NCBI GenBank assembly: GCA_963575745.1
Contig: CAUYUJ010000204.1
Span: forward strand, 62,001-116,892
Length of the DNA: 54,892 nucleotides
Reading direction: 5' to 3'
Source: Prorocentrum cordatum
Lineage: Eukaryota
The position numbers and the translations under genes were made by a program. Of this stretch, positions 1-54,892 are shown one piece after another (positions within the stretch are counted from its first letter, which is position 1; each line of letters begins with the position of its first letter). The notes under the pieces are model-generated. The model did no database searches and was not told the DNA's origin. It saw nothing but the letters and a program-made list of their open reading frames with translations.

Positions 1-2610
1 CCGAGGGAAGTCGGAACAGAGACATCCTCACAACAATTTGATGGTCCGGGCCGTTTCGCTTGAAACATCCTCACAACTCTCGTTTCTGAGTTGGCCGGGA
101 TTGGCCGTTTCGCTTGAGACATCCTCGAAAAGTTGCGCTCCGGGACGCCGCGCGAGAGGTGGTCCGGGCCGTTTCGCTTGAGACGTCCTCAAAATTCTGA
201 GCCCCGAGGTGCCGTGCGAGAGGAGGTCCGGGCCGTTTCGCCTGAGACATCCTCGAAGCTCTGAGCTCCGATATGCCTTGCGCGAGGTGGTCCGGCCCGT
301 TTCGCCTAAGACATCCTCGAAATTCTAACCTCGGAGATGCCGCGCAAGAGGTGGTCCGGCCCGTTTCGCCTGAGACATCTTCGAACTTCTGAGCTCTGAG
401 ATGCCCTGCGCGAGGTTGTCCGGCGCGTCTCGCCTGACACATCCTCGCAACTGTGAGCTCTGAGATGCTGTGCGCAAGGTGGTCCGGCCTGTTTCGCACA
501 AAACATTCTCGCAACTCTGAGCTCCCAGATGCCGCGCAAGAGGTGGTCCAGCCTGGGGGCCCAGAAGACCACATGTTACATATCCTCCCAGGACCCTGGG
601 AGCCCGCCTGAGACATCCTCGAACTTCTGAGCTCTGAGATGCCCTGCGCGAGGTGGTCTGGCCCGTTTCGCACAAGACATTCTCGCAACTCTGAGCTCTG
701 AGATGCCGTGCGCAAGGTGGTCCGGCCCGTTTCGCAAAAGACATTCTCGCAACTCTGAGCTCCCAGATGCCGCGCAACAAGGTGGTCCAGCCTGGGGGCC
801 CAGAAGACCACATGTTACATATCCTCCCTGGGACCCTGGGAGCCCAAGGAGGTCCCAGAGAGCTCCAGGAGGCCGCAGGACGCCCAGGACAGGCCCCAGG
901 GGTCCCCTGGAGATTTCCAGGAGGCTCCCAGGAGGCCCCAGGAGGCCCTCTATCAGAACGTGTCAAGTTAATACACATCCGGTGTCGATTCGTTGATTTT
1001 TCCCGCTCTTGTGCCCCCCTGTCCTAGATATCACTGGGAGCCCCAAGAGCCTTCAGGAAACCCCAGGTGGAGTTCAGGAGGCCACAGGAGGCCCAGGAGG
1101 AAGCCCCAGGAGGTCCCCTGGAGGCCCCAGGAGCACCAGGAGGCACCAGGAGGCCCCCGCAACTCGGAGCTCTGAGACGCCGCGCTCGAGGTGGTTCGGC
1201 CCGTTTTGCTTGAGACTTCCTCGTAGCACGTTTCGCCCGAGACACCGGCCCGTCTCGCCTGAGACATCCTCGCAATTCTGAGCTTTGAGATGCCGCGCGC
1301 AAGTTGGTCCAGCTCGTTTCGCACAAGACAGTCTCGCAACTCTGAGCTCCCAGATGCCGCGCAAGAGGTGGTCCAGCCTGGGGGCCCAGACCACATGTTA
1401 CATATCCTCCCTTGGACCCTGGGGGCCCCAGGAGGCCCCAGAGAGCTTCAGGAAGCCGCAGGACGCCCAGGACAGGCCCCAGGGGGGAGTAGGAGATTCC
1501 CAGGAGGCCCCCAGGAGGCCCCAGGAGGCTCCCTATCAGAACGTGTCCAATTAATACACATCCGGTGTCGATTCGTTGATTTTTCCTGCTCCTGCGGCCC
1601 CCCCCCATTTTGGAGAGCCCCGACGGCCACATGTTAGATATCCCCCCCTGGGAGCCCCAAGGGGCTTCAGGAAGCCCAAGGTGGGGTCCAGGAGGCCACG
1701 GGAGGCCCAGGAGGAAGCCCCAGGAGGTCACCAGGAGGTCCCACGAGGCCCCAGGAGGCCCCCGCAACGGAGCTCTGAGACGCCGCGCTCGAGGTGGTCT
1801 GGCCCGTTTCGCCTGGGACTTCCTCGCAGCACGTTTCGCCCGAGACATCGTCGCAACTCTGGGGTCCGAAATGCCGCGCGCAAGGTGGTCCAGCCCGTTA
1901 CGCTGGAGACATCCTCGCAACTCTGGGCTCCGAGATGCCCTGCGCGAGGTGGTCCAGCCCATTTCGCCTGAGACATCCTCGCAACTCTGAGCTCTGAGAT
2001 GCCGTGCACAAGGTGGTCCGGCCCGTTTCGCACAAGACATTCTCGCAACTCTGTGCTCTCAGATGCTGCGCAGTAGGTGGTCCAGCCTGGGGGCCCAGAA
2101 GACCACGTGTTACATGTCCCCTCTGGGGCCCTGGGAGCCCAGGACAGGCCCCAGGGGGGGGCAGGAGATTCCCAGGAGGCCCCCAGGAGGCCCCAGGAGG
2201 CCCCCTTATCAGAACGTGTCAAATTAATACACATCCGGTGTCGATTCGTTGATTTTTCCTGCTCTTGTGCCCCCCCCCTCCATTTTGGGGGGCCCCGACG
2301 GCCACGTGTTAGATATCCCCCCCCTGGGAGCCCCAAGAGGCTTCAGGAAGCCCCATGTGGGGTCCAGGAGGCCACGGTAGGCCCAGGAGGAAGCCCCAGG
2401 AGGTCACCAGGAGGTCCCACGAGGCCCCCGCAACTCGGAGCTCTGAGACGCCGCGCTCGAGGTGGTCTGGCCCGTTTCGCCTGAGACTTCCTCGCAGCAC
2501 GTTTCGCCCGAGACGTCGTCGCAACTCTGGGGTCCGAAATGCCGCGCGCGAGGAGGTCCAGCCCGTTACGCTGGAGACATCTTCGCAACTCTGGGCTCCG
2601 AGATGCCGTT
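1..2610. repeat. Complex satellite: 64-bp subunits inside a ~580-670 bp higher-order repeat
   Basis: CCGTTTCGC recurs at 169, 233, 297, 361 (period 64). The marker TATCAGAACGTGTC..TTAATACACATCCGGTGTCGATTCGTTG recurs at 951, 1534, 2207. Confidence 0.9.
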
Positions 2611-2615
2611 CGGGA

Positions 2616-2630
2616 TGAAGAGGAGGTGGA

Positions 2631-2661
<31 letters not shown>

Positions 2662-2716
2662 GAGGGAGGAGGAGGAGGAGGAGGAGGAGGAGGAGGAGGA
2701 GGAGGAGGAGGAGGAG
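2616..2716. repeat. (GGA)n microsatellite
   Basis: Near-perfect GGA run seen directly. Confidence 0.95.
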
Positions 2717-2894
2717 GTATGTTTTAACATGCCATGCCAGCCTGCACTGGACGGGCACGCAATCGACCTTGGAAACCGCAGTGGGTCTAAAAACCTTGTT
2801 TGGGGATACTGCACTCCGGCTATATTGAATAGAGCTGGTCTCCACTCCCTTCTTCCCGTCCCGCCTCCCTCTTCCTTCCTCCTGTCTTGCCTGC

Positions 2895-5706
2895 GGGGGG
2901 CTGCGATCTGTGAAACTGTCGCCACTTTCGAGGCCTGCTGGGGGGCCCAGCACGGTGGCGCCACGGGCGGATTCAAATTGGACCTCGCCATCCCTGGGGG
3001 GCTGCGATCTGTGAAACTGTCGCCGCTTTCGAGGCCTGCTGGGGGGCCCAGCACAGTGACGCCACGGGCGGATTCCAAGTAGACCTCGCCATCCCTGGGG
3101 GGCTGCGATCTGTCGACTTTCGAGGCCTGCTGGGGGGCCCAGCACAGTGACGCCACGGGCGGATTCAAATTGGACCTCGCCATCCCTGGGGGGCTGCGAT
3201 CTGTGAACCTGTCGCTACTTTCGAGTCCTGCTGGGGGGCCCAGCGCAGTGACGCCGCGGGCGGATTCCAATTAGACCTCGCCATCCCTGGGGGGCTGCGA
3301 TCTGTGAAACTGTCGCCACTTTCGAGGCCTGCTGGGGGGCCCAGTACAGTGACGCCACGGGCGGATTCAAATTGGACCTCGCCATCCCTTGGGGGGCTGC
3401 GATCTGTGAAACTGTCGCTTGTTTCGAGTCCTGCTGGGGGCCCAGCACAGTGACGCCACGGGCGGATTCCAATTAGACCTCGCCATCCCTGGGGGGCTGC
3501 GATCTGTGAAACTGTCGCCACTTTCGAGGTCTGCTGGGGGGCCCAGCACAGTGACGCCACGGGCGGATTCAAATTTGACCTCGCCATCCTTGGGGGGCTG
3601 CGATCTGTGAAGCTGTCGCCACTTTCGAGGCCTGCTGGGGGGCTGCGATCTGTGAAACTGTCGCCACTTTCGAGGCCTGCTGGGGGGCCCAGCACAGTGA
3701 CGCCACGGGCGGATTCAAATTAGACCTCGCCATCCCTGGGGGGCTGCGATCTGTGAAACTGTCGCCACTTTCGAAGCCTGCTGGGGGACCCAGCACAGTG
3801 ACGCCCGGGCGGATTCAAATCACCTCGCCATCCCTGGGGGGCTGCAATCTGTGAACTGTCGCCACTTTCGAGGCCTGCTGGGGGGCCCAGCACAGTGACG
3901 CCACGGGCGGATTCAAATTAGACCTCGCCATCCCTGGGGGGTGCGATCTGTGAAACAGTCGCCACTTTCGAGGCCTGCTGGGGGGCCCAGCACAGTGACG
4001 CCACGGGCGGATTCAAATTAGACATCGCCATCCCTGGGGGGCTGCGATCTGTGAAACTGTCGCCACTTTCGAGGCCTGCTGGGAGGCCCAGCACAGTGAC
4101 GCCACGGGCGGATTTAAATTAGACCTCGGCATCACTGGGGGGCTGCGATCTGTGAAGCTGTCGCCACTTTCGAGGCCTGCTGGGGGGCTCAGCACAGTGA
4201 CGCCCCGGGCGGATTCAAATTAGACCTCGCCATCCCTGGGTGGCTGCGATCTGTGAAACTGTCGCCACTTTCGACGCCTGCGGGGGGCTACGATTTGTGA
4301 AACTGTCGCCACTTTCGAGGCCTGCTGGGGGCCCAGCACAGTGACGCCACGGGCGGATTCCAATTAGACCTCGCCATCCCTGGGGGGCTGCGATCTGTGA
4401 AACTGTCGCCTCTTTCGAGGCCTGCTGGGGGGTCCAGCACAGTGACGCCACGGGCGGATTCAAATTAGACCTCGCTATCCCTGGGGGGCTGCGATCTGTG
4501 AAACTGTCGGAGCATTTCGAGGTCCTGCTGGGCCCAGCACAGTGGACGCCACGGGCGGATTCAAATTGAACCTCGAAGCTGTCGCCCCTTTCGATTCCTG
4601 CTGGGTGGCCCAGCACAGCGACGCCACGGGCGGACCCAAATTAGACCTCGCCATCCCTGGAGGGGTGCGATCTGTGAAACTGTCGCCACTTTCCAAGCCT
4701 TTGGGGGGGCCCAGCACAGTGACGCCACAGGCGGACCCAAATCAGACCTCGCCATCCCTGGGGGGCTGCGATCTGTGAAACTGTCGCCACTTTCGAGGCC
4801 TGCTGGGGGGCCCAGCACAGTGACGCCACGGGCGGACCCAAATTAGACCTCGCCATCCCTGGGGGGCTGCGATCTGTGAAACTGTCGCCTCTTTCGAGGC
4901 CTGCTGGGGGGCCCAGCACAGTGACGCCACGGGCGGACCCAAATTAGACCTCGCCATCCCTGGGGGGCTGCGATCTGTGAAACTGTCGCCACTTTCGAGG
5001 CCTGCTGGGGGGCCCAGCACAGTGCCGCCACGGGCGGATTCAAATTAGACCTCGCCATCCCTGGGGGGCTGCGATCTGTGAAACTGTCGCCACTTTCGAG
5101 GCCTGCTGGGGGGCCCAGCACAGTGGGACCACGGCGGACTCAAATTAGACCTCGCCATCCCTGGGGGGCTGCGATCTGTGAAACTGTTGCCACTTTCGAG
5201 GCCTGCTCGGGGGCCCAGCACAGTGACGCCACGGGCGGATTCCAATTAGACGTCGCCATCCCTGGGGGGCTGCGATCTGTGAAACAGTCGCCACTTTCGA
5301 GGTCTGCTGGGGGGCCCAGCACAGTGACGCCACGGGCGGATTCCACTTAGACCTCGCCATCCCTGGGGGGCTGCGATCTGTGAAACTGTCGCCACTTTCG
5401 ACGCCTGCGGGGGGCTGCGATCTGTGAAACTGTCGCCACTTTCGAGGCTTGCTGGGGGGCCCAGCACAGGCACGCCACGGGCGGATTCCAACTAGACCTC
5501 GCCATCCCTGGGGGGCTGCGATCTGTGAAACTGTCGCCTCTTTCGAGGCCTGCTGGGGGGCCCAGCGCAGTGACGCCACGGGCGGGCCGAAATTTGACCT
5601 CGCCATCCCTGGGGGGCTGCGATCTGTGAACCTGTCGCTACTTTCGAGGCCTGCTGGGGGGCCCAGCACGGTGATTAGACCTCGCCATCTCTCGGGGGCT
5701 GCGATA
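2895..5706. repeat. 101-bp tandem satellite, roughly 28 units, with occasional truncated units
   Basis: Unit GGGGGGCTGCGATCTGTGAAACTGTCGCCACTTTCGAGGCCTGCTGGGGGGCCCAGCACAGTGACGCCACGGGCGGATTCAAATTAGACCTCGCCATCCCT. Near-identical ORFs in the track are offset by exactly 101 nt (4641, 4742, 4843). Confidence 0.95.
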
Positions 5707-5924
5707 TGAGATCCCCGCTCTCGAAGTGGCTAGGGGTGCGCAGGGATTGTATCTTATCAGCTTTATGTAGCCCTTGTCCTGTAGCCAGTGTCCTGCGAGT
5801 CTCCCGGATTCCGTCTGCAGACATGTAACCCTCGCTCCGTTATCGCCACCCTTATAAAGTGTTCTAACCTATGTGCGCCTCGCGTTTGCGCAGGGGTTTG
5901 GGTACGTCGCCAGGGTAATTTTCA

Positions 5925-6770
5925 GAGATGTTGATGAGTTTCTTGATGTAACGCGAGCTGCAGATGAGCTACAGAGCTGTTGGGCACAGCAGTCGCAAGA
6001 ACACCATCAGGAGCTCTAGTCCCGGATATTTGATGCCTGAACTCGCTCTGCTACCAGAGTTGAAATCAAAATAACTATTCGTACTCTGCTGGATTTGTCT
6101 GAGATGAAGATGTCTTTCTTGATATAACTCGAGCTGCAGATGAGCTACATAGCTGTTTGGCACGGCAATCGGAAGAGCATCATCAGGAGCGCTCGTCTCA
6201 AGCATCTAGATGCCCGAACTCGGTCACCTACCAGAGCTGGAACGAAGAAACCCATTGTACGTACTTTGCTAATGTTTCAAGATATTGTGATTGTTTTCTT
6301 TATTTGAGCTGTAGGCTGGCTGAGGAGCTGGGAAGCACTTCTCGAAGCAGAAGGTCAGCAGGTACATTCGCCAACGATATCAAGACGTCTACGACTTAAA
6401 CAATTTCTCGCACTAAATCTTTTACCAGCAATGATGTGCGTTTCCTGAATTTGATTCGTTCTCTTGGCGCTACGGAGCTGAGGTGCATGCCAATCGACAG
6501 GGAATGCTGCGAAGCATCAATCAGTCTACAGTCTAGACGCCTGAGATCGGTCTGCTACCAGAGCTGCATCTTTCAGAAATATGTGAGACGGTGTGGGATT
6601 TCTGTATTCAAATTATAGGTAGGGAGCTGGAAAGGACACCGCTCAACAGGGAATCATCAGACCATCGCCTATAGTATCGAGACGTGTGAGATAGGTCTGC
6701 CACCAGAGCTACAATTGAGCACTCTGCAATATTTGGTAAAAGATAACTCATATTTCCTGTACTAGATTCA
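5925..6770. repeat. Old degenerate tandem repeat, period about 175 bp, 4-5 units
   Basis: GAGCTGCAGATGAGCTACA at 5955 and 6131, a weaker copy near 6306, and CTACCAGAGCT-like words recurring through 6710. Confidence 0.6.
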
Positions 6771-6983
6771 TAGGCTGCTTCTCCTCCTTCCGCTCTTTCT
6801 TCCTTCTTCTCTTCCTCCTCCTCCTCCTACCCCTCCTCTTTGTCCTCGTCCTTCTCCTTCTCCTCCTCACTCCTTCTTCTCCTCCACGCCCTCCTCATGA
6901 AACCGCGCCCTCGCGCGCGCGGAATGCGAGATTGCCGCGCCCGCATCCCATTCATTCATATATATATGTAGATATCGCAAGGA

Positions 6984-7382
6984 AGCTCTACGAGTTCCCG
7001 GCGGTAACCAAGGTTGACGGTTTACCGCCGGCTCCCAGTTGGTCCACCCGGCCCAGGCGGACAATGTGATGACCCGGCGTCGGTTTTTCGAAGATTGTGA
7101 GAGATTTGACCTTTCGTTTCGAGAACTGGTAATTTAAGCACTTGTAGTGGATTGTGCCGCGTCTGCTTGTGAAGTTCTCAGGTCTGTCGCTGCAGTATCA
7201 CTTTGGAAGCACTTGGAGCAACCGATCCCGTATGAAACCCGAAAAATTGCAAGTTTTTAAGCCGAGTTTCGAGAAAGTTTTCTTCTCATAATCTAGGCAC
7301 TTATTCGCGTGTTGAGAGCTCTACGAGGGTCCCGGCGGTAACCTGGTTGACGGTTTACCGCTGGCTCCCAGTTGGCCCGCCC
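6984..7382. repeat. Pair of ~65-bp direct repeats, each with an internal palindrome
   Basis: AGCTCTACGAG..CCCGGCGGTAACC..GGTTGACGGTTTACCGCYGGCTCCCAGTTGG at 6984 and 7317. Confidence 0.85.
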
Positions 7383-8974
7383 AGCGTGGCAGGGGTCACG
7401 TCTCGTCGCCTTCGGAGGGGGTGTGCACGGGGTGCGGTGTGTATCGGTCCCACGCTCCAGGGTGTGGCAGGGGTGGCATGTCGCTGCGTGTTCTGGAAGC
7501 GTGTCTCAAATAATCAGTGCACACGAAACTAGCTTGAACCAAGTATGTGGGTTCCTTCGGCAGGGTAGTTCCTCTCTCCTCTCCCCCCTTGCCCTCTTTC
7601 CACCCCCTCCTTCTCACCTCATCCCCTGTTCCCCTCTCTTTCCCTTCCTCCTTTTTTCCGTCGTTCTCCTCGTCTCCCCCTTGCAGTCCGTTTCTCCTCA
7701 TTTTTCCCCTTTGCTCCCCCTTCCCTCTTTCTCTTTCCTGCTCCCTCTCGCTTGTGTCACATTCTCCTCCTCTTTTCGTCCTCTCTTTGATTTTTGCTTT
7801 TGATCTTCTCAGACGCCTCCTCATCTGCCTCCTTCTCTTTCATCTTTCCGCACACGTGGCGCGCGGCCGCGTGGCCGCGTGCAGCAGCGCCTGGGCGTGG
7901 ACATCGGCGTCCGTCCGTCCTCGCCTTCTTCACCGTCCTCCGTTTTTTTGTTCCCACCGGCCTTCCGCCCGGGAAACGATGTGTTACAAGATGCTTTATG
8001 AGATGTCCGGGTCGGATGTGCGTCCCCGGCAACGGCACGTCATATCAGTACGCCCTTAATGCGTCCCACATGCAGCGCCGATGCACAGCGAAGTATGGCA
8101 AGGCGGCGCCATTCTCCCCTTCCGCAGTCCTGGAGCGTGCTGCGCCGCGCGTCCCGCGTGCCCCGCCGAGCGGCCAGCCGTCCATGCCCCCCCCCCCCCC
8201 TCCCCTGCCGCGTGTCGCGTTAAGCGCGCCGGCTTCCCTTGGAGGATGCTGACTTCGGGAGGAGTGAGTCCGTACGGAGTGCTCGGTCTCCGCCTGGGCT
8301 CACTCCTTCTGGACGACGCCTCACCTGATCGGATGCCAAGTCCTGGCGGAGCAAGGGCGCACGGAGTGCTCGCCCCGCGTCTGGGCTCACTCCGTCTGGA
8401 CCTGGCCTCTCCTGATTCCCGCTGGGCGCCGAATGCCTCCTCGCGGCGCCGCGCCACGGCCCCCCGCCGCCCAGATTCCTAGGCCCTCCCTTTTGTTTCA
8501 GCACGCCCCCTGCCCCTCCCCCCGGGCCGCGCACAGGCCGCGGGCGACGATGTGCGAACCCCCCTCATTGTGGACGCCCCCCCGATGAAAAGTGTCCGCT
8601 GCACCTGCCATACCAAAGCAGCAGCACTCGGAAGTGACGTGTGAGAGCTCGTCGGGGAGTTCGCACGACCCCCGCTGTACCCCCACACGACCCCCGCTGT
8701 ACCCCGCCCCCCGCATCCAAAGGGCGCCGCTGCGCCGAGTTGCCGCGCGCGCTCGTGGTCGTCGTGTCTGCGAGAGCGTCCCTGGCTGACGCTGGCCTTC
8801 GCGCTGTAAGCTCAGGGATCCTCCCCTTCCTGGGCAGCCCTCCTCCCACCCCCAGGCGGTGAAGCAGACTGCTGTGGCAGGCGTGGGGAAGCGTCTTCTT
8901 GGCACGAGTATCCCCCCTCTTGGGCGTCCTGACGCCCCCGCCGTGTCCCGAGCGGCGGCTGGTCTCCCGCAGCA

Positions 8975-9074
8975 NNNNNNNNNNNNNNNNNNNNNNNNNN
9001 NNNNNNNNNNNNNNNNNNNNNNNNNNNNNNNNNNNNNNNNNNNNNNNNNNNNNNNNNNNNNNNNNNNNNNNNNN
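8975..9074. other. Assembly gap (100 N)
   Basis: Run of 100 N, probably a placeholder of unknown true size. Confidence 0.99.
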
Positions 9075-9760
9075 GGGGGTGGAGGAGGAGGCGGAGGAGG
9101 AGGAGGAGGAGGAAGACCATGAGGAAGCGGATGTCGAGGAGGGGAAGGAGGAGGAGCAAGAGGCGGAGGATGGGGGGGCGGAGGAGGAGGAGGAGGATGA
9201 GGATGAGGAGGAGGAAGATGAGGAGGACGAAGAGGAGGGGGAGGTGGATGAGGAGTATGGGGGAGGGAGAGGAGGATGAGGAGAAGGAGGAGGATGAGGC
9301 GGTGTAGGAGGAGGATGAGGAGGAGGATCATGAGGAGGAGGGGAGGACGAGTAGGAAGAGGAGGAGGAAGAGGACGACGAGGATAAGGAGAAGAGGGGAA
9401 TGATGAGGCGGAGGAGGAGGATGAGGATGAACCTGAGAAGGAGGAGGAATTGGAGGAACACAAGGAGCTGGGGGAGGAGGATGAGGAGGACGGGGACGAT
9501 GGTGATAATGAGGAACACGCTGCTGGTGCTGATGCTGATGCTGATGACGATGATGATGAGGATGCTGATGATGCTGATGATGCTGATGATGCCGAAGCTG
9601 ATGATGATGCGGAGGAGGAGTAGCAGAAGGATGTGGAGGAGGAGGATGAATAAGAGGAGGAGTATGATGAGCAACATGCGGGAGGAAACGGGAAGGACGA
9701 CAACGAGGAGGAGGGTGACGAGTACCAGTAGGAATAGGCGCAGGAGTATGAGTAGAAAAC
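9075..9760. repeat. Degenerate GAG/GAT/GCT triplet low-complexity tract
   Basis: Purine-rich triplet runs seen directly. Confidence 0.9.
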
Positions 9761-9761
9761 C

Positions 9762-13845
<4,084 letters not shown>

Positions 13846-14224
13846 AAGAGGACGAGGAGGAGGAGGGGAGGAGGAGGAGGAGGAGGAGGAGGAGAAGGAG
13901 GAGAAAGAACAAGGGGGAGGAGGAGGAGGCGACAAAAGGAGGAGGAGGAAGAAGAGGAGGAGGAGGAGCAGGAGCAGTGTAAACCCAAGTTTCAACGATA
14001 TCGCAGCAAGCCCTCCCAGCAACTCCCTCTTCATAGGCGCCTGCAAAAAAACATCCGGAACTCTGCCAGAACACCGTTCTTGAGATTTTATGGCCGCGAG
14101 TCGGACGTTCTGTTACGTCGTTGCGACACCGACGCGTGCCATATCACCATTCTTGGGACTTAACATCACGAATCAACGCAACTGTTGCGCTTCTGTGACG
14201 TTGCCAGGATAATTTTTGAAACTG

Positions 14225-14560
14225 TTGGAGGCTCTCAGAACGAGTGTGTCAGGCGCGAAAACGAGAGCCACACTTTGAAAAGGAGCCGCCCTCCATCCGT
14301 GAAGCTCTTGCATTTTGATGACGAGTGTGCGCGGCGCCAAGGCGACAGTCACGTTTTGAAGATGGCCCTCCCTCCTTCTGTGAAGCTGTTGCAATGTGTT
14401 ATCATGGATGTGCGCGGCGCTGGGGCGGAAACCACATTTGGAGAACCACCTCTCCTGAATCTGTGAAGCTCGTACATTATTTCGACGGAGGTGCGCGAGT
14501 TTAAGGCGATGGCCACATGTTGAAGACGACCCGCCCCTATCTTTGAAACTGTTTCACGTG
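14225..14560. repeat. Degenerate ~80-bp tandem repeat, about 4 units
   Basis: GTGAAGCT...GTGCGCG...CAC..TTGAA blocks recur near 14300, 14380 and 14463. Confidence 0.6.
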
Positions 14561-15074
14561 TAAGTTTCAGGATCAACGTGGTGATGAGCTTCAGGCGTTA
14601 CGCTGACCCGCCCTTCTGACTTGCTTCGGGGCGCGACAAGGATGAACAGGGAATTGAGGATGAGGCTGACAATGATGCAATCACTCCGTCGCTGACGTTG
14701 GCCGAGCCCACAAGGGAAACAGGGTAGATGAGGATGAGGAGGGACATGAGAAAGAATAGGAGGAGCGTGTGAGGAGGAGAGCCTAACTCTACTTTGGCTG
14801 CCTGACACTACTAGCGAACAAGTGCATGCGTAGCATTTTCTACGCGTACTTCGTCCACTCTGTTCGGCTTGCCCTTTTTGGGTATCAGGTATGATGGCTT
14901 GGTCCTCGTGCCCACTCCACTTTGCGTCCTGTCGGGCGCATACTCTATTGCCTCATCACCCTTTTATCCGTAATGGCTTCGCCCCATGCCGCTGGCCCCC
15001 TGTCTCGGATAATGGGAGATGCAAAAGCTGAATCATGCTGTCTGGGCGGCGCCGTGAAGCAGTGTCGGGACCTG

Positions 15075-15560
15075 TTTGTTTTTCGACCCTGAGCCCGCCG
15101 ATTTGCATCAGGGGTGGCACCGAATTTCAGGAATGTTGCAAATCCCATGTGTTTTTGGACCTTGACCCCGCCGATCTGCGTGAGGGATGATACCGAATTT
15201 CACAAATGTTGCAAATCCCTTGTATTTTTGGACCCAGACCCCGCCGATCTGCGTGAGTGGTGTTACCGAATTTCAGAAGTGTTGCAAATCCACTGTGTTT
15301 TTGGACCCTGACCCTGCCGATTTGCGTGAGGGGTGCTGCCGAATCTTTAGACAAGTGGCACATCCCTTGTGTTTTTGGACCCTGACCCCGCCGATCTGCG
15401 TGAAGGGCGCCGCCGAATTTTCAGAAATGTGGCAAATCCCATGTGTTTTTTGTCCCTGACCCCGCCGATCTGCGTGAGGGGTGCCACTGAAGTTCAAACA
15501 TGTGGCAAATCCCTTGTGTTTTTGGACCCTAACCCTGCGGATCTGCGTGAGGGGTGTCAA
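15075..15560. repeat. 73-74 bp tandem minisatellite, about 6.5 units
   Basis: TTTTTGGACCCTGACCCCGCCGATCTGCGTGAGGGG variants at about 15151, 15224, 15297, 15371, 15445, 15518. Confidence 0.92.
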
Positions 15561-17046
15561 TTTTTACCCCCCTAGAAATTCTGAGAACCCTCCCAGGGTG
15601 TGGTAGTTCTGCTGGTTTGGGCTCCCCCCCTCCTCGCGCGTTCATCAACAAGGAACAGTAAGCAGCAAGAAGCAGAGCTATAAAAGTGGAAACTGGAAGC
15701 TGCAACTGGTACAGGGAGCAGCATATTCCCGGCCTACAGCCTGGTGGCCCCGCAAGGGGGCCGGCTGATTTTTAAAGCATATTTCAGCCTTACCATTTCA
15801 GCTGCGCCCGCCAAGATTAATTAGCTAGCTCTCGGGCTAAATCGGCTTTCTGCATTTAACTGCGAACGCAGAGCGCAACGATGTCTGACCCATTTCCATG
15901 CAAAGTCAAAAACAAATGCGTGGATGAGCGGGAAAAAGAGAAATACGATGCAGACGGTTGGGCAAGGGGAGGGGAAGGACGAGCAGGAGGATGGAGGAGG
16001 GAGGAGGAACAGATGGAGGAGGAGGGGGTGGAGGGACGGGTGAGGAGGAGGAGGAGGAGGCGGAGGAGGAGGCGGAGGAGCAGGAGGAGCAGGAGGAGAA
16101 GGAGGAGGAGGAGGAGGAGGAGGGGGAGGAACAGTGGGAGGAAGAGAAGGAGGACAAGGAGGAGGAGGAGTGTAAGATCCGTGCCAGGTGCGACAGGTGG
16201 TAACGGTGCTAGCGGCGGTGTCCGACAGCCTAGGACCCGCAAGGTTCCCGAGATACTTCAGACTGACTTTCGCAACCAATGGGCTGGACGATATTATGGC
16301 TATCTAGCCTTCGACGATGAGTGCTTCCATCCATGGCATCCATGATGACATGGTGCAACCAATGTACTGCTTGGCAAAGTCTGCGACCACATGGCTAGTC
16401 CTGCCATGCGAAGACGACATGCTATTGCTGATGCCGCTGCGGGATGTCGGGGAAACCGAGCAGTCGTTTGTCGGAAGCGCTGTCCAAATGGTAAAGCCGA
16501 ACAGGGGTGGTGGCACACTTCCAGCCCGCGGTGATCCCTCGCAAAACGGTCCGATGCCCGTGATTGAAACCTGGCAGCGAAACGTATGCAACATTCTTCT
16601 ATGCAGGTGGCGTGACGAAAGTAATGACCAGAGGCTGACCTAGTTCAACACAATTCGATTCCAATCGGTCTAAGCTGAACGGGTCAGAGTCTTTATTCAT
16701 GTTCCACAGAAAGCTTGCTGCTGCTTCTCCATCCGCCACTCCTGCTTCTGCTCTGGCTGCCTGTCTCTAGACTGCGACGAGCCCTCCTCTGTGTGGTGCC
16801 TTGCAGCAAGTTGCGCGCGCTTATTGTTAAGTCTTCCAGTCAAATCAAATATTGATGGGCGTCTGGCTCGACCCCACGGCCAGTAGAAGCTGTAACCGAC
16901 TCCAACGGGTCGCCATCCTCTGTGTACTTTCGGAAGCAGAGCGATTCATGCTGCCTGCGTGCGTGCAGTCGACAATGCGAGAGTCGCCCAGGGGGAGCAG
17001 GGATGGGAGGTTGAGGTTGGGCTGGAGGGAGAGGAGGGAGACGAAT

Positions 17047-17533
17047 CCTCCTCCTCCTCCTCCTCTTCCTCCTTTTCCCCCTTCCCCCTGCCCCCACCTC
17101 CTCGTCATTCCCTCCAAACTCCTCCTCCTTCTCCTCCTGCTCCTCCTCCTCCTCCTCCTCCTCCTCACTCTCCTCCTCCTCCTCCTCCTCCTTCTCCTCC
17201 TCCTCCCTCCCCTCCTCCTCCCCCTCCTCCTCCTCCTCCTCCCCCTCCTCCTCCTCCTCCTCCTCCTCCTCCTCCTCCTCTCCTCCTCCCTCCTCCTCCT
17301 CCTCCTCCTCCACCTCCTCCTCCCTCCTCCTCCCTCCTCCTCCCTCCTCCTCCTCCTCCTCCTCTCCTCCTCCTCCTCCTCCCTCCTCCTCCGCCCCCTC
17401 TCCTCCTCCCCTCAGTTCCTCCTCCCCCTCCTCCTCCCTCCTCCCCCCTCCTCCGCCTCCTCCTCCTCCACCTCCTCCTCCTCCTCCTCGTCCTCCTCCT
17501 CCTCCTCGTCCTCCTTCTCCTCCTCCTCCTCCT
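17047..17533. repeat. (CCT)n microsatellite, left flank of the LINE
   Basis: Seen directly. Confidence 0.95.
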
Positions 17534-17848
17534 AGGCTCCTGGCAGCATTGCCAGACAGGCGCCTCCTAATTCCCATCTGGGTCCGCCCTCGTGGCGACG
17601 AGGCGGGGCGTTCTCCCTCCCTTTTGGCAACATTCACCGTTACATATCAGTTGATAGCTGCCCAGAGCCAGCGCGCTGGTCCGTGACTACAGCTGGCCGC
17701 GGCTGGTCCAACGGCGAAGAGTGCTCGCCGAGAACCAGGTTGGCATCGACAACGAGGGAAGGGAACTACGGACCGACTTTTGGTTCGCCTGTCATCACGA
17801 GACGTCTTTCTCGCTCGGCAGCGGTTACAAAGTCATGATTCGTTCAAT

Positions 17849-19265
17849 ATGTCAGAGTTGCCCTGGCTGTGCATTGCGTGTGGTGTCTCCAACTTTCCTC
17901 AAAGGACTACGTGTCGAGCGTGCGACACGGTGAGGCAGGATATTGGAGTAAACACACGTGCTCGACATGGTCGACTCACAGGAGGCAAAGCTCGCAGCAC
18001 GGGTGCGACGAGTGCTGGAGAGTCTCCTGCCCGATTCGATCGAGTTCCGCCTCCTCCACAGCCTTAGCAGCCCATATTGCGACAGCCGATGAGAGACGCT
18101 GCTCAGGCTCACGGGGAAGATGCGGGTCGAGCAGCGCCACGGCATCATGGCAGGAGGAGTTCTCGGGCTCGCACGAGGTCGCCGTCGGTCACGTTTGCCG
18201 ACGAAGCAGAGTCCGAGCACGAAGGTGTCAACAACAATCATGTCAAGAGCCTCGGCATCATTCCTGCGCTGCCGTCGGAGGCCAGGATGCACGACAATTT
18301 TCTTGGAGAGTTGCATCAAGATGCGTCGGAGGCAGAGCGTCGAGAATATATTTCAGATTGCAGGAATCAGCTGAGGAGTCTCGCGGGGACCATTCGTCTT
18401 CGAGAGAGATCTGGCGGGATGGCACACGAAGAGAAGAAGGTCATGGTACGCTGCAGTGCTCACGGCGATTCACCTTTGCCGGCCTTACAAACAGCAGCGC
18501 TCCCGTCAGGAGGATGCGTTGAAGCGTGCTGTTCAAAGGCAAGAGCTAGTCAGCAAGAAGATGGACGACGCGAAGGAGAGACTTGTCAAACTGGAGGCTC
18601 AATTTTCTTTCGCGGCGGAGTGGGTCCAGCGGCACCAGGTTGCGCCGGGCGAGATTTTGGCAGATGCTCCGTCTGGAGCAGACATGGAGGAAGACGACGA
18701 TATCCCACCAGATGCAGATGGAGACCCGCCAAGAGTTCCTCTTCGTGTGGGTGTTCAGCCGCAGCAGGCCCAGTCACAGAGGGACTCGCACGGAGGTGAT
18801 CCGCAACGTCGTCATCAAGTTCATGCACAACAAGTGCTACCAGGAGTGCTTCCCGACATGGCTGCCGTGCAAAGACGGATTGCAGCGCTCACCACGTCGG
18901 CGTCTTCGTATCAGAGTCAGCTAGCCACAGTCCAAGGCAAGCACGACGCTCTGGTGATGGCGATGGCGCATGGTACTGGACTGGTGCCCCCGCCAGATGC
19001 TCTACATGGAGTTGCTCAGCATGGTCATGGTCCGGTTCAATCTCAGGTCCCGAGCGTCGCAGTGGAGACCAGCCATTCAGATGGTGCAGCTTTGACGTCG
19101 GCGGCTTCGAGCAGCACGTCGAGAACAATCAGTGAGAGCTTCAACGGCTCAGAGGTCTGCCGCGTCCCCAGAGAGCGGCCAGGCTCGCGAGAGTCGAGAT
19201 CGCAGCCGGGATCGCCTGGGGATATCGACCAGAGTAGGCCCATACGACAGCGACGAAGATTTTGA
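17849..19265 (+). pseudogene. LINE ORF1 remnant: N-terminal RanBP2-type zinc finger plus coiled coil
   Basis: ATG at 17849. WLCIACGVSNFPQRTTCRAC (17864-17923) fits W-x-C-x2-C-x3-N-x6-C-x2-C exactly. In-frame TAG at 18065 and a frameshift near 18460, then the heptad-like QEDALKRAVQRQELVSKKMDDAKERLVKLEAQ. Confidence 0.75.
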
Positions 19266-19544
19266 TCGAGCAACTCGGGATGCTCGAGACAGGGCTGCGC
19301 GAGAAGGTGGGTAGCATCCACCCCCGCTCCGATCGGCTTGCCAGACGATCGGGGTGACCAGTTTTTTTTTCAGGCGCTGTCAGGACAGGCTTCGTGCCTA
19401 TGCCGTACATGGCCGGCTGTCTACTGCAGCAATGGGGTCTCCAGCATCATCAGAACTGGCGACCATTCCAGGACTATCTCCTACTTTGCACTCTCGAGTT
19501 CTTCCAGGAACTTACTCCCTGGAGTTTGGATTTGAGAGATGCTT

Positions 19545-19920
19545 CCAGAATCGATGTGTACACTGATGGAAGTAGGGGTACATCTTCTATCCCTCCTGCA
19601 TGGGCTCTCTGTGCTATGGTTGTCTCTCGTGAGGGTGCTTCGCATTTTCTGATGAGTCTGGCTAGCGCGTTTGAGCGTGACAGGTCTTCTGTAGCGCCCA
19701 CGCCGTTGAGCATGGTCTCTGAAGCACTTGCATTTATTTGGGCCATGGCCTGGGCCATGCAGTCACAGTTTCGAGGTGTGTTATTTCAATTTCACATGGA
19801 CAAGGTTGTTGTAATGTATGGTGCACATTGCAAATGGGATATACCACGCGTTTCGCGCATGTACATGATCACGCACGACATCTTCTAAATGAGTACGTTG
19901 ATTCTTTAGCTACGCTGGCT
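19545..19920 (+). pseudogene. LINE ORF2 remnant: RNase H domain
   Basis: IDVYTDGS (YTDGS 19559-19573), SEALAFIWA, FHMD and, after a frameshift, HVHDHARHLLNEYVDSLA (19858-19911). These match the D-E-D-H-D layout of type 1 RNase H. Confidence 0.8.
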
Positions 19921-20189
19921 GGCCTGAGTATCGTCAAAGGTCCGGAGGAGTGCCCCATGGAGCCCCGTATTTTCAGGGTCCTCTCTCGTCTAAGTGGGCA
20001 TGGCTAGAGTTGCTTCAGGGTGACTTGCGCGCCCAATATCCTGAATGGAAGAATGGGAGTCTTATGATTTGGGATCCTGATGGGGAGTCTGCGTGCCCTC
20101 CGCTTGTTGCCTATGTGGGTAATGCACCAGATGTTTTTCCGCATCGTGAGCACTGCCAGGATGTGGAGAGCACTCCTTGCCTGCAAATG

Positions 20190-20990
20190 TGTATGGCTTT
20201 CGCCGACGTCCCCACCCTGCAGAATACTTCGAAAGGAAAACGGATGGTTGGAGCTTTTATTTCAGGACGTCCAAGGTTGCTCGCTGAGCAGTTCATACTC
20301 CAAGGGCTTGGTGTTGTTGGAACTGCAGAGACCAGGGTGCCGCTTCCAGGGTGGGCCAACATAGGCTCCTATCTTGTATTGCATGGGCCTCGGCATGAGT
20401 CAGGTTCGCATGGGTGCTCTCTCTGGTTGCGTCGTGGGATGCAGCTTGTTCCAGGAAGGCCCTACACGGTGATTTCTTGACAGAGACTTACAGTGGTTGA
20501 GGCTATCCCGACGTTGCTCATAGTGAATTTGGCAGTTGCATCGCTCAGCGTTATTTTTTGCGTGGCGCATGCTCCCCACTCGGGGCACTCGGCTTCTGAT
20601 ATCCAAACTTGGTGGAAGTCAGCTACATGTTCTGTCCGCAAAGCTGCTGATAAGGCAGACTTTTTTTTTGCTCCTGGGTGCCGGCGCCACATTGGGAACG
20701 ACGGTCTCTACGTCTCTTGGATCTGTGGGTGCTGCGTTTGAGAATTTTTGTGGTTCGTGTTTCCACCAGTTTCTTCGCGCTCTCAAGCTCTGCGTTCCGT
20801 GTGCGTTCCTGGGACCTGCGTTTGGGCATGAGACGTGGGTGCCTCCTGGAGCGTTGTTCCCAACTAGGCGTATTGACTATGTGGCTGTACCTACTTGCTG
20901 CTTACCTCATGTATCTGGGTCTAGAGTCAATCATGATATTGAGTTGTTTGTTTCCAAAGCCAGATCATCCTCGTGTCCAGCTTGCGATTC
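20190..20990 (+). pseudogene. LINE ORF2 remnant: apurinic/apyrimidinic-type (EEP) endonuclease
   Basis: FADVPTL (decayed ANVxTL, 20202), VVGTAETR (20325), HGCSLW, VAHAPHS, TW...RRIDYV (20869-20880) and PDH (20963), in the expected order across frameshifts. Confidence 0.85.
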
Positions 20991-21799
20991 GACTTCCTGT
21001 TCCTCAGATACGATCATCCAAGGCACTATTTACCAATAGACCCCCTCTGGACCCTGAGTGCATCCGGGATCCTGGCCGCATTGCGAGTTTTTACCAGCAT
21101 ATGATGGCCTTCCCGACACCGCCGTGGCATGTACCTCCTACTGAGCACTGCGCTTTGGTCTCTGCATTGCTTTGTCAACCAGGATGGTCGCGAGACTGAA
21201 TCGTCTAGCTGTGTCAAGGAGGCAGTGCGAACTGTGCGCACTCACCGCCGCGCCTTGCGACAGATTCGCGTCTCTGTTGCGAGGCTCTGGCTTGGTGTAG
21301 TGTTCAAAGCCTGGCATGCTGTCAAGACGCATGGGCCACGCAGTTTTGAAGAAGATGAGCTACCCGAGCAGCACTTGGCTTTGCTGGCTTCTGCAGGTCG
21401 GGTGTAACAGCAGGCCCGTGACAGTATGCAGGCGTTGCTTGGTGTCTTATTTGCTTCGAGTGGTAAATGGGAGCGTCGTGTACTTGGGAAACCTGTCTTG
21501 AGATATCGTTGGTATTCGTTTCTTGGGGATCTTCGAGCTGCTATTGGAGGTCTTACTGGGCCTAAGTCATGGTCGGGGCTGGCGCTTTTGTGCCGAATGC
21601 TGCATCTAAGGGTTCAGGCGTTTCAATACCCATTGCTGGGTCCTTTAAATCGGGCGGCGCACTCAAGGTCCAGGGCCGGGGTGGATGAGAAACTCAATGA
21701 AGTTGCACAGTCCATTGGGGATCTCTGGTCTGCTAGGGAGTTTTGGGGCGCTTTCGCAGCTCTGTGTCGTCTAGGGGCTGCAGGCAAAAAGCATCGTCA

Positions 21800-23200
21800 A
21801 GCTAAGGTACTGCCAGCAGTTCAGGGGCCCGATGGACACCTCGTGGCATCTGTCCAGGAGGCTAACGAGCTTTGGCTTGAACACTTCGCTGCGCAGGAAA
21901 TGGCCGCCAAGATCGAGCCGGCTACTTTCCTGAGTATTTTTCAAGATCGGTGTGTACCTGCAGATGTGGTCTCTCGCAAGCATGCTTGTGTACCTACATT
22001 GCAGGATGTCCATAGAGAGTTGCGGCTGACTAGAAGCAGCGTAGGTGGTGCTGATGGCCTGCATGGCAAGTTTGTGCTTGCTTGTGCTGATTCATTGGCT
22101 GTCGCCTCCTACCCGCCCATCGTGAAAACAGCTCTATTGATATCAGAGCCGCTACAATGGAAAGGTGGAGACTTGTCCCGTATTCAAAAAGCCAGTTTTT
22201 CTGCGTATACTCCTAGCGCTTTTAGATCTATACTGGTAGCTTCACATGTTGGCAAAACATACCATGCATGTCTGAGAAGAAGGCTTATCCCGGCGATGCA
22301 GTCTGCTGTAAGCTCTCATCAGGTTTTTGAGTGCCTGGGCGAGGCACGCAGCTGGCGCTTCTTGCCACGCGTGTGCTGCAGAGAGATGCGCAAGCTGCTG
22401 GTCTCTGTCGGTGCTTTCTTTTTGTTGATGTCATGAGTGCATACTACATGATTATCAGAGAATTGCTTATTAAGACAGATGTTTCCCCATAATCGCTCAC
22501 ATCGTTATTGGAGCAAGCCGGCTTTCCTGCATCATACCTCTCGCTCCTGGTGCAGCGCTTGCAAGAGCTGCCTTCGTTGCACACGCAGGATGTGGATGAT
22601 CATTACAAGGCTATGGTGGAGGTGGCTTGTAGGTTTGGCTGGTTTCAGTTTCCAGGAGCTACGCGTATTGCGGTTACGTTTAGAGGGACCAGACCAGGGA
22701 CCCCTTTTGGTGGCGCCCTGTTTCTGTTCATCACAGCAGAAGTCACAAACAACATAGCTAGAGAGCTCAAGGATATTGGGCTAACCTTTTCATTTGCTGT
22801 GTCATCTGACACTATTTTTGACGACAGTCTAGCAGCTGGCGCAGAGGCTATGTTTCCTGGTATGGTGTATGCAGATGACTCGCTGTATGCATTGCTTGCG
22901 CCTCTTCCAGTGATTGAGGAGGGTCTGGAAGACTTCTGCAGAATTGCCGTTAACTCAGATGCGTGTGTGGGCTTGGTGCCTCACTTGAAGATTGGAAACC
23001 GTAGTTGATGTTAAAGTTGACTGGCCCTGGGTCCGCCAAGTTTCGGCGCCGCGTTTTTCACTCCCTGGGGATGGTATACCCTGTGAGGTCCATGTTTGTC
23101 GGTGGGGGCATACATGTTGTTCGCACAGCTTTACACCTAGGCTCTGTTGTTACGGACCGTGCATTATTGGGTCCTGAACTGGTACGCCGAGAAGCTGAAT
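21800..23200 (+). pseudogene. LINE ORF2 remnant: reverse transcriptase
   Basis: GADGL, EPLQWKGG, FRSILVASHVGKTYH, FVDVMSAYY (22421-22447), RGTRPG (22682), VYADD (YADD 22868-22879), GLVPHLK, HLGS. Confidence 0.92.
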
Positions 23201-23869
23201 CACGCGTACAGCTGTCTGCGCTTAGCAAGGCTTTCGAGAGGGCCACCAACGCATCTATTATACGTAAGTTGACTTTTACGGATTCCCTTGTCATGAATTT
23301 TGCGCTGTATGGAGCAGGTACATTGTATAATATGTTTAGCAGTGACATGAATCGAGTTCGTTCTCAATACGTACGAAGCTATAGGTGTGTGTTGAGATTG
23401 CCGTGCTTCGAGGCTGGAGGCCCTACGGATGAAGACGTCATGTCTGCTGCACTAAGGCCTGTGGTGTCTGTGGTGCTACGGGCTGCTCGGCTTCGATTAT
23501 TCGGGCAGGTCTTGGCAGATCAACCTATCCCTCTTCTGGCACTACTACATGCTGAGCACGTTTAGGCTAACATAATGGCTAAACAGAACTCATGGTTGCA
23601 TCAGATCCTGGAAGATTTTTCCTGGTTAAGATTGTCGCATCATGCTTTCCAGCGAATGCTCGTGCCATCTTCAGACTTCGGGGCTTGGGTTCGGAGGGTT
23701 AACTCTTCCAGGGGTTCTTGGTTGCGTGCAGTTCGGGAGGTTACTAAGGCTGTCGTTGCTAAGGCGAGACGTGATCTGCAAGAACCTCGATGGGAGAAGC
23801 GTCTCCCGAACATGATGAACCGTGAAGGCCTCCCGTCTGCCAGAGACGTGCCTCAGCCTGTTGCGCGGA

Positions 23870-24070
23870 AGAGTTTCAAGTGCCTTTTTTTGTGTTTTTT
23901 CTCTGTAAAATACCTTCCCTTGACGCCCACATTCGGGCTAATCATACTACTCTGTCAGGCATTGCTCGGAGGCGCGTTGCTGAGAATAAATGCCTTGCGT
24001 GTTTAAGAGTTTTTGAATCGAGAGCGCTGCTGGTCAGACGTGTCGCGACCTGGCGTGCGATTTGCATGGT
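23870..24070 (+). pseudogene. LINE ORF2 remnant: decayed C2H2-like zinc fingers
   Basis: SFKC..C...SLDAHIRANH followed by NKCLACLRVFESR...C, disrupted by frameshifts in T runs. Confidence 0.55.
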
Positions 24071-24399
24071 GCTTCATGTTACGCAGGTCCCCCCTCGCAC
24101 TCAAGAAGTGATGAAGGAGTTGGCAGAGAAGGAGAAGCAGGACAATACACTTGCCTTCAAGCGTGGATGCGATTCATCCAGCAGCTAGAGGCCTTAATGC
24201 AATGTATGCGCGTTCGCAGGCACAGCAGTTTTCGCATGCTGTTCTTCTGGATTTTACGGGCTGGTCCAGGAAGGCGCCGGATCAGATGAAGGCAGATGGC
24301 CCCCATGCCCCAGGATCGGTAGACGGTGCTCTTCTAGATTGGCCTTAGGATAGGAACGAGTATACAGGTAGGCTGGTATCTATAGTACATCGCAGACTG

Positions 24400-25150
24400 C
24401 TCCGCCGAGCTGTTTTTGTTGCTCATGTGTTTTGTGGCCAACGCCGTTTTCGGGACATTCAATGTGCTATAGAAACGGCGTGAGAGCTCGTGCTACCTGA
24501 GGTTGAGATAGGTGTCCTGTCTATATATAACTTATTAGATTCTGATGTTGGAGACCTTAGTGAGCCGTCTACTGTTGAGCTTTGGGCGCCTCATATTAAG
24601 GCACGTAGAGTGGCTGTTTTAGGGGGGGGGGCCATGTGAAACATTCTCTGCGTCTCGGTGGAAAGATGGGGGCCCTCCTCCACTGAGGTCCTGGGACGCC
24701 CCATGGGGGCTGGCGGCTTTAACCCCCAGGCAGAGACTCCAAGTACAGGTCGCAAATGGTTTATATATGGCCATTTTAGAACTACTGTGTGTTGCTGCAT
24801 GTGTTGGTGGCGCAGGGTGGGTCGAACATCCAGCGTCACCCACCTGGGAGCCTAGAGCAGTCCCATCATGGTCCTTCCGCCCCACCAAGGCTCTTGCTTC
24901 TGCTCCAGCGTGTTCGTTGGTGTGAGTTTGGCCAGGGGGGTAGAGCACCGACAGGAATTCTGGCCGTCAGGATGCCTTCGCTAGCCACGCTTCTAACAAC
25001 CACTCCAGGAGGAGGTAAGTGTAGCTACGGTCCAAGAGCCCGCGATGTGTCGTTGGGCAAAACGGCCGACGGCTCCTTCCGTGCCTCCAGAAAACAGGTG
25101 TACCCTTCAGCTCTGTGTGCTGTTATAGCGCAAGCCATGCTGGACACGGT
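24400..25150 (+). pseudogene. LINE ORF2 remnant: cytosine-5 DNA methyltransferase-like domain (largely missed by the ORF track)
   Basis: Hand translation: VAHVFCGQRRFRD (motif I, F at 24430), GDL, then GGG-PCETFS (catalytic PC 24632-24637 after a frameshift in a G10 run), PPPLRS..PWG, ANGL, WVEHP (motif VI, 24824), CEFG...APT, YPSALCAVIA (motif X, 25101). Confidence 0.82.
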
Positions 25151-25961
25151 TCTCCCGAATATTGGATTCTGTGAGGAGAATGACAGTGATCAGTGTGAGC
25201 TGCTCAGATTTTTTGTTTCCACGGCTTCCTTCGTTTCCGGGGCTCCGTGTATGGGCCCAGACGTTGCGGTTCCAAGATCCGAGAGGAAGCAGTCCACATA
25301 TTCTAGGATTAGGTCGATTCGTGGTGCTGATAGGGACTTGAGCGATTCCCGTGATAATGATCTTGACAGTCATTCTGTTGCTATGTCATTTGCCAGGGAG
25401 CCCACGCCAGAGACCCCAGGGAACTTTCAAGAGATTCCCGACTTGCGTAATGTTCCCTCTGTTCCCCCTCCACCCTTTCCCCTCCCGTTACCAGAGGCCG
25501 TACTTGCAAGGATTGCGGCTAACAGGGCCGAAGCGGTGCGTCGGTGAGTCGACGCAAGAGACTTCCTATTTTATCTTTAAGCCTGTTTGGGCCACCTCCC
25601 GAGCTGCCGCCACCGGCTGCAGTCCATGAGAAGGTCCAGGTAGATCTCCACAGGTGGTTCAGGACCGCCATCGCAGGAGGCGCAGGCTAGCTTCTTTGTT
25701 GTCTTTGTTGTTGTTTGTATTGGTATGGTGGGACGGATGGATGATGTTATGATGTGTAGTTGTGGGGGGGGATGTACGTGCTTGTGCAGTGTTAGGCTTC
25801 TCTCGTGCTGAGTCAAGTCGGCACTCGGATTCCATATCTAGAGTCGGATGCCGAACCAATTATTTGTGTAGCCCTTCTAAGGGCTACCTCTGGTCTGCAA
25901 GTTAATCAAGTCTTGCATGCCCCCGGCAGTGCCGTCCTGAATGACGGTCTTTCGCGGATCC

Positions 25962-25996
25962 CCGAGTTCCGAGTTCCGAGTTCCGAGTTCCGAGTT
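25962..25996 (+). repeat. (CCGAGTT)5 3' tail of the LINE
   Basis: Five perfect heptamers, immediately followed by (CCT)n. Confidence 0.85.
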
Positions 25997-26154
25997 CCTC
26001 CTCCTCCTCCTCCTCCTCCTCCCCCTCCTCCTCCTCCTCCTCCTCCTCCTCCTCCTCCTCCTCCTCCTCCTCCTCCTCCTCCTCCTCCCTCCTTCTCCCC
26101 CTCCTCCTCCTCCTCCTCCTCCTCCTCCTCCTCCTCCTCCTCCTCCTCCTCCTC
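25997..26154. repeat. (CCT)n microsatellite, right flank of the LINE
   Basis: Seen directly. Confidence 0.95.
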
Positions 26155-26924
26155 GTCCTGGTCCTGGTCCTCCCCCTCCCTCTTGTCCGTTCCGGGCTCC
26201 CCGCTGCGCGTTGGTGGGGGCCCCCAGAGGGAGGCCGGCGCTGCGACGGCAGGCATGGCCTTCGCTGTCGGCGGCGGGGCGCCGCGGCCGCCCGGCTTAG
26301 AGCCAGCCTTGCACGCCCAGAATCCCAGAGATCCGACGCTCCGCAACAAAGTTGAGCGGCGGGGTTTGGGTAATTTTCGGCCTCCAGGGGCCCTCGACGG
26401 GCCTCGCGAGCGTCAAAAAACGATTCACGACGAAAAACCGGCCCTAGGGAAGTGGTCTGGACCCCCAGGGAACACGCATCGACCAAATTGTTGACGCTTC
26501 GCGTATCCCCACCATTGCGCCGGTTCTGCCGTTAGACGGTCTTTCCCGTCTGGTCGCCAGGCTGGGTGTGCTGGCCATCGCGGGCTACTGCGGTTGGGTG
26601 CGGAAACCGAGGTCAGCGCCTCGAGCGGTTCAGCCGTCCGAGGGCCGCCTGCTTTGTTTTCCATGCTTTGCCCGCTTCCAGCCCGCCGGTAGGCGTGAGC
26701 TTGGCTCGGAGTCTGGCGCCGATCCGGCGACTCGCTCCGTAGCTTTGAAATAGTTCATTTTGTACTGTGCATGTGCATATGCAACCTGCGTGCAGGCGCG
26801 TCTCGGCTTGTCATCCTGGCTGCTGCGTTTGCTAATTCGCGGTGTGCCGCTGCCCCAGACACTGCCCTCGCCGCCAGACCGTTGTCGCGCGGCCGCAATC
26901 AAAAAAAAAAAATCCCCACCATTC

Positions 26925-27241
26925 GCCGTTGGCAGTCCTATTTGTGACGAGGTTGCCCGTCTCCACTCTTGCGCTGACACGATGTTTCGACATTTGTGTT
27001 CGTCCACTTCACGGATGTCATCTCGTGGTGTTTGTCGGTTTCGTTCGTCTCTGACGTTGCCGTCGGACGGACTCACACCGAGTGATCGACCTCTACGTGA
27101 TTTTGGTCGCGACGCCGGGCCATTTTGGCTGCGTCTACTCGCTGGTGGCCACCGGGGTTCTCGGACGCCACCGGGAATGGGTCTACCGTCTCCTTTCGCC
27201 CTTCTGAGCTGCCGCCCGTTTGCTGCGCCTGTCTTGCCTTT
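26925..27241 (+). repeat. ~315-bp dispersed direct repeat, copy 1
   Basis: Aligns by eye with 30414-30728 (GAGGTTGCCC..CACTCTTGCGC.GACACGATG..CTTCACGGATGTC..GTTCGTCTCTGACG..GACTCACACCGAG.GATCGACCTCT..CCTTCTGAG..TTGCCTTT). Confidence 0.85.
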
Positions 27242-27321
27242 CAGCTGCTCAGTCGTCCCGGCTAAAGTTTGGTGTTTTTTGACCCGCTGCACGAGGCCGT
27301 TGATTAAAATATCCTCACCGT

Positions 27322-27376
27322 TCCGTACCCCCCAGTGGCTCAAGCCATCTCGGCCCAAGCCCGCCCCTGGCTCAAG
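27322..27376 (+). other. Three tandem dinoflagellate spliced-leader relics
   Basis: TCCGTACCCCCCAGTGGCTCAAG (27322-27344), CCATCTCGGCCCAAG (27345-27359; 12/15 to CCATTTTGGCTCAAG) and CCCGCCCCTGGCTCAAG (27360-27376). ATG follows at 27397. Confidence 0.7.
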
Positions 27377-27396
27377 TGCGCGCTCGGGCCGGGGCC

Positions 27397-29495
27397 ATGT
27401 CCGCTCACGGCGCGGTCCTCTCCGGGCCCGCTCTGCGCCGCCGCCAGCGGGTGGCGGCGGCGCGGCGGGACGCCCCGCCGGGGCTTGGCGGCCCTCCGCC
27501 GCCGCCGCTGCCGCCGCCGCCAATGCCGCCGCCGCCGTCGAAGGCGGCCGGCGGCCGGCACGGCCCCCGCAGGCTGGGCCGCTGCCGCCCTGGCTGGCGG
27601 CGGTTTCCGCCGCCGCTGCCGCTGCCGTGCCGCTGCGACCGTTGCTGCCGCCGCCCGGTTCCCCTCCGGCGGCGGCGGCGGCGGCCGGCGGCGCCGTGGC
27701 CGGCGTGACGACCGCTGTCGCGGCGGCCGCTGCTGCCGCCGCTGCCGCCGCCGCTGGCGGCTCCTCGCCGGCGGCGGCGGCGGCGGTTGGCGCGGTGGCC
27801 GGCGCCGCCGCGGCGGCGCGAGGCGTGCCCGACGGCCTGCCCCCCGGCCAGCCTCCTGGCGGCCTGCCCCCCGTGCTGCCCGACTGCCAGCCTCGCGGCC
27901 TGCCTGGCTGCCAGCCCCACGGCCCGCCTGACGGCCAGCCCGTTGGCCCGCCAGCCCGACTGCCAGCCCCACGGCTGGCCCGACGGCCTGCCTTACGGCC
28001 CGCCCCACGGCCAGACCGTCGGCCCGCCCGACTGCCAGCCCCACGGCCAGTCCCACGGCCAGCCTGGCCAGCCCCGCGGCCAGCCAGACGGCCAGCCCGA
28101 CTGCCAGCCTCACTGCCTGGCCGGCTGCGAGGTCCACGGCCCGCTTGACGGCCAGCCCGTTGGCCCGCCCCGTGGCCAGCCCGACTGCCAGTCCCGCGGG
28201 CAGCCCCACGGTCATCCCCACAGCCAGCCCGACGGCCAGCCCGACTGTCAGCCCCACGGCCAGCCCTACGGTCAACCGGATTGCCAGCCCCACGGCCAGC
28301 CTGACGGCCAGCCCGACTGCCAGCCCCACGGCCGGTCCCACGGCCAGCCCGATTTCCAGCCCGAAGACCTGTCCGACGGTCAGCCCCCACGACCAGGCCT
28401 ACGGCCAGTCCCGCGGCCAGCCCGACTTCCAACCCCGCGACCAGCCTCACGGCCGGCCCCACAGCCAGCCCGACCGACAGCCCTTCGGTCAGCCCGACTG
28501 CCAGCCCCGCGACCAGCCCGTCGGCCTGCTCCGCGGCCAACCCGACTGCCAGCCCCGCGACCAGTCCGACGGCCAGCCCGACCGCCAGCGCAGCGGCCTG
28601 CCCGACGGCCAGCCCGACAGCCAGCCCCGCGGCCAGCCTCATGGCCAGCTCCACGACCAGCCCCACGACCAGTCTGACGCCTCACCCGACACCGTTCCCG
28701 ACGCCCAACCTGACGCCCTACCCAACACTCCCTGAGGCCTTGCCCGACGCCCAATCCCACGGCCAGATCCTCGGCCTGCCCGACGGACAACCCGACGGCC
28801 TGCCCGACACTGATGTCACCGTCCAGACGGCACTGGGAAGTTCCACCGCGCCCACGCGCCAGCCTTCCCCTGGCGAGCGGGACGACGAAGCCATCCTACT
28901 GCTGGTTTCGTGGAGCCCTTTCGCCCCTATTCGTCCTCCTTCCCCTGCCGGCGATTCGATGGGGGCGGGCGCCTCTACGAGCAGCCACAGGGCAACCCCT
29001 GCGTCCCTGCAGAGCGCGCCAAACCACCCCCTCTCGGGTGGGGGCGTGAGATCGACCGCCGAGACGGGCCAGCAGCCCAACTGGGGGGCGTCCTTGACGC
29101 GTCGGACGGAAAGTGGGTGAACGCCCAGGCTGTTCGCCGATCGCCGGCACCCAGGACCACGGGACTCCCGCGCTGGAAGGCCGCTCTATGGAGCCCGGGT
29201 CCAAGACTCCCAGTGGGAAGCCCACGGAGAGTCGCCGAGCGAGACGATCAGGCACCCTGGGGACACCCTGGGTGCGTCGTTCACAGCCGTCTGGCACGCT
29301 TTTGCCGTGCAACACGCTGCCCCTGGCACTGCGCGCGCTTTCGACTTGCGTCGGCGCGACCAGCGAACCTGCGTCGCCTTCCTGACCTCATTCCACAGCC
29401 ACAGCTGCGATGCTCGGGCCATGAGCGACTCATTGGGCTGGGTATCGACTGGGCGCAGGTGCGTGGACAACACCTGGGACATCACGTCCGCGTGA
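27397..29495 (+). pseudogene. Probable decayed retrogene for a Pro/Ala-rich protein with (PTAS)n mucin-like stalk repeats
   Basis: SL relics sit 20 nt upstream of the ATG. The 12-bp repeat reads SPTASPTASPT in one frame with frameshifts, followed by non-repetitive coding-like sequence. No introns evident. The 3' boundary is uncertain. Confidence 0.5.
27828..28810. repeat. 12-bp tandem repeat (GCCCGACGGCCA / GCCCCACGGCCA)
   Basis: Seen directly. Confidence 0.9.
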
Positions 29496-29784
29496 ACAGG
29501 GGGCGCCAGACAACCCCGTGAGATGGTCGGGATCTCGTGGGCGCCGGCACTGGCCGCGCGCAGTAGGGTGGGAGTGCTCTGGGCGAGGCTGGGAAGAGGA
29601 GCCGAGCAACCGAGAGCCCATGGGCCGAGAAACGGTATCGATTATAACACCGAGTGTGGGGCACCATCCAGTTTCGCTGAGATGCGGTTCTGACATCGCA
29701 TCGGCTATGTGGACTGGCAGCCCACCGTGGTTGTCTCTGTTAGCATCAACCGCTGGAGTATATGTTTCTCCCCCCTTCTCTCGC

Positions 29785-30085
29785 ACCGCGTGCCTGGCGT
29801 GCTCTTCCTTCCCTCCCCTCCTGCATCCTAATGCTGCAGCGGTTAGCTGTGCCCGCCGTGCCTGACGTGCACTTCCCCTCCTCTCCCCCTGCATCCTTAT
29901 GCCACGGCGTTTAGCTGTTGCACCCGCGCCGTGTGCCTGGCGTGCACTTCCTCCCCTTCCCTCCTGCATCCTAATGCTGCAGCGATGAGGTGCCACGCCG
30001 GGGTGCCTGCCGTGCCTGGCGTGCACTTCCCCTTCTCTCCTCCTGCATCCTTATACCGCAGCGGCCAGCTGTTGCACCGGGGTGC
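29785..30085. repeat. Degenerate ~70-bp tandem repeat, 4 units
   Basis: GTGCCTGGCGTGCACTTCC...CTGCATCCTWAT variants repeated four times. Confidence 0.8.
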
Positions 30086-30413
30086 TCTCCCTCCTGTTTC
30101 ACAGGGTTCATCCCTGGCGGCTGGGGTTTGCTGCGCAATACTGCTTCTTGATCGCGTTCATGTGGTCTGGAATTCATGCAAGGGCTCACGCAGGGAATTG
30201 TGCTGCGTCGCATTCGCTGAGGTCAGGTGCCCCCTGGCCTGCTCCTGGCTGGTGTCGGCCGCTACTGATGACCGGAAGGTTCCAGTGGGTCTCTCGCTAC
30301 TCTGCCTACCTTACGGCACCTGGACCTCGGGTTCGGCAAGTCTGGCTCTGCACGCTCGTTGGCCGTCGTCTTCCTGCATGGATTTCGCTTTCGACAAGTG
30401 TTACAGATTTTGC

Positions 30414-30728
30414 TGCCTTTTGCAGTCTTGTCGGTGATGAGGTTGCCCCTCTTCACTCTTGCGCCGACACGATGATTTGGCATTTGTGTCGCCTACTTCA
30501 CGGATGTCGTCTGGGTGTACCTGTCGGTCTAGTTCGTCTCTGACGGTGCTGTTTGCGTGACTCACACCGAGCGATCGACCTCTGCGTATTTATGGTCGCG
30601 CCGCCGCCCCATTTCGGCTGCGCTTACTTGCTGGTCGCCACCTGGATTTCCAACGCCACTGGGTTTGGGAGTATCGGTTTTGGCTCTCCTTCTGAGTGGG
30701 TCCCCGCTCGCTCGCTTCGTTTGCCTTT
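30414..30728 (+). repeat. ~315-bp dispersed direct repeat, copy 2
   Basis: Homologous to 26925-27241. Similarity stops where the hairpin-ended element begins. Confidence 0.85.
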
Positions 30729-31208
30729 TACCTAACAGCGAAGACTGATAGGTTTCTAATGGTCCCAAAAGAATGCATCTTGACTCCTCAGGGGGGTCTG
30801 GACAGATGCCAGACGGGTGCCAGGGAGAATCCGCGGAAGTCGTTTTAAGCAAACAGTTACACACTTCGTGGTCTTCGAGGTCCCAGAACTCTTTTCCTGG
30901 GCATGTTTTTGAATGCCCGGAGCCAATTGTAGGCCACTTAGTGGTCTTCGAATTCCCAGAACTCCATTCCTGGGCATGATTTCGAATGCTCGGAGCCAAC
31001 TGTAGGCCATTTCGTGGTTTTCGAGTTCCCACAATTCCATTCCTGGACATGATTCTGAATGCCCGGAGCCAACTCTAGGCCACTTCGTGGTTTTCGAATA
31101 CCCGAAACTCCATTCTCGGGCATGATTTTGAATGCTCGGAGCCAACTGTAGGCCACTTCGTGTTTTTCGAGTTCCCAGAAATCTACTCCTGGGCCACATT
31201 TTGAATGC
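30727..31208. mobile_element. Non-autonomous element with hairpin end and internal 73-bp tandem array, copy 1
   Basis: Begins TTTACCTAACAGCGAAGACTGATAGGTTTCTA, identical to 54100. 73-bp units at 30862, 30935, 31008, 31081, 31154. Confidence 0.7.
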
Positions 31209-32560
31209 TGAGGCAGGCTGATGCTGAGGCTGAGGCAGGCTGAGGCTGAGGCAGGCTGAGGCTGAGGCTGAAGGCAGACTGAGTTTGAGGCTGAGGCTGA
31301 GGCTGAGGCTGAGGCTGAGGCAGGCTGAGGCTGAGGCTGAGGCAGGCTGATGCTGAGGCAGAGGCTGAGGCAGAGGCTGAGGCTGAGGCAGGCTGACGCT
31401 GAGGCAGGCTGAGGCTGAGGCCGAGGCTGAAGGCAGACTGAGGCTGAGGCTGAAGCAGGCTGAGGCTGAGGCTGAGGCAGGCTGAGGCTGAGGCTGAGGC
31501 AGAGGCTGAGGCTGAGGCTGAGGCTGAGGCTGAGGCTGAGGCTGAGGCTGAGGCTGAGGCTGAGGCTGAGGCTGAGGCTGAGGCTGAGGCTGAGGCTGAG
31601 GCTGAGGCTGAGGCTGAGGCTGAAGCTGAGGCTGAGGCTGAGGCTGAGGCTGAGGCTGAGGCAGGCTGAGGCTGAGGCAGGCTGAGGCTGAGGCCGAGGC
31701 TGAAGGCAGACTGAGGCTGAGGCTGAAGCAGGCTGAGGCTGAGGCTGAGGCAGGCTGAGGCTGAGGCTGAGGCAGGCTGAGGCAGAGGCAGGCTGATGCA
31801 GGCTGAGGCTGAGGCAGGCTGAGGCTGAGGCCGAGGCTGAAGGCAGGCTGAGGCTGAGGCTGAGGCTGAGGCTGAGGCTGAGGCTGAGGCAGGCTGAGGC
31901 TGAGGCTGAGGCTGAGGCTGAGGCTGAGGCAGGCTGAGGCAGAGGCCGAGGCTGAAGGCAGACTGAGGCTGAGGCTGAAGCAGGCTGAGGAGGCTGAGGC
32001 AGGCTGAGGCTGAGGCAGGCTGCTGAGGGCTGAGGCTGAGGCTGAGGCTGAGGCTGAGGCTGAGGCTGAGGCTGAGGCTGAGGCTGAGGCTGAGGCTGAG
32101 GCTGAGGCTGAGGCTGAGGCTGAGGCTGAGGCTGAGGCTGAGGCTGAGGCAGGCTGAGGCTGAGGCTGAGGCTGAGGCTGAGGCTGAGGCTGAGGCTGAG
32201 GCAGGCTGAGGCTGAGGCTGAGGCAGGCTGATGCTGAGGCAGGCTGAGGCTGAGGCTGAGGCTGATGCAGGCTGAGGCTGAGGCAGGCTGAGGCTGAGGC
32301 CGAGGCTGAAGGCAGACTGAGGCTGAGGCTGAAGCAGGCTGAGGCTGAGGCTGAGGCAGGCTGAGGCTGAGGCTGAGGCAGGCTGATGCTGAGGCAGGCT
32401 GAGGCTGAGGCTGAGGCTGATGCAGGCTGAGGCTGAGGCAGGCTGAGGCTGAGGCCGAGGCTGAAGGCAGACTGAGGCTGAGGCTGAAGCAGGCTGAGGC
32501 TGAGGCTGAGGCAGGCTGAGGCTGAGGCTGAGGCTGAGGCTGAGGCTGAGGCTGAGGCTG
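31207..32560. repeat. ~1.35 kb (GAGGCT)n hexamer satellite
   Basis: Seen directly, with recurring variant blocks. Confidence 0.97.
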
Positions 32561-33150
32561 ACTGGGACTGCCGTTGCCACTGCGACTGTCATCGCGAATG
32601 CGACTACGACTGCGAGAACAGCAGAATTCTACAGCTGGATTCTCATCTGAATCTTAAGGGGAATGCTTCCAGATATGCTCCTACACATCGCTGTTAGGTT
32701 GCTTTGCCGGGATAAGCTTTTCCTGCTGCCTAGTCGCGGCCCGACTAGTGTTCGGACGGCTTTCGACCCGCCTCGCGAGCCTGTTGACCAAAAGTATCCC
32801 CACCATCACGGCGTTCGACTCGTTTCGCGCGGCCGCGTACCAAAAAGTTCCCACCAGCTTTGCCTGTGGCACAGCCTGTCCCTGCATGCCCGACGTTCGA
32901 CTCGTTTCGCGCGCCCGCGCACCAACAACTATCCCTACCGGCCTTCGCTATTTTCCCCTTATTTCGGCGCGGCCCGCCTTAGCTTGCACGGCGTTCGACT
33001 CGTCTTCGCGCGCCCACGTACCACAAGTATCCCCACCGGCCCATCCAGAAACGATGTATGGGGGAGCATGCAGATGAACAAAGGGCGGATGAAACCGTCA
33101 CATACCTCAAGAGGGGGAGGATGGAGTCGTCGTCGTCGTCGTCGTCGACG

Positions 33151-33182
<32 letters not shown>

Positions 33183-34217
33183 GTCGTCGTCGTCGTCGTC
33201 GTAGTCGTCGTCGGAGGAGGTGGAGTAGGGCGAGGACGAGGATAACGAGAATGAGGAGGAGGATGAGGAGGAGAATGAGGGAGAGTTGGGTATCTCGGGG
33301 ATCCTCCTGAGGCCTTGACTGGGGTCTCCGAGGAGCCTCGGGGCGCTCTTGGGAGCTTCAGGGGCGCTCCTGGGGCCATCTTGGAGGACATCGATCAAAC
33401 CAGAGGGGAACTTACAGCAGGGTCCCTTCTTGGGTGCCCCCAAAGTCGCCTCATGGGGCGTTCTTGGGGGCTCTCTTGGGTCTCCCCTGGGGCCCTCTTG
33501 GGCCATCTTGTAGCCATCTTGAGGCCCCGGATGGCCATCGGAAGCGAAACAGCAAGAAAGCAAACAACACATAGTATTCTTAGGTTTGGGAAGGATTTTG
33601 GCTTCTTGGAGGCCTCCGTGGAGGCCTCTTTGAGCCGTCTTGGAGCGTTCTTGGGGCTTCTCGGAGCATCTTGGAAGCGAAGCCGACTTGAGGCATCTTG
33701 GGTTTTCTTGAGCCATCTTGGAGGTTATCTTGGGCTCTCTGAGGCCCTCCTGAAGCCATCTTGGGCGAAAGAGTGCCCTCTGACACCTCGCGGGGCGTCC
33801 CGTCCAGGTCCAGGGGACGGGGTATGGGGGAAGGTGTGAACCCCTCCCCGAAGGGGAAGAAGGGGGTTGGAAGAGAAAATTCCCTAGACAACCTATGCCC
33901 AGAGGGCTGGTGGGATTGGAGCAGCCGGATGTCTGGGATGGCTGCGGCGGGGATGGGCACAGTGCCCGGCTCAGGGCGGCGCTGAGCTCTGAACTCCTGG
34001 TGCTGGATTCTGTTCACGACGTGTGCGACCGTGTCTCGTTTCGGGCCCCTGGGAGCCATCACGGATGGATCCGACCCGAGAAGTGCCGCAGGAGGGTGGA
34101 GCCTAGTGCTCCAGTCGTGATCTGTTGCGAGGTCGCCTTTTCTTCACAACGTCGGATTCCGGGGAGGGTCCAGACGTCGGGCGTTCAGGGGCACCTCTAG
34201 TCTAGGCGTCCTTGATG

Positions 34218-34652
34218 GGGTCCGAGCAGATGGGGTCGGAGGATTGCGCTGCATCGGCGATGCATCTACAACCCTCCTTGCAAGCAAACGCAAGTTTTTT
34301 TTCGCCATGGCGACGCCCCGGACACTCACTTTCGATGTTGACGCCGACACTGGCGACTGTAATTTTTTATTTGACCCCGCGGGCCGCGCTGCGCGCGTCC
34401 ATCAGCATTGAAATTCGGGGGCGAGGGGGTTTGATTTCGGGGAGGCATCTGGGGTTCCCAGATGGGGTCCGAGTAGATGGGGTCGGAGGATCTCGCCGCA
34501 TCGGCGATGCGTCGGCGATGCGGCTCGACGTGGATCCCGATTTTTTTCACGCCAGCGGCGCCGATGCATCGCCGACGTCGCTGGCGCATCGCCGATGTAT
34601 CGGCGATGCATTGCGATGCGGCGCGATTCTCCGACCCCATCTACTCGGACCC
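34218..34652. mobile_element. MITE-like element with ~39-bp inverted repeats (left end duplicated)
   Basis: GGGTCCGAGTAGATGGGGTCGGAGGATCTCGCCGCATCG at 34465, with a variant at 34218. Its reverse complement, with 2 mismatches, ends at 34652. Confidence 0.7.
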
Positions 34653-36599
34653 TGTTTGGGAGGCTTTTGATGCCCAGCAGCACTTTCTTTTCACTTTGAG
34701 CAGGGGGCTTGTCCGCTCGTCAGCTTTCCGTGCCCATTCTGCGAGTGTTCTTGTTGACTCCACGTCGGGCAGGTTCTGCTGTTGGACACGGCGCTCACAT
34801 CCTCCGTGCCCAGGAGGCCGTGCAGAGCTGAGGAGAGGAGGGCGAGGGGAGGCAGGCACGCTTGGGAGTTCCCTCAGATATGGGCACCGCGAAGAGGTGA
34901 CGACGGGCCCCGATCTGCCCCGTGCTGCGCCCCGGGGCCCTCGTCGGGGTCGTGGAGAGGGAGGGTACGTGGAGGGTTCAGCCCGAGCCCGACTCGAGGC
35001 CGATATTTTCCTCGTCCATGGGCCGTCCAGGACGGCTTTTTCTCCAGCCCCACCTCTGGCCCTGCCCCACCTTTTTGCGTCCTCTCGGCAGGAGGATCTC
35101 TCGTAGATCCTGGCGACACGAGACAAGAAACACGATCGGCTCCTTCTGCCTCGCTCTGCGCTGCGTTCCAAGTGTGCTCTCCTGTCGGATTTCCGTGCGC
35201 AAGCAGTCAATTTGCAGCGTTTTCCCTGCATGTCCTAAAGCGATGCCAGCCGCGCACTCTTCTTGCCCACGCGTCCTTCCAGATTCTCGGCTCTGTGGTG
35301 GTGGTGTTGCCTCGCTCTGGGCTCCCCGCGGCACTCGCGGATCGATCCGGTTTTCGGCCACTGGGTCGAGAGCCTCTGTCTCAGGAGCGAAAGAAGGGCG
35401 CCCACGTGCATGAAGTCACGTCGGCTTCGAGAGTACGCACTGCGCGAGCGTTGGCATCACGCGGCCAGTCTCGCGCCGTGCCGACCGGCGGCGACCCCGC
35501 CGCGGGCGTTCAAGGTGGAACGCCGCCAGTTGCTCTGCATCGGCCTGCATCGAACGATCGGACGATCGACACGGCGCCGATCGTGCCAGGCGGAACTTAT
35601 CTAGACGGTGCCAGAAACCAGCGCCGGGGTCGTCACGACACGAACCTGCCGCACGGGGCTGGGCGCGTACGTGGTTTGTGGGCTTCCTGCCGTCGTGATC
35701 GTTTGGTCCCGCTGCGTCTGCTCCCACGACGTCTTGGCGCACGGCCTCCCTCGTGGAGCCTCCTCTCGGGCCACAAGGCGCCGCACGCGACGTGCATGCT
35801 GGTCCGAGCGCACGTCTCCCCGGGCCGGGCGGCCGCTCTTCGGCGCTTTGCCGCCGCGCAGGTGCACGCTCTGCTGCAGCCCTCCTCGGAGCCCAACGCA
35901 AGTTTCGATCCGACCCCCCTCCCGCGCGCAGGGCTGCCCGCGGGGTCCACCAACCACTTGCAGTCGCCAGCGTCGGCATCAACATTGAAAGTGGGGGTCC
36001 AGGGCAGTCGCCATGTCTTGGGAAAATCTTGCGTCTGAGTTCGATGAGAGATGCAGAACGGCCCGCTCTGGCCCGAACGCGGCGAGACTTTTGTCGTTGC
36101 GACAAAAACACGCAACGTCGGATCTTCGGGGATCCACCCAGGTCATCTGGTGGAGGGAAAAAATTCGGCAAGCACTTCCCCCTCCCCCGCAATTCAAAGT
36201 TGGCACGCTCCTTGAAGACCACTCGGAGTCCCAAAATCGGAAGATTCGAAACCAACATCGCAGTTGGGGGGAGGGGGGGGGAGTTCAAGCCGTATGCTCT
36301 GCAGGAGTGTCGCTCAATTGCTTCCGACTCCTGGAAGCTGTTCTGCGTTCTGGGGAAAGCTGCCTGGCCAGGTGGGCTGCGCGAGAGCGCGAGGACAGCC
36401 GCCTCTCCGAGGTTGGCGATACAGGAGGGCAGGCGACCTGCCACCACGCGGCGCAGAAAGAACGCACGCCAACCGGATGGGCCAACGCTTTTGCGTTGAG
36501 AACCCCCGTGCCCCCCCGACCTTGATGTTGAAGGCGGGTGTGTCTGCGGGATTCTTCGGTAGCAAATTCTGGAAGCCTGGTGTACCCTCTTAATTCCGT

Positions 36600-36730
36600 C
36601 TTTAGCGTCGATTAGCGTCGATGAACGTTTGTGAGTCGATGAGATAGCGCCCACTTAGCGTTGGTCCGCGTCGATTCGCGTCGATTTAGCGTCGATTAGC
36701 GTCGTCTAGCGTCGAGTAGCGTCGATTCGC
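36600..36730. repeat. 10-bp tandem repeat (TTAGCGTCGA)n
   Basis: Seen directly, degenerate. Confidence 0.8.
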
Positions 36731-38439
36731 AAGAGCCGACAAGATGGTATGTGAGGCTCCCATGAGTTGCCACGAAGAATGTTGAAGGTGGATGTGTCTG
36801 CGGGGTTGTATTACGGGTGCGTATTACGCCGATCCTTGCAGTATCCCTCCAGGAGGGCGGTTGGGCCAGGCGTGGGCTGTGGGGCACTGGCTCTTCGACC
36901 ATAGCAGGGGGGGAGGAGGAATATTAACATGCAGATGATGGCGATGACGATGACGATGACATTAAGACGGGGATGATTGTGGTGATGGTGATGTGGGTGA
37001 TAGGGAAGGGAATGCCGCCATCATAACCGTGGTTGTTTCTCATTGTGTTCGATGTCACAGCTTAAGGCAGTGGACGCCTGCAACCGCAACCGCAATCACA
37101 TTTGTATACGCGTACATGTGTGTATATATACATATATGTATATATATATATGTATATATGTACGCATACGCACGCTAGATGAAACCAGCGCCTAGGCAGG
37201 GGTATCTCTCAGAAGATCCTGGTGATGGAATCTGTGCTTGAGGTCGTTATAGGGCCTGCGGCCCTGCGACTCACAGTGGCTTTGGTGAAGCAGTGGCCGA
37301 TGCTTGCCCCTGCGTGTGCGAGTTCGTTGCCCCCATGCGAGGAGTTCGTGACATCCGCGGAGCCACTCCCGCCTCGCGTCCTGAGTCACTGTCATGTACA
37401 CGCCAGGATCACTGGGCCCTGATCACAGCCAAGCATTATGGGGCTTTCTGGGGTCATGTAGGGGCGTCTCGGGCAGTTTAGGCGTCTCCGACGGCCGTCT
37501 TGAAACTATCTTTGCACGTCCTGGGAGCAAGTCTTTGGACATACAAGGAATATGTGCGCACATTATTGTATTTCAATCCTTGTTGCCCTCTGGGCCATGA
37601 TGCGGGCGCGTTATGCCCTCCCCCCCTTCCCCCCCATCCCCCCCCGCCCATCACGTAACGCTCCTCCCACCAGTACGGTCCCCAGCACTGCCGCAGTGCG
37701 TCCAGCACCGCGGTCTGTCACGGTGGGGGGCGGGGGCGACACGTCGTGCCCTCCCCTCCGCCCCGAGAGCGCCAGCCAGTTGTCGTCACGAGTACAGCAG
37801 GCTCTCTTCTGATGGCCTTTGTCAGGCCAGCCCGAGTTCTCCAGCCTCGATCTCCCGGGCGGCCACTGGCGGCCGCGCCAGAGGCCACCGTCGTCGGTGC
37901 TGCGCGCTGCCGACCACCCCGCGCCCCCCTCCCTCCACCCCTGCTCCGGTCTCTCTCTCCCCCCCCTCCTCTGCTCTTCTCCTCCTCCTCCTCCTCGTCT
38001 TCCTCCTCCTCCTCCTCCTCTTCTGCTCTCCTCCTCCTCTGCTCTCCTCCTCTGTTCTCCTCTGTTCTCCTCCTCTGCTCTCCTCCTCCTCAGCTCTCTT
38101 CCTCCTGGTAGCTGGTAGCTTGCGGCATCGAAGTCGTTCAGACGTTGCCTCCCGCCCACCCCCCAAGGGCCTTGCTCAAACTGTAGAACGAAAAGGGGGA
38201 CAAGTGACGACAAAAGGAGGGCCCCTGGGGGCGGGGTGACTGTGTCCCACAGCGAGACCCCGGGGGAGGGGGGGGGGCAAGGCCTCGTCTTCAATTAAAC
38301 AATGTGGAAACTACTCTCACCTCTCTCCCCTGGTGGCGCCCGCGCCCGGTGCTTGTTCGGCCCCCCTCCGCGTTTTTTTTTTTTTTTTTTTCATTTCAAA
38401 AAGCAGCATTCCCGGGAGTTGGATTTTCGTTTTTTCCCC

Positions 38440-39940
38440 AAAATATTGCTCTCGCTGAAGCGCTGGCTTCATTTTCGGGCCGCCGCTCGTTCCGAATCGT
38501 GCTCCCGCTGCAGCGCTGGCCTCATTTCCGCGCTTCCGCTCGTTCCGAATCGTGCTCCCGTTGTAGCGCTGGCGTTATTTTTTCCAGCGCCATGCCACGG
38601 CATGGTTTTTGGTCCTTCCAACTAGGCCATATCAGCCAGCGTTGACTCCAAATAGATAGGAGGACAGGAGGAGGACGAGAGGAGGATGGGAGGAGGACGA
38701 AATGAGGACGGGAGCAGGACGGGAGGAGGACGGGAGGAGCAAAATCAAGCAAGCGCAAGCAAGCAAGCGGAAGCAAGCAAGCACAAGCGAGCAATAACAC
38801 GCAAGCAACAGCAAGCGATCAAGTGCAAGCAAACACGGGCAAGCAAGAGCAAGCAAGCAAGAGCAAGCAAGCAAGCAAGAGCAAGCAAGCGAGAGCTAAC
38901 GATCAAGTACAAGCAAGCAAGAGCAAGCATAGGACTCGCCATTGGAAATAGCTGGGGGAAGCAATTGGAAGTAAGTGTGGGTGCCTTTGGAAAAGGGGTA
39001 GGGAGGGGGGTGCCATTGGAAATAAGCGGGGGGTGCCATTGGAAAAAGGGGGGGTCGTAAAGACCAATTACTTATGATGAGCTATGAATCCTAGATGGCA
39101 AGCCTACCTGGATAACAACATCTAGAACATGGCCTCCCGGAAAACCCGTCGGAAGAGATTCCACATTCGGTGCCGATTCGTTGCTTTCTTTTGGCCGCAG
39201 AAGCCTTCCGCCACGCCCTGCTATGTCAGGCTACGCGTCCTCATTTCCGCGCTTCCGCGCTTGAGTTTTTTGTTCAAACTGCCGTTCTCGCTGAAGCGCT
39301 GGCCTCATTTTCGGACCACCGCTCGTTCCGAATCGTGCTCCCGCTGCAGCGCTGGCCTCATTTCTGCGCTTCCGCTCGTTCCGAATCGTGCTCCCGCTGC
39401 AGGGCTGGCGTCATTATTTCCAGCACCATGCCACGGCATGGTTTTCGGTCCCTCCAAATGACCCCAAAATTTGAAAATTCCTCCCCGAAAAGAACCATTG
39501 GAAGTGATTACACGTTCGGTGCCGATTCGCTGATTCGTTCGGCCGCAGAAGCCCCCCGGCTTTGGGGCGTCGCCCGCCATGCTATGTCAGGCTACGCGTC
39601 CTCATTTCCGCGCTTCCGCGCTTGGGTTTTTGTTCGAAATTCTGCTCTCGCTGAAGCGCTGGCCTCATTTTCGGGCCACCGCTCGTTCCGAATCGTGCTC
39701 CCGCTGCAGCGCTGGCCTCATTTCCGCGCTTCGGCTCGTTCCTAATTGTGCTCCGCTGCAGAGCTGGCGCAATTTTTTCCAGCGCCATGCCACGGCATGG
39801 TTTTCGGTTCTTCCAAATAGGCCTCAACATGTAAAGCATGGCATCCCCAAGAAACCATCGGAAGGGATTCCACATTCAGTGTCGATTCGTTATTTTTTTG
39901 AGCCGCAGAAGCCCCCCCCCACTTTGGGGCATCGCCACGC
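38440..39940. repeat. ~350-360 bp repeat (3 copies) built from ~52-bp subunits; first and second copies separated by a (GCAA)n-containing spacer
   Basis: CTCGCTGAAGCGCTGGC..CATTTTCGG..CCGCTCGTTCCGAATCGTGCTCCCGCTGCAGCGCTGG at about 38451, 39287 and 39647. (GCAA)n at 38748-38930. Confidence 0.85.
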
Positions 39941-40248
39941 CATGCGATGTCATGGTACGCGTCAGTCTTCAACACCATGCTATGCCATGTAATGCAATGC
40001 CATGCTACGACATCCAATTGTGCGAATAGAGAGGAGATCTACGCCATGGTAAGGGATGATAGGGAGGGGCAGGACTTCAGATATGACGCGAGCGCACCTA
40101 GCTTGTCCTCCACCCCTCCTCCCTTCCCTCGAGACCTCGAGACCGATTTCTTGAACGCCGCATGCCTGTGACTGGGCTCCGGCCGGCCCGCGCCGCCCCT
40201 GAAGGGACCCGCCGGCGAGCTGGCCCGCAGACTCGCGCGTCTCGGCCA

Positions 40249-40405
40249 CGCGCAGAGGGGGGGAGGGGGGAGGAGAGAAGCCTTCTTAGAAGCACCACTG
40301 CTCCTTAGACGGCGCGGGCCTTTCTGTAGATGTAAGGCCGTCGCCTTCTAAGAAGCAGCCTGCTTCTAAGAAGCCTTCCCCCCTCCCCTTTCCCCCCTCT
40401 GCGCG
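40249..40405. mobile_element. ~155-bp foldback, MITE-like
   Basis: Left arm CGCGCAGAGGGGGG..CTTCTTAGAAGCA..CTTAGA.GGCG..GGCCTT pairs with right arm AAGGCC..CGCC.TCTAAG..TGCTTCTAAGAAG..CCCCCCTCTGCGCG. Confidence 0.65.
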
Positions 40406-41429
40406 CCGCCAAGCGTCTGCGTCTGCGTCTGCGACTCCCCTTGTCCCCTTCGCCCTGCGAGTGGGGGAGGGGACGGCCCTCTCCTCTTTCCCCTCCTTCC
40501 TGATGGGGAGGCGGGCGCAGGGCCTCCTTCTTGCCCCCCTGCCCCCCCTGCCCCCCCTCCTCGGCCCTCGGCCAACGAAGACGGCCGTGGGGAGAGGCGC
40601 CAACGTGCCTCCACAGCTCAGACCTCAATAGTTCCCTTCAGGCGCCACTGGCCACCATCCATCGGGCCGAACGAAAGGGGGGGATAGGGAAAGGGGGGGT
40701 TACGAAATCTGCTGCATGCAGCTGGTCTCGGCCCCGCCGCCGGGCCCACTCCTCGATACATGGGCGCCTCCCGGCGCCTCCCGGCGCCTGGAAAATCGGC
40801 CAGGTGAGCTGCTCCTCCACCCTACCCTTTGCAGTCCCCCGCTTTCGCTCCCCCCGATTTGCGCGCACCGCCTGGGGAGGGCAGCCGATGCTCATGGCAG
40901 GCGCACGCCGGAGCGAGGTGCTCTCGCGGTGTCCGGGTGTCGAGTATGTGCGCTGGGGCCGCGCACCAAGCGGTAAGGCGGGCGTGCCCCTCTGCAGGAG
41001 GGAGGTTCCAAAGTAGTCAGAGTCCAGCGTCCTCTCCCCCCCTCGGTCGTGCGTCTCTCCCCGACCTCTCCGGCGGCTGCCCTCCGAGCGCCGAGGCCGC
41101 CGGCCGCCGCGGCCGGCCGGGCCGCGGGCACGGCGGCGGCGCCCCGCCCCGCGGCGCGCTCTTCGCGTGCCGCCCTCGCGGAGGCGGCGACGCGGCCGCG
41201 TCGGGGCCGAAGCTCGGAGGCAGGCCCAGGGTCGAGCAGTGGCAAGGCATCCTGGCTGTGCCTCTCAGGCTCAAGTCGGGCATGTCCCTCTGCAGGAGGA
41301 GCGTTCAAAAATAGTCCGAACATGGTGCGGGGACGATGCTTCGAGTATTTCCCCAATCAGAGCTTGCCTCTGTAGGGATCCTTGCGGATTCATATGTGTA
41401 GGTGACCTACCTCGCCGATTTTGGTGGCC

Positions 41430-41830
41430 GGGCTCGGGTGCCCGGGTGCCCGGGGGTGCCCGGGGGTGCCCAGGGGTGCCCAGGGGTGCCCAGGTGCCCA
41501 GGGGTGCCCGAGGGTAACGTGCCCAGGGGTGCCCGGGGGCCCGGGGGGGTGCCTGGGTACCGGGGTGCTCTATCGCCCTATCACCCTATAGCCCTATAGC
41601 CATATAGCCCTATAGTCCAATAGCCCTATAGCCCTATAGCCCTATAGCCATATAGCCCTATGGCCCTATAGCCCCAGAGCCCTATAGCCCTTAGCCCTAT
41701 AGCCCATACAGCCCATATAGCCCTATAGCCCTATAGCCCTATAGCCACAGAGCTCTATAGACCTACAGGCCTATAGCTTTATAGCCTTATAGCCCTGTAG
41801 CCCTGTGGCCCTCATGGCCTTCATAGCCCT
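41430..41830. repeat. Adjacent (GTGCCCRGGG)n 10-mer and (GCCCTATA)n 8-mer arrays
   Basis: Seen directly, switching near 41570. Confidence 0.9.
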
Positions 41831-44027
41831 CATGGCCTCCACAGCCCTCGCAGACTTCATACACCTAAGGAACAGTTATAACGGGATCTCATGTAAGATC
41901 AAAACAGACTCTGGTAGGGCTTTTTCTCCGGTATCATTCTTGACCATTTTTGAATATTGTTTGCTGGGCAATTTTTGATTTTTCGTCCAAAATCCCGCTG
42001 TGGGGGGACATGCCCGACCTAATCTTAGGCCCGCCAGAGAATGTTCTCAGAACCTTTTATGGGGCCGGCGAGTGGTAGACCAGAAACATTTCCGCCGTCG
42101 GGGGCAGGCGTCCCTGACGGTGGACACGAATATTTCGTACCGTTATTCGCCCGCTACACCTTGCTTGGTCTGCGCGACCTGTTCTCAGAACATTTTTGGC
42201 TGCGACTGTTTTGTTTTAGCACACCGGGGTGATTGTTCGAAGAACACGGTTTTTTGCTCTCAGAGCAGTCTTGTCTTCTGAGAACATTTCGTGGTAGGAC
42301 CACAGGAATGCCGGGACGGTCGGTCTCTGCTCAACAGGGGGGAGGCCGTTCCAACCACCATCCGACCCCTCTGGGCGCTGAGGGCTCCATCCGAGGGGGG
42401 CAGGAGGGGGCGGAGGAGGAGGAGGAGGGTGCGGGGGAGGAGGAGGAGGAGGAAGAGGAGAAGGAGGAGGAGGCGGAGGAGGAGGCGGAGGATGAGGAAT
42501 TCAGTTCTTTCGTGGGCGGCCCCCTTGGGCCCCTGAAGCGGCGCCAGGTGAGGCCGGGAGCGGCGAGAAGCTTCGGCTTGGCCGCCCGGAGAGGAGGGGG
42601 CGGGTTTTCCCAGAAGGCTTCGAAGGCCGCGGGCCCCCCTCCCTCGTTTGATTTTTTTTATGCATCTCGCACTGCATGCTGTTCAGACGCACCGGATTCT
42701 GGAGGCCACGGCCTCGCCCACCTGGTCTTAGCTAGGCCCAGACTCTGTCCGAAGCGGTGGTCGTTCGCTCTTTCGTTTGCTCGAAGCCCTCGCGCCTTCC
42801 GAGAAGGGCCTGCTCCTCCTAGCTTCCCCCTAAGGGCGCGCTGCCGAGAGGCCGTTCGCGCGCTTTTGTTGTGTGCCCCAGGGGGGCACGTCTGTGGCGG
42901 GGTTGCACAAGGTGTCTCTGGCTCAGTCCTGAGATCTGGGTGTTGATACATTTTGTTCCCAGACGTTCTCGCCCCAGATTCGGGCCCCGGGACCCTCACA
43001 GTTCGCTCGGGCTCGAGACATGGCGCTGAAAGATGGGGTCCGGGCCTCCTTCTTGTTCTGGGGGCGATGTTGCAGTTTCTCTACAACTTGCGATTTGATG
43101 GAAGGTGCTCCCCGTCTTTCGCTCTGTATCGGGGCCCCTGGGGCCCCCCTGGGCCTCGCGAGGGGTATGCCTCGGAGGGGCTTCCTGGGAAATCCTGGGG
43201 CCTCCCTGGGCCCGGAAGAGGAGATGGAGGATGATCGACAAGAAGGTCCGAGGAGGATGAGGAGGAGGACAACCCATGAGGCAGATCTACTCCTTCCTTC
43301 TTCCATCGTACCCTCTTCTCCCTGCTCTCCCTCCAATTCATCCCTTCTCTCCCTCCTCTTCCTCCTGATTACCCTCCATCTTTTTTCCTCCTCTAGAGTC
43401 CTTCTGGATAGTAACCTTTTCATCCCCCTCACCCTTCCACGCCTTCCTTCCATTCATATTTCTCCCCTCTCGCTCCCCCCCCGCCTCATCATGACTCTTC
43501 TCTTCCTCTTCCTTCCCCCTTCCGCTTCCTCTGTCCCCTCTTCCTTCGCTTCCTTCCCCCCTCTTCCCTCGCTCCCTCCTCCTCATCCCCGTCCCTTCTG
43601 CACCTCCTCCGCCTCGTCGGCCTTGCCCTCGTCGTCGTCCTCTCGCATGTCGCCGCTGCTCAGGTGGCTTTTTGCACCGCGCCCGCGGCGGGCATCGTCG
43701 CGTGCGCGAGATCAAGCAGGATCCGTCGGGGGACCAAGGGTACAGCAGCAGGACGGAAAAAATTGAGTATTGCGGATGAGGGAAGGAGGGGGAGGAGGAG
43801 AGGAGAAGGAGGAGGAGGGACGATGATGGGGGAATAGGAGGCGAAGGAAGGATTGCGACGACGACGACGACGACGGCGACGGCGATGACGACGACGACGA
43901 TGACGATGGTGACGGCGACGGCGATGACGACGACGACGGTGGTGGTGGTGACGATGATGATACTGTTCAATGTACAGTTCAGCGTACGAGGGTATGGCGA
44001 AGAAGGAACGAGTGGCGAGACGGCTTC

Positions 44028-44049
44028 TCCGTAGCTGTTTGGGTTCAAG
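44028..44049 (+). other. Spliced-leader relic inside repeat A1
   Basis: TCCGTAGCTGTTTGGGTTCAAG is 18/22 identical, ungapped, to TCCGTAGCCATTTTGGCTCAAG. A weaker copy (15/22) lies at 51126-51147. Confidence 0.7.
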
Positions 44050-44639
44050 TGGCCGGAACCCGCCTCGGCGGCTCTGGAGTAGCCGACGCAGGGTTGCTGA
44101 GGCAGCGCGCGGCGGGCGATGGTCGAAGTCCAGGGTCCGCCCCGCGGGGTGTTGGTGTTTCGGGGCAAGAGGCGGGCGCGCAGGCGCTCGGAGCCGGCGC
44201 CAGTGAGCGCGCCCGCCTGGAGTCCAGAACCCCGCGGGGCGAAGGGCCGTGGGCTCAAGCGTGGACCCCGCGGGGGCCGAGCGCCATGGTCAGCGAGAGA
44301 CCGGCGTCCGCGAACCTTCGGCGGCGCAGGACGCCACCGCGAGTCTGGCGTCTCATGCTGCAGGCAAGGCTTGCGGCGGCCGAATTCTCCAGAGCCACTG
44401 CCCTGGCGAAGCCGGCCAATATGGCCAGGAAGGGCGAGTCCGAGCGTGTTGCGGTGGTCGAGGCAACTGCGCGGCGCAGGCCTCGCGGCCTGCGGGCCAG
44501 TGCAAGCAGCCAGGGCAGGACAAAACCGAGGGCGTCGCGGGCACCGCTGGCGAGGGGGAAGAGGCGCCCGCGGGGCGGCAAGAAGGCTACGCAGAGGGCC
44601 CCGCGAGATTGTCCAGACCCCCGTGGGGGGTTGCCTGGG

Positions 44640-45870
44640 CCATGAGTGGCGGTGGGCGACAAGGAGTGGTATACCCCCCTCGTGGTGGTCAAGGCGGGCG
44701 ACGTGATCGATGTGCAGAGCGAGGTGAACGGCAATGCCCGCCATGTCCTCGTGGTGGCAGACGGCGAGTCGTTCGCTGTCGACGGCAAGGGCGGCGCCTT
44801 CCTCGAGGCTGTCTTCGTCGAGGTCGTGGGGGGCGCAAGCGTCAACTATCTGAACCGCCCCCTGCAAGGAGATGAGGGCAAGGGGCTACTACATTTCTGC
44901 GACGAGGCCGCGGTAGAGTGCCGGGTGGAGAGCCCCGACGCGTGCCGCGAGCTGGCACGCGTCGACTCGTGCCGGGTGGGGCCAGACATCAAGCCGACCT
45001 TCGGAGCCCCGGCGCCTCCGCCGAGCGAGAAGGGCGATGCCTCGAAGGCGGGCCTCGCAGACGGGGCGGCTCCCCTTCGACGAAGATGACGATGGGCTGC
45101 TCCCGTTGCCTCACCCAGCCTTCCCACCTCATGGGGTCAGGAGGCCCGACCCTGAGAGGCGGCTTGTGGGGCTCGGGCAGAGGATCGGCCGCTCCGAGCC
45201 CAGGGGGCTCGAAGCGAGGTGTTCGCGGCGCCGGTGGCGCGAGTGCAGGCCAAGTGATGGCCAAGAGGGCCGGGCGACGCCGCGAGAAGCCGCGGGGGGC
45301 CCCGCCCGAGGGCTACTTGCGCCCAAGTTCTGGGGGGGGGCGTCAGGCCACCGCCGCTGGCGGGAGACTGGGAAGATGCGACCGACGCCAAGTCTAGTTC
45401 TCGCCTGGCCCGTCTTCGGGCGCGCGAGGATTTTGCACCGTTCGTTTGCCGATTTCGGGGCAGCTTCTGCAGCTGGCGATCGAGGATCTCAAGCGCTCCC
45501 TGGGCGTCCGAGGAGGGCCCTCCACGTCGGGTCAGATCCCATCAGGGGCGATGTTCCTCTTGTGCCTTGCGACCGTGATCCGCACGCAGTACTCCCAGCG
45601 ACGCTGGGCGAGAGAGGTCGCGAAATTAGGGCCCTCGGCGAGACTTTGGGCGCTATCCTCTTCGATGGCCTGCTGAGGGTAGCCGACCCGTGCGCGCAGC
45701 GGTTCAAGAGCCGCGAGGTCAGGGCCCAGGGCGGCAGCGCTCGCCTCGCCGCGCCGGGCGAGCTAATTCCTCGGCGCCCGATCGGTCTCGCAGGTCCGTC
45801 GGAGCAGATGCTGGTCGGCCAGCTGGAATCGCAGAGAGCGAAACTCACAGAGATTGAGCAGTCGTCCAAG
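44640..45870 (+). pseudogene. gag-like ORF remnant of the YR element
   Basis: Coding-like segments (LLHFCDEAAVEC; GQLLQLAIEDLKRSLG; REIRALGETLGAILFDGLLRVADPCAQRFKS, QRFK at 45697) lie upstream of RT. Identity is inferred largely from position. Confidence 0.5.
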
Positions 45871-46949
45871 ATGGCCGAACGGCCCTCCGGCTCGTGGGTT
45901 GGGGGCCTCGCGGAGGCGCAGCCCGAGGCGACCCGTCGGACCAACGCGGCAGCGAAGTGGGGGGCTCGGCGTCGAGCGCCCAGCGATCGCCGCCCCTTGC
46001 TTCCAGATCTTGCTGGGGCGGAAGCGGATTAGCCCGATGGGGGCGTGGGCGATGGCGAGGGGCGTGCGGGGGGGTCAACGGGGCGAGGAGGAAGCCCTTC
46101 CGCCGCTTGCGAAGGAGAAGTACAAGTACCCGAGGGGGGCATCCGCGTCGCCCCCGCCCCCTCGGCCAGAGCCTCAGAGGAAGGCGATGCTGAGTCCTCC
46201 GACCAGAGCCCAGGGCGCGGCAGGGTGGGGGTGCGCAAAGGAGGGCGCGCAAGAGAAGCTTGCCGCGCCGACGCTGCCGCGCCCATGGGACCAGGGTTCG
46301 GGGCAGGGCTACCCGCGGCAGGAGGGCTTCAGGACGGCTCGATGATGATCGCCGCCAGGGTCGCCGACCCGTCGGGCCTCGCAGAGATCAGTTTCGCTGC
46401 TCAGAGGCGGATAATGGGAGGGGGGCCCTGTGACAGTCGCCAGGGTACCTCGCTCGAGGAGCTCTGCCGCCGCGAGGCCCCGCTCGTCGTCGGTGCAATG
46501 CGCCTTCGAGGCGGCGATCTCGGGCCACTTGTCGGGCGGGAGGGCGAAGTCCCCGACGTTCTCGAGCGCTGCCTTCGCCGCGGGACGGCAGTGGTCGACT
46601 GCCTCCGGTGCCCCGCAGTTCTCGCGTGGCGGGGGCCCCGCCTCGATCTGGGCCCGTGTGATGAGCTCGCGCATGGCGCTGGACACCGTGGCGGCATCCT
46701 ACCGCGTGACCTACTGTGTCGCGTGGTCGCTGCCCCGTCTCGATCACAGGTGGACGGCCGCGTCCTCCATGTGCTGGACAGCCTCCTGCTGGGCGGCGGC
46801 GTAACGAGGGGCGTTGGGGGTGCCGAGCTTGGCCGCGAAACTGCTGTCCGAGTGATCGCCGGTGGTCAGCAGTGCCTGCTGGCAAATCCAAGCGCCTGCC
46901 CCTGCCTTCCACCAGGAAGCCAGCCGCTCGTCTACGCCGCATACCTTCT

Positions 46950-48030
46950 GGCTCTGTTCTGGGCCTTCAGATGCCCGAAGAGCTCCACAATGTTTTTGCC
47001 ATCGTTAGACAGGGGGGAGCGGCAGGGCGTCTCGCCGACGCTCGGCGTTCTCGACCGCGCGGCGCGCTTCGTCGAACGCCCGGCGCGCCTCCTCACCCAG
47101 CCTAGTGTCGGACAGGAGGGCCATCCGCGAGATGGGCGGATGTTTCACTCACCCCTCGTGGAAGACGTGATGTTGCACCCCTCATGGAAGACGAGGTGGC
47201 CTTGTTCGCGGGTGCGACATTTCTGTCTGCTTCCACGCCTGCAGCCTTCCTCCCCAGTGGTGGGGGTGGTTTGCTCTCTCCAAATCGCGCAGGTCGTTTG
47301 GGCCCGACGGCGGTGCAGAAAGGGTTCGGGTGCGTGACGGTGATCCCGATGGGCTGGCTCTCCGCTGTCGGGGTGGCCCAGCGCGTGATGACCTACAGAT
47401 CTCTGCCGATGGCCTGGCGAGGTGCGCCCAGCTGGATGCGAGCCAGGGGTCGAGACGCGACGCGCCGTTCCCCGCGTGGAAGGCAGCCTGGCCAGCTTTG
47501 GTGTTGGAGCAAGTGCGTGGATGAATCCGAGTAGACAGTCTACTGAGGCCGTCGATGTCGCTGCGTATCCGACCGCCGGGAGGTCTTGAGGGGCGCGCTG
47601 GCGTCGGTGCAGGCGCCCATGTCGGTCCAGAAGGGCGTGGTTTGGTCACCTTTCGCACTTCGGAGGGGGGTCGAGGTGGGCGGCCCGGCGGGGGGCCCCC
47701 GCCCATCGGGCGTCTGCTGGGGCATGTGGGTCTGGCGGCCTGGCCTGGCTACTCGTCCAGGCTGACGTGTCTCTCGTGGGGGTGCAGTCCGTATGCGGGC
47801 TCTGGGTGTCCAACCTCACGTTGCGGCGGCAGGCCCACCAGCTGCCTCGATGAGGCGCGGCGTTGCGGCGCTTGCCTTCGCGGAGGGCGGCGCTGGGCAT
47901 GCGCGAGTACGACGAGTTTGTCACGTGCGTGATGGTCGCCCCCGTGCTGGCCAGCGACGCGCGCGGTCCGCTGGACTGCCGCCCTATCGCTTCCGATGCA
48001 TCGGGGCGGGGGGGCGGCGCGTCCGTCGGA
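46950..48030 (+). pseudogene. RT and RNase H N-terminal remnants of the YR element
   Basis: VIPMGWLSAVGVAQ (PMGW 47346-47357), CVDE at the YxDD position (47514-47525), IASDASGRGGG (SDAS 47992-48003). Confidence 0.78.
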
Positions 48031-48104
48031 ACTCACCTCGCGGAGGGCGGGGTGCAGGCAGCGCTGCTGTGTTCATCGGTGCCCGAGGCGCTGCGCGACC
48101 AGGG

Positions 48105-48176
48105 GGGCGACGCCGCCGAGTTCTGCGGGGGCGTCCGCGGGCCCAGGATGAGTTTGGACCCCCTCGGCGCGCAAGT

Positions 48177-48218
<42 letters not shown>

Positions 48219-48945
48219 CAGGCTGCGCAGAGACCAGCAAGGGTAGTTCAGGGTCGCTTCCCACGACGTCCCCGTTATCGACATTTGCGAGAACGTGGCC
48301 TCGTGGAGTTTGCAGGGCGCAGTGGTGATGTCTGAGGCCCGGGTCCGCCAGCCGCTGTGCATCGACTCCGTGGGGGTCTCGGAGTTTTCGCAACCTCGGC
48401 AGTGCTGGCCGAACTTCGCGATCGTGGAGACGGATGGCGTCCAAGTCACCGCGGGCGACGTCGTTGAACTCGTCGAGCTGGTGGCTCCGCCGGAGCCGAA
48501 GGAAATGCAGCTCGACGAAGGCCGATCGCGGGCAGCGCCGCCAGAACAGCCCCTGCCGACAATTCCTCGGGCGACCCCTCGCATGCTGCCAGGGCGTGGC
48601 CCATGAGGCGCCGAAGGGTGCGATGCCATCGCTCTCGAGCACTAGTCGAAAGATTGGCACAGGGTTCCCCCGTAGCAGTTCTTGCCGCAGTACCGCGTCG
48701 AGGTGACCGCCGAGGGCGATGAGGCGTACTGCGTGGAGCCAGGGACTTGGGCTCTCAGCTCGTGCCCAGTGGTGGCGCCAGCCGGGCGTGATCTGCTGAT
48801 GGGCTACTTGCCAGGCTACGCGCTCGGCGGTGAGCGGGGGCTGAACAAGCTCCCTCCCCTGGATTCGCGTGAGCTCGAGGCTGGGCGGTGCCCGCGGCTT
48901 GGCAGCGAATTCCACGCTGCGGTCGTGTCGCGGTTGGTGGGTCTG
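48105..48945 (+). pseudogene. Dnmt3-like cytosine methyltransferase remnant
   Basis: EFCGGVRGPRMSLDPLG (motif I, 48118), ENVASW..MSEARVRQPLCIDSVGVSEFSQPRQCWPN (motifs VI-VIII, ENV 48289), RDLLMGYLPGYA (IX), RCPRLGSEFHAAVVSRL (X). Motif IV (PC) not found. Confidence 0.8.
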
Positions 48946-49139
48946 GGGGCCCACGGCGCTGCCCCCCTGGAGCAGGCGCCGACTCCCGAGGCCGTCCAGC
49001 GCGTCTTCTATGAGTGCGCGGTGAAGCGGAAGGCCTTTCAGCTGGACCAGCAGAGGCTCGACCGCGATCTCATGGCGAAGCAGAGGTTCGGGGCGCTAGC
49101 CCAGCGCCCTTCTGAGCGCAGCTTTGATGCGCTCATGGG

Positions 49140-49550
49140 CATCATGATGCTGGGGCTGTTCCGCCGTGCGGACAGTCGGGGGAGAGACGCTCGTCATGCC
49201 TCCGGGCTGCCCTGCCGTTGCAAAACCTGGTCGAGGGTCAGCGTGGATCAGAGGCGTTGGCTGTGGCACTACGTGGTGGTCATGAAGTTCCATTGGTCCC
49301 GGCGCTGGAGCTGCAGGTGCTGCGCAGCGCCTTTCGGTGTAATGCTCTGCCTCGAGGCCCTCGGCTCGAGGGCGTGCATGTTCGCGGATTTCCCGGGTGG
49401 CCGTCGCCGTCGCTGCGAAAGGCCCCCCTTTCGTCGAAGCGCCTTAACGCCGCTTTGTGCCGCCTCGGCGCGCTCTGCCTCGGTGCCTTCAGCGCCCCGC
49501 TCTCCGTGCGCACTGTGCGGCGAATGACCTCGCCGACGCTCCGTGCCGCG
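49140..49550 (+). pseudogene. RNase H C-terminal remnant of the YR element
   Basis: RRADSRGRDAR..W.R.SVD..W.W followed by ALELQ..AFR..SSKRLNAALCRL, consistent with the E-helix and later part of a DIRS-type RNase H. Confidence 0.55.
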
Positions 49551-49599
49551 CGCCATGGGCCCCGAGAGGATGAGGGCCGTCGGCGCCGCGGGCGCATCG

Positions 49600-50423
49600 C
49601 AAGGCAGCGAGGGCAGTGCTGGGCAGACTGGGCGACGCTGTTCTAGCCGAGGGAGTGCTGAAGGAGTGCCCCGAATTTGCGCGCCGCTTCTTCCCGTGGG
49701 CGTTCAGACGCCCCGAGCCGCCCTGCAACGTTGATCTCGGCAGGCTGGACCAGCTGTGCTCCGAGAGCGACGATGATTTGCGGGGTGATGGCGAGCCGGA
49801 AGGTTGGGCTGCCTGCGCTCTCGCAGCCGCCCGGTATTTTCCCCCAAGCGCGAGGCGTCCTTTGCCGTCGGCGCGACGCTTTAAGTCGGCTGCTGGCAAG
49901 CTGGAGTTGCCCGAGCGAGCATCGCCAATCACGCCGGGTGCGGCGTTGGCGCTCGCGGGGGTGATTGTTCAAGTGGGGCGCCCGCGATCGGCGGTCGCCG
50001 TGGCCGCGGGCTCTCACTGCGTGCAGGTCTTCGCGATCCGCGAGCGCGACATCGCAATTGCGAGGACAGGTAAAAGTTCCGTTGCCAATCACCAGCACAC
50101 CAGCAGCGGTCAGAGGCTGAATCAACATGATATGGTTAGCTTTGACGACGCGAACTCGGTGGGTTGGCTCTCCAAGACCCTCCAGGGGTTCCTGCCAGAA
50201 GATTGGTTGGTGGCGCAGGTCCTCTCAGTCCTTCTGCAGCCTCTTCTATAGGTCTCTGCGGGTTCTTCAGCTTTCGTCGTTTGGGTTCAAGCCGTGCAGT
50301 CTGTTGAGAGGAGGGGCCACTCACCATTGCCGTTTTCTGGCTGATATCACCCCGGCAGTCCTCCTGGGGCGATGGGCCAACATCAAGACGGCCCGAAATT
50401 GTATCGCCGATGCTTTCTGGTGA
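49600..50423 (+). pseudogene. Tyrosine recombinase remnant
   Basis: ELPERASPI upstream, then GFKPCSLLRGGAT (decayed H/YSLRRGGAT, 50283), LLGRW (50367) and KTARNCI, with TGT at the expected catalytic Tyr (50400). Confidence 0.82.
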
Positions 50424-51624
50424 ATTGTCAGGAGTACGAGTTCTTCAGCAAACGGCTGGAAGCCACCAGAATATTCAAGGCACTTGCGGCAACAGCGGAT
50501 CGTTCACCATCCTAGGGAAGTGTGGGGTCTGTGTTTTCGCTGTTCCTGAGGTGTGTCTTGACTGGGGCGTCTTCAGTTTTTTTCTTGGGCATGTGCTTCA
50601 TCGTGAGGGGCGTCCTAGTTGGCGTCCAGTTGAGGAGCATGCGGCTCGTTAGCCAGGCAGAGAAGGGAACGCTGCAGCGTGTCACTGGCGTCTCAGAGAA
50701 GTGCCGCGTTTACCCGGAGGGTCAGTGGACCCCGATGGCGCCCAAATCTCGCCGCAGGCGAGGACGTCCGCGCATCCCGTGCGACCCAGTGATCGCGGCC
50801 CGACGGGCACGGCCGACCTGGGGTGCACTAGCTGGTAGCCTATCTACATTGGAAGATGTGTGTAAACATAGCCTCCGAGGTATGAGTGAGGCGCAACCGA
50901 TCTTGTTAGGAATATGTGTGTAAACATTTCCTGTGAGGTATGACGTAGGCGCAACAGTGAATGCGAGGTTGTATCCGACCTCAGTGGTTGGGTGCGTGAG
51001 CCTGGCGGCCACCGCGCGCGCATTACGCTTTGGCGCGCGTCTGTCGAGAAAACGGCCGCCGTCATGAATGCGTAGGTCAGCGTGCGGAAGTATGGCGGGA
51101 ACACAACGATGAGCGCGACGGCTTCTCCGTAGCTGTTGGGGCCCAGTAGCCGGGCCCTGGAATGCCTCCGAAGCCATGTCGCTGTCGACTTGGCCTTGAG
51201 ACATGTGGCTCGACAGTGTCCCGTCTCGTTGCTGGGGAACTCAGACGTGCCCCGCTCGCGGAGAGAGTGTGTCCCTGGTTTCTCAGAGACTGGCCCTGGA
51301 GGGCCGCTCTGGCCCAGAGGCGTTGTGGACCGCAGTGGCGCCCATCCCTCGTCGCAGGCGAGGATGCCCGTGTATCCCTCGCGATCCAGTGATCGCGGCT
51401 TGACTGGGCACGGCAGATCTTGTGCGCGGTAGGTCATAGTCTAGCTACTTCGCAATGTGTGTGTGTGTGTGTCTTTGTGTGTATATAGAGCTTCTGACGT
51501 ATGAAGTAGGCGCAATTCCGACCTTGAGGATGTAGCCGGCCTCAGTGGTTGGGAACGTGATTCTGGTACCCAACGCACGCGCATGACGCTCTTGTGCGCG
51601 TCTGTCGATAAAACGGGCCGCTGG

Positions 51625-51700
51625 GATGATGCTGATGGTGATGATAATTCGGATGTTGACGATATGATGACAATGATTGTAATGATGATGGTGGTGGTAG

Positions 51701-51762
<62 letters not shown>

Positions 51763-51835
51763 TTGCTGGTGGTAGTGATGACGATGTTGCTGCCATACTG
51801 GTGGTGGTGATGGCCATGATGGGCTTGATGATGGG
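51625..51835. repeat. (GAT)n microsatellite, right flank of the YR element
   Basis: Seen directly. A related GAC/GAT tract lies at 43855-43961. Confidence 0.92.
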
Positions 51836-51880
51836 TATGAATCCTGTTCCCTACTTGCCACGCTCTCATTGTTATATACA

Positions 51881-51921
<41 letters not shown>

Positions 51922-53976
51922 CATGTCAGCATTCTTGAGTTTGGGTCTCTTGTTGTTCGCTTGATTATTTTGCCTCCTCCCCTCCTAACCTCCCTTCTCT
52001 TTCATATTTCCCCGTGCTTTAGGTCATTCATCTTCATATCCGCACCAACAGGCATTCATTTAGACTCACACTCCGACTCGCCCATGCCAAGACTCACGTA
52101 TTGACGGATTCGCTCACACTCAGAAACATGCTCAGGTGCTCATATTCATACATATTTACATTCAGGTACACCAGTGGCCAGTCATTCATATCTTTGCATA
52201 CAGAGACCAACTCACTGTTCGTCAGACCCCACTGTCGTCGCCATGTCGGTGGCATGGCGCTCGGGCCTACCAAGTGACACGCGCCAGTGGATGTACCATG
52301 GACCAGTTCGCGCCCGCGTTGTCGGGACCTCGGCTAGACGCTTCAATCTGGGGAATCGACTCTTCTCAGTTCAGAGCCCCACGGTCCTCTCGATGTTGCC
52401 GGCATGGCGTATCGGCCTCCTACTCGGGGATGCGCCAGGGGCATATCACGAGCCCCCTCTCGCTTAGATTGGCGGGAACCCTTGGGTAACAGTTTTTTTG
52501 GGGGGCGGGGGGGGGGGCGTTTCTTTTTCAGCCCAGTGGCTACGCGATGTAGCACGCATAGCATTCGGTCCGCATCAGTGCTTCGATGATCCTCTGGCTG
52601 TGTGTTAGCCCAATGTGTGTTTACCCCGTTTGGCCTTCGTCGGCCATCGTTGCACCACCTGCGTCGTATTGAAGGGCTTCGATGGACCAGCACACGTTGG
52701 CGCTGACACACGTTCTGAGGGTCATCGAGTCTTACTCATCAGTGGCGCCCGCATTCGAACCATGCCGCCCAAACCCGATCCCAGCCACGCAGCCAGGGAC
52801 AGTGCGGAAGCGTTCGGCCTAGGAATTTTGGCAGGAGTTGGATCGCATGAGCCTGTGGAAGGGACATGGGCCATCCTTAGTACAGAAAAGGTCAACTGTT
52901 GTCTGCACCCTCCTGTATACCATTTCAGTCTCCCTGGGGCTGCCGTCAATCGTGCGATCGGCCTTTGACAGAGAAGGGGGCATTTCAGTGTTGGAGCCCA
53001 CAGGATAATATCGAAGCGTTCAAGTCTGGCGTGTCGGCTGTTTGTTCTTCTCGTCTGGATCAGCGCTGCCGTTTCCACTTCGCAGGCGAGCTCGACGAGA
53101 TCGGGGACGGCAACGTCGGGCCGAGAGGGTGCAGATGCGAGGCCAGGCCCCTGCACCAGCAAACGTCCGCAAGTTCGCAAGAGAGAGCGTGACAGACGTT
53201 GTTTAGGCCTCCAGCGTCTCGGAAGAGTCGTGCCGATGGTTTTCCACAATTTTCGGCGCCTTGAGGCCGTGTTCAGCCCCAGGGACACCAACGAAAACCA
53301 TCCGGGATTACAGACCGTGGGGCCGAGAGGTCTAGAAGCCCGCGTGGTGGAACCATCAAGACATCCAAGGGCCAAGGATGGTGACATCGAAATTCGGTCA
53401 TATGTGTGTGTGTGTGTGTGATGCTTCAAGCCCTGTCCGTCTCCTTCCCCTCCCTTGCATGCTGGGCAATTCGTTTCTCGGTGTCCCCGTTTAGCTCTAT
53501 CGCCGGTGCAGTCATTCTGCCTCGCCGCCGACGGAAGGAAAAGCGTTTGCGTGTGTGTGTGTGATGCTTCTGGCTTGACGGAACGCGCTGGAGCCATCAT
53601 GCTGAGCAAGTCGAGCATCGGGCCGCGGCGTCAGGATTCCTTTCCTTCATGGCGAGGGCCTCGAGGGAGGAGGACGCGGGGGAGGAGGAGGAGGAGGAGG
53701 AGGAGGAGGAGGAGGAGGAAGAGAAGGAGGAGGAGGAGGACGAGGAGGAGGTGGAGGAGGCAAAGAGACAAGGCACCCCAGAGGCAAATGTGGGCTTTTG
53801 CTCGTCGTTTGGCCTCGGCGTCGGCGGGCGCGCGCACGCGTGCACGGAGAGGAGATTGCCCGCCTCCGCAAGAGGAGACGTTTAGGTCTTCGGTGCGGAG
53901 GGCCTCAGAGCTGCGCGCAGACAGGGAGACCAGCTTGTGCAAGTCGAAGAAGAAAAAAAGCTATGAACATAAACTT

Positions 53977-54090
53977 TTGGCGCTCTGCACGGATTTCTTG
54001 GATCCGCGCTGGGCCCCCTCCTGGCGGCGCCTCCGGAGCCGCCCCTGGCGCGCTCTGGCGCAGATCCAAGAAATCCGCGCGGAGCGCCAA
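53977..54090. mobile_element. 114-bp MITE-like element with 33-bp terminal inverted repeats
   Basis: TTGGCGCTCTGCACGGATTTCTTGGATCCGCGC versus the reverse complement of GCGCAGATCCAAGAAATCCGCGCGGAGCGCCAA (3 mismatches). Confidence 0.7.
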
Positions 54091-54099
54091 CAGATTTAT

Positions 54100-54715
54100 T
54101 TTACCTAACAGCGAAGACTGATAGGTTTCTAGTGGGATCAAAAGAGAGCAGCAGATCACTCCACAGGGGGGTCCGGGCAGGTGTTGGGAGTTGCCGGGCG
54201 GCAGGTGCCGGGCTCGTTTTTCACCAACAGTCACACACTTCGTGCTCTTCGACTTCCCAGAACTCCATTCCCAGGCCACATTCTGAATACCCGGATGCAA
54301 CAGTCACACACTTCGTGCTCTTCGAGATCCCAGAACGCCATTCCCGGGCCACATTCCGGATGCAACAGTCACACACTTCGTGCTCTTCGAGTCCCAGAAC
54401 GCCATTCCCGGGCCACATTTGAAGGGCCGGATGCAACAGTCACACACTTCGTGCTCTTCGAGTTCCCAGAACTCCATTCCCGGGCCACATTTTGAATGCC
54501 CGGAGCCAACTGTAGGCCACTTCGTGCTCTTCGACTTCCCAGAACTCCATTCCCGGGCCACATTTTGAATGCCCGGAGCCAACTGTAGGCCACTTCGTGC
54601 TCTTCGAGTTCCCAGAACTCCATTCCCGGGCCACATTTTGAATGCCCGGAGCCAACTGTAGGCAACTTCGTGCTCTTCGAGTTCCCAGAACTCCCATTCC
54701 TGGGCAACATTTTCA
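54100..54715. mobile_element. Non-autonomous element with hairpin end and internal 73-bp tandem array, copy 2
   Basis: Same 32-nt terminus as 30727 and the same array unit CACTTCGTGCTCTTCGAGTTCCCAGAACTCCATTCCCGGGCCACATTTTGAATGCCCGGAGCCAACTGTAGGC. Confidence 0.7.
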
Positions 54716-54892
54716 GCAGGGGCAAGAGCACGACGAGGAGGAGGACGAGCAAGACCAGGAGGACGAGGACGAGCAGGAGCAGGACGAGGAGCAGGAGGAG
54801 CAGGAGAAGAAGGACGAGCAGGAGGAGGAGGAGGACGAGCAGGAGGAGGAGGACAACCAGGAGGAGGAGGACGACAGGAAGAGGAGGAGGAG

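What the first reader, a model, noticed from the sequence alone, without database searches (positions are those of the whole stretch)
43965..51622. Tyrosine-recombinase retrotransposon with a Dnmt3-like domain nested in its RNase H region
Seen: the order gag-like, RT (PMGW), RNase H start (SDAS), DNMT motifs I, VI-VIII, IX, X, RNase H remainder, YR. The ENVAS...P.CIDS..VS...PR..W.N stretch parallels Dnmt3 ENV...P.MIDA..VS...RARYFW.N. Established: DIRS-Dnmt3 elements are known from Symbiodiniaceae, while most DIRS1 elements carry an adenine-MTase-like domain instead. Inference: the DNMT splits the RNase H domain.
Basis: partly seen in the sequence, partly recalled or inferred. Interest (0 to 1): 0.78.

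Follow-up and report, generated by a model that had tools for sequence, protein, structure and literature searches.

The report
Dead DIRS retrotransposon with nested DNMT
This is a decayed copy of a dinoflagellate-type jumping gene whose DNA-methylating enzyme sits inside its RNase H domain; the family is already described, and the nested layout is a detail I did not find stated in the text I could read.

Summary
Window 43967-51629 is a 7.66-kb retroelement with split direct repeats A1-internal-B1-A2-B2, the arrangement published for SymbioDIRS-Dnmt3 (PMC5890265). Its own translation hits nothing in Pfam or PDB. A read-through of 47854-49527 finds 143 relatives. Of the 42 scanned, 34 carry PF00145, and the named ones are from Fugacium and Cladocopium. 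A profile of 41 relatives matches 47740-48195 (E 6.5e-19) and 48253-49296 (E 8.5e-44), and it matches DNMT3A/3B best in PDB (E 1e-34).

The split of RNase H is supported. DNMT-less relatives have the two flanks 13 residues apart. A full RNase H1 chain superposes on a DNMT-bearing model across residues 45..608, with the DNMT3-like domain at 88..429.

The window copy is dead:
- DNMT motifs II-V, including the catalytic PC motif, are replaced by (GT)n.
- There are 4 in-frame stops and several frameshifts.
- The pol segment 46432-47115 is inverted.
- The repeats have diverged.

Verdict: a new, decayed member of a known family. The nested architecture applies to the whole family and seems unreported in the text I could read.

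The parts
43967..44086 (+). Repeat A1, the 5' terminal repeat. It holds a spliced-leader-like 22-mer at 44028-44049.
   Evidence: Matches A2 at 51065-51189 (BLAST 43976-44056 vs 51074-51153, 75%; MAFFT). The 22-mer matches the dinoflagellate spliced leader at 18 of 22 positions. It is the only site with 6 or fewer mismatches on either strand of the window.
44871..44978 (+). Weak match to the N-terminal ('gag-like') conserved motif of Symbiodiniaceae relatives.
   Evidence: A profile of the N-termini of P0022 and P0063 matches at E 0.001 over 37 residues. P0022 residues 98-211 match 44841-45182 at E 2.3e-4. Tentative.
46432..47115 (-). Inverted segment of pol, the region upstream of the RT core.
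   Evidence: Profile of 21 long relatives, positions 370-615, on the minus strand: E 1.1e-11, 31.7 bits. A4 profile positions 44-172 match 46821->46432 at E 2.8e-10. Six single relatives also match there.
47204..47693 (+). Reverse transcriptase remnant, with PMGW at 47346-47357, YxDD decayed to CVDE, and one frameshift at 47287/47295.
   Evidence: A4 profile positions 247-274 match 47204-47287 (E 0.0022) and positions 284-412 match 47310-47693 (E 1.2e-8). P0054 residues 124-252 match at E 2.9e-7.
47740..48117 (+). Connection region and RNase H N-part (strands beta1-beta2). The first catalytic Asp is kept in IASDASGRGGGASVG at 47986-48030.
   Evidence: A4 profile positions 428-579 match 47740-48195 at E 6.5e-19. 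P0003 residues 79-229 match at 48% identity. The homologous strands are beta1-beta2 of the RNase H fold in both models.
48118..48927 (+). Dnmt3-type C5-DNMT remnant. Motif I is at 48118-48141. (GT)n at 48175-48216 stands in place of motifs II-V. ENV is at 48283-48303, motif VIII (QPRQCW) at 48391-48408, motif IX at 48784-48819 and motif X (GSEFH) at 48898-48927. There are in-frame stops at 48244, 48604, 48643 and 48673.
   Evidence: A4 profile positions 665-986 match 48253-49296 at E 8.5e-44. Profile positions 580-664 have no counterpart. P0003 residues 230-319 are missing between 48174 and 48250. Motif coordinates come and stop positions.
49162..49553 (+). Conserved linker (RRADSRGRDARH) and the rest of RNase H. 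The W-x-W strand is at 49252-49296. After a frameshift come LELQ (Glu kept), SSKRLN and TSPT (the last two acidic residues are lost).
   Evidence: The end of the A4 match reaches 49296. P0004 residues 3-171 match 48784-49290 at 46% identity. A4 positions 1035-1074 match 49431-49553 only at E 0.1.
49595..50420 (+). Tyrosine-recombinase ORF remnant, with a frameshift between 50212 and 50280. CSLLRGGAT and GRW are kept. The nucleophile Tyr position reads Cys (ARNCI).
   Evidence: The L001 YR ORF matches 49595-50212 (residues 15-220, E 7.5e-14) and 50280-50420 (residues 242-288, E 0.0095). The tail of P0051 and of P0105 also match (E 7.7e-8, 4.4e-6, 1.9e-10).
50619..51064 (+). Repeat B1.
   Evidence: BLAST 50676-51067 vs 51266-51629, 66% over 404 columns, E 1.8e-31. 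MAFFT.
51065..51189 (+). Repeat A2.
51190..51629 (+). Repeat B2, the 3' end of the element.

Best explanation
Window 43967-51629 is an old, dead insertion of a DIRS-like (tyrosine-recombinase) retrotransposon of the SymbioDIRS-Dnmt3 kind.

How intact family members are built:
- They encode an N-terminal gag-like ORF or part, a Pol and a separate or fused tyrosine recombinase.
- These lie between split direct repeats arranged A-coding-B-A-B.
- Pol reads RT, connection, RNase H strands beta1-beta2, a Dnmt3-type C5 cytosine methyltransferase of about 375 residues, a conserved linker, then the rest of RNase H.
- The methyltransferase is a domain inserted into a loop of RNase H between beta2 and beta3. 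DNMT-less relatives already carry a helical insert of about 65 residues at that place. Both folds are predicted to stay whole.

Shown here: the homology, the domain order, the insertion point, the predicted folds and the decay of this copy.

Inferred:
- The element's RNA is copied by RT and the RNA strand is removed by RNase H.
- The nested DNMT methylates CpGs of the nascent cDNA. This is the proposal of de Mendoza et al. 2018. The nesting would place the DNMT beside the RNase H site.
- The recombinase inserts a circular cDNA whose junction is rebuilt from the A/B repeats.

State of the window copy, which can do none of this:
- It lacks DNMT motifs II-V.
- It has 4 in-frame stops within 47854-49527.
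- It needs at least 5 frame changes between 47204 and 50420. At least one of them may be a natural ORF boundary.
- It has lost the RT YxDD, two RNase H acidic residues and the recombinase tyrosine.
- At least 684 bp of pol is inverted.
For: Repeats A1/A2 and B1/B2 are arranged A-internal-B-A-B. This is the arrangement quoted for SymbioDIRS-Dnmt3 in the legend of Fig. 1e and in the peer-review file of PMC5890265.

Relatives:
- There are 143 relatives at E<=1e-3, of which 17 are at <=1e-10.
- 34 of the 42 scanned carry PF00145 at E<=1e-3, and 32 of them score above the 22-bit cut-off.
- All 6 relatives that carry a source name, out of the 20 looked up, are Fugacium kawagutii or Cladocopium sp..

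Profile matches to the window are E 8.5e-44, 6.5e-19 and 1.2e-8, and E 7.5e-14 for the YR.

Dnmt3 affinity is shown.

Order of motifs in the 21 long relatives: [ST]DA[SC] lies before the DNMT motifs in 20 of 21, and IN..E[LM] lies after them in 15 of 21.

Nesting:
- P0054, P0092 and P0113 have the two flanks 0-10 residues apart in the phmmer map.
- By BLASTP, P0113 98-129 and 143-292 match P0065 40-71 and 459-606.
- The RNase H1 fold in the DNMT-less model scores Z 12.5, rmsd 2.5, with 130 of 140 residues aligned over 103..299.
- In the DNMT-bearing model it scores Z 13.1, rmsd 2.3, with 121 of 133 aligned over 45..608. DNMT3B matches at 88..429.

The intact relative L001 has a 5'-open ORF, a pol of 1200 aa and a YR of 312 aa in the same order.
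Against: - No Pfam or PDB hit for any of the 112 stop-to-stop pieces or the 2 read-throughs of the window itself. All domain calls are by transitivity through relatives.
- The recombinase ORF of relatives reaches only sub-threshold Pfam scores (17.6 and 14.2 bits against a cut-off of 27.1) and has no PDB sequence hit.
- The folds are AlphaFold2 predictions, not structures. The alignment of DNMT-less relatives has only 20 rows and a mean pLDDT of 72.7.
- The RNase H C-part of the window is barely detectable (E 0.1).
- The gag-like call is marginal.
- The host is unknown. The element's GC of 67% is unlike the roughly 54% of the ORF-bearing part of the window. It is only 23-30% identical to the named Symbiodiniaceae proteins.
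Confidence: 0.88

Rival explanations
1. The RNase H is not really split. On this reading the upstream TDAS..GxG segment belongs to the connection region, the functional RNase H lies wholly downstream of the DNMT, and the reassembly is an AlphaFold artefact driven by co-evolution signals from DNMT-less homologues.
For: The only structural evidence is predicted models. Ranges such as 45..608 give only the first and last aligned residue. No Pfam RNase_H hit was obtained for any relative scanned.
Against: 121 of 133 residues of an RNase H1 chain align at rmsd 2.3. The part after the DNMT (505-608) has only about 104 residues, so strands from 45-67 must be included. The upstream segment carries the first catalytic Asp, and none is found downstream before the Glu helix. 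pLDDT is 90-96 for both parts. In the DNMT-less model, residue 1 of the solved chain aligns at the TDAS strand.
Confidence: 0.07
2. The minus-strand pol segment at 46432-47115 is not an inversion within one copy. It would instead be a fragment of a second copy inserted in reverse, or an assembly error.
For: No inverted repeats mark the breakpoints. The left breakpoint is undefined, and about 74 profile positions between the inverted piece and the RT core were not found on either strand. Short contigs of run X1 cover only parts of the element, and the run may be the source of the assembly.
Against: The inverted piece carries pol positions 44-172, whose counterpart was not found on the + strand, and it lies directly beside the point where the + strand resumes. 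That fits one inversion. An X1 contig is identical over 47136-47455, next to the right junction.
Confidence: 0.25
3. The DNMT-like stretch is a fragment of a host Dnmt3 gene, or an independent insertion that happens to lie inside a DNMT-less DIRS element in this window only.
For: The window copy is rearranged and a microsatellite interrupts the DNMT.
Against: The same order and the same junctions occur in relatives from at least two named genera and in many unnamed contigs. P0003, the closest relative (48-54% identity), runs uninterrupted from RT through the RNase H N-part into the DNMT.
Confidence: 0.02
4. The motif resemblances are chance products of long open frames in 68-70% GC DNA.
For: Long ORFs occur in all six frames. 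There are no direct Pfam or PDB hits. The 434-aa ORF at 46033-47337 has no relatives.
Against: E-values go down to 2.1e-37 against 1.84 billion proteins and to 8.5e-44 for the profile. The matches are collinear with relatives over 2.7 kb, and the repeats frame the element.
Confidence: 0.01

Closest known systems
SymbioDIRS-Dnmt3 retrotransposons of Symbiodiniaceae (de Mendoza et al. 2018, PMC5890265)
   Same: The repeat arrangement is A-coding-B-A-B. A Dnmt3-clade DNMT lies in the Pol ORF with RT and RNase H, and there is a tyrosine-recombinase ORF. The named relatives found here are Fugacium kawagutii and Cladocopium proteins.
   Different: This copy is dead and partly inverted. It is 67% GC and only 23-30% identical to the named proteins. 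Its closest relatives (46-54% identity) are unnamed short contigs. The paper's text as I read it speaks of 'distinct orders of domains' and does not say that the DNMT interrupts the RNase H fold. I could not see its figures or its main supplementary file.
DIRS1 / PAT-like / Ngaro tyrosine-recombinase retrotransposons (Goodwin and Poulter 2004, cited in PMC5890265)
   Same: RT plus RNase H plus tyrosine recombinase, with no DDE integrase, and split or inverted terminal repeats in place of simple LTRs.
   Different: According to the paper's text, some DIRS elements carry a Dam-like adenine methyltransferase that is structurally unrelated to C5-DNMTs. From my own recall, not tested here, that domain follows RNase H and does not interrupt it.
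KnitGypsy-Dnmt3 of Klebsormidium nitens (same paper)
   Same: A Dnmt3-type DNMT captured into a retrotransposon Pol polyprotein.
   Different: It has a Gypsy backbone and was an independent acquisition. The position of its DNMT relative to RNase H was not examined here.
Cellular and retroviral type 1 RNase H (for example 4e19, 3u3g, HIV-1 RT)
   Same: The fold matches (Z 12.5-13.1). The acidic residues lie on beta1, helix A, beta4 and the last helix in relatives.
   Different: There is an insert of about 65 residues between beta2 and beta3 in DNMT-less relatives, enlarged to about 440 residues by the DNMT module in the family of this element.

Membership tests
DIRS-like (tyrosine-recombinase) retrotransposons | Reverse transcriptase and RNase H in one Pol | tested here: met
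   RT remnant at 47204-47693 (E 1.2e-8) and RNase H parts at 47740-48117 and 49162-49553, by homology to relatives. The RNase H fold of relatives scores Z 12.5 and 13.1. Pfam RVT_1 is seen in only 1 of the 42 relatives scanned, and below its cut-off (P0030). The paper says this RT is too divergent for Pfam.
DIRS-like (tyrosine-recombinase) retrotransposons | Tyrosine recombinase in place of a DDE integrase | tested here: inconclusive
   The window holds a homologue of the third ORF of relatives (E 7.5e-14) with RGGAT and GRW motifs. That ORF scores only 17.6 and 14.2 bits on PF00589, whose cut-off is 27.1. It has no PDB sequence hit. A language-model lead points to PF00589 clusters at 0.98. 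The paper annotates it as PF00589. No DDE integrase hit was found in any frame.
DIRS-like (tyrosine-recombinase) retrotransposons | Split direct repeats (A1-internal-B1-A2-B2) in place of plain LTRs | tested here: met
SymbioDIRS-Dnmt3 | C5-DNMT of the Dnmt3 clade inside the Pol ORF | tested here: met
   The window matches the profile of DNMT-bearing relatives at E 8.5e-44. That profile scores DNMT3A/3B at 117-122 bits against 23-55 bits for bacterial, Dnmt2 and DNMT1 chains. Structural Z is 28.6 and 27.3. I made no phylogeny of my own.
SymbioDIRS-Dnmt3 | Conserved catalytic DNMT residues (motif IV Pro-Cys, motif VI ENV) | tested here: not met
   ENV is present at 48283-48303. Motif IV and the rest of profile positions 580-664 are absent from the window copy. 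Relatives have them. So this copy is a dead member, not an active one.
SymbioDIRS-Dnmt3 | Host in Symbiodiniaceae | not testable with these tools
   No genome is held. Run and organism names are coded. A host ORF found no relatives. A spliced-leader-like 22-mer (18 of 22) in A1 points to a dinoflagellate host.
Type 1 RNase H | Four acidic active-site residues on the canonical fold | tested here: not met
   The window keeps the Asp of SDAS and the Glu of LELQ. It reads VRGF where relatives have L.DS and TSPT where they have NPAD. Relatives keep all four motifs.

The most novel reading that the evidence does not exclude
The Dnmt3 module of this retrotransposon family is a true domain-in-domain insertion into the beta2-beta3 loop of RNase H, within a 13-residue stretch of an older helical insert. 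The arrangement is shared by all DNMT-bearing relatives seen here and is not spelled out in the literature I could read. It would hold the methyltransferase beside the RNase H site, so that cDNA is methylated as the RNA template is removed. In addition, the window's GC-rich lineage, at 30% identity or less to Symbiodiniaceae copies, may show that the family extends to other dinoflagellates.
Probability: 0.4. Interest if true: 0.6.

Novelty: new member of a known kind. Interest (0 to 1): 0.45.

Why it matters
The element itself is a fossil and does nothing for the cell. Its value is as a pointer to the family.

- **Architecture.** A de novo-type cytosine methyltransferase has been captured inside the fold of RNase H, not appended to it. 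Both domains are predicted to stay intact. This is a concrete, testable architecture for the published idea that these elements methylate their own cDNA.
- **Construct design.** The DNMT-less relatives define the exact excision points for experiments.
- **Annotation.** Standard Pfam scans miss this family's RT, RNase H and recombinase entirely. Copies like this one will go unannotated unless family-specific profiles are used.
- **Host and life cycle.** The spliced-leader-like relic in the 5' repeat, if real, would tie the element's RNA to dinoflagellate trans-splicing.

Tried and rejected
- **Pfam on the window.** I scanned 112 stop-to-stop pieces from all six frames of 43.3-51.7 kb, plus 2 read-throughs with X at stops. 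There was no RT, RNase H, DNMT or integrase hit. This reflects decay plus a family too divergent for Pfam, not absence.
- **PDB on the window.** phmmer with the window pieces gave only chance hits.
- **ORF 46033-47337.** The search for homologous proteins on the 434-aa + strand ORF found nothing. That frame later proved to overlap, on the opposite strand, the inverted pol piece at 46432-47115.
- **Whole frames.** A call with whole frames was rejected because of stop codons. I then used stop-to-stop pieces and X read-throughs.
- **Genome and earlier notes.** No whole genome is held. There are no earlier notes of this scan.
- **Host identity.** ORF 21408-22433 found no relatives among longer proteins. 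Pfam on 79 of the 114 ORFs outside the element gave one clear domain, a RanBP2 zinc finger.
- **Sequencing runs.** No RNA holder is listed. Laying the contigs of 3 coded runs gave identical short pieces of X1 over 17 of 30 bins and no joints. The run may be the source of the assembly, so it neither confirms nor refutes the inversion. The uncovered parts prove nothing.
- **Recombinase tail.** PDB phmmer with the tail of P0051 gave nothing.
- **Related loci.** A single protein, P0134, then gave one locus, L001.
- **Time-out.** A MAFFT run timed out and was repeated with faster settings.
- **Inversion breakpoints.** A search for inverted repeats at the breakpoints found only short matches at chance level.
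- **Complex prediction.** Not used, because the structural superpositions already answered the question.

Full report
**What is at the coordinates**

The block 44000-50000 has 68-70% GC, against 53-62% on either side. A self-comparison of 43000-52500 found two pairs of direct repeats:
- 43976-44056 matches 51074-51153 at 75%.
- 50676-51067 matches 51266-51629 at 66% over 404 columns, E 1.8e-31.

MAFFT extends these to A1 43967-44086 / A2 51065-51189 and B1 ~50619-51064 / B2 ~51190-51629. The order is therefore A1, internal part, B1, A2, B2.

This is the arrangement that de Mendoza et al. 2018 (PMC5890265) give for SymbioDIRS-Dnmt3. The legend of their Fig. 1e reads 'A-coding region-B-A-B' (passages seen). 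Their peer-review file describes two A repeats flanking the ORFs and two B repeats flanking the 3' A repeat.

The element is thus 43967-51629. The flanks on both sides are (GAY)n microsatellites, at 43856-43960 and 51625-51786.

**Direct searches fail, relatives do not**

Direct searches with the window's own translation gave nothing:
- None of 112 stop-to-stop pieces from all six frames, nor two read-throughs with X at stops, hit any RT, RNase H, DNMT or integrase family in Pfam.
- phmmer against PDB gave only chance hits.

Frame 1 from 47854 to 49527 is one frame with four internal stops (P0001). A full HMMER search of 1.84 billion representatives with P0001 returned 143 proteins at E<=1e-3. 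Of these, 17 were at <=1e-10, and the best was 2.1e-37.

What the relatives are:
- I scanned 42 of the 143 with Pfam. 34 carry PF00145, the C-5 DNA methylase, at E<=1e-3. 32 of them score above the 22-bit cut-off. The hit always covers the N-terminal half of the profile and lies just upstream of the part that aligns to the window's ENV region.
- I looked up 20 relatives. The 6 with a source name are Fugacium kawagutii (P0022, P0051, P0105) or Cladocopium sp. Y103 (P0063, P0019), plus 'hypothetical protein' entries from metagenomes.
- The closest relatives (P0003, P0004, P0008; 46-54% identity) are unnamed short contigs.

**Mapping the window**

I built a profile from 41 DNMT-bearing relatives (A4) and searched it against the six frames of 43000-52500. 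It gave:

| Profile positions | Window | Strand | E-value | Content |
|---|---|---|---|---|
| 247-274 | 47204-47287 | + | 0.0022 | RT motif A region |
| 284-412 | 47310-47693 | + | 1.2e-8 | PMGW at 47346-47357; YxDD decayed to CVDE |
| 428-579 | 47740-48195 | + | 6.5e-19 | connection, RNase H start, DNMT motif I |
| 665-986 | 48253-49296 | + | 8.5e-44 | DNMT motifs VI-X, linker, first RNase H strand after the insert |
| 1035-1074 | 49431-49553 | + | 0.1 | RNase H end |

Profile positions 580-664 cover DNMT motifs II-V, including the catalytic Pro-Cys. They have no counterpart in the window. In their place are 57 nt holding the (GT)n run at 48175-48216. Against the closest relative, residues 230-319 of P0003 are missing between 48174 and 48250.

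Motif coordinates:

| Motif | Window residues | Coordinates |
|---|---|---|
| RNase H first Asp | IASDASGRGGGASVG | 47986-48030 |
| DNMT I | EFCGGVRG | 48118-48141 |
| DNMT VI | ICENVAS | 48283-48303 |
| DNMT VIII | QPRQCW | 48391-48408 |
| DNMT IX | GRDLLMGYLPGY | 48784-48819 |
| DNMT X | LGSEFHAAVV | 48898-48927 |
| Linker | RRADSRGRDARH | 49162 onward |
| RNase H strand | RRWLWHYVVVMKFHW | 49252-49296 |

After a frameshift, frame 0 reads ALELQVL..., SSKRLNAALCRLGALCL and TSPT, where relatives have HINxLEL, SSSxRLNRxLRR and NPAD.

**Recombinase**

- The Fugacium protein P0051 has a 313-residue tail after RNase H. It matches the window at 49589-50116 and 50220-50402 (E 7.7e-8 and 4.4e-6).
- A metagenome contig with an intact relative (L001, 6273 bp) has a 5'-open ORF, a 1200-aa pol and a 312-aa third ORF that overlaps the end of pol.
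- That third ORF matches the window at 49595-50212 (E 7.5e-14) and 50280-50420 (E 0.0095).
- The window keeps CSLLRGGAT and GRW. It reads ARNCI where relatives have AR(I/L)Y.

The assignment of this ORF to the tyrosine recombinases is weaker than the rest:
- Pfam PF00589 scores only 17.6 and 14.2 bits, against a cut-off of 27.1.
- There is no PDB sequence hit.
- A language-model look-up gives clusters with PF00589 at 0.98, which is only a lead.
- The paper annotates the ORF as PF00589.

**Is the DNMT of the Dnmt3 kind?**

The A4 profile against PDB sequences:

| PDB match | Bits | E-value |
|---|---|---|
| DNMT3A (2qrv_A) | 122.1 | 1.4e-34 |
| DNMT3B, DNMT3C | 115-117 | |
| plant DRM2 | 100 | |
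| prophage C5-MTase | 55 | |
| M.HhaI | 49 | |
| Dnmt2 | 47 | |
| DNMT1 | 23 | |

The AlphaFold2 model of the relative P0065 (608 aa, 41-row alignment, mean pLDDT 86.8) aligns as follows:
- DNMT3B 6u8p_A: Z 28.6, rmsd 2.9, 275 of 291 residues, model 88..429.
- DNMT3A: Z 27.3.
- M.MpeI 23.2, M.HhaI 20.8, DNMT1 17.1.

This agrees with the paper's tree, which I know from its text only. I made no tree of my own.

**Does the DNMT split RNase H?**

Three lines of evidence agree.

(1) Motif order. In 21 relatives of 1100 aa or more, [ST]DA[SC] lies between the RT motifs and DNMT motif I in 20 of 21. IN..E[LM] lies after DNMT motif X in 15 of 21. The misses are truncated or divergent rows.

(2) DNMT-less relatives.
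- Among the hits with both flanks detected (11 rows), P0054, P0092 and P0113 have the flanks 0-10 residues apart and no DNMT.
- P0054 also carries the RT (VIPMGW).
- P0146 and P0147 are further such proteins.
- BLASTP of P0113 against P0065 aligns 98-129 with 40-71 (E 2e-8) and 143-292 with 459-606 (E 4e-34). About 375 extra residues therefore sit within a 13-residue stretch.

(3) Folds.
- The model of P0113 (20-row alignment, mean pLDDT 72.7, core above 90) has this order: strands 102-112 (TDAS) and 116-125, helices 127-137 and 146-165, a disordered stretch, then strand 191-200, helix 208-224 and the rest.
- Aligned to about 48,000 PDB representatives, its 16 matches with Z of 8 or more are all RNase H or RT-RNase H chains. 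The best is 3u3g_D: Z 12.5, rmsd 2.5, 130 of 140 residues aligned, model 103..299, chain 1..140. Even without a DNMT, this RNase H has an insert of about 65 residues between beta2 and beta3.
- In the DNMT-bearing model, RNase H1 chains again align almost in full. 4e19_A scores Z 13.1, rmsd 2.3, 121 of 133 residues. 3u3g_D scores Z 12.7, 125 of 140. Both span model range 45..608.
- Only about 104 residues follow the DNMT module's linker, so the strands at 50-67 must be part of the superposed fold.

These are predictions, not structures.

**State of this copy**

Defects of the window copy:
- Loss of DNMT motifs II-V.
- Four in-frame stops within 47854-49527.
- Frame changes at about 47287/47295, 47693/47740, 49296/49299, 49553/49595 and 50212/50280. 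At least one of them may be a natural ORF boundary, as in L001.
- Loss of YxDD, of two RNase H acidic positions and of the recombinase Tyr.
- Repeat pairs only 66-79% identical.

In addition, the pol segment upstream of the RT core lies on the minus strand:
- Profile of 21 long relatives, positions 370-615, matches 47115->46432 at E 1.1e-11.
- A4 positions 44-172 match 46821->46432 at E 2.8e-10.
- Six single relatives match there too.
- About 74 profile positions between this piece and the + strand RT were found on neither strand.

I read this as an internal inversion whose right breakpoint lies in 47115-47204. A reversed fragment of a second copy, or a misassembly, is not excluded.

The 'gag-like' part rests on a 37-residue match at 44871-44978 (E 0.001).

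CpG observed/expected is 1.01 in the element, against 0.75 in 14-26 kb.

**Host**

- No genome is held, and run and organism names are coded.
- The 22-nt dinoflagellate spliced leader, recalled from memory and with its 21-nt core confirmed to stand in 28 papers (search listing only), has one site with 6 or fewer mismatches in the whole window. That site is 44028-44049, on the sense strand, inside repeat A1, matching 18 of 22 positions.
- By a simple binomial estimate of my own, about 0.004 such sites are expected. The test was post hoc.
- A2 has diverged at this place.
- This hints at a dinoflagellate host and at trans-spliced element RNA. It is a lead only.

**Known or new**

- The family is published (PMC5890265).
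- 'SymbioDIRS' occurs in only 2 papers of the library. The second, bioRxiv 10.64898/2026.05.21.726589, only cites the family (passages).
- In the passages and the peer-review file that I read, the DNMT is said to share the Pol ORF with RT and RNase H, and two structures with different domain orders are mentioned. I found no statement that the DNMT interrupts the RNase H fold.
- I could not see the figures or the main supplementary file (too large), which may show it.

I therefore file the element as a new, dead member of a known kind. The domain-in-domain layout is the one point that may be new.

Noticed in passing
44028-44049 (+), inside repeat A1: A 22-mer matches the dinoflagellate spliced leader at 18 of 22 positions. 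It is the only site with 6 or fewer mismatches on either strand of the 54.9-kb window. It may be a relic of trans-spliced element RNA and a hint at the host.
   Followed up: partly
43856-43960 and 51625-51786: The element is flanked on both sides by (GAC/GAT)n trinucleotide arrays, as if it had inserted into a microsatellite. No target-site duplication was looked for.
   Followed up: no
44100-50600 vs 14000-26000: The element has 67.7% GC and a CpG observed/expected ratio of 1.01. The ORF-bearing region at 14-26 kb has 54.5% GC and a ratio of 0.75. The fossil thus shows no CpG depletion, although its host family is reported to methylate CpG heavily.
   Followed up: no
9775-13846, gap at 8975-9074: There is a (GTA)n-type array of about 4 kb with strong G-over-C skew (0.6-0.77), next to a 100-N assembly gap.
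   Followed up: no
105-792, 1827-2087, 2895-5674, 15077-15556, 30862-31208, 54224-54713: There are several satellite arrays with periods of 64, 101 and 73 bp. The 73-bp units at 30862-31208 and 54224-54713 share a long core by eye. (GCTGAG)n fills 31207-32561.
   Followed up: no
17687-18064 (+), and + strand ORFs up to about 25544: An ORF with a RanBP2-type zinc finger (PF00641, E 3.7e-9) heads a run of + strand ORFs that have no Pfam hits. This may be a host gene. ORF 21408-22433 found no relatives.
   Followed up: partly
L001:4785-4812: In the intact metagenomic relative the recombinase ORF starts 28 nt before the stop of pol, in another frame. At least one of the window's frame changes may therefore be original and not decay.
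   Followed up: no
50851-50955 and B2 near 51480: Repeat B1 holds a tandem duplication of about 58 nt (50851-50897 and 50909-50955, 83% identical) that B2 lacks. Both copies carry short (GT)n runs.
   Followed up: no
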